This document shows positions 1 to 64,000 of a stretch of DNA of 64,000 nucleotides, piece after piece. The DNA is from Eledone cirrhosa (Eukaryota), in assembly GCA_964016885.1 (NCBI GenBank), contig CAXHJY010000264.1, positions 62,001 through 126,000 on the forward strand, given 5' to 3'. Positions within the stretch are counted from its first letter, which is position 1, and every line of letters starts with the position of its first letter. The position numbers were made by a program, and so were the translations under genes. The notes under the pieces are model-generated. The model made no database searches. It saw only the letters and a list, made by a program, of their open reading frames with translations, and had not been told where the DNA came from.

Positions 1-108
1 CCTTGCCAGAGCAAGGTGCGCTACATGGCCAGATATGCCTCCCGATGTGGACAACCCTGTCTAACCCATGCAAGCATGGAAAAATTGACGTTAAATGGAA
101 ATGATGAT
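1..108 (+). mobile_element. RTE-type 3' end remnant with (GAT)n tail into (TA)n
   Basis: CTAACCCATGCAAGCATGGAAAA..GACGTTAAA..TGATGAT, matching the 3' terminus at 21868-21922 and 12630-12680. Confidence 0.7.
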
Positions 109-300
109 AATATATATATATATGTATATGTATATATATGTGTGTGTGTGTCAATGTGTATGTGTATATTAGAAAAGGGAAGTAAGGTTCTATAAAAAAC
201 AGTGGTGACAGAGTTCTCCAGTCTCTTTCTCAACAAGGAAGGTGAAAAAAACTTACCTCTTAATTTTTAGTTTTTAATTCTTTTTAATTGTACTACTCAA

Positions 301-954
301 CATTTGATTAGATGAATTTTACTAATACATCGTAACCAGTAATACTTTATATACGTTATATACATTATAAAACTCTTTTTTAAAATAATTGTCCCTCTTA
401 TTTTTTCAATGTCATCTTTTAAATAATATCACTTTGACGAATCAAAGAAAGGGAAAAAAAGAAAAACAGACCCTAAAATATATTTTCCGTGCTATTTCCA
501 ACTTCACCTTTTCTCTCTCACTCACTCTCTCTCTCTCAATATATATATATATATATATTGTTATACTTGGGGAGGGTCATATTTTTGTAATATTGCCAGA
601 AATAACAGAACACACTCACTGTTTCGTTGGTTTTCGCTTCTGTATCTTTTATATCGCTATAGTTAATTTAACTGGCAATCAATGTTTATTACTGATTGAT
701 CAGCGGTTAAAAATACGGATATAAATATATATATATATAGTCTGTCAAAGTTATTTTGTCACACATCTGTGACACAGAGGCAAGAATAAATAAATACATT
801 AATAAAAATGGCGTAGACAATACAATAGAACGGGAGGAAACATAATAGTACCACTGATGATGTCACAGTGAGTGTGTTTTTATTATTATTTCTGGCAATA
901 TTATAATAATATGACCCTCCCCAAATATAACAATAATATATATCTATATATAAT

Positions 955-1014
<60 letters not shown>

Positions 1015-1436
1015 GAAGTTGGAAATAGCACGGAAAATATATTTTAGGGTCTGTTTTTCTTTTTTCCCTTTCTTTGATTCGTCAAAGTGACATTATTGAA
1101 AAGATGACATCATTGAAAAGAAGGGCGGTGGATTGGCAGTATCGGTAGAGGGTCGGACGCCATGCTTTCCAGCATAGTTACGTCCCTTTGCGGTCTGAGT
1201 TCAAATCCCACCGAGGTTGACTTTGCCTTTCATCCTTACAGGGTCGATAAAATAAAGTACCAGTAATGTACTGGGTTATTGATGGCCTTGTGCCAAAAGT
1301 AGAAACAATTATTGAAAAGATGACATTATTGAAAAAATAAGAGGGACAATTCTTTTAAAAAAGAGTTTTATAATGTATATAACGTATATAAAGTATTACT
1401 GGTTACGATGTATTAGTAAAATTCATCTAATCAAAT
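301..1436. repeat. Long inverted repeat: arm 301-622 versus arm 866-1436 (right arm interrupted by a SINE)
   Basis: TTTGATTAGATGAATTTTACTAATACATCGTAACCAG pairs with CTGGTTACGATGTATTAGTAAAATTCATCTAATCAAA. The internal (CT)n/(AG)n and (AT)n tracts are mirrored. Confidence 0.92.
1121..1307 (+). mobile_element. tRNA-derived SINE with ~28-bp target-site duplication
   Basis: A-box-like TGGCAGTATCGG and B-box GAGTTCAAATCC. Second copy at 13708-13895. ATTATTGAAAAGATGACATYATTGAAAA occurs at 1092-1119 and 1308-1335. Confidence 0.85.
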
Positions 1437-1499
1437 ATGGTGTCACATTGCGAGAGATCCAGGTCGGGAATTGTGTTTTGCTCACACAGAACTAATTTT

Positions 1500-2395
1500 G
1501 GCTGTGTTTCTATGGTGGGATGCCCTTCCTAATGCCAACCACATTTACTGTGTGTACTGGGTACTTTTTGTCATGACACCTACATGACCACTTTACAGTG
1601 TGGACTGGGTGCTTTTTGTTGTGGTTCAAGGATGACCACTTTATGGTATGTGTTGGGGACTTGTGGGTGGGGTGGGGAAGATGCATGGGAATTGGGGAAG
1701 CAAATATGGGGGAGGAGTGATGGATAGGAAGGTGGTGCATACTAGATGTAGGCCACAGATCACGGTCCTGTCTCATCACCATAGAGAGATGTAATTGTGC
1801 AAGGTCAGCTTTTATCACCCCATCCCACGTCTTCCTTGGCTTGCACCTTTTTATACAGCTGTCATCCTTCATACGTATCACAAGTCCATACCAATATAAT
1901 CTCCTCTCCTGCACACTGTATCTGATCCCTCTTATGTCTAGTTTCTCTCTCAGTTCATTTAAGCTTTGCTGTTCATGTATTGCACATCCATCAATGTGTG
2001 GAATCTTTATTTCTTTCCAATCTTAACAGGTCTTCAGTACCCAAGTCTCGCTGCTGTCCAACATTCTTCTTCATATACATGCATCATACTGTCTGCCTTT
2101 TGTTTTGAGGGGAACACCTTTTTAATTAGCAGCAGTTGTAACTCCCTGAACTTCCTTTAACCCGTTCTTACTCTGGCTACTGTGCTTTTGGAACATCCTT
2201 CTCCACTGCTAATTTGGTCACCCAGGTAACAAACTATCTACTATATCTACAGAGCTCCATATGGATATTTAAAGGTGTTTGTATCCTGAGAGCTACTGCA
2301 ACTTACTGCCCCTGTGCATCAGCCACATGTAAAACCTACGTTTTTTTGTTATCCTGCCTGAGATCCCACTACATCTCTTGTGTACCCATAGTTTG
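1500..2395 (-). mobile_element. Decayed RTE LINE 3' fragment
   Basis: Minus-strand ORF ERRLYWYGLVIRMKDDSCIKRC..PRKTWD is homologous to the C-terminus of 18290-21568. 3' UTR motif rc GGATGCCCTTCCTAA at ~1520. Confidence 0.85.
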
Positions 2396-2514
2396 CATAC
2401 ATACATATACATACATACATACATGTGTGTGTGTTTATCCCGGGTTCAATCAGGAGTAACCACAGTAAGGTACTCAATACATAATAGAGTGTGTACAATA
2501 TATAATATAGAAAT

Positions 2515-2566
2515 GGCTTCTACAGGACTAGAACTGTTTTATTCGAAGGAAATCATTAGGAAAGCC
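2515..2566 (-). ncRNA. Degenerate type I hammerhead-ribozyme-like motif
   Basis: Minus strand GGCTTTC-CTAATGA-TTTCCTTCGAAT-AAAA-CAG(TTCTAGTC)CTG-TA-GAAGCC. Helices I and III are present; both core boxes carry a G>A change. Confidence 0.45.
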
Positions 2567-2586
2567 TTGATGATTTCCTAAAACGA

Positions 2587-2927
2587 CATAGGTGAGAGTT
2601 ATAGCAACAACATGATAGGACTGGGGTCCCTATCATTAAAATAATCAAGAAAATTCCTCTAAGATAGAACTTGTAGGGAGCCAGCTAAACCTAGATAGCT
2701 GTGAACTGTAACAACAAGGTAAGATTGGGGTCCCTATCATTAAAACACCCAAGAAACCTCCTATGATATATAACCTTGTAGGAGACGAGCTAAACCTACA
2801 TAGGTGTGAACTGTAAAAACAACAATATGGTAGGTCTGGGCTTTCTATCATTAAAACATCCAAGAAACCTATGAGATACTTTGTATGAGGCCAGCTAAAC
2901 CTACATAGGTTTGAGTTGTAACAACAT
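2587..2927. repeat. Diverged tandem repeat, ~3 copies of a ~105-110 bp unit
   Basis: Recurring TGGGGTCCCTATCATTAAAA..CAAGAAA..CTTGTAGG..AGCTAAACCTACATAGGT. Confidence 0.85.
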
Positions 2928-3269
2928 AGCAGATAGTTTCTACCAACCTTATTTCACTTACAAAAGCCTTAGTCAACTGGAAGCTATGTAGAGATCTAGT
3001 AGCATTATATTTGTTTTAAATTGCTTTTTTTTGTTTTTTGTTGTTTCTTTTTCATGAAGACATAAGTCTGATTAAGAATCCAAACTAGGTCGTGGGTTGG
3101 GTTTGGTGAAAAACATTCTGTCACATGCATCCAAAATATTTCCTATATCATCATCATCAACTATAATTAAATAATGTAATTAGCATATTCATGTGCACAC
3201 ACACTCACACAAATAAACACACACACAAATGACCCCCCCCCCCCCCCCATATATATATATATATATATA

Positions 3270-3830
3270 TATAAGCTAGAGAGAGGATGTGTTAGAAAAA
3301 GTTCAGGGGCTACTACCGGTACTAACTACAAAAATGAAGAGTAGATTGTATGATATGTGTATATGAAGAGTAGATTGTATGATATGTGTATATGAAGAGT
3401 AGATTGTATGATATGTGTATATGAAGAGCAATGTAACACAGCAGTGAGACCTGGGCACTGTGTGCAGAAGATCTGAGAAGATTGGAAAGAAATGAAGCTT
3501 CCATGATCTGATGGAAGTGTAATAATAATATACATGAACAGCAAAGAGTAAGTGAATGAACTGAGAGAGAAATTAGGTATAAAAGGGATCAAATGCAGTA
3601 TGCTGGAGAGGAGATTGTGTTGGTATGGACATGTGATGTGTTTGTAGGATGACAGCTATATAAAAAGAAACAGTGCACTCAAAGTTGATGGAAGTTATGG
3701 AAAAGGCAATAAAAGCTAACTTCACACAATTTCATCTCTCAAAGGCAATAATGACACAGGAATGAGATATCTGGTGTTAAGCAGTGCTGCAGAAAACCCA
3801 CCCACCAGCACAGGATGTAACAACATCTTG
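3270..3830 (+). mobile_element. Decayed RTE fragment with an internal 3x29-bp tandem duplication (3334-3427)
   Basis: Encodes SETWALCAEDLRRLERNEA. The unit ATGAAGAGTAGATTGTATGATATGTGTAT starts at 3334, 3363 and 3392. Confidence 0.82.
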
Positions 3831-5424
3831 TGGCCTCTAGTATACACCACATCTACACCCACCCCTCCAGTCTTAACGTTTTAGACACTAGTCCTTAATC
3901 AGAAGATAGAATAATAAGAAATTAAAAAAAGAAACAGAAAGATAAAGAGTGAGAAGAAGAAACATAACAAATACTTTTGGATAAAGAGCATGAACATGTT
4001 AGTCAGCCATGTGTATGTGTGTGTGTACATATGTAAGTGTATATACATATACTCAACACCTCACTGCCTTAGGCCTCATTTTGCACCATGGATCCACAGC
4101 CATTTGCACTAGTACTGAGCAGAATTGAATTTTCCACCTTGGAACTACTTTTCCGATTGAACTCAATTCCCCCCTAACAATTCCTATAACTTCCCTTTAT
4201 CCTTGCTCTCCCACACAACCACACACATACAACTCCAACCACCACACAATACACACCCAAATTTACAACATCCGTATATACCACCCAACACACATCAATC
4301 TCTGTACACATAACCATCAATGATACACTGTCTGATGCATGCACATGAATGTGCACATGCCACCAATACACATTCCAGGGCTCACGTCCATGTGTGCTTG
4401 TATCTCTTATGCACATGGCACTCAGTGCCGCGGCTGTTGTACCATCAATGTTGAATAACATTTACTCCATCTCCACCATTTCCCAACTCTACACAGTAAC
4501 TTCACACTCTATAGCTTAGCTGTTTATGGTTGCACCACTATATCGTTGAATCCGAAGCAAAGCAGCTTGACGAAGCAACATGGCGAGTGGAGATATGCTG
4601 CACTGAAAAGTACCCATCCAACTGAGGCAATCATGGAAAAACAAAAATAAAAATGATGATGATGATGATGATATGTCTGTGGGCATGTTGCATGTATGTG
4701 TGTGTGAGGTAGAGAGAGAGAAAGGGGAGGAAGGGAGAGGCTTCCATACAGTTTCTGCTTACCAAATTAGAGTGGCAAGACATTGGTTAACCAAAGTCTA
4801 TGGTTCTGCACAGAGGAATTGAAATCTGAATCATGTGGTTTAAAAGCCAAACTTCTTAATCATAAAGCTAGCAATATTTGTTCTAAAATTCTAGTACTCA
4901 ATTTTTCACAGCTCGAAGGAGAAACTTTACTTTTTCCTGTCTCTCAATAAACATATCCTGTTCTATTTAAAAGAGGATTTAGACAACAAAGTTGTCAGAT
5001 TTAATACAATTTCTTATGTATACAGAAAAATTAGAACATTTATTTATTTATTAAGTCAAATCCTGTTTGTCTTTATTTTGGCATATTAGCCAAACATCAT
5101 CACCATAATCGATATTTTAATATTGACGATGGATCACCCAACTCTTATAAGTGGTTGAGTATTCCACTAACTTATGCCCCCTTATATTGATTTTGTTTGG
5201 AAATTATGATGAGACAATATGTGACAAGAATGGACTTTTGAATTACAGCTACAATCCATCCAAAGGACTTCCACACAGTTACTATCAACTGAATTTCACT
5301 TACAAGTTTTTGGAGGACCCAAAGATATGGTAAAAACACTTTTCCAGAATAATATGAAGTGAGATTGGACCTAAAACCTTATGCTTTTGAAGTGAACTTA
5401 ACCACGCGCATGCGTGCGTGTGTC

Positions 5425-5700
5425 AAATAATGGTAGTTAAGATGGGGGTTAAATTATCATAGTTGTTTATTGCATTATAAATATTTGTTACATGGTTATT
5501 CATGTGACTTCATCAGATGTTTACGACATTTGCCAAACTACTTCACCACTGGATGGACATACATTGCCACCAACATATCACAATGATTATATAATTGCAC
5601 AAATGATTGCGTAAGCATCTGACGAAGTCACATGAATAACCATGTAACAGATATATATATAATGTAATAAACAATTATGGTGATTTAACTACCAATATTT
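5425..5700. mobile_element. Fold-back element with a degenerate hammerhead motif in each arm (putative inverted Penelope-type pLTR pair)
   Basis: Arms ~5425-5532 and ~5600-5700. Right arm: CAT-CTGACGA-AGTCACATG(AATAAC)CATGTAAC..TATATA-TA-ATG. The left arm reads CTGATGA on the minus strand. The GAAA box is decayed. Confidence 0.6.
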
Positions 5701-5850
5701 CATAAATAAATACTCTGTCACTGAATATCACCTACCTGGGATAAACTACTGGCGTGGAGTGCTTTGGGTCGGTAGGACCTGTTTATTATCAGGAAGCTAC
5801 AACGTAACAAATAAGGTAAACAACACTCTCATACAACTATATATATATAT

Positions 5851-6125
5851 ATTCAAAATATTAACAAAATAGATATTCTTGTGATCAAGTATATTTTATT
5901 ATACATATTTCAGAGGTACTGAGTTAAGTTCAACAGTACGTCCTCATCAGATAAAATAAGATGATGCATGACATACCCTGACATAGTAGATGGTTAAGAT
6001 TCAGTCATGGTAGTGAATCTTATTTTATCTGAAGACGTACTGTTGAACTTAACTCAGTACCTCTGAAAAATATATAATAAAATATACTTGATCACAAGAA
6101 TATCTATTTTGTTAATATTTTGAAT
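5851..6125. mobile_element. Fold-back element, arms 5851-5962 and 6017-6125, with a hammerhead motif in each arm
   Basis: Arms are near-identical reverse complements starting at a (TA)n tract. Minus strand 5958-5892: TATTTTAT-CTGATGA-GGACGTACTG(12)CAGTACCTCT-GAAA-TATGTA-TA-ATAAAATA. Confidence 0.78.
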
Positions 6126-6136
6126 TAATATTAAAT

Positions 6137-6521
6137 ACAAAGTAAAACCTACTACAGTCAGTAGGCATCTCTAACAAAATACACCCCCGTCCCACCACCC
6201 CCACCCCATCGACACCGCCCCTTTCAATGTAAAGTTATGTTGGTGTCACAACATCCAGCCCGAAACAAATGAGGTCGTGTAGGTGTCACAACAAAAAAAC
6301 ACACAGTCCACGCTGTAATGTGGCCATGTAGGCAACACGGTAAAAACCTCCCAGCCCCACACTGTAAATGTGGTTGGTGTTAGGAAGGGCATCCAGCTGT
6401 AGAAAACCCGCCAGACAGTCCTATGCGAGCAAGACAACCACTCTTGCCTCAAGTGGGAAAACTCCCATCCAAACCCATGCAAGCGTGGAACATGGACGTT
6501 AAACGATGATGATGATGATGA
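6137..6521 (+). mobile_element. RTE 3' UTR-only truncated copy
   Basis: Highly similar to 17497-17875; ends with (GAT)n. Confidence 0.88.
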
Positions 6522-6859
6522 TTAATAACTCTGGAAAACCTTTTTCAGTTGAGTGCTTCCAATCTATTGTAAAACTCATACTTTGATGTATTCATTGGAC
6601 CTTGTTTAGCTTTTAAATATATATATATATATATCATATTGCTGGTCCTTCATCAGTTTCAACAATGGGTATTCTAGTTATTTGATCAACTGTATAACCT
6701 CCTCATGAAATTAACATGTAAGTGTTCCATAGACACATGTACCTTTCATGCAATTATTAAGAAGATTCAATGACAAACTGTGTGACAAGGCTGGCTATAT
6801 GAAATACAGGTACAACTCATTTTTTCCAGTCGAGTTATTGGAGCACCTACAAATATAGT

Positions 6860-7051
6860 GTCCTATCCCATACATCTCTTTTGTACCCAAGATCTGCATT
6901 GTGTATATTTTATAGAATTTATGCCAACTCCTTTTCTACATATCGAACATGGCCATTTCCCTGATGGAATCGGAGTTTTGTCCTCCTTTCAACTCATCAA
7001 CGCTTTTGTCTTAGCTAGGTTCACTCTCAGTCCTCTTGATTCCAACTGCTG
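6860..7051 (-). mobile_element. RTE internal fragment (finger region)
   Basis: Closely matches 22705-22895 (QQLESRGLRVNLAKTK..PSGKWPCSICRKG). Confidence 0.8.
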
Positions 7052-7086
<35 letters not shown>

Positions 7087-7164
7087 GGAGGTGAGTTTTA
7101 TTGTAGTACAATAAAGCAATGCAGATATCGGATAAGAAGCACTCTACAGTTTGTAGGACTGGAG

Positions 7165-7479
7165 TATACATAATATATAAGAACAAAAGATGGTTAAAAG
7201 AGTTCCATGTATTTTATTATGCGCATTTCAAAAACAAATATCATCATGCAATAATATTTGTGTTTTCATCAGATAAAACAGGAAGACATGATATGAAGGT
7301 TAAAAAACACTTGTGGATAGTGCTGATTTAAAACTGCACTATCCACAAGTGTTTTTTAACCTTCATATCATGTCTTCCTATTTTATCTGATGAAAACACA
7401 AATATTATTGCATGATGATCTTTGTTTTTGAAATGAGCATAATAAAATACATGGAACTCTTTTAACCATCTTTTGTTCT

Positions 7480-7492
<13 letters not shown>
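7165..7492. mobile_element. Near-perfect hairpin element (arms ~7165-7323 and 7336-7492, 12-nt loop) with hammerheads in both arms
   Basis: The arms are reverse complements with few mismatches; the right arm runs into (TA)n. Confidence 0.85.
7379..7449 (+). ncRNA. Type I minimal hammerhead ribozyme (mirror copy at 7210-7280, minus strand)
   Basis: TATTTTAT-CTGATGA-AAACACAAA..TTTGTTTTT-GAAA-TGAGCA-TA-ATAAAATA: 8-bp helix I and intact core boxes. The mirror copy has a palindromic TGCGCA helix III. Confidence 0.78.
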
Positions 7493-7510
<18 letters not shown>

Positions 7511-7511
<1 letters not shown>

Positions 7512-8762
7512 CATCATCATCGTTTAAAGTTCATCTTCCACGCTTGCATGGGTTTGGATGGGAATTTTCCCACTTGAGGCAAGATTGGTTGTCTTGCTCG
7601 TATAAGACTGTCTGGCGGGTTTTCTACGGCTGGATGCCCTTCCTAACACCAACCACGTTTACAGTGTGGACTGGGAGGTTTTTACTGTGTTACCTACACG
7701 GCCACATTACAGCGTGGACTGTGTGTTTTTGTCGTGACACCTACACGACCTCATTTGTTTCGGACTGGATGTTGTGGTACCAACATAACTTTACATTGAA
7801 GGGGAGGGGGGTGTATTTTTGTTAGAGGTGCCTACTGACTGTAGGTTTCGCTTTGTACTTAGGCAAAGCGGGTCTTCTGTATTACTGTGTAGCGCCAAAG
7901 ATCTCGGTCCAGTGACATTACCTTGTAGAGGTGTAAGTGTGTGAGGTCGGAATTTATCAAGTCGTCCCAGGTTTTTCTGGGTCTGCCTACTCTGTGACTA
8001 CCGTCTATTTTTATCGCCCTGCACTTTTTTATACAGCTGTCGTCTTTCATGCGCATCACGTGACCATACCAACGTAGTCTTCTCTCGAGTAAACAACATC
8101 TGATCCCTCTTATTCCTAATTTCTACCTTAGTTAGTTTATGCTTTGCCGTTCACGTATATTACTATTACACATCCAGCGGAGCATGCAAGCTTCGTTCCT
8201 CTCCAGTCTGCGTATATCCTCTGCACACAATGCCCAAGTCTCACTGCCATACAACATTGCTGTTCGTATGCAGGCATCATACAGCCTGCCTTTCATTTTT
8301 AGAGAGAACCCTTTAGCGGCCAATAGTGGTATAAGCTCTCTGAACTTTTCCATCCCGTTCTGACTCTAGCTACTGTACTTTCAGAGCACCCTCCCCCACT
8401 GCTGATTTTGTCACCCAGGTAACAGAAGGTGTCCACTATTTCTATAGAACCATCTGGGCAATGGAATGAGCTAGTATTCTGTGGGCACTTGCTGCTACTT
8501 ATTGCACCAGAGGACCGGCCACATATAAAATCTATATTCTTAGTTAGCTTACCTGTGATCGCACTACATCTTTTATGTACCCATACTTTGCATTTGGGAC
8601 ATAAAATGGAGTTTCTGCCTACTCCTTTCCCACACACTGAGCATGGCCATTTCCAAGATGGGACCGGTGCTTTCCCTCCTACAAACTAGAACTTTAGTCT
8701 TAGCCAGGTTAATTGTAAGGCCTTTTGATTCTAGGCCATGCTTCCGGGCTGGGAATTTCTTC
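7511..8762 (-). mobile_element. 5'-truncated, frameshifted RTE copy of the same family as 17939-21922
   Basis: ORF pieces 7859-8059, 8132-8353 and 8299-8637 are nearly identical to the long ORF's C-terminus. (ATC)n tail at 7511. Confidence 0.92.
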
Positions 8763-8880
8763 CATATATATATGGAAGAAATTCCATATATATATATATA
8801 TATAGTGAAAAATTGAACGGGAACAAAACAGAGAGGCAGTACAAACAAAGGTTTATTAGTTTCACGTTCTTGAGAGTGGG

Positions 8881-8907
<27 letters not shown>

Positions 8908-8915
<8 letters not shown>

Positions 8916-9408
8916 TAAAATAACAGATTAAAGTTTAAGCAAAGAATCGCTGCTTTCACCCTTAACGGAATCTTCTGAAACTAACAAAGTCTACGACTTC
9001 TGCTATACCATTTACGTGGTTTTGTCTTTGCGTGCTATTGTTCTCCATGCTCCACATATGACGTATTATCTTCCTTTTTTTCGTTCATTGCCAGAGAACG
9101 TCTCTATGAACCACCTAATAGAATATTAGTCTACGACTTCTTTTATACCATAAACGTGGTTCTGTCTTTGCGCGTAATTGTTTTTCACCGCTCCTATTAA
9201 TGACGTATTATTCGTTTTTTTCCCGTTCTTTGCCAGCGAACGTCACCATGAACCAAAGTATCGTCTTCCTGTCTTCCTCCGGTTGCAACGTTTTTTTAAA
9301 TATCCACTTCTACGTTTACAGATTGACTTTGTTAGTTTCAGAAGATCCTGTTAAGGGTGAAAGCAGCGATTCTTTGCTTAAACTTTAATCTGTTATTTTA
9401 ATAAATAT
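8908..9408. mobile_element. Fold-back element: ~84-bp terminal inverted repeats (8908-8991 / 9325-9408) with a hammerhead-like motif and an internal ~140-bp tandem duplication
   Basis: Right arm: AGTTT-CAGAAGA-TCCTGTTAAGGGT-GAAA-GCA(9)TGC-TT-AAACT. Internal repeats begin GTCTACGACTTC at 8989 and 9129. Confidence 0.72.
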
Positions 9409-9444
9409 TTGCTCTAGGGTTCTTATATATTTGATATATATTTA

Positions 9445-9558
9445 TCGCTTGCAATCAAAAGGTTGTGAGTTCAATTCTCAGACCGGGTGATGTGTTGTTT
9501 CCTTGAGCAAGACACTTTATTTCACATTGCTCCAGTTTACTCAGCTGTAGAAATGAGA
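9445..9558 (+). mobile_element. tRNA-derived SINE fragment (second family)
   Basis: B-box-like GAGTTCAATTC followed by CCTTGAGCAAGACACTTTATTTCACATTGCTCCAG; reverse-complement homologue at 23720-23788. Confidence 0.7.
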
Positions 9559-9569
9559 TGATAGGGACT

Positions 9570-9750
9570 GGGGTCCATATCATTCCACTGCAAAGTGGTC
9601 GTGGAGATGCCACGGCAAAAAAGCACCCAGCACTCACTGTAAATGAGGTTGGTGTTAGGAAGGGCATCCAGCTGTAGAAATCTAGCCAGAATCAGTTCCC
9701 GTCCCACCCTTGCAAGCAGGGAAAAGCGGACGTAAAATGATGATGATGAT
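9570..9750 (+). mobile_element. RTE 3' UTR fragment (second subfamily)
   Basis: Shares CACCCAGCACTCACTGTAAATGAGGTTGGTGTTAGGAAGGGCATCCAGC with 12498-12547. Its terminus matches the rc of 21995-22052. Confidence 0.8.
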
Positions 9751-9879
9751 ATATATACATATATATGTATATATTTATATATATATATCATCATGATCAA
9801 CATCATATGTCCGCTTTTCCCTGCTTGCTGCCCATGTCTCACTACCATGCATCATATAACTGATATATATATATATATA

Positions 9880-12180
9880 GGAAAAAATATGACCCCGACG
9901 GCAGAGCTCAAGCCGTTTCGACGGCTATTTCTGGACTAAATTAAAACTTTTAGCCTGGTAAATAAATAGCAGAACTTGTCAAGGGGGTACTTCCTTATAT
10001 GGGAAGATTGTTGTTGTCGAGAGGATTGGTCAAAATTTGTTGTAAACACAAATAAGTCTATCATGGCATTTGGTGGGAGGTAGGGGTGGCTGAACTTGCC
10101 TGTAGAACAGTGAGGGAGTGAGTGGAGCCGGTCAAGCGTTGAAAGTGAAATCTATACAGCAGATTCTAAGGATAGTGTAAGAAAAGTCAAAAAAGTGTTC
10201 TGGGGAAAATGGAGGAGGGAGGTTATAGAATAAGTAAGTCAGATGAGAGTAGGAGACAATAAAAAATAATAGAAAGAAATATAAAAAAAAATATATATAA
10301 AATTAGATAGTGAGAAATGAATAAAAAAACAAACAAAAACAGTAGAGTCTAGAAACTGCTCTAATTAGTAGGTGTTGCTTGTACGGCCAAAGCTATAGAA
10401 AAGGTTAATAAGTTGAGAATGGAAAATACTAAATAAGAAATTTTGAAATTGTAGAATTGAAGTAGTAAGAAAAAAGATACCAAAATACAGGGGTCTAACA
10501 CATCTGCTATAAATAGTTAGTAAAGCGTAATCGGCCAATTCTATCTTAAAATTACAGGGGTGGGGGTACTGAGGCTATAGCGGACCGATGGGCTGCATCG
10601 GGGTAGACAAAAGGGGAAAAACAGACTAGGAGGAAGATCGGGGGTGGAAGGAAGTGATAGGATGAGACGGGGGGAAGAAGAAAACTTAGGAAAAGAAAAG
10701 CAGTACGTATGTCTACCTATGTAAGCTGGGGTTTCCTCTAACTTATTCGGCAAGTGGGGGGTATCAGCCCTTGTCTACCCACCCGGGTCGTTATGGGGTT
10801 TGAGGGTGAGGTAAGTCCTACGCAATCTGTGTTTGCATGCAGTTACCAGTTCGTCTTTCTTGTTTAGGAGTTGGTCCTTCGAAAACAGCATTTGTAATGT
10901 TTCCTCCGAGCATAAGTTACACGGACAGCGTCCTCCCGTGCAAGAGTTAGCTCTGGACAGTAAGCTCCAAGTGAGATTGTATATTATTATCTTTGCGGTC
11001 CCAGATGTGGCCCAAAAGTGTAGTGGCATGTTGCCGGACCGGGTTTCGGAAAGTATGTCGGTGTTGGTAGAGCCGGATCTTGAAGTCACAAGCGGTTAAT
11101 CCTATATAAGCTTTGTTGGAGGTGTCCGTCCTCACATTGCACTGGTAGATCACGTTACGTTCTCGGCATCTGTTGTTAAGGAGGCACATAGATCTATCAG
11201 GGCAGTTACACCTCCTGGTGGACTCTCCACTGATGTCTAGGTTGTTTCTTCCATAGGGGTTGAGATTTTTGTTGTTTGAGGAGACGGTGTTTTGTGCGAA
11301 GTTAGGTGTGGTGCTGTAGGAGAGTTTGATGGTGTTTTTGTTGATTATGTTGTGGTAGCGGTGTTGTAGTGGGAAGTGTTTTTCGAGGAGCCTAAAGAAG
11401 ATTTTCCCAATAGGTGTTGCCACCTCGGCATTGTGGGGAGGATAAAACCACGTTACGTTGCGTGAGCAGCGGTGTCGCTTGCTGGTGCCGCTAAGCGAAG
11501 CTGGATATATGGATATTTCCTCCCGAAAGCCACTCCGCTTGGTTGTAATGAAGCGCATGTTCGTTGAATATCTGCTCATTAGCGGACAAACGAGATATGC
11601 GGGAGATGTTTTTAACCAGGTTATTGGTGATGTTTCTAGGATGGTTAGAGCGGCGGTGGATGTAGTGCAGGTTGTCGTTTGGTTTCCTGTATGGGTAGTA
11701 CAGATCATTTTCTAGGTTAAGTGTAACGTCCAGGAAATTAACTCAGGTTAGGGACGTTTGTAGGGTGATTTTAAATCCCCAGTCCCGGAAGAAGATGATT
11801 AGTTGTTTACGGACCCGGTCTGTACTACTGGCATTGTACTCTTTGAGGGTGAGGAGCCCATCATCTCGGTACAGTCCACCACCGAATGCAGGAAACATTT
11901 CGGTGAGTTTAAATAGTAGGAATAATCCTATAAGATCTGTAACCTCGGCCGATTCCGTCGCACCCATACTCACGTCGAAGGGGGAGTCGGGAGCTCTCTT
12001 TATCCACTTGGAGTTGTCGAAAAGTAGGACTGTCTTCCTGGCGTGGAGAATGATATTTCTTTCCTGGTCAGTGATGGGTGTGAGTGTTTCGGCAAAGTCC
12101 AAGGTGGCCGTAAGGAGTGGTAAGGTAATTCATACATAGTAACTCTCTATGTCAAACTGGATGAATTTTGTGTCTCGTTT
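9880..12180 (-). mobile_element. Decayed, 5'-truncated Penelope-like element (RT + GIY-YIG endonuclease, 3' hammerhead)
   Basis: Minus-strand peptides FIQFDIESYY, VSMGATESAE, GLYRDDGL and NFLDVTLNL (RT); CNC..C linker; VIYQC..AYIGLT..FKIRLYQH (GIY-YIG). Broken by frameshifts and stops; the 3' end abuts (TA)n at 9863-9879. Confidence 0.9.
9891..9990 (-). ncRNA. Type I hammerhead ribozyme, U3-A8 core variant, at the Penelope 3' end
   Basis: Minus strand ACCCCC-TTGACAA-GTTCTGCTATTT..AAATAGCCGTC-GAAA-CGGC(TTGAGCTCT)GCCG-TC-GGGGT. Predicted GUC cleavage between 9897 and 9896. Confidence 0.75.
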
Positions 12181-12181
12181 G

Positions 12182-12681
12182 AAGTATGACAGCTGCATAA
12201 AAAGGTGCAGAGCACTAGAAGTCGATGGAAACCGCGGAGTGGGGAGACCCAAGATGACCTGGGATGAGGTGATAAAAGCCGACCTTACCCAATTACACCT
12301 CTCAAAGGCGATGACACACAACCGTGACCTCTGGTGTCACGCAGTAATACAGAGTACCCGACCTCCCATGGGTACAAGCTGAAGCATATAGACAATATGC
12401 CCCCCACACCCCCCACCGCAAGGTGGACGTGGAGGCGCCACGGCAAAAAAGCACCCAGCCCACACTGTAAAGTGGACGTGTAGGCGCCACGGAAAAGCAC
12501 CCAGCACTCACTGTAAATGAGGTTGGTGTTAGGAAGGGCATCCAGCAGTAGAAATCAAGCCAAAATCAGTTCCTGTATGAGCAAGGCATGGTCAGCCGAC
12601 CAGACACTGCCCACAACAGGACAACCCGTCTAACCCATGCTAGCGTGGAAGAATGGACGTAAAACGGTGATGATGATGATG
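12182..12681 (+). mobile_element. RTE 3' fragment with (GAT)n tail
   Basis: Encodes DSCIKRCRALEVDGNRGVGRPKMTWD, followed by the shared 3' UTR motifs. Confidence 0.88.
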
Positions 12682-13707
12682 ACACCCGGATGTAACGCAT
12701 GCGCAAACTAAGTACACAAAACACAAAAACAAAATGGTGGAGGACAGAGAACAAAGGAGAGACACACAAAATATAAACCTAGTCACTGAGCAGGTCACAG
12801 AATGTGTGACAAAAGAGTTTTGACAATATATAAATAACCTTCCTGCTATCGAACCAACCAACCATAAATTTATAATAAATTGAAGTGAAAACCAACAGGT
12901 GTGTGTGTTTTTATTGGCAGCATGACCCTCCCAAAGTATAACAATATATATATATATATATATAAATAGTTCAAGGATAAAACATAAAAAAATCAAATAT
13001 AAAAACACGATCTATTCTTTTGGCCAAATTTTTTTGTTGATAATTTCCAGATTAAGTAAAGTATTGAACAATAAGTAAAACATATCTTAGTAGGCCTGAG
13101 CGATATAATTCATTTGAAGGTTAAAGTTCTATATTGCTGTAGAGATACAGTATTATCTCGTAATATCCTATCATGATATTTAGCAAAGAATATATTTTAA
13201 AATGTGTTTGTTAATTCAAATGTTTATAGTATCTTTACTAGTGAACAGTTTGTTGTGAAAGTAAAGACTAATTTTTAAAGTCATTGTTATGTTTTATATT
13301 TGCTAATCTCATTTCATGAGATACTGTCGGGTCTGAAATAACGTGTGTGTTGGGGAGGGGGTGGCTCAGTAACTTTTTTAGGTTGTTTCCGCTGATATTA
13401 TAAAAAACCAGAATTAGTCATTTAGTTTACATATTGAGACCTCAACCCATCCTATTTATTTTATAATGTATTGGATTTCTAGTAATGCACTTTTTTTTTG
13501 TTACGTACAATGTTTTTTAATGTCTAAGGAAAATTAAGTGTTACAAGAATGCTACCACTTAAAATAAAATTCCGCCAGAGATAGATTAGCAACAATAAAT
13601 TAACAGAGGGGCACACTGAAAAACTATGGGGGTTAGGGCGATTATTTGAGACTCAAGAGTACAGAACATTAAGAAACAAAATAAAAAATAGATCAACTGT
13701 ACATTTT

Positions 13708-13895
13708 GCGGTGGATTGGCAGTATCGGTAGGTCGGACACCGTGCTTTGCAGCATAGAGTTATGGCCCTTTACGTTCTGACTTCAAATCCTGTTAAGGTT
13801 AACTTTGCCTTTCATCCTTACAGGGTCGATAAAATAAAGTACCAGTAATACACTGGGATAATTGCTGGCCTTGTGCCAAAAGTAGAAAATTATTT
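13708..13895 (+). mobile_element. tRNA-derived SINE (same family as 1121-1307)
   Basis: Aligns along its length with 1124-1307; TGTACATTTT duplicated at 13698 and 13900. Confidence 0.85.
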
Positions 13896-13899
13896 ACTA

Positions 13900-14046
13900 T
13901 GTACATTTTTGTCACTGATTTGTAACCTATAGGTTTTTGTCACCATTAACAATACAAAGATTTTAGTCAGTGGGTAATAACCTATACATTTTTGTCACTG
14001 ATTAACCTATAGATTGTTGCTGGAGTAACCTATAGATTTTTGTAAC
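13900..14046. repeat. Degenerate ~25-bp minisatellite
   Basis: Recurring AACCTATA(G/C)ATTTTTGTCACTGATT-like units. Confidence 0.55.
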
Positions 14047-14291
14047 AAAACAAATTAATATTGAAGATATTTTTATAAAACCAATACACATATAGATACA
14101 TTCATACAAAAATACGACAACCACACACATAACCATGTACACACACACAAACTACAACCATACACACAAACCACACATACACACAATCACATACATATAC
14201 AAACAAAACACACACACACACACACACACAATCTCGCCCCCAACTTAATAACAAAAGACAAATATTTAACTACTGAAACCTAATATTAACT

Positions 14292-14458
14292 GTCATGGCC
14301 CCGAGCAAGATGGTTGGATAACATCCATGAGCTTGGCTGGTCTCACTTTAGGATCCAGCCGGATCAGTTGGCTTCTGACAGGATCTGCTGGAAGGAGTGT
14401 TTGAGGACTCTGGCCCCATGACCTTCTCAGGAATAAGTGGGAGAAGAAGAGAAGATGT
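14292..14458 (+). mobile_element. 3' remnant of a different RTE-like LINE
   Basis: Translates as PRARWLDNIHELGWSHFRIQPDQLASDRICWKECLRTLAP, followed by a GAA-rich tail. Confidence 0.5.
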
Positions 14459-15019
14459 AATAATGAGATTTCAGTTGAAGGTTTGAATTTATAATTTTTT
14501 AAATGGAGTTTCAGGAAGCTTGGTTTCTAAAGGGTTAACCTGATTTATTAATTCCTTGGTCTCCCCATGTGTATCAAAATTGTGTTAATCAAATTTTATA
14601 TTTAATGGGAATAATTGTAATTAATCACAGAAAATTTAGAAAGAATTAAAAACAATTTGGAATTACTACAAATCATTTATTGTTAGAGATCAAAAGCCAA
14701 TTGAATGAATTTACTCTCTCATTATAATCAATTTGATTACACTTGAGAGAATGACATATTTCTGTCAACATGCAGATCTATATCTATTCTATACATTACT
14801 TTCTGTTTGGCCAACTCTATATTCCATAAAAACTTTCATCAAGTCCATTATTTTCTTTGACATATTCTGTCCTCCTCCTCCTCCTCATTTCAGTTGATAC
14901 TTGATTTCAAGGATATTCATCACTCAAATATTGTTCTTTCAATTGTTGAAGTCAGTTAATTCCGAAGTCTTTCTTGAATTAACATCCACCAAGTCAATGC
15001 CTTCTCCAATTGTAGTTCA

Positions 15020-16856
15020 TTACGGCATCCAGGGACTCCAGGCACCTCATTACAAAGGTTGACATGAGGAATGCCTTCAATTGCATATGCTGGGACCATC
15101 TGCTCGAGGCCTGCCTCAGCCAAGCCCCCACTGCCTACCCACTGGCCTACCTATCATATGCTCCTTGCTGCTGATACAGTCATACCTTCAGCCACTTGGG
15201 TCCAACAGGAGGGGCGATCCTTTGGACGCCCCTCCTGTTTGCCCTTGGTATAGACCACATCGTCCGGAGTATCACAGCCCCTCTCAACGTTTGGTACCTG
15301 GATGATGCTACGTTGGGTGGGCTTGTGGAGACTGTCTGCCATGACCTACAATCGGTGGTTCCTGCCAGGGCAGCAATCAGCCTCCAGGTCAACTTGTCCA
15401 AGTCTGAGGTGGTGAATATCAACTATGATGCTGAGAGCTTTGCAGCCTCCGTCTCGGACGTGCGGTCCATTCTCCACCAGGTACAGGTGACCCCTAAAGA
15501 AGATATCCTCATCCTCGGGTCACCGATCCACCTGCCAGCCATCCACTCCACCATCAGGTCCAAGCTTCAACAACTCCAGACTCTCATGTGCAACTGGGCT
15601 TGATTGACGGCCACCCAGCTCTCTTCCTGTTGAGGAACTGTTTCGCCATGCCAAAACTCCTCCATACTCTTTGCAGCGCTCCGTGCTAACAGCCACGCAT
15701 CTCTCCTCACTGACCTCGACACTTGTATCCGAACAGCAGCTGAGGAGATAAGTAACGTCAGGTTTGACGACATTGGGTGGTAACAGGCCACCTTACCCAT
15801 TAAATATGGTGGCCTTGGCCTGCGTTTCTTTCATCGGTAAACTCATGCCGCGTCCTCATCAACAAGGTTCTTTTAAAAACAATGGAACCTACTGTGATCG
15901 AAGAATATGAGGTCACCTGCGAAACGTGGGACCGGCTTGGACTTAGCCCAGTAGATGTCCCTTTCCTCCTGCTGATGTCAAATCCCCCCAAAGTATTTGG
16001 GATGCTGCCCAATGCGCCTGGCCTCAGACAGGCTAGCGCGCCAGCTCGACCAGCACTGCTTTGCACATTCTTGCATGGCCTCACAGCCCCACAGCAGTGA
16101 CTGGCTCCATGCCTTACCCTCCTTCTCCACTGGCACGCAGCTGGACAATGATAGCCTGAACATCAGAGTTTCCCTGAGGCTTGGCCTCCAGATCTGCGAT
16201 CCACACAAATGTCACTGCGGATCCACCATGTACTCTTTTGGCCTCCACCCACTTTCCTCTCGCTATAGTACCAGCCGCCTTCCACGCCATGCTGCCCTCA
16301 ACGAGTCATAAAGCATGGTTTGGATGCTGCAAGCTTCCCGTCCCAGCTCAAGCCAGTGGGGCTGGACTGAGAGGACGGCAAAAGGTCAGATGGCATGACC
16401 ATCTTCTCGTTCCGTGGTGGCAAACCCCTCGTCTGGGATGCCACTTGTGGCGAGACTTTCTGCAGCTGCAACCTGGTGCAGTCTTTGACTGACCCAGGTC
16501 GGGCTGAGGAGGCCAAACTCTCCAAGTACCGGTCGCTCGCCGACAGGTTCGCGTTCATGCCATTGGCAGTGGAGAATTCTGGTGTCCTTGGCCCTAGGGT
16601 TACCTCCCTACTTACCACCATAGGCGTTAAGCTGGCCAGCCACAGGTGTGAGCCTCCCGAGATGGAATGGCTCCGGGGAAACACCTTCTCCATCCTGTCC
16701 ACCGGGGCTGTGGGGAGGCCAACACATGGGACCCCATTTGATCACCATAAAGAGAGATGGGGAGGGCGAGAGAGATGGAGGCGATGACAGTGGGAGTTCG
16801 GCTCTTCTGTGTTCCGACCTGGTGCGCAGCATCAGTTGTCCATAGGGAGGAAGTGA

Positions 16857-16860
<4 letters not shown>
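15020..16860 (+). mobile_element. Decayed CRE-like non-LTR retrotransposon (RT + restriction-like endonuclease)
   Basis: Broken frames give KVDMRNAFN, VQQ..PLLFAL, WYLDDATLGG, LPIKYGGLGLR, RLGL..CHC..H..RH..LN, GKRSDG..LVWDATC and K..KY..FMPLAVE. The block is GC-rich and ends at (TA)n. Confidence 0.8.
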
Positions 16861-16908
<48 letters not shown>

Positions 16909-16966
16909 CATATATACATATATATATGTAGACACATTTACATAAGCACACACATCACATCACACA

Positions 16967-17010
<44 letters not shown>

Positions 17011-17110
17011 CATACATATATACACACACATATATATATACATACGTAATCACACACGCACAGATTTCCTGTGACACAATGTAAAATGTTTATATGTATG
17101 TGTATACTTG

Positions 17111-17143
<33 letters not shown>

Positions 17144-17196
17144 TATAGATAGATACATACATACAAATATATATATATAAATATATAAATATATAT

Positions 17197-17875
17197 ACAC
17201 GTGAACGGCAAAGCATAAACGAACTAAGGAAAAAATTAGAAATAAGAGGGATCAGATGTTGTTTACTAGAGAGAAGGCTACGTTGGTATGGACACGTGAT
17301 GCGCATGAAAGACGACAGCTGTATAACAAAGCGCAGGGCAATAAAGATAGACGGTAGTCACGGAATAGGCAGACCCAGAAAAACCTGGGACGAGCTGATA
17401 AACTCCGACCTCACACACTTACACCTCTCCAAGACAATGTCACTGGACCGAGACCTTTGGCGGTACTCAGTAACAGAGAAGACCCGCCTTACCTAAGTAC
17501 ATAGTAAAACCTACTACAGCCAGTAGGCATCTCTAACAAAATACACCCCCGTCCCACCACGCCACCCCGTTCTATGTAAAGTTATGTTGGTGCCACAACA
17601 TCCAGGCCGAAACAAATGAGATCGTGTAGGTGTCACGACAAAAAAACACACAGTCCACGCTGTAATGTGGCCGTGTAGGCAACACGGTAAAAACCTCCCA
17701 GACCCACACTGTAAATGTGGTTGGTGTTAGGAAGGGCATCCAACTGTAGAAAACCTGCCAGACGGTCCTATGCGAGCAAGACAATCACTCTTGCCTCAAG
17801 TGGGACTACCTCCGTCCAAACCCATGCAAGCGTGGAACACGGACGTTAAACGCTGATGATGATGATGATGATGAT
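17197..17875 (+). mobile_element. 5'-truncated RTE copy directly upstream of the full-length element
   Basis: Near-identical to 21258-21922; retains the native stop (..KTRLT*). Confidence 0.92.
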
Positions 17876-17938
17876 ATATATATATATATATATACATATA
17901 CACATATACACATATATATATATATATACATATATATA

Positions 17939-20900
17939 TTTTTTTGTTATCTATTTAAGGTTTAAATACGGTGTTTTTGTCGGTGTAAGGTTTAAATACG
18001 GTGTTTTTGTCGTATTGAACAGAACAAATCTTGCAGTTTTGCTTTTTGTTAAATCGCTTGTTAAACATTCATAACCTTCCAGCTAGCTACCCCACACCCC
18101 TCCCACCCGCCCCCACACACCACCCGCCCCCACACACCACCATACTTAATACGTGGACCAATCATAAGCCAGAGCCCCCCCCCCACGCATCACCATTATT
18201 ATTATAAGCCAGAGCCCCCCCCCACCCCCACGCATCACCATTATTATTATTACGCGGACCAATCATAAGCCAGAGGCCTATACTATCGCTTGCCCGGTTG
18301 CCTTCGATATATGATGGATGGATGGACGGACTGCGGAATCCTGGAGAGTGGATGGGAGAGAAAAATCTGGACGCTCAGAACGAAAATGCCAAAGTTAAAG
18401 TCAAATTCACCTCGTGGACGAGAATGCGAGCACTCCTCTTTGTTTCGTCCGCGGATGGCTAACGTAACCCTATCTCCCCCCGCCCCCCACCACCCCCACC
18501 CTCCAAACGCAACCCAAAACTTCAGAGTTGGTACCATAAATGTAGGCACCCTAAAGGGTCGCGCTAACGAGGTTGTAGAAATGCTTGAACGTAAGGAGGT
18601 CGATGTTTGTTGTATTCAAGAGACCAGGTGGAGGGGTGGGTCTGCTAGATTCATTGAGGGTAAAAAACGATGTTATAAGCTTTTCTGGGTGGGAAACGAC
18701 GATGGGCTGGGTGGAGTAGGAATCATGATAGCAGAAAAGTGGGCAGATAAGATAATAGACGTAAATAGAGTGAACGACAGAATAATTAAAATAAGACTTG
18801 TCCTCAATAGAACTACGGTGACAGTAATATCTGCGTGCGCACCCCAATCCGGACTGCCCGGCACTATAAAAGACAGATTCTATGAGACACTGTTGCTAAC
18901 TACCTCCCAAATATCTGACCGTGACTATATAATTATTGCAGGCGACCTAAATGGTCACGTTGGACAACATTGTGACGGCTACGACGAAATCCATGGAGGC
19001 TATGGGTTTGGTACTAGAAATGAGGAAGGCTCCAGAATCCTGGAATTCTGTGATGCAAATAACCTAACTATCTGTAACACTAACTTCAAAAAACGTGACA
19101 ATCACCTGATCACCTATAGATCAGGGGAACACACAAGCCAGGTAGATTATATCCTTACCAGAAGACGTGACAGAGTGTCTGTTGTAAACACTAAATCCCT
19201 CCCCCATGAAAAATGCACCTCCCAACATAGACTGATAATTAGCGACCTCATAGTCAGGACGAGACGTACTCGACAGCAGAAGAGGACTATCCTCAGGAGG
19301 AAAATATGGAAACTAAAGGACCTCACAGCCAGAAATAAATTTCAAAGCATATTACTTGATGCTTTCGACAGTAAGGAAGAGCATCTAGAATCGGACAATA
19401 TAGAGGGACAGTGGGAATTTCTGAAAGCAAACCTGCTGTTGGCGACAGACGAAGTCTGTGGCTGGAGCAGGCCTGTAGGCAGGAGGAGAGTAACATGGTG
19501 GTGGAACAGTAGGGTGGAGGGGTCAATTAAGGCCAAAAAGCAGGCTTGGAAAGTATGGCGGGATGGGGGAAGTAGAGTAGACTATCAAGTGGCCAGGAGG
19601 GAAGCCAGGAGAGAAGTGTACTTAGCAAGAAGGGAAGCTGAGGAAAGAAAGTTCAAGCATGTTCTACAACGCGATGACCAAAAACGTGAGGTGTTCAGGA
19701 TTGCCAGGCAATGCGTCAAGGAAAACCGTGATATTGTCGGGGAGAAGTGTGTACTTAACGATGATGGCATACTTGCCATCACCGACACTGATAAGAAGGT
19801 AGCTTGGAAGTGTCACTATGAAAGGCTACTAAATGAGGAGAATAAATGGGAGAAAGACAGTCTCCCCCATATCGACCCGATAGAGGGACCAGCAGTGTTA
19901 GTCGAGGGGAGTATAATAAGTAAGGCAATCAAGGATATGAAGACGGGTAAGGCGGCTGGGCCTTCGGAAATAGTTGCTGAGATGCTGAAGGCATCTGGCA
20001 CGGTGGGACAGACCATGGTCACCCGCATAGTTAACCAAGTCGTACAGAATGGGGTTGTTCCGAAGGACTGGCATAGCAGCATCATCGTTAACTGTTATAA
20101 GGGTAAAGGAGACGCCCTAGATAGGAGTAACTATAGAGGCATTAAATTAATCGACCAGGTCATGAAGGTCACGGAAAAAGTAATAGCGCAACTAATCAGA
20201 GAGAGAATTGACCTAGATGAAATGCAGTTCGGGTTTGTGTCGGGCAAAAGCACCACAGACGCTCTTTTCATAGTACGACAACTACAGGAGAAGTACCTAG
20301 CTAAAGGTAAACCCCTCTACTTAGCTTTTGTCGACCTGGAGAAAGCCTTCGACAGAGTCCCCCGCTCCATTATCTGGTGGGCTCTTAGAAAACTAGGCGT
20401 TGACGAATGGCTTGTGAGGGCTATACAAGCCATGTATAAAGAAACAGTCAGCAAGGTTAGAATTAACAACGAATATAGTGAAGAGTTTAGCGTAAAAGTT
20501 GGCGTCCATCAGGGCTCTGTTCTCAGCCCCCTACTATTTATTATTGCCCTTCAGGCTATAACAGAGGAGTTCAAGACAGGATGCCCAAGGGAACTCCTAT
20601 ACGCAGACGACCTGACACTCATAGCGGAATCAATGGCCGAGCTAGAGAAGAAATTCCAAACATGGAAGCACGGCCTAGAGTCAAAAGGACTTAAAATTAA
20701 CCTGGCTAAGACCAAAGTTCTAGTTTGTAGGAAAGAAAACAAGGCGGTGGTCCCTTCTGGGAAATGGTCGTGCTCGGTGTGTAGGAAAGGCGTAGGTAGA
20801 AACTCCATTTTATGTCCTAAATGCAAAGTATGGGTGCATAAAAGATGTAGTGGGATCACAGGTAAGCTAACTAAGAACATAGATTTTACATGTGGCCGGT

Positions 20901-21922
20901 GTTCTGGTGCAATAAGTAGCAGCAAGTGCCCACGAAATACTAGCTCTTTCAATTGCGCAGAGGGTTCTATAGAAATAGTGGACAGCTTCCGTTACCTGGG
21001 CGATAAAATCAGCAGTGGGGGAGGGTGCTCTGAAAGTACTGTAGCTAGAGTCAGAACTGGTTGGAAAAAGTTCAGAGAGCTTATACCACTATTAGCTGCT
21101 AAAGGGTTCTCCCTAAAAATGAAAGGCAGGTTGTACGATGCCTGCATACGAACAGCAATGTTGCATGGTAGTGAGACCTGGGCATTGTGTGCAGAGGATA
21201 TACGCAGACTAGAGAGGAACGAAGCTTGCATGCTCCGCTGGATGTGTAACAGTAATATACGTGAACGGCAAAGCATAAACGAACTAAGGAAAAAATTAGA
21301 GATAAGAGGGATCAGATGTTGTTTACTCGAGAGAAGGCTGCGTTGGTATGAACACGTGATGCGCATGAAAGTCGATAGCTGTATAACAAAGTGCAGGGCA
21401 ATAAAGATAGACGGTAGCCACGGAATAGGCAGACCTAGAAAAACATGGGATGAGCTGATAAACTCCGACCTCACACACTTACACCTCTCCAAGACAATGT
21501 CACTGGACCGAGACCTTTGGCGGTACTCAGTAACAGAGAAGACCCGCCTTGCCAGTAGGCATCTCTAACAAAATACACCCCGTCCCGCCACCACCCCCAC
21601 CCCATCCACACCACCCCGTTCTATGTAAAGTTATGTTGGTGCCGCGCCATCCAGGCCGAAACAAATGAGATCGTGTAGGTGTCACGACAAAAAAACACAC
21701 AGTCCACGCTGTAATGTGGCCGTGTAGGCAACACGGTAAAAACCTCCCAGACCCACACTGTAAATGTGGTTGGTGTTAGGAAGGGCATCCAACTGTAGAA
21801 AACCTGCCAGACAGTCCTATGCGAGCAAGACAATCACTCTTGCCTCAAGTGGGACTACCCCCGTACAAACCCATGCAAGCGTGGAACACGGACGTTAAAC
21901 GTTGATGATGATGATGATGATG
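17939..21922 (+). mobile_element. Near-full-length RTE-clade non-LTR retrotransposon (5' UTR, single ORF, 3' UTR, (GAT)n tail), flanked by (TA)n tracts
   Basis: Contains the APE-RT ORF. The 3' UTR matches copies at 6137-6521, 7511-7860 (rc) and 17497-17875, and ends GGACGTTAAACG(TGA)n. The 5' boundary is taken as the end of the TA tract at ~17938. Confidence 0.9.
18290..21568 (+). CDS. RTE LINE polyprotein: apurinic-type endonuclease + reverse transcriptase with an embedded C4HC3 finger (real start possibly the ATG at 18455)
   Basis: 1092-aa open frame. APE motifs GTINV, IQETR, AGDLNGH, QVDYIL, SQHRL. RT motifs NYRGIKL, QFGF, FVDLEKAFD, GVHQGSVLSPLLF, YADD, FRYLG. RTE-type C-terminus RRLRWY.HV and GRPRKTW. 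Confidence 0.93.
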   Translation: MPGCLRYMMDGWTDCGILESGWERKIWTLRTKMPKLKSNSPRGRECEHSSLFRPRMANVTLSPPAPHHPHPPNATQNFRVGTINVGTLKGRANEVVEMLERKEVDVCCIQETRWRGGSARFIEGKKRCYKLFWVGNDDGLGGVGIMIAEKWADKIIDVNRVNDRIIKIRLVLNRTTVTVISACAPQSGLPGTIKDRFYETLLLTTSQISDRDYIIIAGDLNGHVGQHCDGYDEIHGGYGFGTRNEEGSRILEFCDANNLTICNTNFKKRDNHLITYRSGEHTSQVDYILTRRRDRVSVVNTKSLPHEKCTSQHRLIISDLIVRTRRTRQQKRTILRRKIWKLKDLTARNKFQSILLDAFDSKEEHLESDNIEGQWEFLKANLLLATDEVCGWSRPVGRRRVTWWWNSRVEGSIKAKKQAWKVWRDGGSRVDYQVARREARREVYLARREAEERKFKHVLQRDDQKREVFRIARQCVKENRDIVGEKCVLNDDGILAITDTDKKVAWKCHYERLLNEENKWEKDSLPHIDPIEGPAVLVEGSIISKAIKDMKTGKAAGPSEIVAEMLKASGTVGQTMVTRIVNQVVQNGVVPKDWHSSIIVNCYKGKGDALDRSNYRGIKLIDQVMKVTEKVIAQLIRERIDLDEMQFGFVSGKSTTDALFIVRQLQEKYLAKGKPLYLAFVDLEKAFDRVPRSIIWWALRKLGVDEWLVRAIQAMYKETVSKVRINNEYSEEFSVKVGVHQGSVLSPLLFIIALQAITEEFKTGCPRELLYADDLTLIAESMAELEKKFQTWKHGLESKGLKINLAKTKVLVCRKENKAVVPSGKWSCSVCRKGVGRNSILCPKCKVWVHKRCSGITGKLTKNIDFTCGRCSGAISSSKCPRNTSSFNCAEGSIEIVDSFRYLGDKISSGGGCSESTVARVRTGWKKFRELIPLLAAKGFSLKMKGRLYDACIRTAMLHGSETWALCAEDIRRLERNEACMLRWMCNSNIRERQSINELRKKLEIRGIRCCLLERRLRWYEHVMRMKVDSCITKCRAIKIDGSHGIGRPRKTWDELINSDLTHLHLSKTMSLDRDLWRYSVTEKTRLASRHL

Positions 21923-21973
<51 letters not shown>

Positions 21974-21994
21974 CATATATACATATATATATAT

Positions 21995-22902
21995 CATCAT
22001 CATCATCATCATCATTTTACGTCCGCTTTTCCCTGCTTGCAAGGGTGGGACGGGTCTTATTCAGCACAGTCCTTTGTCATCTCCACCGTGAGCTTCAATG
22101 ATCTGAGGTCTGTTCTCACCACCTCCGCCCATGTTTTTCATGGTCTACCTCTACCACGTCTTCCTTCAACTGGCAATTCCTGGCACTTCTTCACCCATCG
22201 GTCATCCTCCATGCGCATCACATGTCCATACCACCTCAGTCTCCTCTCCCGTACACTACATTCTATCCCTCTCAGACACAGTTTCTCTCTCAACACATTT
22301 ATGCTGGGTCGTTCATGCACATTTACAACGGACATATCCAACGGAGCATGCTTGCCTCATTTCTCTCCAGCCGTCGCATATCCTCTGCAGTTGCTGCCCA
22401 TGCAGCATCGCGCTCCTCACACAGGCATCATACAACCGGCCTTTCGTACGCAGGGAGAAACCCTTCTTCGTCAACAGAGGAAGCAGCTCCCTAAACTTCT
22501 TCCAACCCGTCCTTATTCTAGATACTATGGCCTCGGAACACCCTCCTCCCATGCTAATCTGATCTCCTAGGTACCGGAAGCTATCCACCACTTCTATAGC
22601 GCCCTCTTGCATTTGAAAAATGTGTCTATCAATGCGACTTCTGCTGTCTAATTTCCCTGTACATCTACTGCATACATATTTCTCCCTACCTGTTAGTTTG
22701 CCTGCTATCCCGCTACATCTCTTGTGTACCCAGGATCTGCATTGTGTGCATTTTATAGAATTTATGCCAGTTCCTTTTCTGCATATCGAACATGGCTATT
22801 TCCCTGACGGAATCAAGGTTTTGTCCTCTTTTCTACTCATCAACACTTTTGTCTTAGCTAGGTTCACTCTCAGTCCTCTTGCTTCCAACTGCTGTTTCCA
22901 TA
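21995..22902 (-). mobile_element. Truncated RTE copy of a second subfamily, tail-to-tail with the full-length element
   Basis: Minus-strand ORFs EVVDSFRYLGDQISMGGGCSE and ERRLRWYGHVMRMEDD; (ATC)n tail. Confidence 0.9.
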
Positions 22903-23719
22903 GCAGAGAGAGAAGGAGAGAGAGAGAGAGAGGGAGAGAGAGAGAGAGAGAAGTATTATATTGTATCCAGATACATACATTTGTCACTTCACTGTGTCTG
23001 TGTTTACATTAGTATCAAATGACACTAATTTTTTCTGTTTAATTTTTAGAGCAAATATAATTAATGTATATTAATTACATCAGTAACTTTGTTTACTGGA
23101 TCTATAAACCCCACTAGAATCGTTAATGTATCAGAATCAGGCAACAGAATGTTCTCATGCAGTTGGCATTTACTCGCTCCTTGCTATGACTCATGAATAG
23201 TTTGCACTGTTTAAGTAATTCTTATATTCTTTTACTGATTTCAGTCATTAGACAGTGGCTATGCTGGGGCATCGTTTTCAAGGGTTTATTAGATCATATT
23301 GACCCCCAGTACTCAGTACTTATTTTTTCAACTGCGTTATTTTATCTATCTTTTCTTTTGTAGAAATAGTGCCAGTTTCTGAAAGTTTTGTATCAAATGA
23401 TTAAAGGAGTGCAAAATGATTAAAGGAGTGCAAAATGATTTGGACTCTGTACCAACAGCACCAGTTGAGATAAATGTTCTTAAAAACCCCCAGATGTGGT
23501 TTATGTTTTGTGGGATGTGAGGCTCCCCTTAGTCATGATTAACCATAAATTTTCCTCTGAAGATTTTCTCCAAAGCACCAGCCTGAGCAAGAGATATGTT
23601 GTATGGAAGACCAGCAGTTACCGATGCATGCCAGTCTCCCCTGATACTGGTGTTGTCCAAGGGAAAAGCAAAGTCCAGTCATGAGTTATGACAACACAGC
23701 TTGGCATCAGTGTCATCAT

Positions 23720-23788
23720 AACTCATTTTTTCGAGCTGAATGGATTGGAGCAATGTGAATTAAAATATCTTGCTCAAGGACACAATGC
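23720..23788 (-). mobile_element. SINE fragment truncated at the satellite boundary
   Basis: TGGAGCAATGTGAATTAAAATATCTTGCTCAAGGACACAA is the reverse complement of ~9495-9534. Confidence 0.7.
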
Positions 23789-26700
23789 ATATAGTGAGAC
23801 AGACTGAGATATATATAGTGAGACAGACTGACATATATATAGTGAGACAGACTGACATATATATATAGTGAGACAGACTGACATATATATATAGTGAGAC
23901 AGAGTGACATATATATATAGTGAGACAGACTGACATATATATATAGTGAGACAGACTGACATATATATAGTGAGACAGACTGACATATATATAGGGAGAC
24001 AGACTGACATATATATATAGTGAGACAGACTGACATATATATATAGTGAGACAGACTGACATATATATATAGTGAGACAGACTGACATATATATAGTGAG
24101 ATAGACTGACATATATATAGTTAGACAGACTGACATATATATAGTGAGACAGACTGACATATATATAGTGAGACAGACTGACATATACATAGTGAGACAG
24201 ACTGACATATATATAGTGAGACAGACTGACATATATATAGTGAGACAGACTGATATATATATAGTGAGACAGACTGATATATATATAGTGAGACAGACTG
24301 ACATATATATATAGTGAGACAGACTGACATATATATATAGTGAGACAGACTGACATATATATATAGTGAGACAGACTAACATATATATAGTGAGACAGAC
24401 TGACATATATATAGTGAGACAGACTGACATATATATAGTGAGACAGACTGACATATATATAGTGAGACAGACTGACATATATATATAGTGAGACAGACTG
24501 ACATATATATATAGTGAGACAGACTGACATATATATAAAGTGAGACAGACTGACATATATATAGTGATACAGACTGACATATATATAGTGAGACAGACTG
24601 ACATGTATATACAGTGAGACAGACTGACATATATATAGTGAGACAGACTGACATATATATAGTGAGACAGACTGACATATATATATAGTGAGACAGACTG
24701 ACATATATATATAGTGAGACAGACTGACATATATATAGTGCGACAGACTGACATATATATAGTGAGACAGACTGACATATATATAGTGAGACAGACTGAC
24801 ATATATATATAGTGAGACAGACTGACATATATATATAGTGAGACAGACTGACATATATATATAGTGAGACAGACTGACATATATATAGTGACAGACTGAC
24901 ATATATATAGTGAGACAGACTGACATATGTATATAGTGAGACAGACTGACATATATATAGTGAGATAGACTGACATATTTATAGTGAGACAGACTGACAT
25001 ATATATAGTGAGACAGACTGATATATATAGTGAGACAGACTGATATATATAGTGAGACAGACTGATATATATAGTGAGACAGACTGACATATATATAGTG
25101 AGACAGACTGACATATATATAGTGAGACAGACTGACATATATATAGTGAGACAGACTGACATATATATAGTGAGACAGACTGACATATAGATATAGTGAG
25201 ACAGACTGACATATATATAGTGAGACAGACTGACATATATATATAGTGAGACAGACTGACATATATATAGTGAGACAGACTGACATATATATAGTGAGAC
25301 AGACTGACATATATATAGTGAGACAGACTGACATATATAGAGACAGACTGACATATATATAGTGAGACAGACAGACATATATATATAGTGAGACAGACTG
25401 ACACATATATATAGTGAGACAGACTGACATATATATATAGTGAGACAGACTGACATATATATATAGTGAGACAGACTGACATATATATAGTGAGACAGAG
25501 TGACATATATATAGTGAGACAGTCTGACATATATATAGTGAGACAGACTGAAATATATATATAGTGAGACAGACTGACATATATATAGTGAGACAGACTG
25601 ACATATATATAGTGAGACAGACTGACATATATATAAAGTGAGACAGACTGACATATATATATAGTGAGACAGACTGACATATATATATAGTGAGGCAGAC
25701 TGACATATATATATTGCGAGTGACAGACATATATATAGTGAGACAGACTGACATATATATAGTGAGACAGACTGACATATATATAGTGAGACAGACTGAC
25801 ATATATATATAGTGAGATAGACATATATATAGTGAGACAGACTGACATATATATATAGTGAGACAGACTGTCATATATATAGTGAGACAGACTGTCATAT
25901 ATATAGTGAGACAGACTGACATATACATAGTGAGACAGACTGACATATATATATATATATAGTGAGACAGACTGACATATATATATAGTGAGACAGACTT
26001 ACATATATATAGTGAGACAGACTGACTTATATATAGTGAGACAGACTGACATGTATATATAGTGAGACAGACGGACATATAAATATACAGTGAGACAGAC
26101 TGACATATATATAGTGAGACAGACTGAGACATATATAGTGAGACAGACTGACATATATATAGTGAGACAGACTGACATATATATATAGTGAGACAGACTG
26201 ACATATATATATAGTGAGACAGAGTGACATATATAGTGATACAGAGTGACATATATATAGTGAGACAGACTGACATATATATAGGGAGACAGACTGACAT
26301 ATATATATAGTGAGACAGACTGACATATATATATAGTGAGACAGACTGACATATATATAGTGAGACAGACTAACATATATATAGTGAGACAGACTGACAT
26401 ATATATAGTGAGACAGACTGACATATATATAGTGAGACAGACTGACATATATATAGTGAGACAGACTGACATATATATAGTGAGACAGACTGATATATAT
26501 ATAGTGAGACAGACTGACATATATATATAGTGAGACAGACTGACATATATATAGTGAGACAGACTGACATATATATAGTGAGACAGACTGACATATATAT
26601 ATATATAGTGAGACAGACTGACATATATATATAGTGAGACAGACTGACATATATATAGTGCGACAGACTGACATATATATATAGTGAGACAGACTGACAT

Positions 26701-27140
26701 ATATATAGTGAGACAGACTGACATATATATATAGTGAGACAGACTGACATATATATAGTGAGACAGACTGACATATATATATAGTGAGACAGACTGACAT
26801 ATATATATAGTGAGACAGACTGACATATATATAGTGCGACAGACTGACATATATATATAGTGAGACAGACTGACATATATATAGTGAGACAGACTGACAT
26901 ATATATATAGTGAGACAGACTGACATATATATAGTGAGGCAGACTGACATATATATATAGTGAGACGGACTGACATATATATAGTGAGACAGACTGACAT
27001 ATATATAGTGAGACAGACTGACATATGTATATAGTGAGACAGACTGACATATATATATAGTGAAACAGACTGACATATATATAGTGAGACAGACTGACAT
27101 ATATATAGTGAGACAGACTGACATATATATAGTGAGACAG

Positions 27141-27265
27141 TCTGTCTCACTATATCTATATGTCAGTCTGTCTCACTATATATATGTCAGTCTGTCTCAC
27201 TATATATATGTCAGTCTGTCTCACTATATATATGTCAGTCTGTCTCACTATATCTATATGTCAGT
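27141..27265 (-). repeat. Inverted block of ~5 satellite monomers
   Basis: Units read TGTCAGTCTGTCTCACTATATA; junctions GAGACAG-T-CTGTCTC and TGTCAG-T-CTGACA. Confidence 0.95.
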
Positions 27266-30200
27266 CTGACATATATATAGTGAGACAGACTGACATATAT
27301 ATATAGTGAGACAGACTGACATATATATATAGTGAGACAGACTGACATATATATAGTGAGACAGACTGACATATATATATAGTGAGACAGACTGACATAT
27401 ATATAGTGAGACAGACTGACATATATATATAGGGAGACAGACTGACATATATATAGTGAGACAGACTGACATATATATAGTGAGACAGACTGACATATAT
27501 ATATAGTGAGACAGACTGACATATATATATATAGTGAGACAGACTGACATATATATAGTGTGACAGACTGACATATATATAGTGAGACAGACTGACATAT
27601 ATATAGTGAGACAGACTGACATATATATATAGTGAGACAGACTGACATATATATAGTGAGACAGACTGACATATACATAGTGACACAGACTGACATATAT
27701 ATATATATAGTGAGACAGACTGACATATATATATAGTGAGACAGACTTACATATATATAGTGAGACAGACTGACTTATATATAGTGAGACAGACTGTCAT
27801 GGATATATAGTGAGACAGACTGACATATATATATACAGTGAGACAGACTGACATATATATATACAGTGAGACAGACTGACATATATATAGTGAGACAGAC
27901 TGAGACATATATAGTGAGACAGACTGACATATATATAGTGAGACAGACTGACATATATATATAGTGAGACAGACTGACATATATATATAGTGAGACAGAG
28001 TGATATATATATATAGTGAGACAGAGTGACATATATATAGTGAGACAGACTGACATATATATAGGGAGACAGACTGACATATATATATAGTGAGACAGAC
28101 TGACATATATATATAGTGAGACAGACTGACATATATATAGTGAGACAGACTAACATATATATAGTGAGACAGACTGACATATATATAGTGAGACAGACTG
28201 TCATATATATAGTGAGACAGACTGACATATATATAGTGAGACAGACTGATATATATATAGTGAGACAGACTGACATATATATATAGTGAGACAGACTGAC
28301 ATATATATAGTGAGACAGACTGACATATATATAGTGAGACAGACTGAAATATATATATATAGTGAGACAGACTGACATATATATATAGTGAGACAGACTG
28401 ACATATATATAGTGCGACAGACTGACATATATATATAGCGAGACAGACTGACATATATATATAGTGAGACAGACTGACATATATATAGTGAGACAGACTG
28501 ACATATATATATAGTGAGACAGACTGACATATATATATAGTGAGACAGACTGACATATATATAGTGAGACAGACTGACATATATATATATAGTGAGACAG
28601 ACTGACATATATATATAGTGAGACAGACTGACATATATATAGTGAGACAGGCTGACATATATATAGTGAGACAGACTGACATATATATAGTGAGACAGAC
28701 TGACATAAATATAGTGAGACAGACTGACATATATATAGTGAGGCAGACTGACATATATATATAGTGAGACAGACTGACATATATATAGCGAAACAGACTG
28801 ACATATATATAGTGAGACAGACTGACATATATATATAGTGAGACAGACTGACATATATATAGTGAGACAGACTGACATATATATATAGAGACAGACTGAC
28901 ATATATATAGTGAGACAGACTGACATATATATATAGTGAGACAGACTGACATATATACAGCGAAACAGACTGACATATATATAGTGAGACAGACTGACAT
29001 ATATATATAGTGAGACAGACTGACATATATATACTGAGACAGACTGACATATATATATAGAGACAGACTGACATATATATAGAGACAGACTGATATATAT
29101 ATATAGTGAGACAGACTGACACATATATAGTGAGACGACTGACATATATATATAGTGAGACAGACTGACATATATATAGTGAGACAGACTGACATATATA
29201 TAGTGAGACAGACTGACATATATATATAGTGAGACAGACTGACATATATATATAGTGAGACAGACTGACATATATATATAGTGACACAGACTGACATATA
29301 TATAGAGAGACAGACTGACATATATAAATAGTGAGACAGACTGACATATATATAGTGAGACAGACTGACATATATATAGTGAGACAGACTGACATATATA
29401 GTGAGACAGACTGACATATATATATAGTGAGACAGACTGACATATATATAGTGAGACAGACTCACATATATATATAGTGAGACAGACTGACATATATATA
29501 TAGAGACAGACTGACATATATATAGTGAGACAGACTGACATATATATATAGTCAGATAGACTGACATATATATAGCGAAACAGACTGACATATATATAGT
29601 GAGACAGACTGACATATATAAATAGTGAGACAGACTGACATATATATAGTGAGACAGACTGACATATATATAGTGAGACAGACTGACATATATAGTGAGA
29701 CAGACTGACATATATATATAGTGAGACAGACTGACATATATATAGTGAGACAGACTCACATATATATATAGTGAGACAGACTGACATATATATATAGAGA
29801 CAGACTGACATATATATAGTGAGACAGACTGACATATATATATAGTCAGATAGACTGACATATATATAGCGAAACAGACTGACATATATATAGTGAGACA
29901 GACTGACATATATATATCGTGAGACAGACTGACATATATATAGTGAGACAGACTGACATATATATATAGAGGCAGACTGACATATATATAGTGAGACAGA
30001 CTGACATATATATAGAGACAGACTGATATATATATATAGTGAGACAGACTGACACATATATAGTGAGACGACTGACATATATATATAGTGAGACAGACTG
30101 ACATATATATAGTGAGACAGACTGACATATATATAGTGAGACAGACTGACATATATATATAGTGAGACAGACTGACATATATATAGTGAGACAGACTGAC

Positions 30201-33200
30201 ATATATATAGTGAGACAGACTGACATATATAAATAGTGAGACAGACTGACATATATATATAGTGAGACAGACTGACATATATATAGTGAGACAGACTGAC
30301 ATATATATAGTGAGACAGACTGACATATATATATAGTGAGACAGACTGACATATATATATAGTGAGACAGATTGACATATATATATAGTGAGACAGACTG
30401 ACATATATATAGTGAGACAGACTGACATATATATAGTGAGACAGACTGACATATATAGTGAGACAGACTGACATATATATATAGTGAGACAGACTGACAT
30501 ATATATATAGTGAGACAGACTGACATATATATAGTGAGACAGGCTGACATATATATAGTGAGACAGACTGACATATATATAGTGAGACAGACTGACATAT
30601 ATATATAGTGAGACAGACTGACATATATATAGTGAGACAGACTGACATATATATATAGAGACAGACTGACATATATATAGTGAGACAGGCTGACATATAT
30701 ATATAGTGAGACAGACTGACATATATATAGTGAGACAGACTGACATATATATAGTGAGACAGACTGACATATATATATAGTGAGACAGACTGACATATAT
30801 ATATATAGTGAGACAGACTGACATATATATAGTGTGACAGACTGACATATATATAGTGAGACAGACTGACATATATATAGTGAGACAGACTGACATATAT
30901 ATATAGTGAGACAGACTGACATATATAGTGAGACAGACTGACATATACATAGTGAGACAGACTGACATATATATATAGTGAGACAGACTGACATATATAT
31001 ATAGTGAGACAGACAGACATATATATATATATAGACAGACTGACATATATATATATAGTGAGACAGACTGACATATATATATAGTGAGACAGACTGACAT
31101 ATATATAGTGAGACAGACTGACATATATATAGTGAGACAGACTGACATATATATATAGTGAGACAGAGTGACATATATATAGTGAGACAGACTGACATAT
31201 ATATAGGGAGACAGACTGACATATATATATAGTGAGACAGACTGACATATATATATAGTGAGACAGACTGACATATATATAGTGAGACAGACTAACATAT
31301 ATATAGTGAGACAGACTGACATATATATAGTGAGACAGACTGACATATATATAGTGAGACAGACTGACATATATATAGTGAGACAGACTGACATATATAT
31401 AGTGAGACAGACTGATATATATATAGTGAGACAGACTGACATATATATATAGTGAGACAGACTGACATATATATAGTGAGACAGACTGACATATATATAG
31501 TGAGACAGACTGACATATATATATATAGTGAGACAGACTGACATATATATATAGTGAGACAGACTGACATATATATAGTGCGACAGACTGACATATATAT
31601 ATAGTGAGACAGACTGACATATATATATAGTGAGACAGACTGACATATATATAGTGAGACAGACTGACATATATATATAGTGAGACAGACTGACATATAT
31701 ATATAGTGAGACAGACTGACATATATATATATATAGTGAGACAGACTGACATATATATATAGTGAGACAGACTGACATATATATAGAGACAGGCTGACAT
31801 ATATATAGTGAGACAGACTGACATATATATAGTGAGACAGACTGACATAAATATAGTGAGACAGACTGACATATATATAGTGAGACAGACTGACATATAT
31901 ATATAGTGAGACAGACTGACATATATATAGCGAAACAGACTGACATATATATAGTGAGACAGACTGACATATATATATAGTGAGACAGACTGACATATAT
32001 ATAGTGAGACAGACTGACATATATATATAGAGACAGACTGACATATATATAGTGAGGCAGACTGACATATATATATAGTGAGACAGACTGACATATATAT
32101 AGCGAAACAGACTGACATATATATAGTGAGACAGACTGACATATATATATAGTGAGACAGACTGACATATATATACTGAGACAGACTGACATATATATAT
32201 AGAGACAGACTGACATATATATAGAGACAGACTGATATATATATATAGTGAGACAGACTGACACATATATAGTGAGACGACTGACATATATATATAGTGA
32301 GACAGACTGACATATATATAGTGAGACAGACTGACATATATATAGTGAGACAGACTGACATATATATATAGTGAGACAGACTGACATATATATATAGTGA
32401 GACAGACTGACATATATATAGAGAGACAGACTGACATATATAAATAGTGAGACAGACGGACATATATATATAGTGAGACAGACTGACATATATATAGTGA
32501 GACAGACTGACATATATATAGTGAGACAGACTGACGTATATATATAGTGAGACAGACTGACATATATATATAGTGAGACAGATTGACATATATATAGTGA
32601 GACAGACTGACATATATATAGTGAGACAGACTGACATATATATAGTGAGACAGACTGACATATATAGTGAGACAGACTGACATATATATATAGTGAGACA
32701 GACTGACATATATATAGTAAGACAGACTGACATATATATATAGTGAGACAGACTGACATATATATATAGAGACAGACTGACATATATATAGTGAGACAGA
32801 CTGACATATATATATAGTGAGACAGACTGACATATATATAGCGAAACAGACTGACATATATATAGTGAGACAGACTGACATATATATATAGTGAGACAGA
32901 CTGACATATATATAGTGAGACAGACTGACATATATATATAGAGGCAGACTGACATATATATAGTGAGACAGACTGACATATATATAGAGACAGACTGATA
33001 TATATATATAGTGAGACAGACTGACACATATATAGTGAGACGACTGACATATATATATAGTGAGACAGACTGACATATATATAGTGAGACAGACTGACAT
33101 ATATATAGTGAGACAGACTGACATATATATATAGTGAGACAGACTGACATATATATAGTGAGACAGACTGACATATATATAGTGAGACAGACTGACATAT

Positions 33201-36200
33201 ATAAATAGTGAGACAGACTGACATATATATATAGTGAGACAGACTGACATATATATAGTGAGACAGACTGACATATATATAGTGAGACAGACTGACATAT
33301 ATATAGTGAGACAGACTGACATATATATATAGTGAGACAGATTGACATATATAGTTAGACAGACTGACATATATATAGTGAGACAGACTGACATATATAG
33401 TGAGACAGACTGACATATATATATAGTGAGACAGACTGACATATATATATAGTGAGACAGACTGACATATATATAGTGAGACAGGCTGACATATATATAG
33501 TGAGACAGACTGACATATATATAGTGAGACAGACTGACATATATATATAGTGAGACAGACTGACATATATATAGTGAGACAGACTGACATATATATATAG
33601 AGACAGACTGACATATATATAGTGAGACAGGCTGACATATATATATAGTGAGACAGACTGACATATATATAGTGAGACAGACTGACATATATATATAGTG
33701 AGACAGACTGACATATATATAGTGAGACAGACTGACATATATATATAGTGAGACAGACTGACATATATATATATATAGTGAGACAGACTGACATATATAT
33801 AGTGTGACAGACTGACATATATATAGTGAGACAGACTGACATATATATAGTGAGACAGACTGACATATATATATAGTGAGACAGACTGACATATATAGTG
33901 AGACAGACTGACATATACATAGTGAGACAGACTGACATATATATATAGTGAGACAGACTGACATATATATATATAGTGAGACAGACAGACATATATATAT
34001 AGTGAGACAGACTGACATATATATAGTGAGACAGGCTGACATATATATAGTGAGACAGACTGACATATATATAGTGAGACAGACTGACATAAATATAGTG
34101 AGACAGACTGACATATATATAGTGAGACAGACTGACATATATATATAGTGAGACAGACTGACATATATATAGCGAAACAGACTGACATATATATAGTGAG
34201 ACAGACTGACATATATATATAGTGAGACAGACTGACATATATATAGTGAGACAGACTGACATATATATATAGAGACAGACTGACATATATATAGTGAGAC
34301 AGACTGACATATATATATAGTGAGACAGACTGACATATATATAGCGAAACAGACTGACATATATATAGTGAGACAGACTGACATATATATATAGTGAGAC
34401 AGACTGACATATATATACTGAGACAGACTGACATATATATATAGAGACAGACTGACATATATATAGAGACAGACTGATATATATATATAGTGAGACAGAC
34501 TGACACATATAGTGAGACGACTGACATATATATATAGTGAGACAGACTGACATATATATAGTGAGACAGACTGACATATATATAGTGAGACAGACTGACA
34601 TATATATATAGTGAGACAGACTGACATATATATATAGTGAGACAGACTGACATATATATAGAGAGACAGACTGACATATATATAGTGAGACAGACTGACA
34701 TATATATAGTGAGACAGACTGACATATATAGAGACAGACTGACATATATATAGTGAGACAGACAGACATATATATATAGTGAGACAGACTGACATATATA
34801 TATAGTGAGACAGACTGACATATATATATAGTGAGACAGACTGACATATATATATAGTGAGACAGACTGACATATATATAGTGAGACAGACTGACATATA
34901 TATATAGTGAGACAGACTGACATATATATAGTGAGACAGACTGACATATATATATAGGGAGACAGACTGACATATATATAGTGAGACAGACTGACATATA
35001 TATAGTGAGACAGACTGACATATATATATAGTGAGACAGACTGACATATATATATATAGTGAGACAGACTGACATATATATAGTGTGACAGACTGACATA
35101 TATATAGTGAGACAGACTGACATATATATAGTGAGACAGACTGACATATATATATAGTGAGACAGACTGACATATATATAGTGAGACAGACTGACATATA
35201 CATAGTGACACAGACTGACATATATATATATATAGTGAGACAGACTGACATATATATATAGTGAGACAGACTTACATATATATAGTGAGACAGACTGACT
35301 TATATATAGTGAGACAGACTGACATGGATATATAGTGAGACAGACTGACATATATATATACAGTGAGACAGACTGACATATATATATACAGTGAGACAGA
35401 CTGACATATATATAGTGAGACAGACTGAGACATATATAGTGAGACAGACTGACATATATATAGTGAGACAGACTGACATATATATATAGTGAGACAGACT
35501 GACATATATATATAGTGAGACAGAGTGATATATATATATAGTGAGACAGAGTGACATATATATAGTGAGACAGACTGACATATATATAGGGAGACAGACT
35601 GACATATATATATAGTGAGACAGACTGACATATATATATAGTGAGACAGACTGACATATATATAGTGAGACAGACTAACATATATATAGTGAGACAGACT
35701 GACATATATATAGTGAGACAGACTGTCATATATATAGTGAGACAGACTGACATATATATAGTGAGACAGACTGATATATATATAGTGAGACAGACTGACA
35801 TATATATATAGTGAGACAGACTGACATATATATAGTGAGACAGACTGACATATATATAGTGAGACAGACTGAAATATATATATATAGTGAGACAGACTGA
35901 CATATATATATAGTGAGACAGACTGACATATATATAGTGCGACAGACTGACATATATATATAGTGAGACAGACTGACATATATATATAGTGAGACAGACT
36001 GACATATATATAGTGAGACAGACTGACATATATATATAGTGAGACAGACTGACATATATATATAGTGAGACAGACTGACATATATATAGTGAGACAGACT
36101 GACATATATATATATAGTGAGACAGACTGACATATATATATATATAGTGAGACAGACTGACATATATATAGTGAGACAGGCTGACATATATATAGTGAGA

Positions 36201-38207
36201 CAGACTGACATATATATAGTGAGACAGACTGACATAAATATAGTGAGACAGACTGACATATATATAGTGAGGCAGACTGACATATATATATAGTGAGACA
36301 GACCGACATATATATACCGAAACAGACTGACATATATATAGTGAGACAGACTGACATATATATATAGTGAGACAGACTGACATATATATAGTGAGACAGA
36401 CTGACATATATATATAGAGACAGACTGACATATATATAGTGAGACAGACTGACATATATATATAGTGAGACAGACTGACATATATACAGCGAAACAGACT
36501 GACATATATATAGTGAGACAGACTGACATATATATATAGTGAGACAGACTGACATATATATACTGAGACAGACTGACATATATATATAGAGACAGACTGA
36601 CATATATATAGAGACAGACTGATATATATATATAGTGAGACAGACTGACACATATATAGTGAGACGACTGACATATATATATAGTGAGACAGACTGACAT
36701 ATATATAGTGAGACAGACTGACATATATATAGTGAGACAGACTGACATATATATATAGTGAGACAGACTGACATATATATATAGTGAGACAGACTGACAT
36801 ATATATATAGTGACACAGACTGACATATATATAGAGAGACAGACTGACATATATAAATAGTGAGACAGACTGACATATATATATAGTGAGACAGACTGAC
36901 ATATATATAGTGAGACAGACTGACATATATATAGTGAGACAGACTGACATATATATATAGAGAGACAGACTGACATATATATATAGTGAGACAGATTGAC
37001 ATATATATAGTGAGACAGACTGACATATATATAGTGAGACAGACTGACATATATATAGTGAGACAGACTGACATATATAGTGAGACAGACTGACATATAT
37101 ATATAGTGAGACAGACAGACATATATATAGTGAGACAGACTCACATATATATATAGTGAGACAGACTGACATATATATATATAGAGACAGACTGACATAT
37201 ATATAGTGAGACAGACTGACATATATATATAGTCAGACAGACTGACATATATATAGCGAAACAGACTGACATATATATAGTGAGACAGACTGACATATAT
37301 ATATCGTGAGACAGACTGACATATATATAGTGAGACAGACTGACATATATATATAGAGGCAGACTGACATATATATAGTGAGACAGACTGACATATATAT
37401 AGAGACAGACTGATATATATATATAGTGAGACAGACTGACACATATATAGTGAGACGACTGACATATATATATAGTGAGACAGACTGACATATATATAGT
37501 GAGACAGACTGACATATATATATAGTGAGACAGACTGACATATATATAGTGAGACAGACTGACATATATATAGTGAGACAGACTGACATATATAAATAGT
37601 GAGACAGACTGACATATATATATAGTGAGACAGACTGACATATATATAGTGAGACAGACTGACATATATATAGTGAGACAGACTGACATATATATATATA
37701 GTGAGACAGACTGACATATATATATAGTGAGACAGACTGACATATATATAGTGCGACAGACTGACATATATATATAGTGAGACAGACTGACATATATATA
37801 GTGAGACAGACTGACATATATATAGTGAGACAGACTGACATATATATAGTGAGACAGACTGACATATATATATAGTGAGACAGACTGACATATATATATA
37901 GTGAGACAGACTGACATATATATAGTGCGACAGACTGACATATATATATAGTGAGACAGACTGACATATATATAGTGAGACAGACTGACATATATATATA
38001 GTGAGACAGACTGACATGTATATAGTGAGGCAGACTGACATATATATATAGTGAGACGGACTGACATATATATAGTGAGACAGACTGACATATATATAGT
38101 GAGACAGACTGACATATGTATATAGTGAGACAGACTGACATATATATATAGTGAGACAGACTGACATATATATAGTGAGACAGACTGACATATATATAGT
38201 GAGACAG

Positions 38208-38332
38208 TCTGTCTCACTATATCTATATGTCAGTCTGTCTCACTATATATATGTCAGTCTGTCTCACTATATATATGTCAGTCTGTCTCACTATATATAT
38301 GTCAGTCTGTCTCACTACATCTATATGTCAGT
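38208..38332 (-). repeat. Second copy of the inverted satellite block
   Basis: Same length and junctions as 27141-27265, offset by 11067 bp. Confidence 0.95.
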
Positions 38333-41300
38333 CTGACATATATATAGTGAGACAGACTGACATATATATATAGTGAGACAGACTGACATATATATATAGT
38401 GAGACAGACTGACATATATATAGTGAGACAGACTGACATATATATATAGTGAGACAGACTGACATATATATAGTGAGACAGACTGACATATATATATAGG
38501 GAGACAGACTGACATATATATAGTGAGACAGACTGACATATATATATAGTGAGACAGACTGACATATATATATATAGTGAGACAGACTGACATATATATA
38601 GTGTGACAGACTGACATATATATAGTGAGACAGACTGACATATATATAGTGAGACAGACTGACATATATATATAGTGAGACAGACTGACATATATATAGT
38701 GAGACAGACTGACATATACATAGTGACACAGACTGACATATATATATATATATAGTGAGACAGACTGACATATATATATAGTGAGACAGACTTACATATA
38801 TATAGTGAGACAGACTGACTTATATATAGTGAGACAGACTGACATGGATATATAGTGAGACAGACTGACATATATATATACAGTGAGACAGACTGACATA
38901 TATATAGTGAGACAGACTGAGACATATATAGTGAGACAGACTGACATATATATAGTGAGACAGACTGACATATATATATAGTGAGACAGACTGTCATATA
39001 TATATAGTGAGACAGAGTGACATATATATATAGTGAGACAGAGTGACATATATATAGTGAGACAGACTGACATATATATAGGGAGACAGACTGACATATA
39101 TATATAGTGAGACAGACTGACATATATATATAGTGAGACAGACTGACATATATATAGTGAGACAGACTAACATATATATAGTGAGACAGACTGACATATA
39201 TATAGTGAGACAGACTGACATATATATAGTGAGACAGACTGTCATATATATAGTGAGACAGACTGACATATATATAGTGAGACAGACTGATATATATATA
39301 GTGAGACTGATATATATATAGTGAGACAGACTGACATATATATAGTGAGACAGACTGACATATATATAGTGAGACAGACTGACATATATATATATAGTGA
39401 GACAGACTGACATATATATATAGTGAGACAGACTGACATATATATAGTGCGACAGACTGACATATATATATAGTGAGACAGACTGACATATATATATAGT
39501 GAGACAGACTGACATATATATAGTGAGACAGACTGACATATATATATAGTGAGACAGACTGACATATATATATAGTGAGACAGACTGACATATATATATA
39601 GTGAGACAGACTGACATATATATATATATAGTGAGACAGACTGACATATATATATAGTGAGACAGACTGACATATATATAGTGAGACAGGCTGACATATA
39701 TATAGTGAGACAGACTGACATATATATAGTGAGACAGACTGACATAAATATAGTGAGACAGACTGACATATATATAGTGAGACAGACTGACATATATATA
39801 TAGTGAGACAGACTGACATATATATATAGCGAAACAGACTGACATATATATAGTGAGACAGACTGACATATATATATAGTGAGACAGACTGACATATATA
39901 TAGTGAGACAGACTGACATATATATATAGAGACAGACTGACATATATATAGTGAGACAGACTGACATATATATATAGTGAGACAGACTGACATATATATA
40001 GCGAAACAGACTGACATATATATAGTGAGACAGACTGACATATATATATAATGAGACAGACTGACATATATATACTGAGACAGACTGACATATATATATA
40101 GAGACAGACTGACATATATATAGAGACAGACTGATATATATATATAGTGAGACAGACTGACACATATATAGTGAGACGACTGACATATATATATAGTGAG
40201 ACAGACTGACATATATATAGTGAGACAGACTGACATATATATAGTGAGACAGACTGACATATATATATAGTGAGACAGACTGACATATATATATAGTGAG
40301 ATAGACTGACATATATATAGAGAGACAGACTGACATATATAAATAGTGAGACAGACTGACATATATATATAGTGAGACAGACTGACATATATATAGTGAG
40401 ACAGACTGACATATATATAGTGAGACAGACTGACATATATATATATAGTGAGACAGACTGACATATATATATAGTGAGACAGATTGACATATATATAGTG
40501 AGACAGACTGACATATATATAGTGAGACAGACTGACATATATATAGTGAGACAGACTGACATATATAGTGAGACAGACTGACATATATATATAGTGAGAC
40601 AGACTGACATATATATAGTGAGACAGACTCACATATATATATAGTGAGACAGACTGACATATATATATAGAGACAGACTGACATATATATAGTGAGACAG
40701 ACTGACATATATATATAGTGAGACAGACTGACATATATATAGCGAAACAGACTGACATATATATAGTGAGACAGACTGACATATATATATCGTGAGACAG
40801 ACTGACATATATATAGTGAGACAGACTGACATATATATATAGAGGCAGACTGACATATATATAGTGAGACAGACTGACATATATATAGAGACAGACTGAT
40901 ATATATATATAGTGAGACAGACTGACACATATATAGTGAGACGACTGACATATATATATAGTGAGACAGACTGACATATATATAGTGAGACAGACTGACA
41001 TATATATAGTGAGACAGACTGACATATATATATAGTGAGACAGACTGACATATATATAGTGAGACAGACTGACATATATATAGTGAGACAGACTGACATA
41101 TATAAATAGTGAGACAGACTGACATATATATATAGTGAGACAGACTGACATATATATAGTGAGACAGACTGACATATATATAGTGAGACAGACTGACATA
41201 TATATATAGTGAGACAGACTGACATATATATATAGTGAGACAGATTGACATATATATATAGTGAGACAGACTGACATATATATAGTGAGACAGACTGACA

Positions 41301-44300
41301 TATATATAGTGAGACAGACTGACATATATAGTGAGACAGACTGACATATATATATAGTGAGACAGACTGACATATATATATAGTGAGACAGACTGACATA
41401 TATATAGTGAGACAGGCTGACATATATATAGTGAGACAGACTGACATATATATAGTGAGACAGACTGACATATATATATAGTGAGACAGACTGACATATA
41501 TATAGTGAGACAGACTGACATATATATATAGAGACAGACTGACATATATATATATATATAGACAGACTGACATATATATATATAGTGAGACAGACTGACA
41601 TATACATAGTGAGACAGACTGACATATATATATAGTGAGACAGACTGACATATATATATAGTGAGACAGACAGACATATATATATATATAGACAGACTGA
41701 CATATATATATATAGTGAGACAGACTGACATATATATATAGTGAGACAGACTGACATATATATAGTGAGACAGACTGACATATATATAGTGAGACAGACT
41801 GACATATATATATAGTGAGACAGACTGACATATATATATATAGTGAGACAGACTGACATATATATAGTGTGACAGACTGACATATATATAGTGAGACAGA
41901 CTGACATATATATAGTGTGACAGACTGACATATATATAGTGAGACAGACTGACATATATATAGTGAGACAGACTGACATATATATATAGTGAGACAGACT
42001 GACATATATAGTGAGACAGACTGACATATACATAGTGAGACAGACTGACATATATATATAGTGAGACAGACTGACATATATATATAGTGAGACAGACAGA
42101 CATATATATATATATAGACAGACTGACATATATATATATAGTGAGACAGACTGACATATATATATAGTGAGACAGACTGACATATATATAGTGAGACAGA
42201 CTGACATATATATAGTGAGACAGACTGACATATATATATAGTGAGACAGAGTGACATATATATAGTGAGACAGACTGACATATATATAGGGAGACAGACT
42301 GACATATATATATAGTGAGACAGACTGACATATATATAGTGAGACAGACTAACATATATATAGTGAGACAGACTGACATATATATAGTGAGACAGACTGA
42401 CATATATATAGTGAGACAGACTGACATATATATAGTGAGACAGACTGACATATATATAGTGAGACAGACTGATATATATATAGTGAGACAGACTGACATA
42501 TATATATAGTGAGACAGACTGACATATATATAGTGAGACAGACTGACATATATATAGTGAGACAGACTGACATATATATATATATAGTGAGACAGACTGA
42601 CATATATATAGTGCGACAGACTGACATATATATATAGTGAGACAGACTGACATATATATATAGTGAGACAGACTGACATATATATAGTGAGACAGACTGA
42701 CATATATATAGTGAGACAGACTGACATATATATATAGTGAGACAGACTGACATATATATATAGTGAGACAGACTGACATATATATAGTGAGACAGACTGA
42801 CATATATATATATAGTGAGACAGACTGACATATATATATAGTGAGACAGACTGACATATATATAGAGACAGGCTGACATATATATAGTGAGACAGACTGA
42901 CATATATATAGTGAGACAGACTGACATAAATATAGTGAGACAGACTGACATATATATAGTGAGACAGACTGACATATATATATAGTGAGACAGACTGACA
43001 TATATATAGCGAAACAGACTGACATATATATAGTGAGACAGACTGACATATATATATAGTGAGACAGACTGACATATATATAGCGAAACAGACTGACATA
43101 TATATAGTGAGACAGACTGACATATATAGTGAGACAGACTGACATATATATAGTGAGACAGACTGACATATATATATAGAGACAGACTGACATATATATA
43201 GTGAGACAGACTGACATATATATATAGTGAGACAGACTGACATATATATAGCGAAACAGACTGACATATATATAGTGAGACAGACTGACATATATATATA
43301 GAGACAGACTGACATATATATAGAGACAGACTGATATATATATATATAGTGAGACAGACTGACACATATATAGTGAGACGACTGACATATATATATAGTG
43401 AGACAGACTGACATATATATAGTGAGACAGACTGACATATACATAGTGAGACAGACTGACATATATATAGTGAGACAGACTGACATATATATATAGTGAG
43501 ACAGACTGACATATATATAGTGAGACAGACTGACATATATATAGTGAGACAGACTGACATATATATATAGTGAGACAGACTGACATATATATATAGTGAG
43601 ACAGATTGACATATATATAGTGAGACAGACTGACATATATATAGTGAGACATACTGACATGTATATAGTGAGACAGACTGACATATATAGTGAGACAGAC
43701 TGACATATATATATAGTGAGACAGACTGACATATATATAGTGAGACAGACTCACATATATATATAGTGAGACAGACTGACATATATATATAGAGACAGAC
43801 TGACATATATATAGTGAGACAGACTGACATATATATATAGTGAGACAGACTGACATATATATAGCGAAACAGACTGACATATATATAGTGAGACAGACTG
43901 ACATATATATATCGTGAGACAGACTGACATATATATAGTGAGACAGACTGACATATATATATAGAGGCAGACTGACATATATATAGTGATACAGACTGAC
44001 ATATATATAGAGACAGACTGATATATATATATAGTGAGACAGACTGACAAATATATAGTGAGACGACTGACATATATATATAGTGAGACAGACTGACATA
44101 TATATAGTGAGACAGACTGACATATATATAGTGAGACAGACTGACATATATATAGTGAGACAGACTGACATATATATATAGTGAGACAGACTGACATATA
44201 TATAGTGAGACAGACTGACATATATATAGTGAGACAGACTGACATATATAAATAGTGAGACAGACTGACATATATATATAGTGAGACAGACTGACATATA

Positions 44301-47300
44301 TATAGTGAGACAGACTGACATATATATAGTGAGACAGACTGACATATATATATAGTGAGACAGACTGACATATATATATAGTGAGACAGATTGACATATA
44401 TATATAGTGAGACAGACTGACATATATATAGTGAGACAGACTGACATATATATAGTGAGACAGACTGACATATATAGTGAGACAGACTGACATATATATA
44501 TAGTGAGACAGACTGACATATATATATAGTGAGACAGACTGACATATATATAGTGAGACAGGCTGACATATATATAGTGAGACAGACTGACATATATATA
44601 GTGAGACAGACTGACATATATATAGTGAGACAGACTGACATATATATATAGAGACAGACTGACATATATATAGTGAGACAGGCTGACATATATATATAGT
44701 GAGACAGACTGACATATATATAGTGAGACAGACTGACATATATATATAGTGAGACAGACTGACATATATATAGTGAGACAGACTGACATATATATATAGT
44801 GAGACAGACTGACATATATATATATAGTGAGACAGACTGACATATATATAGTGTGACAGACTGACATATATATAGTGAGACAGACTGACATATATATAGT
44901 GAGACAGACTGACATATATATATAGTGAGACAGACTGACATATATAGTGAGACAGACTGACATATACATAGTGAGACAGACTGACATATATATATAGTGA
45001 GACAGACTGACATATATATATAGTGAGACAGACAGACATATATATATAGACAGACTGATATATATATATATAGTGAGACAGACTGACATATATATATAGT
45101 GAGACAGACTGACATATATATAGTGAGACAGACTGACATATATATAGTGAGACAGACTGACATATATATATAGTGAGACAGAGTGACATATATATATAGT
45201 GAGACAGAGTGACATATATATAGTGAGACAGACTGACATATATATAGGGAGACAGACTGACATATATATATAGTGAGACAGACTGACATATATATATAGT
45301 GAGACAGACTGACATATATATAGTGAGACAGACTAACATATATATAGTGAGACAGACTGACATATATATAGTGAGACAGACTGACATATATATAGTGAGA
45401 CAGACTGACATATATATAGTGAGACAGACTGACATATATATAGTGAGACAGACAGATATATATATAGTGAGACAGACTGACATATATATATAGTGAGACA
45501 GACTGACATATATATAGTGAGACAGACTGACATATATATAGTGAGACAGACTGACATATATATATATAGTGAGACAGACTGACATATATATATAGTGAGA
45601 CAGACTGACATATATATAGTGCGACAGACTGACATATATATATAGTGAGACAGACTGACATATATATATAGTGAGACAGACTGACATATATATAGTGAGA
45701 CAGACTGACATATATATATAGTGAGACAGACTGACATATATATATAGTGAGACAGACTGACATATATATATAGTGAGACAGACTGACATATATATATATA
45801 GTGAGACAGACTGACATATATATATAGTGAGACAGACTGACATATATATAGAGACAGGCTGACATATATATAGTGAGACAGACTGACATATATATATAGT
45901 GAGACAGACTGACATATATATATATAGTGAGACAGACTGACATATATATAGTGAGACAGACTGACATATATATATAGTGAGACAGACTGACATATATATA
46001 GCGAAACAGACTGACATATATATAGTGAGACAGACTGACATATATATATAGTGAGACAGACTGACATATATATAGCGAAACAGACTGACATATATATAGT
46101 GAGACAGACTGACATATATATATAGTGAGACAGACTGACATATATATAGTGAGACAGACTGACATATATATATAGAGACAGACTGACATATATATAGTGA
46201 GACAGACTGACATATATATATAGTGAGACAGACTGACATATATATAGCGAAACAGACTGACATATATATAGTGAGACAGACTGGCATATATATATAGAGA
46301 CAGACTGACATATATATAGAGACAGACTGATATATATATATAGTGAGACAGACTGACACATATATAGTGAGACGACTGACATATATATATAGTGAGACAG
46401 ACTGACATATATATAGTGAGACAGACTGACATATACATAGTGAGACAGACTGACATATATATATAGTGAGACAGACTGACATATATATATAGTGAGACAG
46501 ACTGACATATATATAGAAAGACAGACTGACATATATAAATAGTGAGACAGACTGACATATATATATAGTGAGACAGACTGACATATATAGTGAGACAGAC
46601 TGACATATATATAGTGAGACAGACTGACATATATATATAGTGAGACAGACTGACATATATATATAGTGAGACAGATTGACATATATATAGTGAGACAGAC
46701 TGACATATATATAGTGAGACAGACTGACATATATATAGTGAGACAGACTGACATATATAGTGAGACAGACTGACATATATATATAGTGAGACAGACTGAC
46801 ATATATATAGTGAGACAGACTCACATATATATATAGTGAGACAGACTGACATATATATATAGAGACAGACTGACATATATATAGTGAGACAGACTGACAT
46901 ATATATATAGTGAGACAGACTGACATATATATAGCGAAACAGACTGACATATATATAGTGAGACAGACTGACATATATATATCGTGAGACAGACTGACAT
47001 ATATATAGTGAGACAGACTGTCATATATTTAGTGAGACAGACTGACATATATATAGTGAGACAGACTGACACATATATAGTGAGACGACTGACATATATA
47101 TATAGTGAGACAGACTGACATATATATAGTGAGACAGACTGACATATATAGTGAGACAGACTGACATATATATATAGTGAGACAGACTGACATATATATA
47201 TAGTGAGACAGACTGACATATATATAGAGAGACAGACTGACATATATAAATAGTGAGACAGACTGACATATATATATAGTGAGACAGACTGACATATATA

Positions 47301-50300
47301 TATATATATAGACAGACTGACATATATATATATAGTGAGACAGACTGACATATATATATAGTGAGACAGACTGACATATATATAGTGAGACAGACTGACA
47401 TATATATATAGTGAGACAGACTGACATATATATATAGTGAGACAGATTGACATATATATATAGTGAGACAGACTGACATATATATAGTGAGACAGACTGA
47501 CATATATATAGTGAGACAGACTGACATATATAGTGAGACAGACTGACATATATATATAGTGAGACAGACTGACATATATATATAGTGAGACAGGCTGACA
47601 TATATATAGTGAGACAGGCTGACATATATATAGTGAGACAGACTGACATATATATAGTGAGACAGACTGACATATATATATAGTGAGACAGACTGACATA
47701 TATATAGTGAGACAGACTGACATATATATATAGAGACAGACTGACATATATATAGTGAGACAGGCTGACATATATATATAGTGAGACAGACTGACATATA
47801 TATAGTGAGACAGACTGACATATATATATAGTGAGACAGACTGACATATAGTGAGACAGACTGACATATATATATAGTGAGACAGACTGACATATATATA
47901 TATATATAGTGAGACAGACTGACATATATATAGTGTGACAGACTGACATATATATAGTGAGACAGACTGACATATATATAGTGAGACAGACTGACATATA
48001 TATATAGTGAGACAGACTGACATATATAGTGAGACAGACTGACATATACATAGTGAGACAGACTGACATATATATATAGTGAGACAGACTGACATATATA
48101 TATAGTGAGACAGACAGACATATATATATATATAGACAGACTGACATATATATATATAGTGAGACAGACTGACATATATATATAGTGAGACAGACTGACA
48201 TATATATAGTGAGACAGACTGACATATATATAGTGAGACAGACTGACATATATATATAGTGAGACAGAGTGACATATATATAGTGAGACAGACTGACATA
48301 TATATAGGGAGACAGACTGACATATATATATAGTGAGACAGACTGACATATATATATAGTGAGACAGACTGACATATATATATAGTGAGACAGACTGACA
48401 TATATATAGTGAGACAGACTAACATATATATAGTGAGACAGACTGACATATATATAGTGAGACAGACTGACATATATATAGTGAGACAGATTGACATATA
48501 TATAGTGAGACAGACTGACATATATATAGTGAGACAGACTGATATATATATAGTGAGACAGACTGACATATATATATAGTGAGACAGACTGACATATATA
48601 TAGTGAGACAGACTGACATATATATAGTGAGACAGACTGACATATATATATATAGTGAGACAGACTGACATATATATATAGTGAGACAGACTGACATATA
48701 TATAGTGCGACAGACTGACATATATATATAGTGAGACAGACTGACATATATATATAGTGAGACAGACTGACATATATATAGTGAGACAGACTGACATATA
48801 TATATAGTGAGACAGACTGACATATATATATAGTGAGACAGACTGACATATATATATAGTGAGACAGACTGACATATATATATATAGTGAGACAGACTGA
48901 CATATATATATAGTGAGACAGACTGACATATATATAGAGACAGGCTGACATATATATAGTGAGACAGACTGACATATATATAGTGAGACAGACTGACATA
49001 AATATAGTGAGACAGACTGACATATATATAGTGAGACAGACTGACATATATATATAGTGAGACAGACTGACATATATATAGCGAAACAGACTGACATATA
49101 TATAGTGAGACAGACTGACATATATATATAGTGAGACAGACTGACATATATATAGTGAGACAGACTGACATATATATATAGAGACAGACTGACATATATA
49201 TAGTGAGACAGACTGACATATATATATAGTGAGACAGACTGACATATATATAGCGAAACAGACTGACATATATATAGTGAGACAGACTGACATATATATA
49301 TAGTGAGACAGACTGACATATATATACTGAGACAGACTGACATATATATATAGAGACAGACTGACATATATATAGAGACAGACTGATATATATATATAGT
49401 GAGACAGACTGACACATATATAGTGAGACGACTGACATATATATATAGTGAGACAGACTGACATATATATAGTGAGACAGACTGACATATATATAGTGAG
49501 ACAGACTGACATATATATATAGTGAGACAGACTGACATATATATATAGTGAGACAGACTGACATATATATAGAGAGACAGACTGACATATATAAATAGTG
49601 AGACAGACTGACATATATATATAGTGAGACAGACTGACATATATATAGTGAGACAGACTGACATATATATAGTGAGACAGACTGACATATATATATAGTG
49701 AGACAGACTGACATATATATATAGTGAGACAGATTGACATATATATAGTGAGACAGACTGACATATATATAGTGAGACAGACTGACATATATATAGTGAG
49801 ACAGACTGACATATATAGTGAGACAGACTGACATATATATATAGTGAGACAGACTGACATATATATAGTGAGACAGACTGACATATATATATAGTGAGAC
49901 AGACTGACATATATATATAGAGACAGACTGACATATATATAGTGAGACAGACTGACATATATATATAGTGAGACAGACTGACATATATATAGCGAAACAG
50001 ACTGACATATATATAGTGAGACAGACTGACATATATATATAGTGAGACAGACTGACATATATATAGTGAGACAGACTGACATATATAGTGAGACAGACTG
50101 ACATATATAAATAGTGAGACAGACTGACATATATATATAGTGAGACAGACTGACATATATATAGTGAGACAGACTGACATATATATAGTGAGACAGACTG
50201 ACATATATATATAGTGAGACAGACTGACATATATATATAGTGAGACAGATTGACATATATAGTGAGACAGACTGACATATATATAGTGAGACAGACTGAC

Positions 50301-53300
50301 ATATATAGTGAGACAGACTGACATATATATATAGTGAGACAGACTGACATATATATATAGTGAGACAGACTGACATATATATAGTGAGACAGGCTGACAT
50401 ATATATAGTGAGACAGACTGACATATATATAGTGAGACAGACTGACATATATATATAGTGAGACAGACTGACATATATATAGTGAGACAGACTGACATAT
50501 ATATATAGAGACAGACTGACATATATATAGTGAGACAGGCTGACATATATATATAGTGAGACAGACTGACATATATATAGTGAGACAGACTGACATATAT
50601 ATATAGTGAGACAGACTGACATATATATAGTGAGACAGACTGACATATATATATAGTGAGACAGACTGACATATATATATATAGTGAGACAGACTGACAT
50701 ATATATAGTGTGACAGACTGACATATATATAGTGAGACAGACGACATATATATAGAGACAGACTGACATATATATATAGTGAGACAGACTGACATATATA
50801 GTGAGACAGACTGACATATACATAGTGAGACAGACTGACATATATATATAGTGAGACAGACTGACATATATATATAGTGAGACAGACAGACATATATATA
50901 TATATAGACAGACTGACATATATATATATAGTGAGACAGACTGACATATATATATAGTGAGACAGACTGACATATATATAGTGAGACAGACTGACATATA
51001 TATAGTGAGGCAGACTGACATATATATAGTGAGACAGACTGACATATATATATAGTGAGACAGACTGATATATATATATAGTGAGACAGACTGACATATA
51101 TATATAGTGAGACAGACTGACATATATATATGGTGAGACAGACTGATATATATAGTGAGACAGACTGACATATATATAGTGAGACAGACTGACATATATA
51201 TATAGTGAGACAGACTGACATATATATATAGTGAGACAGACTGACATATATATATAGTGAGACAGACTGACATATATATATAGTGAGACAGACTGACATA
51301 TATATATAGTGAGACAGACTGACATATACATAGTGTGACAGACTGACATATATATATATAGTGAGACAGACTGACATATATATATATAGTGAGACAGACT
51401 GACATATATATATAGTGAGACAGACTGACATATATATAGTGAGACAGACTGACATATATATAGTGAGACAGATTGACATATATATAGTGAGACAGACTGA
51501 CATATATATAGTGAGACAGACTAACATATATATATAGTGAGACAGACTGACATAAATATAGTGAGACAGACTGACATATATATAGTGAGACAGACTGACA
51601 TATATATATAGTGAGACAGACTGACATATATATAGAGAAACAGACTGACATATATATAGTGAGACAGACTGACATATATATATAGTGAGACAGACTGACA
51701 TATATATAGTGAGACAGACTGACATATATATAGTGAGACAGACTGACATATATATATAGTGAGACAGACTGACATATATATAGCGAAACAGACTGACATA
51801 TATATAGTGAGACAGACTGACATATATATATATAGTGAGACAGACTGACATATATATACTGAGACAGACTGACATATATATATAGAGACAGACTGACATA
51901 TATATAGAGACAGACTGATATATATATATAGTGAGACAGACTGACACATATATAGTGAGACGACTGACATATATATATAGTGAGACAGACTGACATATAT
52001 ATAGTGAGACAGACTGACATATATATAGTGAGACAGACTGACATATATATATAGTGAGACAGACTGACTTGTATATATAGTGAGACAGACTGACATATAT
52101 ATAGAGAGACAGACTGACATATATAAATAGTGATACAGACTGACATATATATATAGTGAGACAGACTGACATATATATAGACAGACTGACATATATATAT
52201 ATAGTGAGACAGACTGACATATATATATAGTGAGACAGACTGACATATATATAGTGAGACAGACTGACATATATATAGTGAGACAGACTGACATATATAT
52301 ATAGTGAGACAGACTGACATATGTATAGTGAGGCAGACTGACATATATATAGTGAAACAGACTAACATATATATATAGTGAGACAGACTGACATATATAT
52401 ATGGTGAGACAGACTGACATATATATAGTGAGACAGACTGACATATATATAGTGAGACAGACTGACATATATATATAGTGAGACAGACTGACATATATAT
52501 ATAGTGAGATAGACTGACATATATATATAGTGAGACAGACTGACATATATATATAGTGAGACAGACTGACATATATATATAGTGAGACAGACTGACATAT
52601 ATATATAGTGAGACAGACTGACATATACATAGTGTGACAGACTGACATATATATATATAGTGAGACAGACTGACATATATATATATAGTGAGACAGACTG
52701 ACATATATATATAGTGAGACAGACTGACATATATATAGTGAGACAGACTGACATATATATAGTGAGACAGATTGACATATATATAGTGAGACAGACTGAC
52801 ATATATATAGTGAGACAGACTAACATATATATATAGTGAGACAGACTGACATAAATATAGTGAGACAGACGGACATATATATAGTGAGACACACTGACAT
52901 ATATATATAGTGAGACAGACTGACATATATATAGCGAAACAGACTGACATATATATAGTGAGACAGACTGACATATATATATAGTGAGACAGACTGACAT
53001 ATATAGTGAGACAGACTGACATATATATATAGAGACAGACTGACATATATATAGTGAGACAGACTGACATATATATATAGTGAGACAGACTGACATATAT
53101 ATAGTAAGACAGACTGACATATATATATAGAGACAGACTGACATATATATAGTGAGACAGACGGACATATATATAGTGAGACAGACTGACATATATATAT
53201 AGTGAGACAGACTGACATATATATACTGAGACAGACTGACATATATATATAGTGAGACAGACTGACATATATATAGTGAGACAGACTGACATATATATAG

Positions 53301-56300
53301 AGAGACAGACTGACATATATATAGTGAGACAGACTGACATATATATATAGTGAGACAGACTGACATATATATAGCGAAACAGACTGAGATATATATAGTG
53401 AGACAGACTGACATATATATATAGTGAGACAGACTGACATATATATACTGAGACAGACTGACATATATATATAGAGACAGACTGACATATATATAGAGAC
53501 AGACTGATATATATAGTGAGACAGACTGACACATATATAGTGAGACGACTGACATATATATATAGTGAGACAGACTGACATATATATAGTGAGACAGACT
53601 GACATATATATAGTGAGACAGACTGACATATATATATAGTGAGACAGACTGACATATATATATAGTGAGACAGACTGACATATATATAGAGAGACAGACT
53701 GACATATATAAATAGTGAGACAGACTGACATATATATATAGTGAGACAGACTGACATATATATATAGTGAGACAGACTGACATATATATAGTGAGACAGA
53801 CTGACATATATAGTGAGACAGACTGACATATATATATAGTGAGACAGACTGACATATATATATAGTGAGACAGATTGACATATATATAGTGAGACAGACT
53901 GACATATATATAGTGAGACAGACTGACATATATATAGTGAGACAGACTGACATATATAGTGAGACAGACTGACATATATATATAGTGAGACAGACTGACA
54001 TATATATAGTGAGACAGACTGACATATATATATAGTGAGACAGACTGACATATATATATAGAGACAGACTGACATATATATAGTGAGACAGACTGACATA
54101 TATATATAGTGAGACAGACTGACATATATATAGCGAAACAGACTGACATATATATAGTGAGACAGACTGACATATATATATAGTGAGACCGACTGACATA
54201 TATATAGTGAGACAGACTGACATATATATAGTGAGACAGACTGACATATATAAATAGTGAGACAGACTGACATATATATATATAGTGAGACAGACTGACA
54301 TATATATAGTGAGACAGACTGACATATATATAGTGAGACAGACTGACATATATATATAGTGAGACAGACTGACATATATATATAGTGAGACAGACTGACA
54401 TATATATATAGTGAGACAGATTGACATATATAGTGAGACAGACTGACATATATATAGTGAGACAGACTGACATATATAGTGAGACAGACTGACATATATA
54501 TATAGTGAGACAGACTGACATATATATAGTGAGACAGGCTGACATATATATAGTGAGACAGACTGACATATATATAGTGAGACAGACTGACATATATATA
54601 TAGTGAGACAGACTGACATATATATAGTGAGACAGACTGACATATATATATAGAGACAGACTGACATATATATAGTGAGACAGGCTGACATATATATATA
54701 GTGAGACAGACTGACATATATATAGTGAGACAGACTGACATATATATATAGTGAGACAGACTGACATATATATATAGTGAGACAGACTGACATATATATA
54801 GTGAGACAGACTGACATATATATATAGTGAGACAGACTGACATATATATATATAGTGAGACAGACTGACATATATATAGTGTGACAGACTGACATATATA
54901 TAGTGAGACAGACTGACATATATATAGTGAGACAGACTGACATATATATATAGTGAGACAGACTGACATATATAGTGAGACAGACTGACATATACATAGT
55001 GAGACAGACTGACATATATATATAGTGAGACAGACTGACATATATATATAGTGAGACAGACAGACATATATATATATATAGACAGACTGACATATATATA
55101 GTGAGACAGACTGACATATATATAGTGAGACAGACTGACATATATATATAGTGAGACAGACTGACATATATATATAGTGAGACAGACTGACATATATATA
55201 TAGTGAGACAGACTAACATATATATATAGTGAGACAGACTGACATATATATATAGTGAGACAGACTGACATATACATAGTGTGACAGACTGACATATATA
55301 TATATAGTGAGACAGACTGAGATATATATATATAGTGAGACAGACTGACATATATATATAGTGAGACAGACTGACATATATATAGTGAGACAGACTGACA
55401 TATATATAGTGAGACAGATTGACATATATATAGTGAGACAGACTGACATATATATAGTGAGACAGACTAACATATATATATAGTGAGACAGACTGACATA
55501 AATATAGTGAGACAGACTGACATATATATAGTGAGACAGACTGACATATATATATAGAGACAGACTGATATATATATATAGTGAGACAGACTGACACATA
55601 TATAGTGAGACGACTGACATATATATATAGTGAGACAGACTGACATATATATAGTGAGACAGACTGACATATATAGTGAGACAGACTGACATATATATAT
55701 AGTGAGACAGACTGACATATATATATAGTGAGACAGACTGACATATATATAGAGAGACAGACTGACATATATAAATAGTGAGACAGACTGACATATATAT
55801 ATAGTGAGACAGACTGACATATATATATATATATAGACAGACTGACATATATATATATAGTGAGACAGACTGACATATATATATAGTGAGACAGACTGAC
55901 ATATATATAGTGAGACAGACTGACATATATATAGTGAGACAGACGGACATATATATATAGTGAGACAGACTGACATATATATAGTGAGGCAGACTGACAT
56001 ATATATAGTGAGACAGACTAACATATATATATAGTGAGACAGACTGACATATATATATTGTGAGACAGATTGACATATATATAGTGAGACAGACTGACAT
56101 ATATATAGTGAGACAGACTAACATATATATATAGTGAGACAGACTGACATATATATATAGTGAGATAGACTGACATATATATATAGTGAGACAGACTGAC
56201 ATATATATATAGTGAGACAGACTGACATATATATATAGTGAGACAGACTGACATATATATATAGTGAGACAGACTGACATATACATAGTGTGACAGACTG

Positions 56301-59300
56301 ACATATATATATATAGTGAGACAGACTGACATATATATATATAGTGAGACAGACTGACATATATATATAGTGAGACAGACTGACATATATATAGTGAGAC
56401 AGACTGACATATATATAGTGAGACAGATTGACATATATATAGTGAGACAGACTGACATATATATATAGTGAGACAGACTAACATATATATATAGTGAGAC
56501 AGACTGACATAAATATAGTGAGACAGACGGACATATATATAGTGAGACAGACTGACATATATATATAGTGAGACAGACTGACATATATATATAGCGAAAC
56601 AGACTGACATATATATAGTGAGACAGACTGACATATATATATAGTGAGACAGACTGACATATATATAGTGAGACAGACTGACATATATATATAGAGACAG
56701 ACTGACATATATATAGTGAGACAGACTGACATATATATATAGTGAGACAGACTGACATATATATAGTGAGACAGACTGACATATATATATAGAGACAGAC
56801 TGACATATATATAGTGAGACAGACGGACATATATATAGTGAGACAGACTGACATATATATATAGTGAGACAGACTGACATATATATACTGAGACAGACTG
56901 ACATATATATATAGAGACAGACTGACATATATATAGAGACAGACTGATATATATATATAGTGAGACAGACTGACACATATATAGTGAGACGACTGACATA
57001 TATATATAGTGAGACAGACTGACATATATATAGTGAGACAGACTGACATATATATAGTGAGACAGACTGACATATATATATAGTGAGACAGACTGACATA
57101 TATATATAGTGAGACAGACTGACATATATATAGAGAGACAGACTGACATATATAAATAGTGAGACAGACTGACATATATATAGTGAGACAGACTGACATA
57201 TATATAGTGAGACAGACTGACATATATATAGAGAGACAGACTGACATATATAAATAGTGAGACAGACTGACATATATATATAGTGAGACAGACTGACATA
57301 TATATATAGTGAGACAGATTGACATATATATATAGTGAGACAGATTGACATATATATAGTGAGACAGACTGACATATATATAGTGAGACAGACTGACATA
57401 TATATAGTGAGACAGACTGACATATATAGTGAGACAGACTGACATATATATATAGTGAGACAGACTGACATATATATATAGTGAGACAGACTGACATATA
57501 TATAGTGAGACAGACTGACATATATATAGTGAGACAGACTGACATATATATATAGTGAGACAGACTGACATATTTATAGTGAGACAGACTGAAATATATA
57601 TAGTGAGACAGACTGACATATATAAAGAGTGAGACAGACTGACATATATATAGTGAGACAGACTGACTTATATATAGTGAGACAGATTGACATATATATA
57701 GTGAGACAGACTGACATATATATAGTGAGACAGACTGACATATATATAGTGAGACAGGCTGACATATATATATAGTGAGACAGACTGACATATTTATAGT
57801 AAGACAGACTGAAATATATATAGTGAGACAGACTGACATATATAAAGAGTGAGACAGACTGCCATATATATAGTGAGACAGACTGACTTATATATAGTGA
57901 GACAGATTGACATATATATAGTGAGACAGACTGACATATATATAGTGAGACAGACTGACATATATATAGTGAGACAGGCTGACATATATATATAGTGAGA
58001 CAGACTGACATATATATAGTGAGACAGACTGACATATATATATAGTGAGACAGACTGACATATATATAGTGAGACAGACTGACATATATATATAGAGACA
58101 GACTGACATATATATAGTGAGACAGACTGAAATATATATAGTGAGACAGACTGGCATATATAAAGAGTGAGACAGACTGACATATATATAGTGAGACAGA
58201 CTGACTTATATATAGTGAGGCAGACTGACATATATATAGTGAGACAGGCTGACATATATATATAGTGAGACAGACTGACATATATATAGTGAGACAGGCT
58301 GACATATATATATAGTGAGACAGACTGACATATATATAGTGAGACAGACTGACATATATATATAGTGAGACAGGCTGACATATATATAGTGAGACAGACT
58401 GACATATATATCTAGAGACAGACTGACATATATATAGTGAGACAGGCTGACATATATATATAGTGAGACAGACTGACATGTATATATAGTGAGACAGACT
58501 GACATATATATAGTGAGACAGACTGACATATATATAGTGAGACAGACTGACATATATATAGAGACAGACTGATATATATAGTGAGACAGATTGACATATA
58601 TAGTGAGACGACTGACATATATATATAGGGAGACAGACTGACATATATATAGTGAGACAGACTGACATATATATAGTGAGACAGACTGACATATATATAT
58701 ATAGTGAGACAGACTGACATATATATATATAGTGAGACAGACTGACATATTTATAGTGAGACCGACTGACATATATATATAGTGAGACAGACTAACATAT
58801 ATATATAGTGAGACAGACTGACATACATATATATATATATAGTGAGACAGACTGACATCTATATAGTGAGACAGACTGACATATATATAGTGAGACAGAC
58901 TGACATATATATATAGTGAGACAGACTGACATATATAGTGAGACAGACTGACATATATATAGTGAGACAGACTGACATATATATATAGTGAGACAGACTG
59001 ACATATATATAGTGAGACAGACTGACATATATATAGTGAGACAGACTGACATATATATATAGTGAGACAGACTGACATATATATATAGTGAGACAGACAG
59101 ACATATATATATATATAGACAGACTGACATATATATATATAGTGAGACAGACTGACATATATAGATAGTGAGACAGACTGACATATATATAGTGAGACAG
59201 ACTGACATATATATATAGTGAGACAGAGTGACATATATATATAGTGAGACAGACTGACATATATATAGGGAGACAGACTGACATATATATATAGTGAGTT

Positions 59301-62300
59301 AGACTGACATATATATATAGTGAGACAGACTGACATATATATAGTGAGACAGACTAACATATATATAGTGAGACAGACTGACATATATATAGTGAGACAG
59401 ACTGACATATATATAGTGAGACAGACTGACATATATATAGTGAGACAGACTGACATATATATAGTGAGACAGACTGATATATATATAGTGAGACAGACTG
59501 ACATATATATATAGTGAGACAGACTGACATATATATATAGTGAGACAGACTGACATAAATATAGTGAGACAGACTGACATATATATATATAGTGAGACAG
59601 ACTGACATATATATATAGTGAGACAGACTGACATATATATAGTGCGACAGACTGACATACATATATAGTGAGACAGACTGACATATATATATAGTGAGAC
59701 AGACTGACATATATATAGTGAGACAGACTGACATATATATATAGTGAGACAGACTGACATATATATATAGTGAGACAGACTGACATATATATATAGTGAG
59801 ACAGACTGACATATATATAGTGAGACAGACTGACATATATATAGTGAGACAGACTGACATATATATATAGTGAGACAGACTGACATATTTATAGTGAGAC
59901 AGACTGAAATATATATAGTGAGACAGACTGACATATATAAAGAGTGAGACAGACTGACATATATATATAGAGACAGACTGACATATATATAGTGAGACAG
60001 ACGGACATATATATACTGAGACAGACTGACATATATATATAGAGACAGACTGACATATATATAGAGACAGACTGACATATATATAGAGACAGACTGATAT
60101 ATATATATAGTGAGACAGACTGACACATATATAGTGAGACGACTGACATATATATATAGTGAGACAGACTGACATATATATAGTGAGACAGACTGACATA
60201 TATATAGTGAGACAGACTGACATATATATATAGTGAGACAGACTGACATATATATATAGTGAGACAGACTGACATATATATAGAGAGACAGACTGACATA
60301 TATAAATAGTGAGACAGACTGACATATATATATAGTGAGACAGACTGACATATATATAGTGAGACAGACTGACATATATATAGTGAGACAGACTGACATA
60401 TATATATAGTGAGACAGACTGACATATATATATAGTGAGACAGATTGACATATATATAGTGAGACAGACTGACATATATATAGTGAGACAGACTGACATA
60501 TATATAGTGAGACAGACTGACATATATAGTGAGACAGACTGACATATATATATAGTGAGACAGACTGACATATATATATAGTGAGACAGACTGACATATA
60601 TATAGTGAGACAGACTAACATATATATATAGTGAGACAGACTGACATAAATATAGTGAGACAGACGGACATATATATAGTGAGACAGACTGACATATATA
60701 TATAGTGAGACAGACTGACATATATATAGTGAAACAGACTGACATATATATAGTGAGACAGACTGACATATATATAGTGAGACAGACTGACATATATATA
60801 TAGTGAGACAGACTGACATATATATACTGAGACAGACTGACATATATATATAGAGACAGACTGACATATATATAGAGACAGACTGATATATATATATAGT
60901 GAGACAGACTGACACATATATAGTGAGACGACTGACATATATATATAGTGAGACAGACTGACATATATATAGTGAGACAGACTGACATATATATATAGAG
61001 ACAGACTGAAATATATATAGTGAGACAGACTGACATATATAAAGAGTGAGACAGACTGACATATATATAGTGAGACAGACTGACTTATATATAGTAGAGA
61101 CAGATTGACATATATATAGTGAGACAGACTGACATATATATAGTGAGACAGACTGACATATATATAGTGAGACAGGCTGACATATATATATAGTGAGACA
61201 GACTGACATATATATATAGTGAGACAGACTGACATATATATATAGAGACAGACTGACATATATATAGTGAGACAGACTGACATATATATATAGTGAGACA
61301 GACTGACATATATATAGTGAGACAGACTGACATATATATATAGAGACAGACTGACATATATATAGTGAGACAGACGGACATATATATAGTGAGACAGACG
61401 GACATATATATAGTGAGACAGACTGACATATATATATAGTGAGACAGACTGACATATATAAACTGAGACAGACTGACATATATATATAGAGACAGACTGA
61501 CATATATATATAGAGACAGACTGACATATATATAGAGACAGACTGATATATATATATAGTGAGACAGACTGACACATATATAGTGAGACGACTGACATAT
61601 ATATATAGTGAGACAGACTGACATATATATAGTGAGACAGACTGACATATATATAGTGAGACAGACTGACATATATATATAGTGAGACAGACTGACATAT
61701 ATATATATAGTGAGACAGACTGACATATATATATAGTGAGACAGACTGACATATATATAGTGAGACAGACTGACATATATATAGTGAGACAGACTGACAT
61801 ATATATATAGTGAGACAGACTGACATATATATAGTGAGGCAGACTGACATATATATAGTGAGACAGACTAACATATATATATAGTGAGACAGACTGACAT
61901 ATATATATGGTGAGACAGACTGATATATATAGTGAGACAGACTGACATATATATAGTGAGACAGACTGACATATATATATAGTGAGACAGACTGACATAT
62001 ATATATAGTGAGACAGACTGACATATATAAATAGTGAGACAGACTGACATATATATATAGTGAGACAGACTGACATATATATATAGTGAGACAGACTGAC
62101 ATATATATATAGTGAGACAGACTGACATATACATAGTGTGACAGACTGACATATACATAGTGTGACAGACTGACATATATATATATAGTGAGACAGACTG
62201 ACATATATATATATAGTGAGACAGACTGACATATATATATAGTGAGACAGACTGACATATATATAGTGAGACAGACTGACATATATATAGTGAGACAGAT

Positions 62301-64000
62301 TGACATATATATAGTGAGACAGACTGACATATATATAGTGAGACAGACTAACATATATATATAGTGAGACAGACTGACATAAATATAGTGAGACAGACTG
62401 ACATATATATAGTGAGACAGACTGACATATATATATAGTGAGACAGACTGACATATATATAGCGAAACAGACTGACATATATATAGTGAGACAGACTGAC
62501 ATATATATATAGTGAGACAGACTGACATATATATAGTGAGACAGACTGACATATATATATAGAGACAGACTGACATATATATAGTGAGACAGACTGACAT
62601 ATATATATAGTGAGACAGACTGACATATATATAGTGAGACAGACTGACATATAAATATAGAGACAGACTGACATATATATAGTGAGACAGACTGACATAT
62701 ATATATAGTGAGACAGACTGACATATATATAGCGAAATAGACTGACATATATATAGTGAGACAGACTGACATATATATATATAGTGAGACAGACTGACAT
62801 ATATATACTGAGACAGACTGACATATATATATAGAGACAGACTGACATATATATAGAGACAGACTGACATATATATAGAGACAGACTGATATATATATAT
62901 AGTGAGACAGACTGACACATATATAGTGAGACGACTGACATATATATATAGTGAGACAGACTGACATATATATAGTGAGACAGACTGACATATATATAGT
63001 GAGACAGACTGACATATATATATAGTGAGACAGACTGACATATATATATAGTGAGACAGACTGACATATATATAGAGAGACAGACTGACATATATAAATA
63101 GTGAGACAGACTGACATATATATATAGTGAGACAGACTGACATATATATAGTGAGACAGACTGACATATATATAGTGAGACAGACTGACATATATATATA
63201 GTGAGACAGACTGACATATATATATAGTGAGACAGATTGACATATATATAGTGAGACAGACTGACATATATATAGTGAGACAGACTGACATATATATAGT
63301 GAGACAGACTGACATATATAGTGAGACAGACTGACATATATATATAGTGAGACAGACTGACATATATATAGTGAGACAGACTGACATATATATATAGTGA
63401 GACAGACTGACATATATATATAGAGACAGACTGACATATATATAGTGAGACAGACTGACATATATATAGCGAAACAGACTGACATATATATAGTGAGACA
63501 GACTGACATATATATATAGTGAGACAGACTGACATATATATAGTGAGACAGACTGACATATATATAGTGAGACAGACTGACATATATAAATAGTGAGACA
63601 GACTGACATATATATATAGTGAGACAGACTGACATATATATAGTGAGACAGACTGACATATATATAGTGAGACAGACTGACATATATATATAGTGAGACA
63701 GACTGACATATATATATAGTGAGACAGATTGACATATATAGTGAGACAGACTGACATATATATAGTGAGACAGACTGACATATATAGTGAGACGGACTGA
63801 CATATATATATAGTGAGACAGACTGACATATATATATAGTGAGACAGACTGACATATATATAGTGAGACAGACTGACATATATATAGTGAGACAGACTGA
63901 CATATATATAGTGAGACAGACTGACATATATATATAGTGAGACAGACTGACATATATATAGTGAGACAGACTGACATATATATATAGAGACAGACTGACA

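What the first reader, a model, noticed from the sequence alone, without database searches (positions are those of the whole stretch)
5425..9408. Cluster of short fold-back elements carrying paired, outward-facing hammerhead ribozymes
Seen: four inverted-repeat elements within 4 kb (5425-5700, 5851-6125, 7165-7492, 8908-9408) that differ in sequence but share one architecture. Each arm reads outward as helix I - CTGANGA-like box - helix II - GAAA-like box - short helix III - NUH - helix I', then a ~25-45 nt tail; three of the four abut (TA)n. None codes for protein. Established: Penelope-like elements carry minimal type I hammerheads in their pseudo-LTRs and often have an inverted pLTR at truncated 5' ends. 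Inference: these are several families of non-autonomous or ultra-truncated Penelope derivatives. They would look like MITEs to repeat annotators but move via RNA. A transcript from either strand would contain one sense ribozyme plus its antisense, so cleavage would compete with long-hairpin (dsRNA) formation.
Basis: partly seen in the sequence, partly recalled or inferred. Interest (0 to 1): 0.85.

Follow-up and report, generated by a model that had tools for sequence, protein, structure and literature searches.

The report
Fold-back stubs of Penelope-like retroelements
Four short hairpin-shaped repeats are really there, three carry back-to-back hammerhead ribozyme motifs and are likely the truncated, head-to-head ends left by Penelope-like jumping genes, an arrangement already described in other animals, while the fourth is uncertain.

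Summary
The four fold-backs are real (arms 89-98% identical). Hammerhead motifs are clear in elements 2 and 3: three perfect-core type I motifs, none in 60 of 60 shuffles. Element 1 lacks GAAA here, but most related reads have it. Element 4 has a U4A core and scores at chance level (4 of 40 shuffles). All four are multi-copy repeats. Related copies show other junctions, and element 3 has an 80-nt one-sided tail ending at (TA)n. That matches Penelope-like (PLE) insertion: two 5'-truncated 3' ends joined head-to-head in TA microsatellites. Opposite-strand minimal hammerhead pairs 100-700 bp apart were reported in 2014 (PMC4209133), inverted pLTRs with tails in 2013 and 2021, and this scan noted the same pattern in two shark-type genomes. 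A link to an RT/GIY-YIG gene, cleavage and expression were not shown. In a read-through RNA the hairpin would swamp the ribozyme rather than compete with it. One lead remains: element 3's direct copy starts at 7324 in all three listed joints, hinting at a defined short unit. Verdict: new members of a known kind, modest interest.

The parts
5430..5697 (.). E1, oldest fold-back; arms about 5430-5525 and 5610-5697
   Evidence: 89% arm identity excluding gaps; alignment; not next to a TA run
5472..5520 (-). E1 left degenerate hammerhead motif (CTGATGA core, GAAA box damaged, 3-bp helix I)
   Evidence: read from sequence; missed by scans
5615..5665 (+). E1 right hammerhead motif (CTGACGA ... GATA, palindromic TATATA, UA)
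   Evidence: majority letter at 5652 is A, giving GAAA: 79 contigs, 159 of 190 raw reads
5838..5852 (.). (TA)n run at the left end of E2
5853..6016 (-). E2 longer copy (arm plus 'spacer')
   Evidence: X8 record 17 matches 5863-6016 with 5 differences, X5 record 9 matches 5866-6016; both stop at 6016 and run on unlike
5892..5958 (-). E2 minimal type I hammerhead, perfect core, 8-bp helix I, helix III hexamer TATGTA
6017..6123 (+). E2 inverted, more 5'-truncated copy; hammerhead motif 6021-6084 with a 3-nt deletion
7053..7083 (.). (TA)n run at the tail end of E3
7084..7164 (-).
   Evidence: high depth in bin 7024-7160; joints 7113|7324 and 7121|7324 tie it to the family; absent from the right arm
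7165..7323 (-). E3 left arm; hammerhead 7210-7280 with palindromic TGCGCA helix III
   Evidence: self-duplex of helix III -11.1 kcal/mol
7324..7494 (+). E3 right (direct) copy including the 12-nt centre 7324-7335; hammerhead 7379-7449
   Evidence: 7324 is the start of the direct copy in all 3 listed E3-internal joints
7487..7511 (.). (TA)n run at the right end of E3
8884..8911 (.). (TA)n run at the left end of E4
8914..8991 (-). E4 inverted arm, hammerhead-like 8932-8982 (U4A), joined to the interior by a 4-bp overlap at 8988-8991
8988..9402 (+). E4 interior (140-bp partial tandem, 81%) and right arm with hammerhead-like 9334-9384 (U4A)
   Evidence: interior is multi-copy and matched in organism E with 5-8 differences; motif at chance level
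9881..12130 (-). Context, not part of the four: broken PLE (RT YRDD, CxCX5C linker, GIY-YIG-like end) whose 3' end carries a degenerate type I hammerhead-like fold (9893-9986) and abuts (TA)n 9863-9879
   Evidence: ESM Atlas 0.95 to clusters with GIY-YIG on 17-18% of members; no Pfam hit; no DNA similarity to E1-E4

Best explanation
E2, E3 and likely E1 are each two 3' ends of one repeat family joined head-to-head, each end carrying a minimal type I hammerhead motif, and they were likely laid down by a Penelope-like retroelement as dead-end, heavily 5'-truncated insertions, two of them beside TA runs. Shown: the fold-backs, the motifs, multi-copy status, E3's one-sided tail, other junctions in related copies. 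Inferred mechanism: the PLE protein nicks both strands of an AT-rich target and primes two cDNAs, each starting just downstream of the ribozyme, one at the outer start site (with tail) and one at the inner site (without). Both stop early and their inner ends are joined. This predicts outward-facing 3' ends, independent inner truncation of each arm, and an optional tail, as seen. The ribozyme motifs are passengers from the parent's pseudo-LTR, predicted to need dimerisation through the palindromic helix III, and predicted to be silenced in any read-through RNA by the long hairpin. E4 probably arose the same way (about 55%) but its motif is not beyond chance.
For: Perfect-core motifs 3 vs 0 in 60 of 60 shuffles; scores 12-18 vs shuffle maximum 10 of 40. 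Helix III hexamer is self-complementary in three different sequences (TGCGCA, TATATA, TATGTA with a G-U pair; chance about 0.019 per strict palindrome), and helix I differs between E1 and E2/E3 yet pairs in both. E1's GAAA is the majority state. Junction of E2 not shared by 2 of 2 listed spanning contigs; E3 relatives have inverted pieces of 30, 38 and 94 nt that hold only the outermost 3' end (joints 7113, 7121, 7177 to 7324), which a hairpin self-copy from the centre would not give. 4 of 8 ends at (TA)n vs 1.1% background. A PLE remnant with the same 3' geometry lies 500 bp away. Literature: opposite-strand min-HHR pairs tied to truncated PLEs (PMC4209133); inverted 5'-truncated copy plus one-sided tail (PMC8557442; PMC3846280); both strands nicked and extended, two internal RT start sites define the tail (PMC11167929).
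Against: No link of any of the four to an RT/GIY-YIG ORF was shown: no genome is held and the nearby PLE shares no DNA similarity with them. Rfam gives no hammerhead hit. Only 4 of 8 arms pass my scan, and the scan was built after seeing them. E3's tail is 80 nt, longer than the 30-40 bp described. All 3 listed E3 joints share the start 7324, and contigs carrying E3/E4 joints have summed depths of 103-311 against about 11 for a near-unique contig, which random one-off truncation does not predict. Only 15 of 545 joints, 12 of 401 joint fillers, 24 of 4467 loose ends, 40 of 549 variants and 24 of 102,968 pieces were shown, and the tool warns that joints at likeness under 95 or side under 30 often come from other repeats. 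Helix I is predicted at about 0 even in the single arms E2L and E3L (0.3-0.4 in E3R). The highly conserved G10.1-C11.1 pair is A-U in E3 and G-U in E2.
Confidence: 0.72

Rival explanations
1. E3 (perhaps E2) is a short non-autonomous PLE-dependent element, or a mass-produced solo pseudo-LTR, with a defined 5' end near 7324; some fold-back forms were re-amplified as units.
For: 7324 is the start of the direct copy in 3 of 3 listed E3-internal joints; 7177|7324 stands in 6 contigs (depth 103) and 64 raw reads from 2 starts; summed depth over E3 is 0.47-1.19 million vs about 11 for a near-unique contig. Unit length 170-250 nt is in the range of metazoan retrozyme monomers (PMC7229834 passages).
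Against: The laid stretch holds nothing 5' of 7324, so longer copies would also appear to start there; two of the three joints have 'between: not known'; sides are 21-28 letters. No head-to-tail tandem of E3 in the window. E2's junction is not shared by two contigs of other organisms.
Confidence: 0.2
2. E4 alone is a DNA-transposon MITE with about 80-bp TIRs, a variable internal tandem repeat and a TA target; its hammerhead likeness is chance.
For: U4A core and score reached by 4 of 40 shuffles; symmetric arms, 97% identical; interior is multi-copy and conserved in another organism; the 42 loose ends before 8988 resemble a further tandem unit, which a variable-repeat MITE would also give. Tandem-repeat MITEs are known from a clam (reference listing only).
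Against: The motif sits 23 nt from the end and faces outward as in E1-E3; with the stricter descriptor at most one such hit arose per shuffle, mean 0.017; the left arm joins the interior through a 4-bp overlap; other junctions lie inside the arms (8953|9336, 8968|9334, 8979|9353).
Confidence: 0.4
3. All four are ordinary MITEs or local inverted duplications, and the ribozyme reading is over-fitting.
For: Rfam gives no hammerhead hit; TA flanks also suit Tc1/mariner targets (recalled).
Against: (0 of 60 and 0 of 40 shuffles reach E2/E3); majority restoration of GAAA in E1; one-sided tail in E3; unshared junctions.
Confidence: 0.06

Closest known systems
Opposite-strand minimal hammerhead pairs from truncated PLEs in Schistosoma mansoni (Cervera and de la Pena 2014, PMC4209133; read parts 1-2 of 4)
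   Same: Minimal type I motifs, long helix II, palindromic helix III region, pairs about 100-700 bp apart on opposite strands, many divergent families per genome, attributed to truncated PLEs
   Different: Here helix I is 8 bp (4-5 bp there), helix II is longer in E3, 10.1-11.1 is A-U or G-U, and no parent ORF was found
Inverted pLTR plus optional tail of EN+ PLE insertions (Arkhipova 2013, PMC3846280, passages; Craig 2021, PMC8557442, passages and section 11)
   Same: Head-to-head inverted 5'-truncated copy, tail at one end only, palindrome at the junction, (TA)n bias for some clades
   Different: No ORF between the arms; tail about 80 nt rather than 30-40 bp; the joints favour two separate cDNAs over the self-priming reading of 2013
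Poseidon PLE of Anolis in vitro (Frangieh 2024, PMC11167929; read parts 1-2 of 4)
   Same: AT-rich target, both strands nicked and extended, RT starts downstream of the hammerhead at two sites that define the tail
   Different: That work does not show fold-back formation; its hammerhead needed protein and was dispensable for insertion
Metazoan non-LTR retrozymes (PMC7229834, passages; bioRxiv 10.64898/2026.07.22.740005, part 1 of 5 and passages)
   Same: Short, non-coding, type I hammerhead, proposed PLE-derived or PLE-mobilised
   Different: Retrozymes are head-to-tail tandems with same-strand ribozymes that release circles; these are head-to-head and cannot release a unit
MITEs
   Same: Short, non-coding, inverted arms, multi-copy, TA flanks
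   Different: E3's two ends differ by 80 nt, junctions vary, arms carry ribozyme motifs; E4 is not excluded

Membership tests
Minimal type I hammerhead of PLEs | CUGANGA and GAAA boxes, NUH, helix I closing both ends | tested here: met
   E2L, E3L, E3R perfect; E2R with deletion. E1 only by majority letter. Not met for E4 (U4A).
Minimal type I hammerhead of PLEs | Short palindromic helix III | tested here: met
   TGCGCA (E3L), TATATA (E1R), TATGTA with G-U (E2L); E3R, E2R and E1L carry a mismatch; E4 has a 4-5 bp stem instead
Minimal type I hammerhead of PLEs | G10.1-C11.1 pair | tested here: not met
   A-U in E3, G-U in E2, U-U in E4 in these copies; family majority at these places not among the 40 of 549 variants shown
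Minimal type I hammerhead of PLEs | Covariation among copies of one family | tested here: inconclusive
   Only between-family differences that keep pairing were seen; no copy set could be aligned (no genome)
Minimal type I hammerhead of PLEs | Self-cleavage, as a dimer | not testable with these tools
   Bench assay; predicted helix III self-duplex -11.1 kcal/mol for E3L, -2.8 for E2L
Rfam hammerhead families | Covariance-model match | tested here: not met
   No hammerhead family at E<=10 in 4500-10500, 7160-7500 or 9860-10060
EN+ PLE insertion | Inverted 5'-truncated copy head-to-head with the direct copy | tested here: met
   E2, E3, E4 arms with unequal inner ends
EN+ PLE insertion | Optional tail at one end | tested here: met
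   E3 7084-7164; longer than described; none identified for E1, E2, E4
EN+ PLE insertion | Ends shared with an RT + GIY-YIG ORF | tested here: inconclusive
   Only 23.8 kb could be searched; the one PLE there is unrelated in DNA
EN+ PLE insertion | AT-rich or (TA)n target, no fixed TSD | tested here: met
   4 of 8 ends at TA runs vs 1.1%; E1 has none; TSDs cannot be read inside TA runs
Non-LTR retrozyme | Head-to-tail tandem units with same-strand hammerheads | tested here: not met
   Motifs are on opposite strands; E4's tandem units carry no motif
MITE | Identical termini at both ends and a fixed structure across copies | tested here: inconclusive
   Not met for E3 (80-nt asymmetry) and E2 (junction not shared); open for E4

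The most novel reading that the evidence does not exclude
A defined 170-250-nt hammerhead-bearing unit (E3 family, 5' end at 7324) has been amplified by PLE machinery to tens of thousands of copies, either as a non-autonomous element or as strong-stop-like cDNA from internal initiation. It is inserted as dual-primed head-to-head pairs, some re-amplified as palindromes, so that a sizeable part of this genome's 'MITE/unknown' repeats are RNA-borne PLE products and a source of long hairpin RNA.
Probability: 0.2. Interest if true: 0.5.

Novelty: new member of a known kind. Interest (0 to 1): 0.3.

Why it matters
As it stands it is mainly an annotation point: these abundant fold-backs would be called MITEs or unknown, yet carry PLE marks. 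The junctions also bear on an open question named in PMC8557442, how PLEs form inverted structures. Inverted pieces that hold only the outermost 30-94 nt favour two separately primed cDNAs over hairpin self-priming, and thousands of such junctions in one genome would make that testable by counting. If E3's fixed 5' end holds up, it would show either a non-autonomous PLE passenger or run-off cDNA from the pLTR promoter.

Tried and rejected
Rfam scans: no hammerhead, only sub-threshold hairpin families. Genome-wide copy search impossible, no genome held. Pattern search for the E2/E3 motif: 0 in viral contigs, 1 in metagenomes; that locus, L001, has no helix II and no fold-back and was rejected as chance. 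Protein search for the neighbouring PLE, longer proteins only: none at E<=0.001 among 421 candidates; Pfam none. No RNA holder listed, which says nothing on expression. MAFFT alignment of six arms misaligned helix II, so no covariance model was built. A constrained dimer fold crashed and was replaced by a duplex energy. A 5' depth gradient over E4 appeared in X1 (about 700k, 400k, 300k) but not in X18, so it was not used. No ORF start in the tails. Tail and inner segments fold no better than z -2. The PLE's own 3' hammerhead-like fold scores 7, reached by 16 of 40 shuffles, so it counts by position only. Lunse 2017 was not held, so whether U4A is a known PLE variant is unchecked. Eight literature searches listed no paper on hammerhead fold-backs in cephalopods or on PLE ends mistaken for MITEs; supplements, Repbase/Dfam and the Zenodo library of PMC13282606 were not seen and may hold these families.
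Full report
Setting. The window is repeat-rich animal DNA: TA microsatellites, an RTE-like LINE with a 1099-aa ORF at 18269-21568 (the label RTE is recalled), and a 24/50-bp satellite from 23789 to the end. The SINE and LINE ends look octopus-like to me from memory; that was not tested. No whole genome is held.

Observation. All four fold-backs are present. Arm identities excluding gaps are 89% (E1), 97% (E2), 97.5% (E3) and 97% (E4). A type I hammerhead descriptor over 1-23800 returned five hits: perfect cores with 8-bp helix I at 5892-5958(-), 7210-7280(-), 7379-7449(+), and two one-mismatch hits in E4. Over 5425-9408 perfect-core hits were 3 against 0 in 60 of 60 dinucleotide shuffles. A relaxed scan scored E2L 18, E3L 17, E3R 16, E2R 12, E4 arms 9, and missed both E1 arms; the 40 shuffles peaked at 10, and 4 of 40 reached 9. 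Both scans were written after seeing the elements. Rfam found no hammerhead. Four of eight ends lie within 5 nt of a (TA)n run, against 1.1% of background positions.

Related copies. Four runs were laid on 5380-9460 at 80% likeness: contigs of the best holder (X1), raw RAD reads of the same species label (X18) and contigs of two other organisms (X5, X8). The tool shows only the best-supported rows (40 of 549 variants, 15 of 545 joints, 12 of 401 fillers, 24 of 4467 loose ends, 24 of 102,968 pieces) and states that summed depth is no copy number. Against about 11 for a near-unique contig (6643-6903), X1 depth is 1,300-3,500 over E1, about 190,000-210,000 over E2, 470,000-1,190,000 over E3 and 600,000-1,430,000 over most of E4. 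All four are thus multi-copy, E2-E4 strongly so. In E1, T5652 is A in 79 contigs (10516 of 10652 depth) and 159 of 190 reads, which gives GAAA followed by palindromic TATATA and UA. For E2, the two listed contigs from other organisms match the left arm and the 'spacer' up to 6016 and then run on unlike for 85-98 nt: the spacer belongs to the minus-strand copy, and the junction is not shared. For E3, 7084-7164 is multi-copy and joined to the family by joints 7113|7324 and 7121|7324; it is a tail present on the left arm only, ending at (TA)n. A third joint, 7177|7324, stands in 6 contigs and 64 reads from 2 starts. A joint 7245|5939 links the E3 and E2 families, which share helix I. For E4, 42 contigs continue past 8988 in letters resembling a further 140-bp unit, and other junctions lie within the arms (8953|9336, 8968|9334, 8979|9353).

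Mechanism. Each element reads as two 3' ends of one family, truncated independently at their inner ends: E2 164 and 107 nt, E3 240 and 171 nt, E4 78 and about 415 nt with a 4-bp overlap. Frangieh 2024 (PMC11167929, parts 1-2 of 4 read) showed that a PLE protein nicks and extends both strands of AT-rich DNA and starts reverse transcription downstream of the hammerhead at two sites that define the tail. I infer that two such cDNAs, stopped early and joined, give these fold-backs. The E3 joints, whose inverted pieces hold only the outer 30, 38 or 94 nt, fit this and do not fit self-priming from the centre; so does the fact that the tail is on the arm that lacks the 12-nt centre. These joints have short sides (21-28 letters) and the tool cautions about such rows. 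The ribozymes are inherited passengers. The palindromic helix III suggests dimer folding (E3L self-duplex -11.1 kcal/mol), as described for PLE hammerheads (PMC4209133; review PMC6765202, passages). In a read-through RNA the antisense arm comes first and helix I has a predicted probability of about 1e-51 or less; even single arms E2L and E3L give about 0, E3R 0.3-0.4. Activity at these loci is therefore unlikely.

Context. A broken PLE lies at 9881-12130(-): RT motif YRDD, a CxCX5C linker and a GIY-YIG-like end (Atlas 0.95 to clusters with GIY-YIG on 17-18% of members; no Pfam hit). CxCX5C and (TA)n targeting define the Hydra clade (PMC8557442 section 11). Its 3' end abuts (TA)n and holds a hammerhead-like fold that is not significant alone. 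It shares no DNA similarity with E1-E4, so it is not their shown parent.

Against my reading. No parent ORF was linked. Half the arms fail the scan. G10.1-C11.1 is absent in these copies. The tail is twice the described length. The recurrent start at 7324 and joint depths of 103-311 suggest more than one-off truncation, though the laid stretch cannot show sequence 5' of 7324. E4's loose ends and junctions fit a tandem-repeat MITE as well as a PLE product.

Known or new. Cervera and de la Pena 2014 (PMC4209133, parts 1-2 of 4) state that dual minimal hammerheads occur about 100-700 bp apart on opposite strands and are probably related to truncated PLEs. Inverted pLTRs with one-sided tails and junction palindromes are described in PMC3846280 (passages) and PMC8557442 (passages). 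The Octopus vulgaris repeat paper lists 31 recently active PLE families and does not discuss these structures in the two of three parts read (PMC13282606). Two earlier notes of this scan report the same pattern in shark-type genomes; they are unchecked AI notes and match the reading I had recorded before opening them. Eight searches listed nothing on such fold-backs in cephalopods; databases and supplements were not seen.

Verdict. Real; PLE-type for three of four; new members of a known kind. Interest 0.3. The boldest reading left is a defined short E3 unit mass-amplified by PLE machinery and mimicking MITEs (probability 0.2, interest 0.5).

Noticed in passing
window 9881-12130 (-): Broken, 5'-truncated PLE with the CxCX5C linker of the Hydra clade, long pyrimidine-rich 3' region, hammerhead-like fold with a full helix III 16 nt from a (TA)n end.
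   Followed up: partly
window 295-1443 and 556-935: Nested fold-backs without a detected hammerhead: outer arms 94-97% alike with a SINE-like insert at about 1110-1310 in the right arm, inner element with 67-71-bp arms (87%) between TA runs; its end recurs at 12922-12946 next to (TA)n.
   Followed up: partly
window 6140-6520 (+) and 7510-8750 (-): Two copies of the same LINE 3' end (93-94% alike) face each other tail-to-tail around E3; the right one ends in the same TA run as E3; family also at 17500-17870 and 18269-21920.
   Followed up: no
window 7475-7487 and 9419-9431: E3's short end and the sequence just right of E4 share 13 identical letters next to TA-like runs; may be chance or a shared end motif.
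   Followed up: no
window 7245 and 5939: A well-covered contig joins E3's outer arm to E2's core with 15 other letters between, suggesting a third family intermediate between them.
   Followed up: no
window 23789-64000: 40-kb satellite of 24/50-bp period at about 90% identity; the TE-dense stretch borders it.
   Followed up: no
window 15175-16790 (+): Decayed RT (YLDD) and restriction-like endonuclease fragments of another non-LTR element; clade not tested.
   Followed up: no
window 2578-2928: 105-bp tandem, 3.3 copies, 75% matches; no hammerhead hit.
   Followed up: no

Follow-up and report, generated by a model that had tools for sequence, protein, structure and literature searches.

The window, meaning the whole 64,000-nucleotide stretch of DNA analysed, carries at positions 7084 to 7489 a compact insertion whose two arms face each other head to head, each with an outward-reading type I hammerhead ribozyme. 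Three sister elements and a decayed PLE of another family share the window with it. The features are as follows.

7053..7083, unstranded: left (TA)n flank, likely target (from the sequence).
7084..7489, unstranded: complete insertion, running from the tail through the inverted arm and the centre to the direct arm, with a (TA)n tract on each side (from the sequence; family reads cover 7094-7492).
7084..7169, minus strand: one-sided tail of about 86 nt (family read depth 7096-7169; same layout in locus L083 and at other loci).
7139..7165, minus strand: variant of stem-loop H1, with ACTC, 4-bp stem, 7-nt loop, UA bulge and GAGT-GC-T (descriptor).
7170..7323, minus strand: left arm, inverted, 5'-shortened, carrying the tail (inverted-repeat comparison).
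7210..7280, minus strand: type I hammerhead, left copy, with palindromic helix III ATGCGCAT and one G.U pair in helix I.
7324..7335, plus strand: 12-nt centre, the 5' leader of the right copy, absent from the left arm (public reads).
7336..7489, plus strand: right arm, direct, tail-less, stopping 4 nt before the H1 position (inverted-repeat comparison).
7379..7449, plus strand: type I hammerhead, right copy, with core 7387-7393, helix II 7394-7429 and GAAA 7430-7433.
7490..7511, unstranded: right (TA)n flank, likely target, continuing into the microsatellite end of a LINE copy (from the sequence).
5448..5838, unstranded: sister element, a decayed head-to-head hammerhead pair with arms 75% alike and a right tail with an H1 variant at 5712.
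5851..6616, unstranded: sister element with arms at 5851-6131; a LINE 3' fragment at 6132-6522 separates these from its likely tail, which has an H1 variant at 6528.
8908..9425, unstranded: sister element with 84-bp arms and core CAGAAGA (one core change), its right end meeting a partial GCTC hairpin.
9880..12129, minus strand: decayed Hydra-type PLE of another family, with RT, C-terminal nuclease region and CxCX5C linker.

The long hairpin that had been proposed from the letters is real. As an inverted repeat it spans 7165-7323 and 7336-7494, with 159-bp arms, a 12-nt centre and four arm mismatches (7169/7490, 7223/7436, 7239/7420 and 7279/7380). Because the outermost five positions pair only flanking TA or mismatch, the true arms are 7170-7323 and 7336-7489, 154 bp with three mismatches. 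The insertion is larger than the hairpin first described. Non-TA letters reach left to about 7084, and an 86-nt tail prolongs the left arm on that one side only; read mapping masked 7066-7093 as repeat, and the limit at 7084 is taken from the sequence letters alone. The tail at 7084-7169 would correspond to the beginning of the 5' UTR in the parent element. Cruciform extrusion of the palindrome is possible, and the structure is explained without it. If transcribed, such copies would yield 150-bp double-stranded RNA. On its own, the 7165-7492 hairpin is an unremarkable member of a high-copy repeat family.

Both arms keep CTGATGA and GAAA, as the sequence-only reading had noticed, and helix I of the right arm is indeed TATTTTAT/ATAAAATA. 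The type I descriptor finds three helices, CUGANGA/GAAA cores and an NUH site in both copies; it has three sites in the first 23,788 bases (7387 plus, 7272 minus and 5950 minus) and none in each of 200 shuffles. Cleavage of the right copy is predicted after 7441 on the plus strand. The 8-bp helix I said to recur in the element at 5851-6125 does recur there. The palindromic helix III claimed for both arms stands for the left copy (ATGCGCAT) and falls for the right (plus) copy, which has ATGAGCAT and is broken at 7436; the family majority keeps the palindrome, with C at 7436 in 180 of the 263 covering reads of run X21. The right copy had also been called intact, which its predicted helix III self-duplex of -4.6 kcal/mol, against -12.5 for the left copy, does not support. 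The first helix II pair is A-U and not G10.1-C11.1, with G.U in many reads, and A/U occurs also in 3 of 50 hammerheads from other loci. Helix II variants listed among the reads are all pairing-compatible (A>G opposite U, U>C opposite G).

Cleavage as a dimer had been suggested and is not supported at this locus. The two copies lie on opposite strands, leaving one sense ribozyme per transcript, and the ribozymes therefore cannot dimerise in cis. Read-through RNA is predicted to fold as a long hairpin (-233.8 kcal/mol) and not as a hammerhead (-2.8). The retrozyme reading likewise fails, there being no tandem array at the locus; a non-LTR retrozyme was rejected because a head-to-tail array of at least two hammerhead units was found neither here nor among the read joints listed. 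The proposed kinship with PLE-type hammerheads that have a short palindromic helix III survives, in agreement with PMC4209133, the motif table of PMC8557442 and 50 hammerheads in Hydra-type loci. Rfam on the window gave nothing at gathering score and, at E up to 10, no hammerhead family, only sub-threshold miRNA/snoRNA matches. Minimum-energy folds of the hammerheads and the tail are no better than those of shuffles. The hammerhead pattern has two matches in viral contigs, both discarded as chance AT-rich sequence.

Public reads were aligned from four of 23 runs listed, using records matching at least 80%. Family records number 4869, 32, 27 and 4960 in the four runs, which carry three organism labels; the family is thus high in copy. 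Loose ends before 7324 are present in all four runs and agree near the junction; measured over 30 letters, their agreement reaches 0.61 in X1 and 0.80-0.86 in the remaining runs. Among the 15 joints listed, 11 connect different left points (7114 to 7241) to 7324. Other copies start 1-8 nt upstream of 7324, most often with (A)TATGT, and all 12 spacers among those listed measure 1-8 nt and end in the same few letters. The start of one arm is nearly fixed, about 68 nt upstream of the core, a regularity that is partly reference-bound in that short contigs favour short spacers; the other arm is cut at variable points. A fixed start combined with a variable second arm suggests that the palindrome is built at insertion. 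Right ends also vary among copies (mirror positions 7165, 7175 and 7185). Loose ends of X4 and X21, which bear two organism labels, have 16 letters in common 15-30 nt upstream of the fixed start; these may stem from a longer parent's 3' UTR or from an old insertion common to both, and their consensus is absent from the window. RNA editing as the source of an A>G and T>C excess was dismissed, the records being DNA and the reference AT-rich.

The head-to-head inverted copy, the tail and the (TA)n target are published PLE and Hydra marks, and for this reason we assign the insertion to a PLE, most likely of the Hydra clade. An inverted 5'-truncated copy with a one-sided tail is a mark of PLEs, and (TA)n targets are described for Hydra (PMC8557442, PMC3846280). 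The family has what is expected of an EN+ PLE insertion, a head-to-head inverted 5'-truncated copy of variable length and a one-sided tail, and the (TA)n insertion typical of the Hydra clade is evident in the flanks at 7053-7083 and 7490-7511 and in the loose ends of reads. The hairpin arms very probably originate from a PLE end. Membership of the source PLE in the Hydra clade is likely. The insertion itself has no ORF; of the Hydra protein marks (RWK, DKT, a CxCX5C linker and no CCHH), CxCX5C was read in a neighbouring ORF, and RxRW, DKT and CxCX5C in the relatives of that ORF. Like the Hydra clade of PMC8557442, the window element sits in (TA)n, has a type I hammerhead near its 3' end with U before GAAA, and contains an inverted 5'-truncated copy, as does Penelope-13_HM; a family of that clade is listed in Octopus. 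Unlike the clade, it has no ORF, and its tail measures about 86 nt compared with a published 30-40. The layout also resembles paired minimal hammerheads, 100-700 bp apart and one on each strand, which have been ascribed to truncated PLEs and have palindromic helix III and low in vitro activity (PMC4209133). These differ in having G10.1-C11.1 as the first helix II pair, A-U here, and a helix I of 4-5 bp, here 8 bp.

The decayed PLE at 9880..12129 (minus) shows that the Hydra clade is present in the host genome. Its frame at 12129-10775 (minus) has the Hydra-type CxCX5C linker, and its relatives carry RxRW, DKT and CxCX5C (20 of 150 listed relatives aligned). A word-index protein search with the C-terminal piece gave 0 of 149 candidates, Pfam was blank for all three window PLE pieces and four of five relatives, and the protein has no relative among viral contigs. 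We considered this ORF as the parent of the hairpin family and rejected it, since its 3' end differs. It ends about 900 nt past its stop in a degenerate hammerhead-like motif (9880-9960, minus), followed by (TA)n.

For wider comparison, 84 Hydra-type loci were collected with a five-sequence alignment, and 41 of them carry a sense hammerhead. In 50 locus hammerheads helix III measures 8 nt in 3 and 9 nt in 37; the window copy has 8 nt, with a helix II of 36 nt. Two stretches, L083:6663-7074 and L083:6022-6260, are structural twins of the window insertion, and the latter matches the 3' end of L086, an ORF-bearing locus of the same assembly. Whereas the window insertion has its tail on the shorter arm, L041, L044 and L048 have theirs on the long copy, and in L083 one full-length inverted pair lacks a tail at either end; arm and tail are therefore not strictly coupled. 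In two ORF-bearing loci the pLTR starts more than 220 nt upstream of the core. None of the 84 fetched loci resembles the window family at the DNA level, the tail pattern has 0 matches in metagenome contigs, and an ORF-bearing parent was not found among the 84 loci, the metagenome contigs or the window. Five contigs filed in bacterial MAGs (L082-L086) carry Hydra-type PLEs with (TA)n flanks and are most likely eukaryotic contamination of bacterial bins. At L083 5700-8537, at least four hammerhead-bearing families adjoin or nest at (TA)n tracts, like the cluster at 5448-9425 of the window.

A conserved stem-loop was first suspected from a by-eye comparison of the window tail with published Hydra consensus ends. 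The Hydra-type layout is GCTC, inner stem, loop, 2-nt bulge and GAGC-ACT. In the consensus sequences of PMC8557442 the GCTC…GAGCAC hairpin can be seen by eye in Hydra-2_Amil, Hydra-2_Ajap and Hydra-1_Ajap, with a near match in Hydra-1_Crog. The strict descriptor finds it in sense in 21 of the 84 loci and in antisense in 2, and with a covariance model built from 20 locus hairpins the 84 loci yield 64 hits at E up to 1, a figure that counts the training rows. When sites were picked by letters only, 34 of 64 form at least three inner pairs after a 2-nt bulge, while bulges of 0, 1 and 3 nt yield 2, 1 and 3 such sites. This letters-only pick is the fair pairing test, counts on an alignment of pairing-chosen rows being circular. 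The first three inner pairs of 38 hairpins contain G.U and A.C at 10 vs 3, an excess that mildly supports folding as sense RNA.

The hairpins come in pairs, H1 and H2. In 22 5' UTRs the two are spaced 55-83 nt apart, with the ATG 15-45 nt after H2. Mapped alignment ends, that is, insertion ends comparable with a longer copy of the same family, fall 0-6 nt before a hairpin in 16 of 21 cases (about 10 families; seven rows from one family). Eight of these 16 are tailed and stop before H2, and eight are tail-less and stop before H1. The remaining five lie 33, 33, 33, 33 and 47 nt from a hairpin; we interpret four as breaks in the alignment of different subfamilies and one as the junction of an inversion. 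In the window, H1 begins the tail, 4 nt past the tail-less end of the right arm. It has ACTC/GAGT-GC, the loci mostly GCTC/GAGC-AC, and it scores 9.9 bits with the covariance model (E 8.9), which places it 32nd of 33 and under the noise from microsatellites. The loosened descriptor RCTC…GAGY-RCT, adopted after this variant was seen and with two further sites found afterwards, has exactly three sites in the first 23,788 bases (5712, 6528 and 7165), all downstream of hammerhead arms; the shuffle mean is 0.11 and 0 of 200 shuffles reach three. In the window's four elements, the tail-less end stops short of H1 by 4, 5, 2 and 11 nt. Rfam on 12 of the 84 loci returned only three sub-threshold miRNA matches. 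Neither the hairpin pair nor its relation to insertion ends is described in the literature searched, in the text and supplement of PMC8557442 or in Rfam. The head-to-head tailed architecture was already known; the two-hairpin rule is what merits testing.

Taken together, we consider it highly probable that the insertion is a short, protein-free, head-to-head pair of hammerhead repeats in (TA)n, likely made by a Hydra-clade PLE protein that likely copied from just upstream of two stem-loops. The RNA would begin about 68 nt upstream of the hammerhead core and run through the hammerhead and an AU-rich patch to H1 and then H2. By analogy with the in vitro work in PMC11167929, the RT/GIY-YIG protein would cut both strands of AT-rich DNA, and reverse transcription would begin at two internal sites. 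The pattern of ends that we see, 0-6 nt upstream of H1 and of H2, may result from two such starts, giving one tail-less and one tailed copy, with a tail length that would equal the H1-H2 spacing. The H1 start would be used on one target strand and the H2 start on the other. One cDNA would run to the 5' end of the RNA, producing the fixed start, and the other would stop variably before the two are joined head to head. The palindrome would then be rebuilt at each insertion, and the genomic copy would be a by-product, probably inert. That H1 and H2 set the RT start sites is, in our judgement, somewhat better than an even proposition. More tentatively, and a little short of even, the doubled stem-loop (GCTC, inner stem, 2-nt U bulge, GAGC-ACU) may be a start marker for the telomerase-related RT of the Hydra clade, each subunit of a protein dimer binding one hairpin, copying from 0-6 nt upstream of it and priming from one strand of the (TA)n cut. 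The fixed start may correspond to the transcription start in an ORF-bearing parent, for which the balance again tips slightly the other way; otherwise it would be the edge of a short non-autonomous master.

Known PLEs offer partial parallels. The Anolis Poseidon element PAc has in vitro two internal RT start sites that bound the tail, as we propose for the window insertion; its protein cleaves AT-rich DNA on both strands and extends each of them, and hammerhead cleavage is dispensable for its insertion (PMC11167929). The PAc sites lie inside the ORF at one AC-rich stem-loop, whereas the sites proposed for Hydra-type elements lie in the 5' UTR, each just before its own hairpin copy. The Penelope pLTRs of Adineta vaga and Drosophila virilis resemble the window insertion in their head-to-head junction, one 5'-shorter arm and an optional tail on one arm; they differ in flanking ORFs and in having 8-10 bp target duplications (PMC3846280, PMC2377424). 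The same sources propose self-priming on an antisense template, in contrast to the two priming events suggested here. The Penelope promoter lies inside the pLTR, and transcripts start within the upstream pLTR (PMC2377424).

The alternatives differ mostly in what sets the ends and in what served as the source. The main rival keeps the PLE origin but lets base-pairing between UAU(A) patches of the RNA and the nicked (TA)n target set the ends; H1 and H2 would then serve in translation, in protein binding for packaging or in DNA recognition for tandem insertion, for example. In its favour, nearly all mapped ends finish in TAT/TATA and then run into (TA)n, and PMC11167929 cites earlier work in which endonuclease recognition of DNA needed tail sequence. 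Yet the 3' UTRs hold many more AT-rich patches and the mapped ends cluster at two; the RT start sites of the Anolis element are not homologous to the cut DNA (PMC11167929); and the 10 vs 3 ratio of G.U to A.C mildly favours folding of the sense RNA. We regard this account as unlikely. Somewhat doubtful is the idea that the family stems from a non-autonomous master only about 250 nt long, either a PLE-dependent SINE or a retrozyme monomer, with no surviving ORF-bearing parent. The near-fixed 5' start and the high copy number would suit it, and animal retrozymes have been proposed as pLTR derivatives (bioRxiv 10.64898/2026.07.22.740005). The non-LTR retrozymes of that preprint share with the window insertion a short non-coding unit, a type I hammerhead and pLTR kinship, but they are head-to-tail arrays and the insertion is one head-to-head pair. 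Besides the missing tandem array, no tail-to-start joint occurs among the 15 listed, and the 16 letters upstream of the start, common to two organism labels, hint at longer parents.

Two further explanations were weighed. A long near-perfect inverted repeat with TA flanks and high copy number is what a MITE or fold-back DNA transposon would leave, with hammerhead motifs falling by chance in its terminal inverted repeats; against it, the centre varies by copy, one end has an extra 86 nt, right ends vary and the twins derive from PLE 3' ends, so that we hold it to be very improbable. A read or assembly fold-back artefact is still less credible, to the point of being negligible: no single record spans the whole locus, as an artefact would allow, but the three arm differences, the asymmetric centre made of family sequence, the one-sided tail and head-to-head joints in both contigs and raw reads speak against it.

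If true, the start-marker rule would by itself account for the presence and length of the tail, for the head-to-head palindromes and for the many mini-insertions, which would be run-off copies that begin in the 5' UTR and reach the transcription start. PMC8557442 calls the formation of tails and inverted copies in PLEs unresolved, and one PLE has so far been tested in vitro (PMC11167929). Hairpin positions predict both insertion ends in about 10 families, which makes the tail question testable through a 25-nt motif. At the DNA level, the hairpin also offers a means of placing fragments without an ORF in a clade.

Other repeats share the window. A stop-free frame of 1099 aa at 18269-21568 (plus) encodes AP-endonuclease and RT with a PHD finger after the RT core, and we presume this LINE to be RTE-like. 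Its fragments occur at 6132-6522, 6863-7053, 7480-8762, 17188-17900 and elsewhere; the first of these interrupts the 5851 element precisely at the AT patch that separates its arm from its tail, and is bordered left and right by TAATA. Broken frames at 15050-16790 (plus) presumably resemble a non-LTR retroelement protein, and two pieces of them gave no Pfam match. Nested inverted repeats lie at 403-622 / 865-1119 and 302-427 / 1308-1436, with a related piece at 12922-12963 (within 12690-12963); hammerhead-like remnants in the 302-1436 and 12690-12963 repeats fail the type I descriptor. The 40 kb from 23789 to 64000 consist of a 24-bp satellite repeated about 1620 times, with short inverted patches at about 27138-27268 and 38205-38335.
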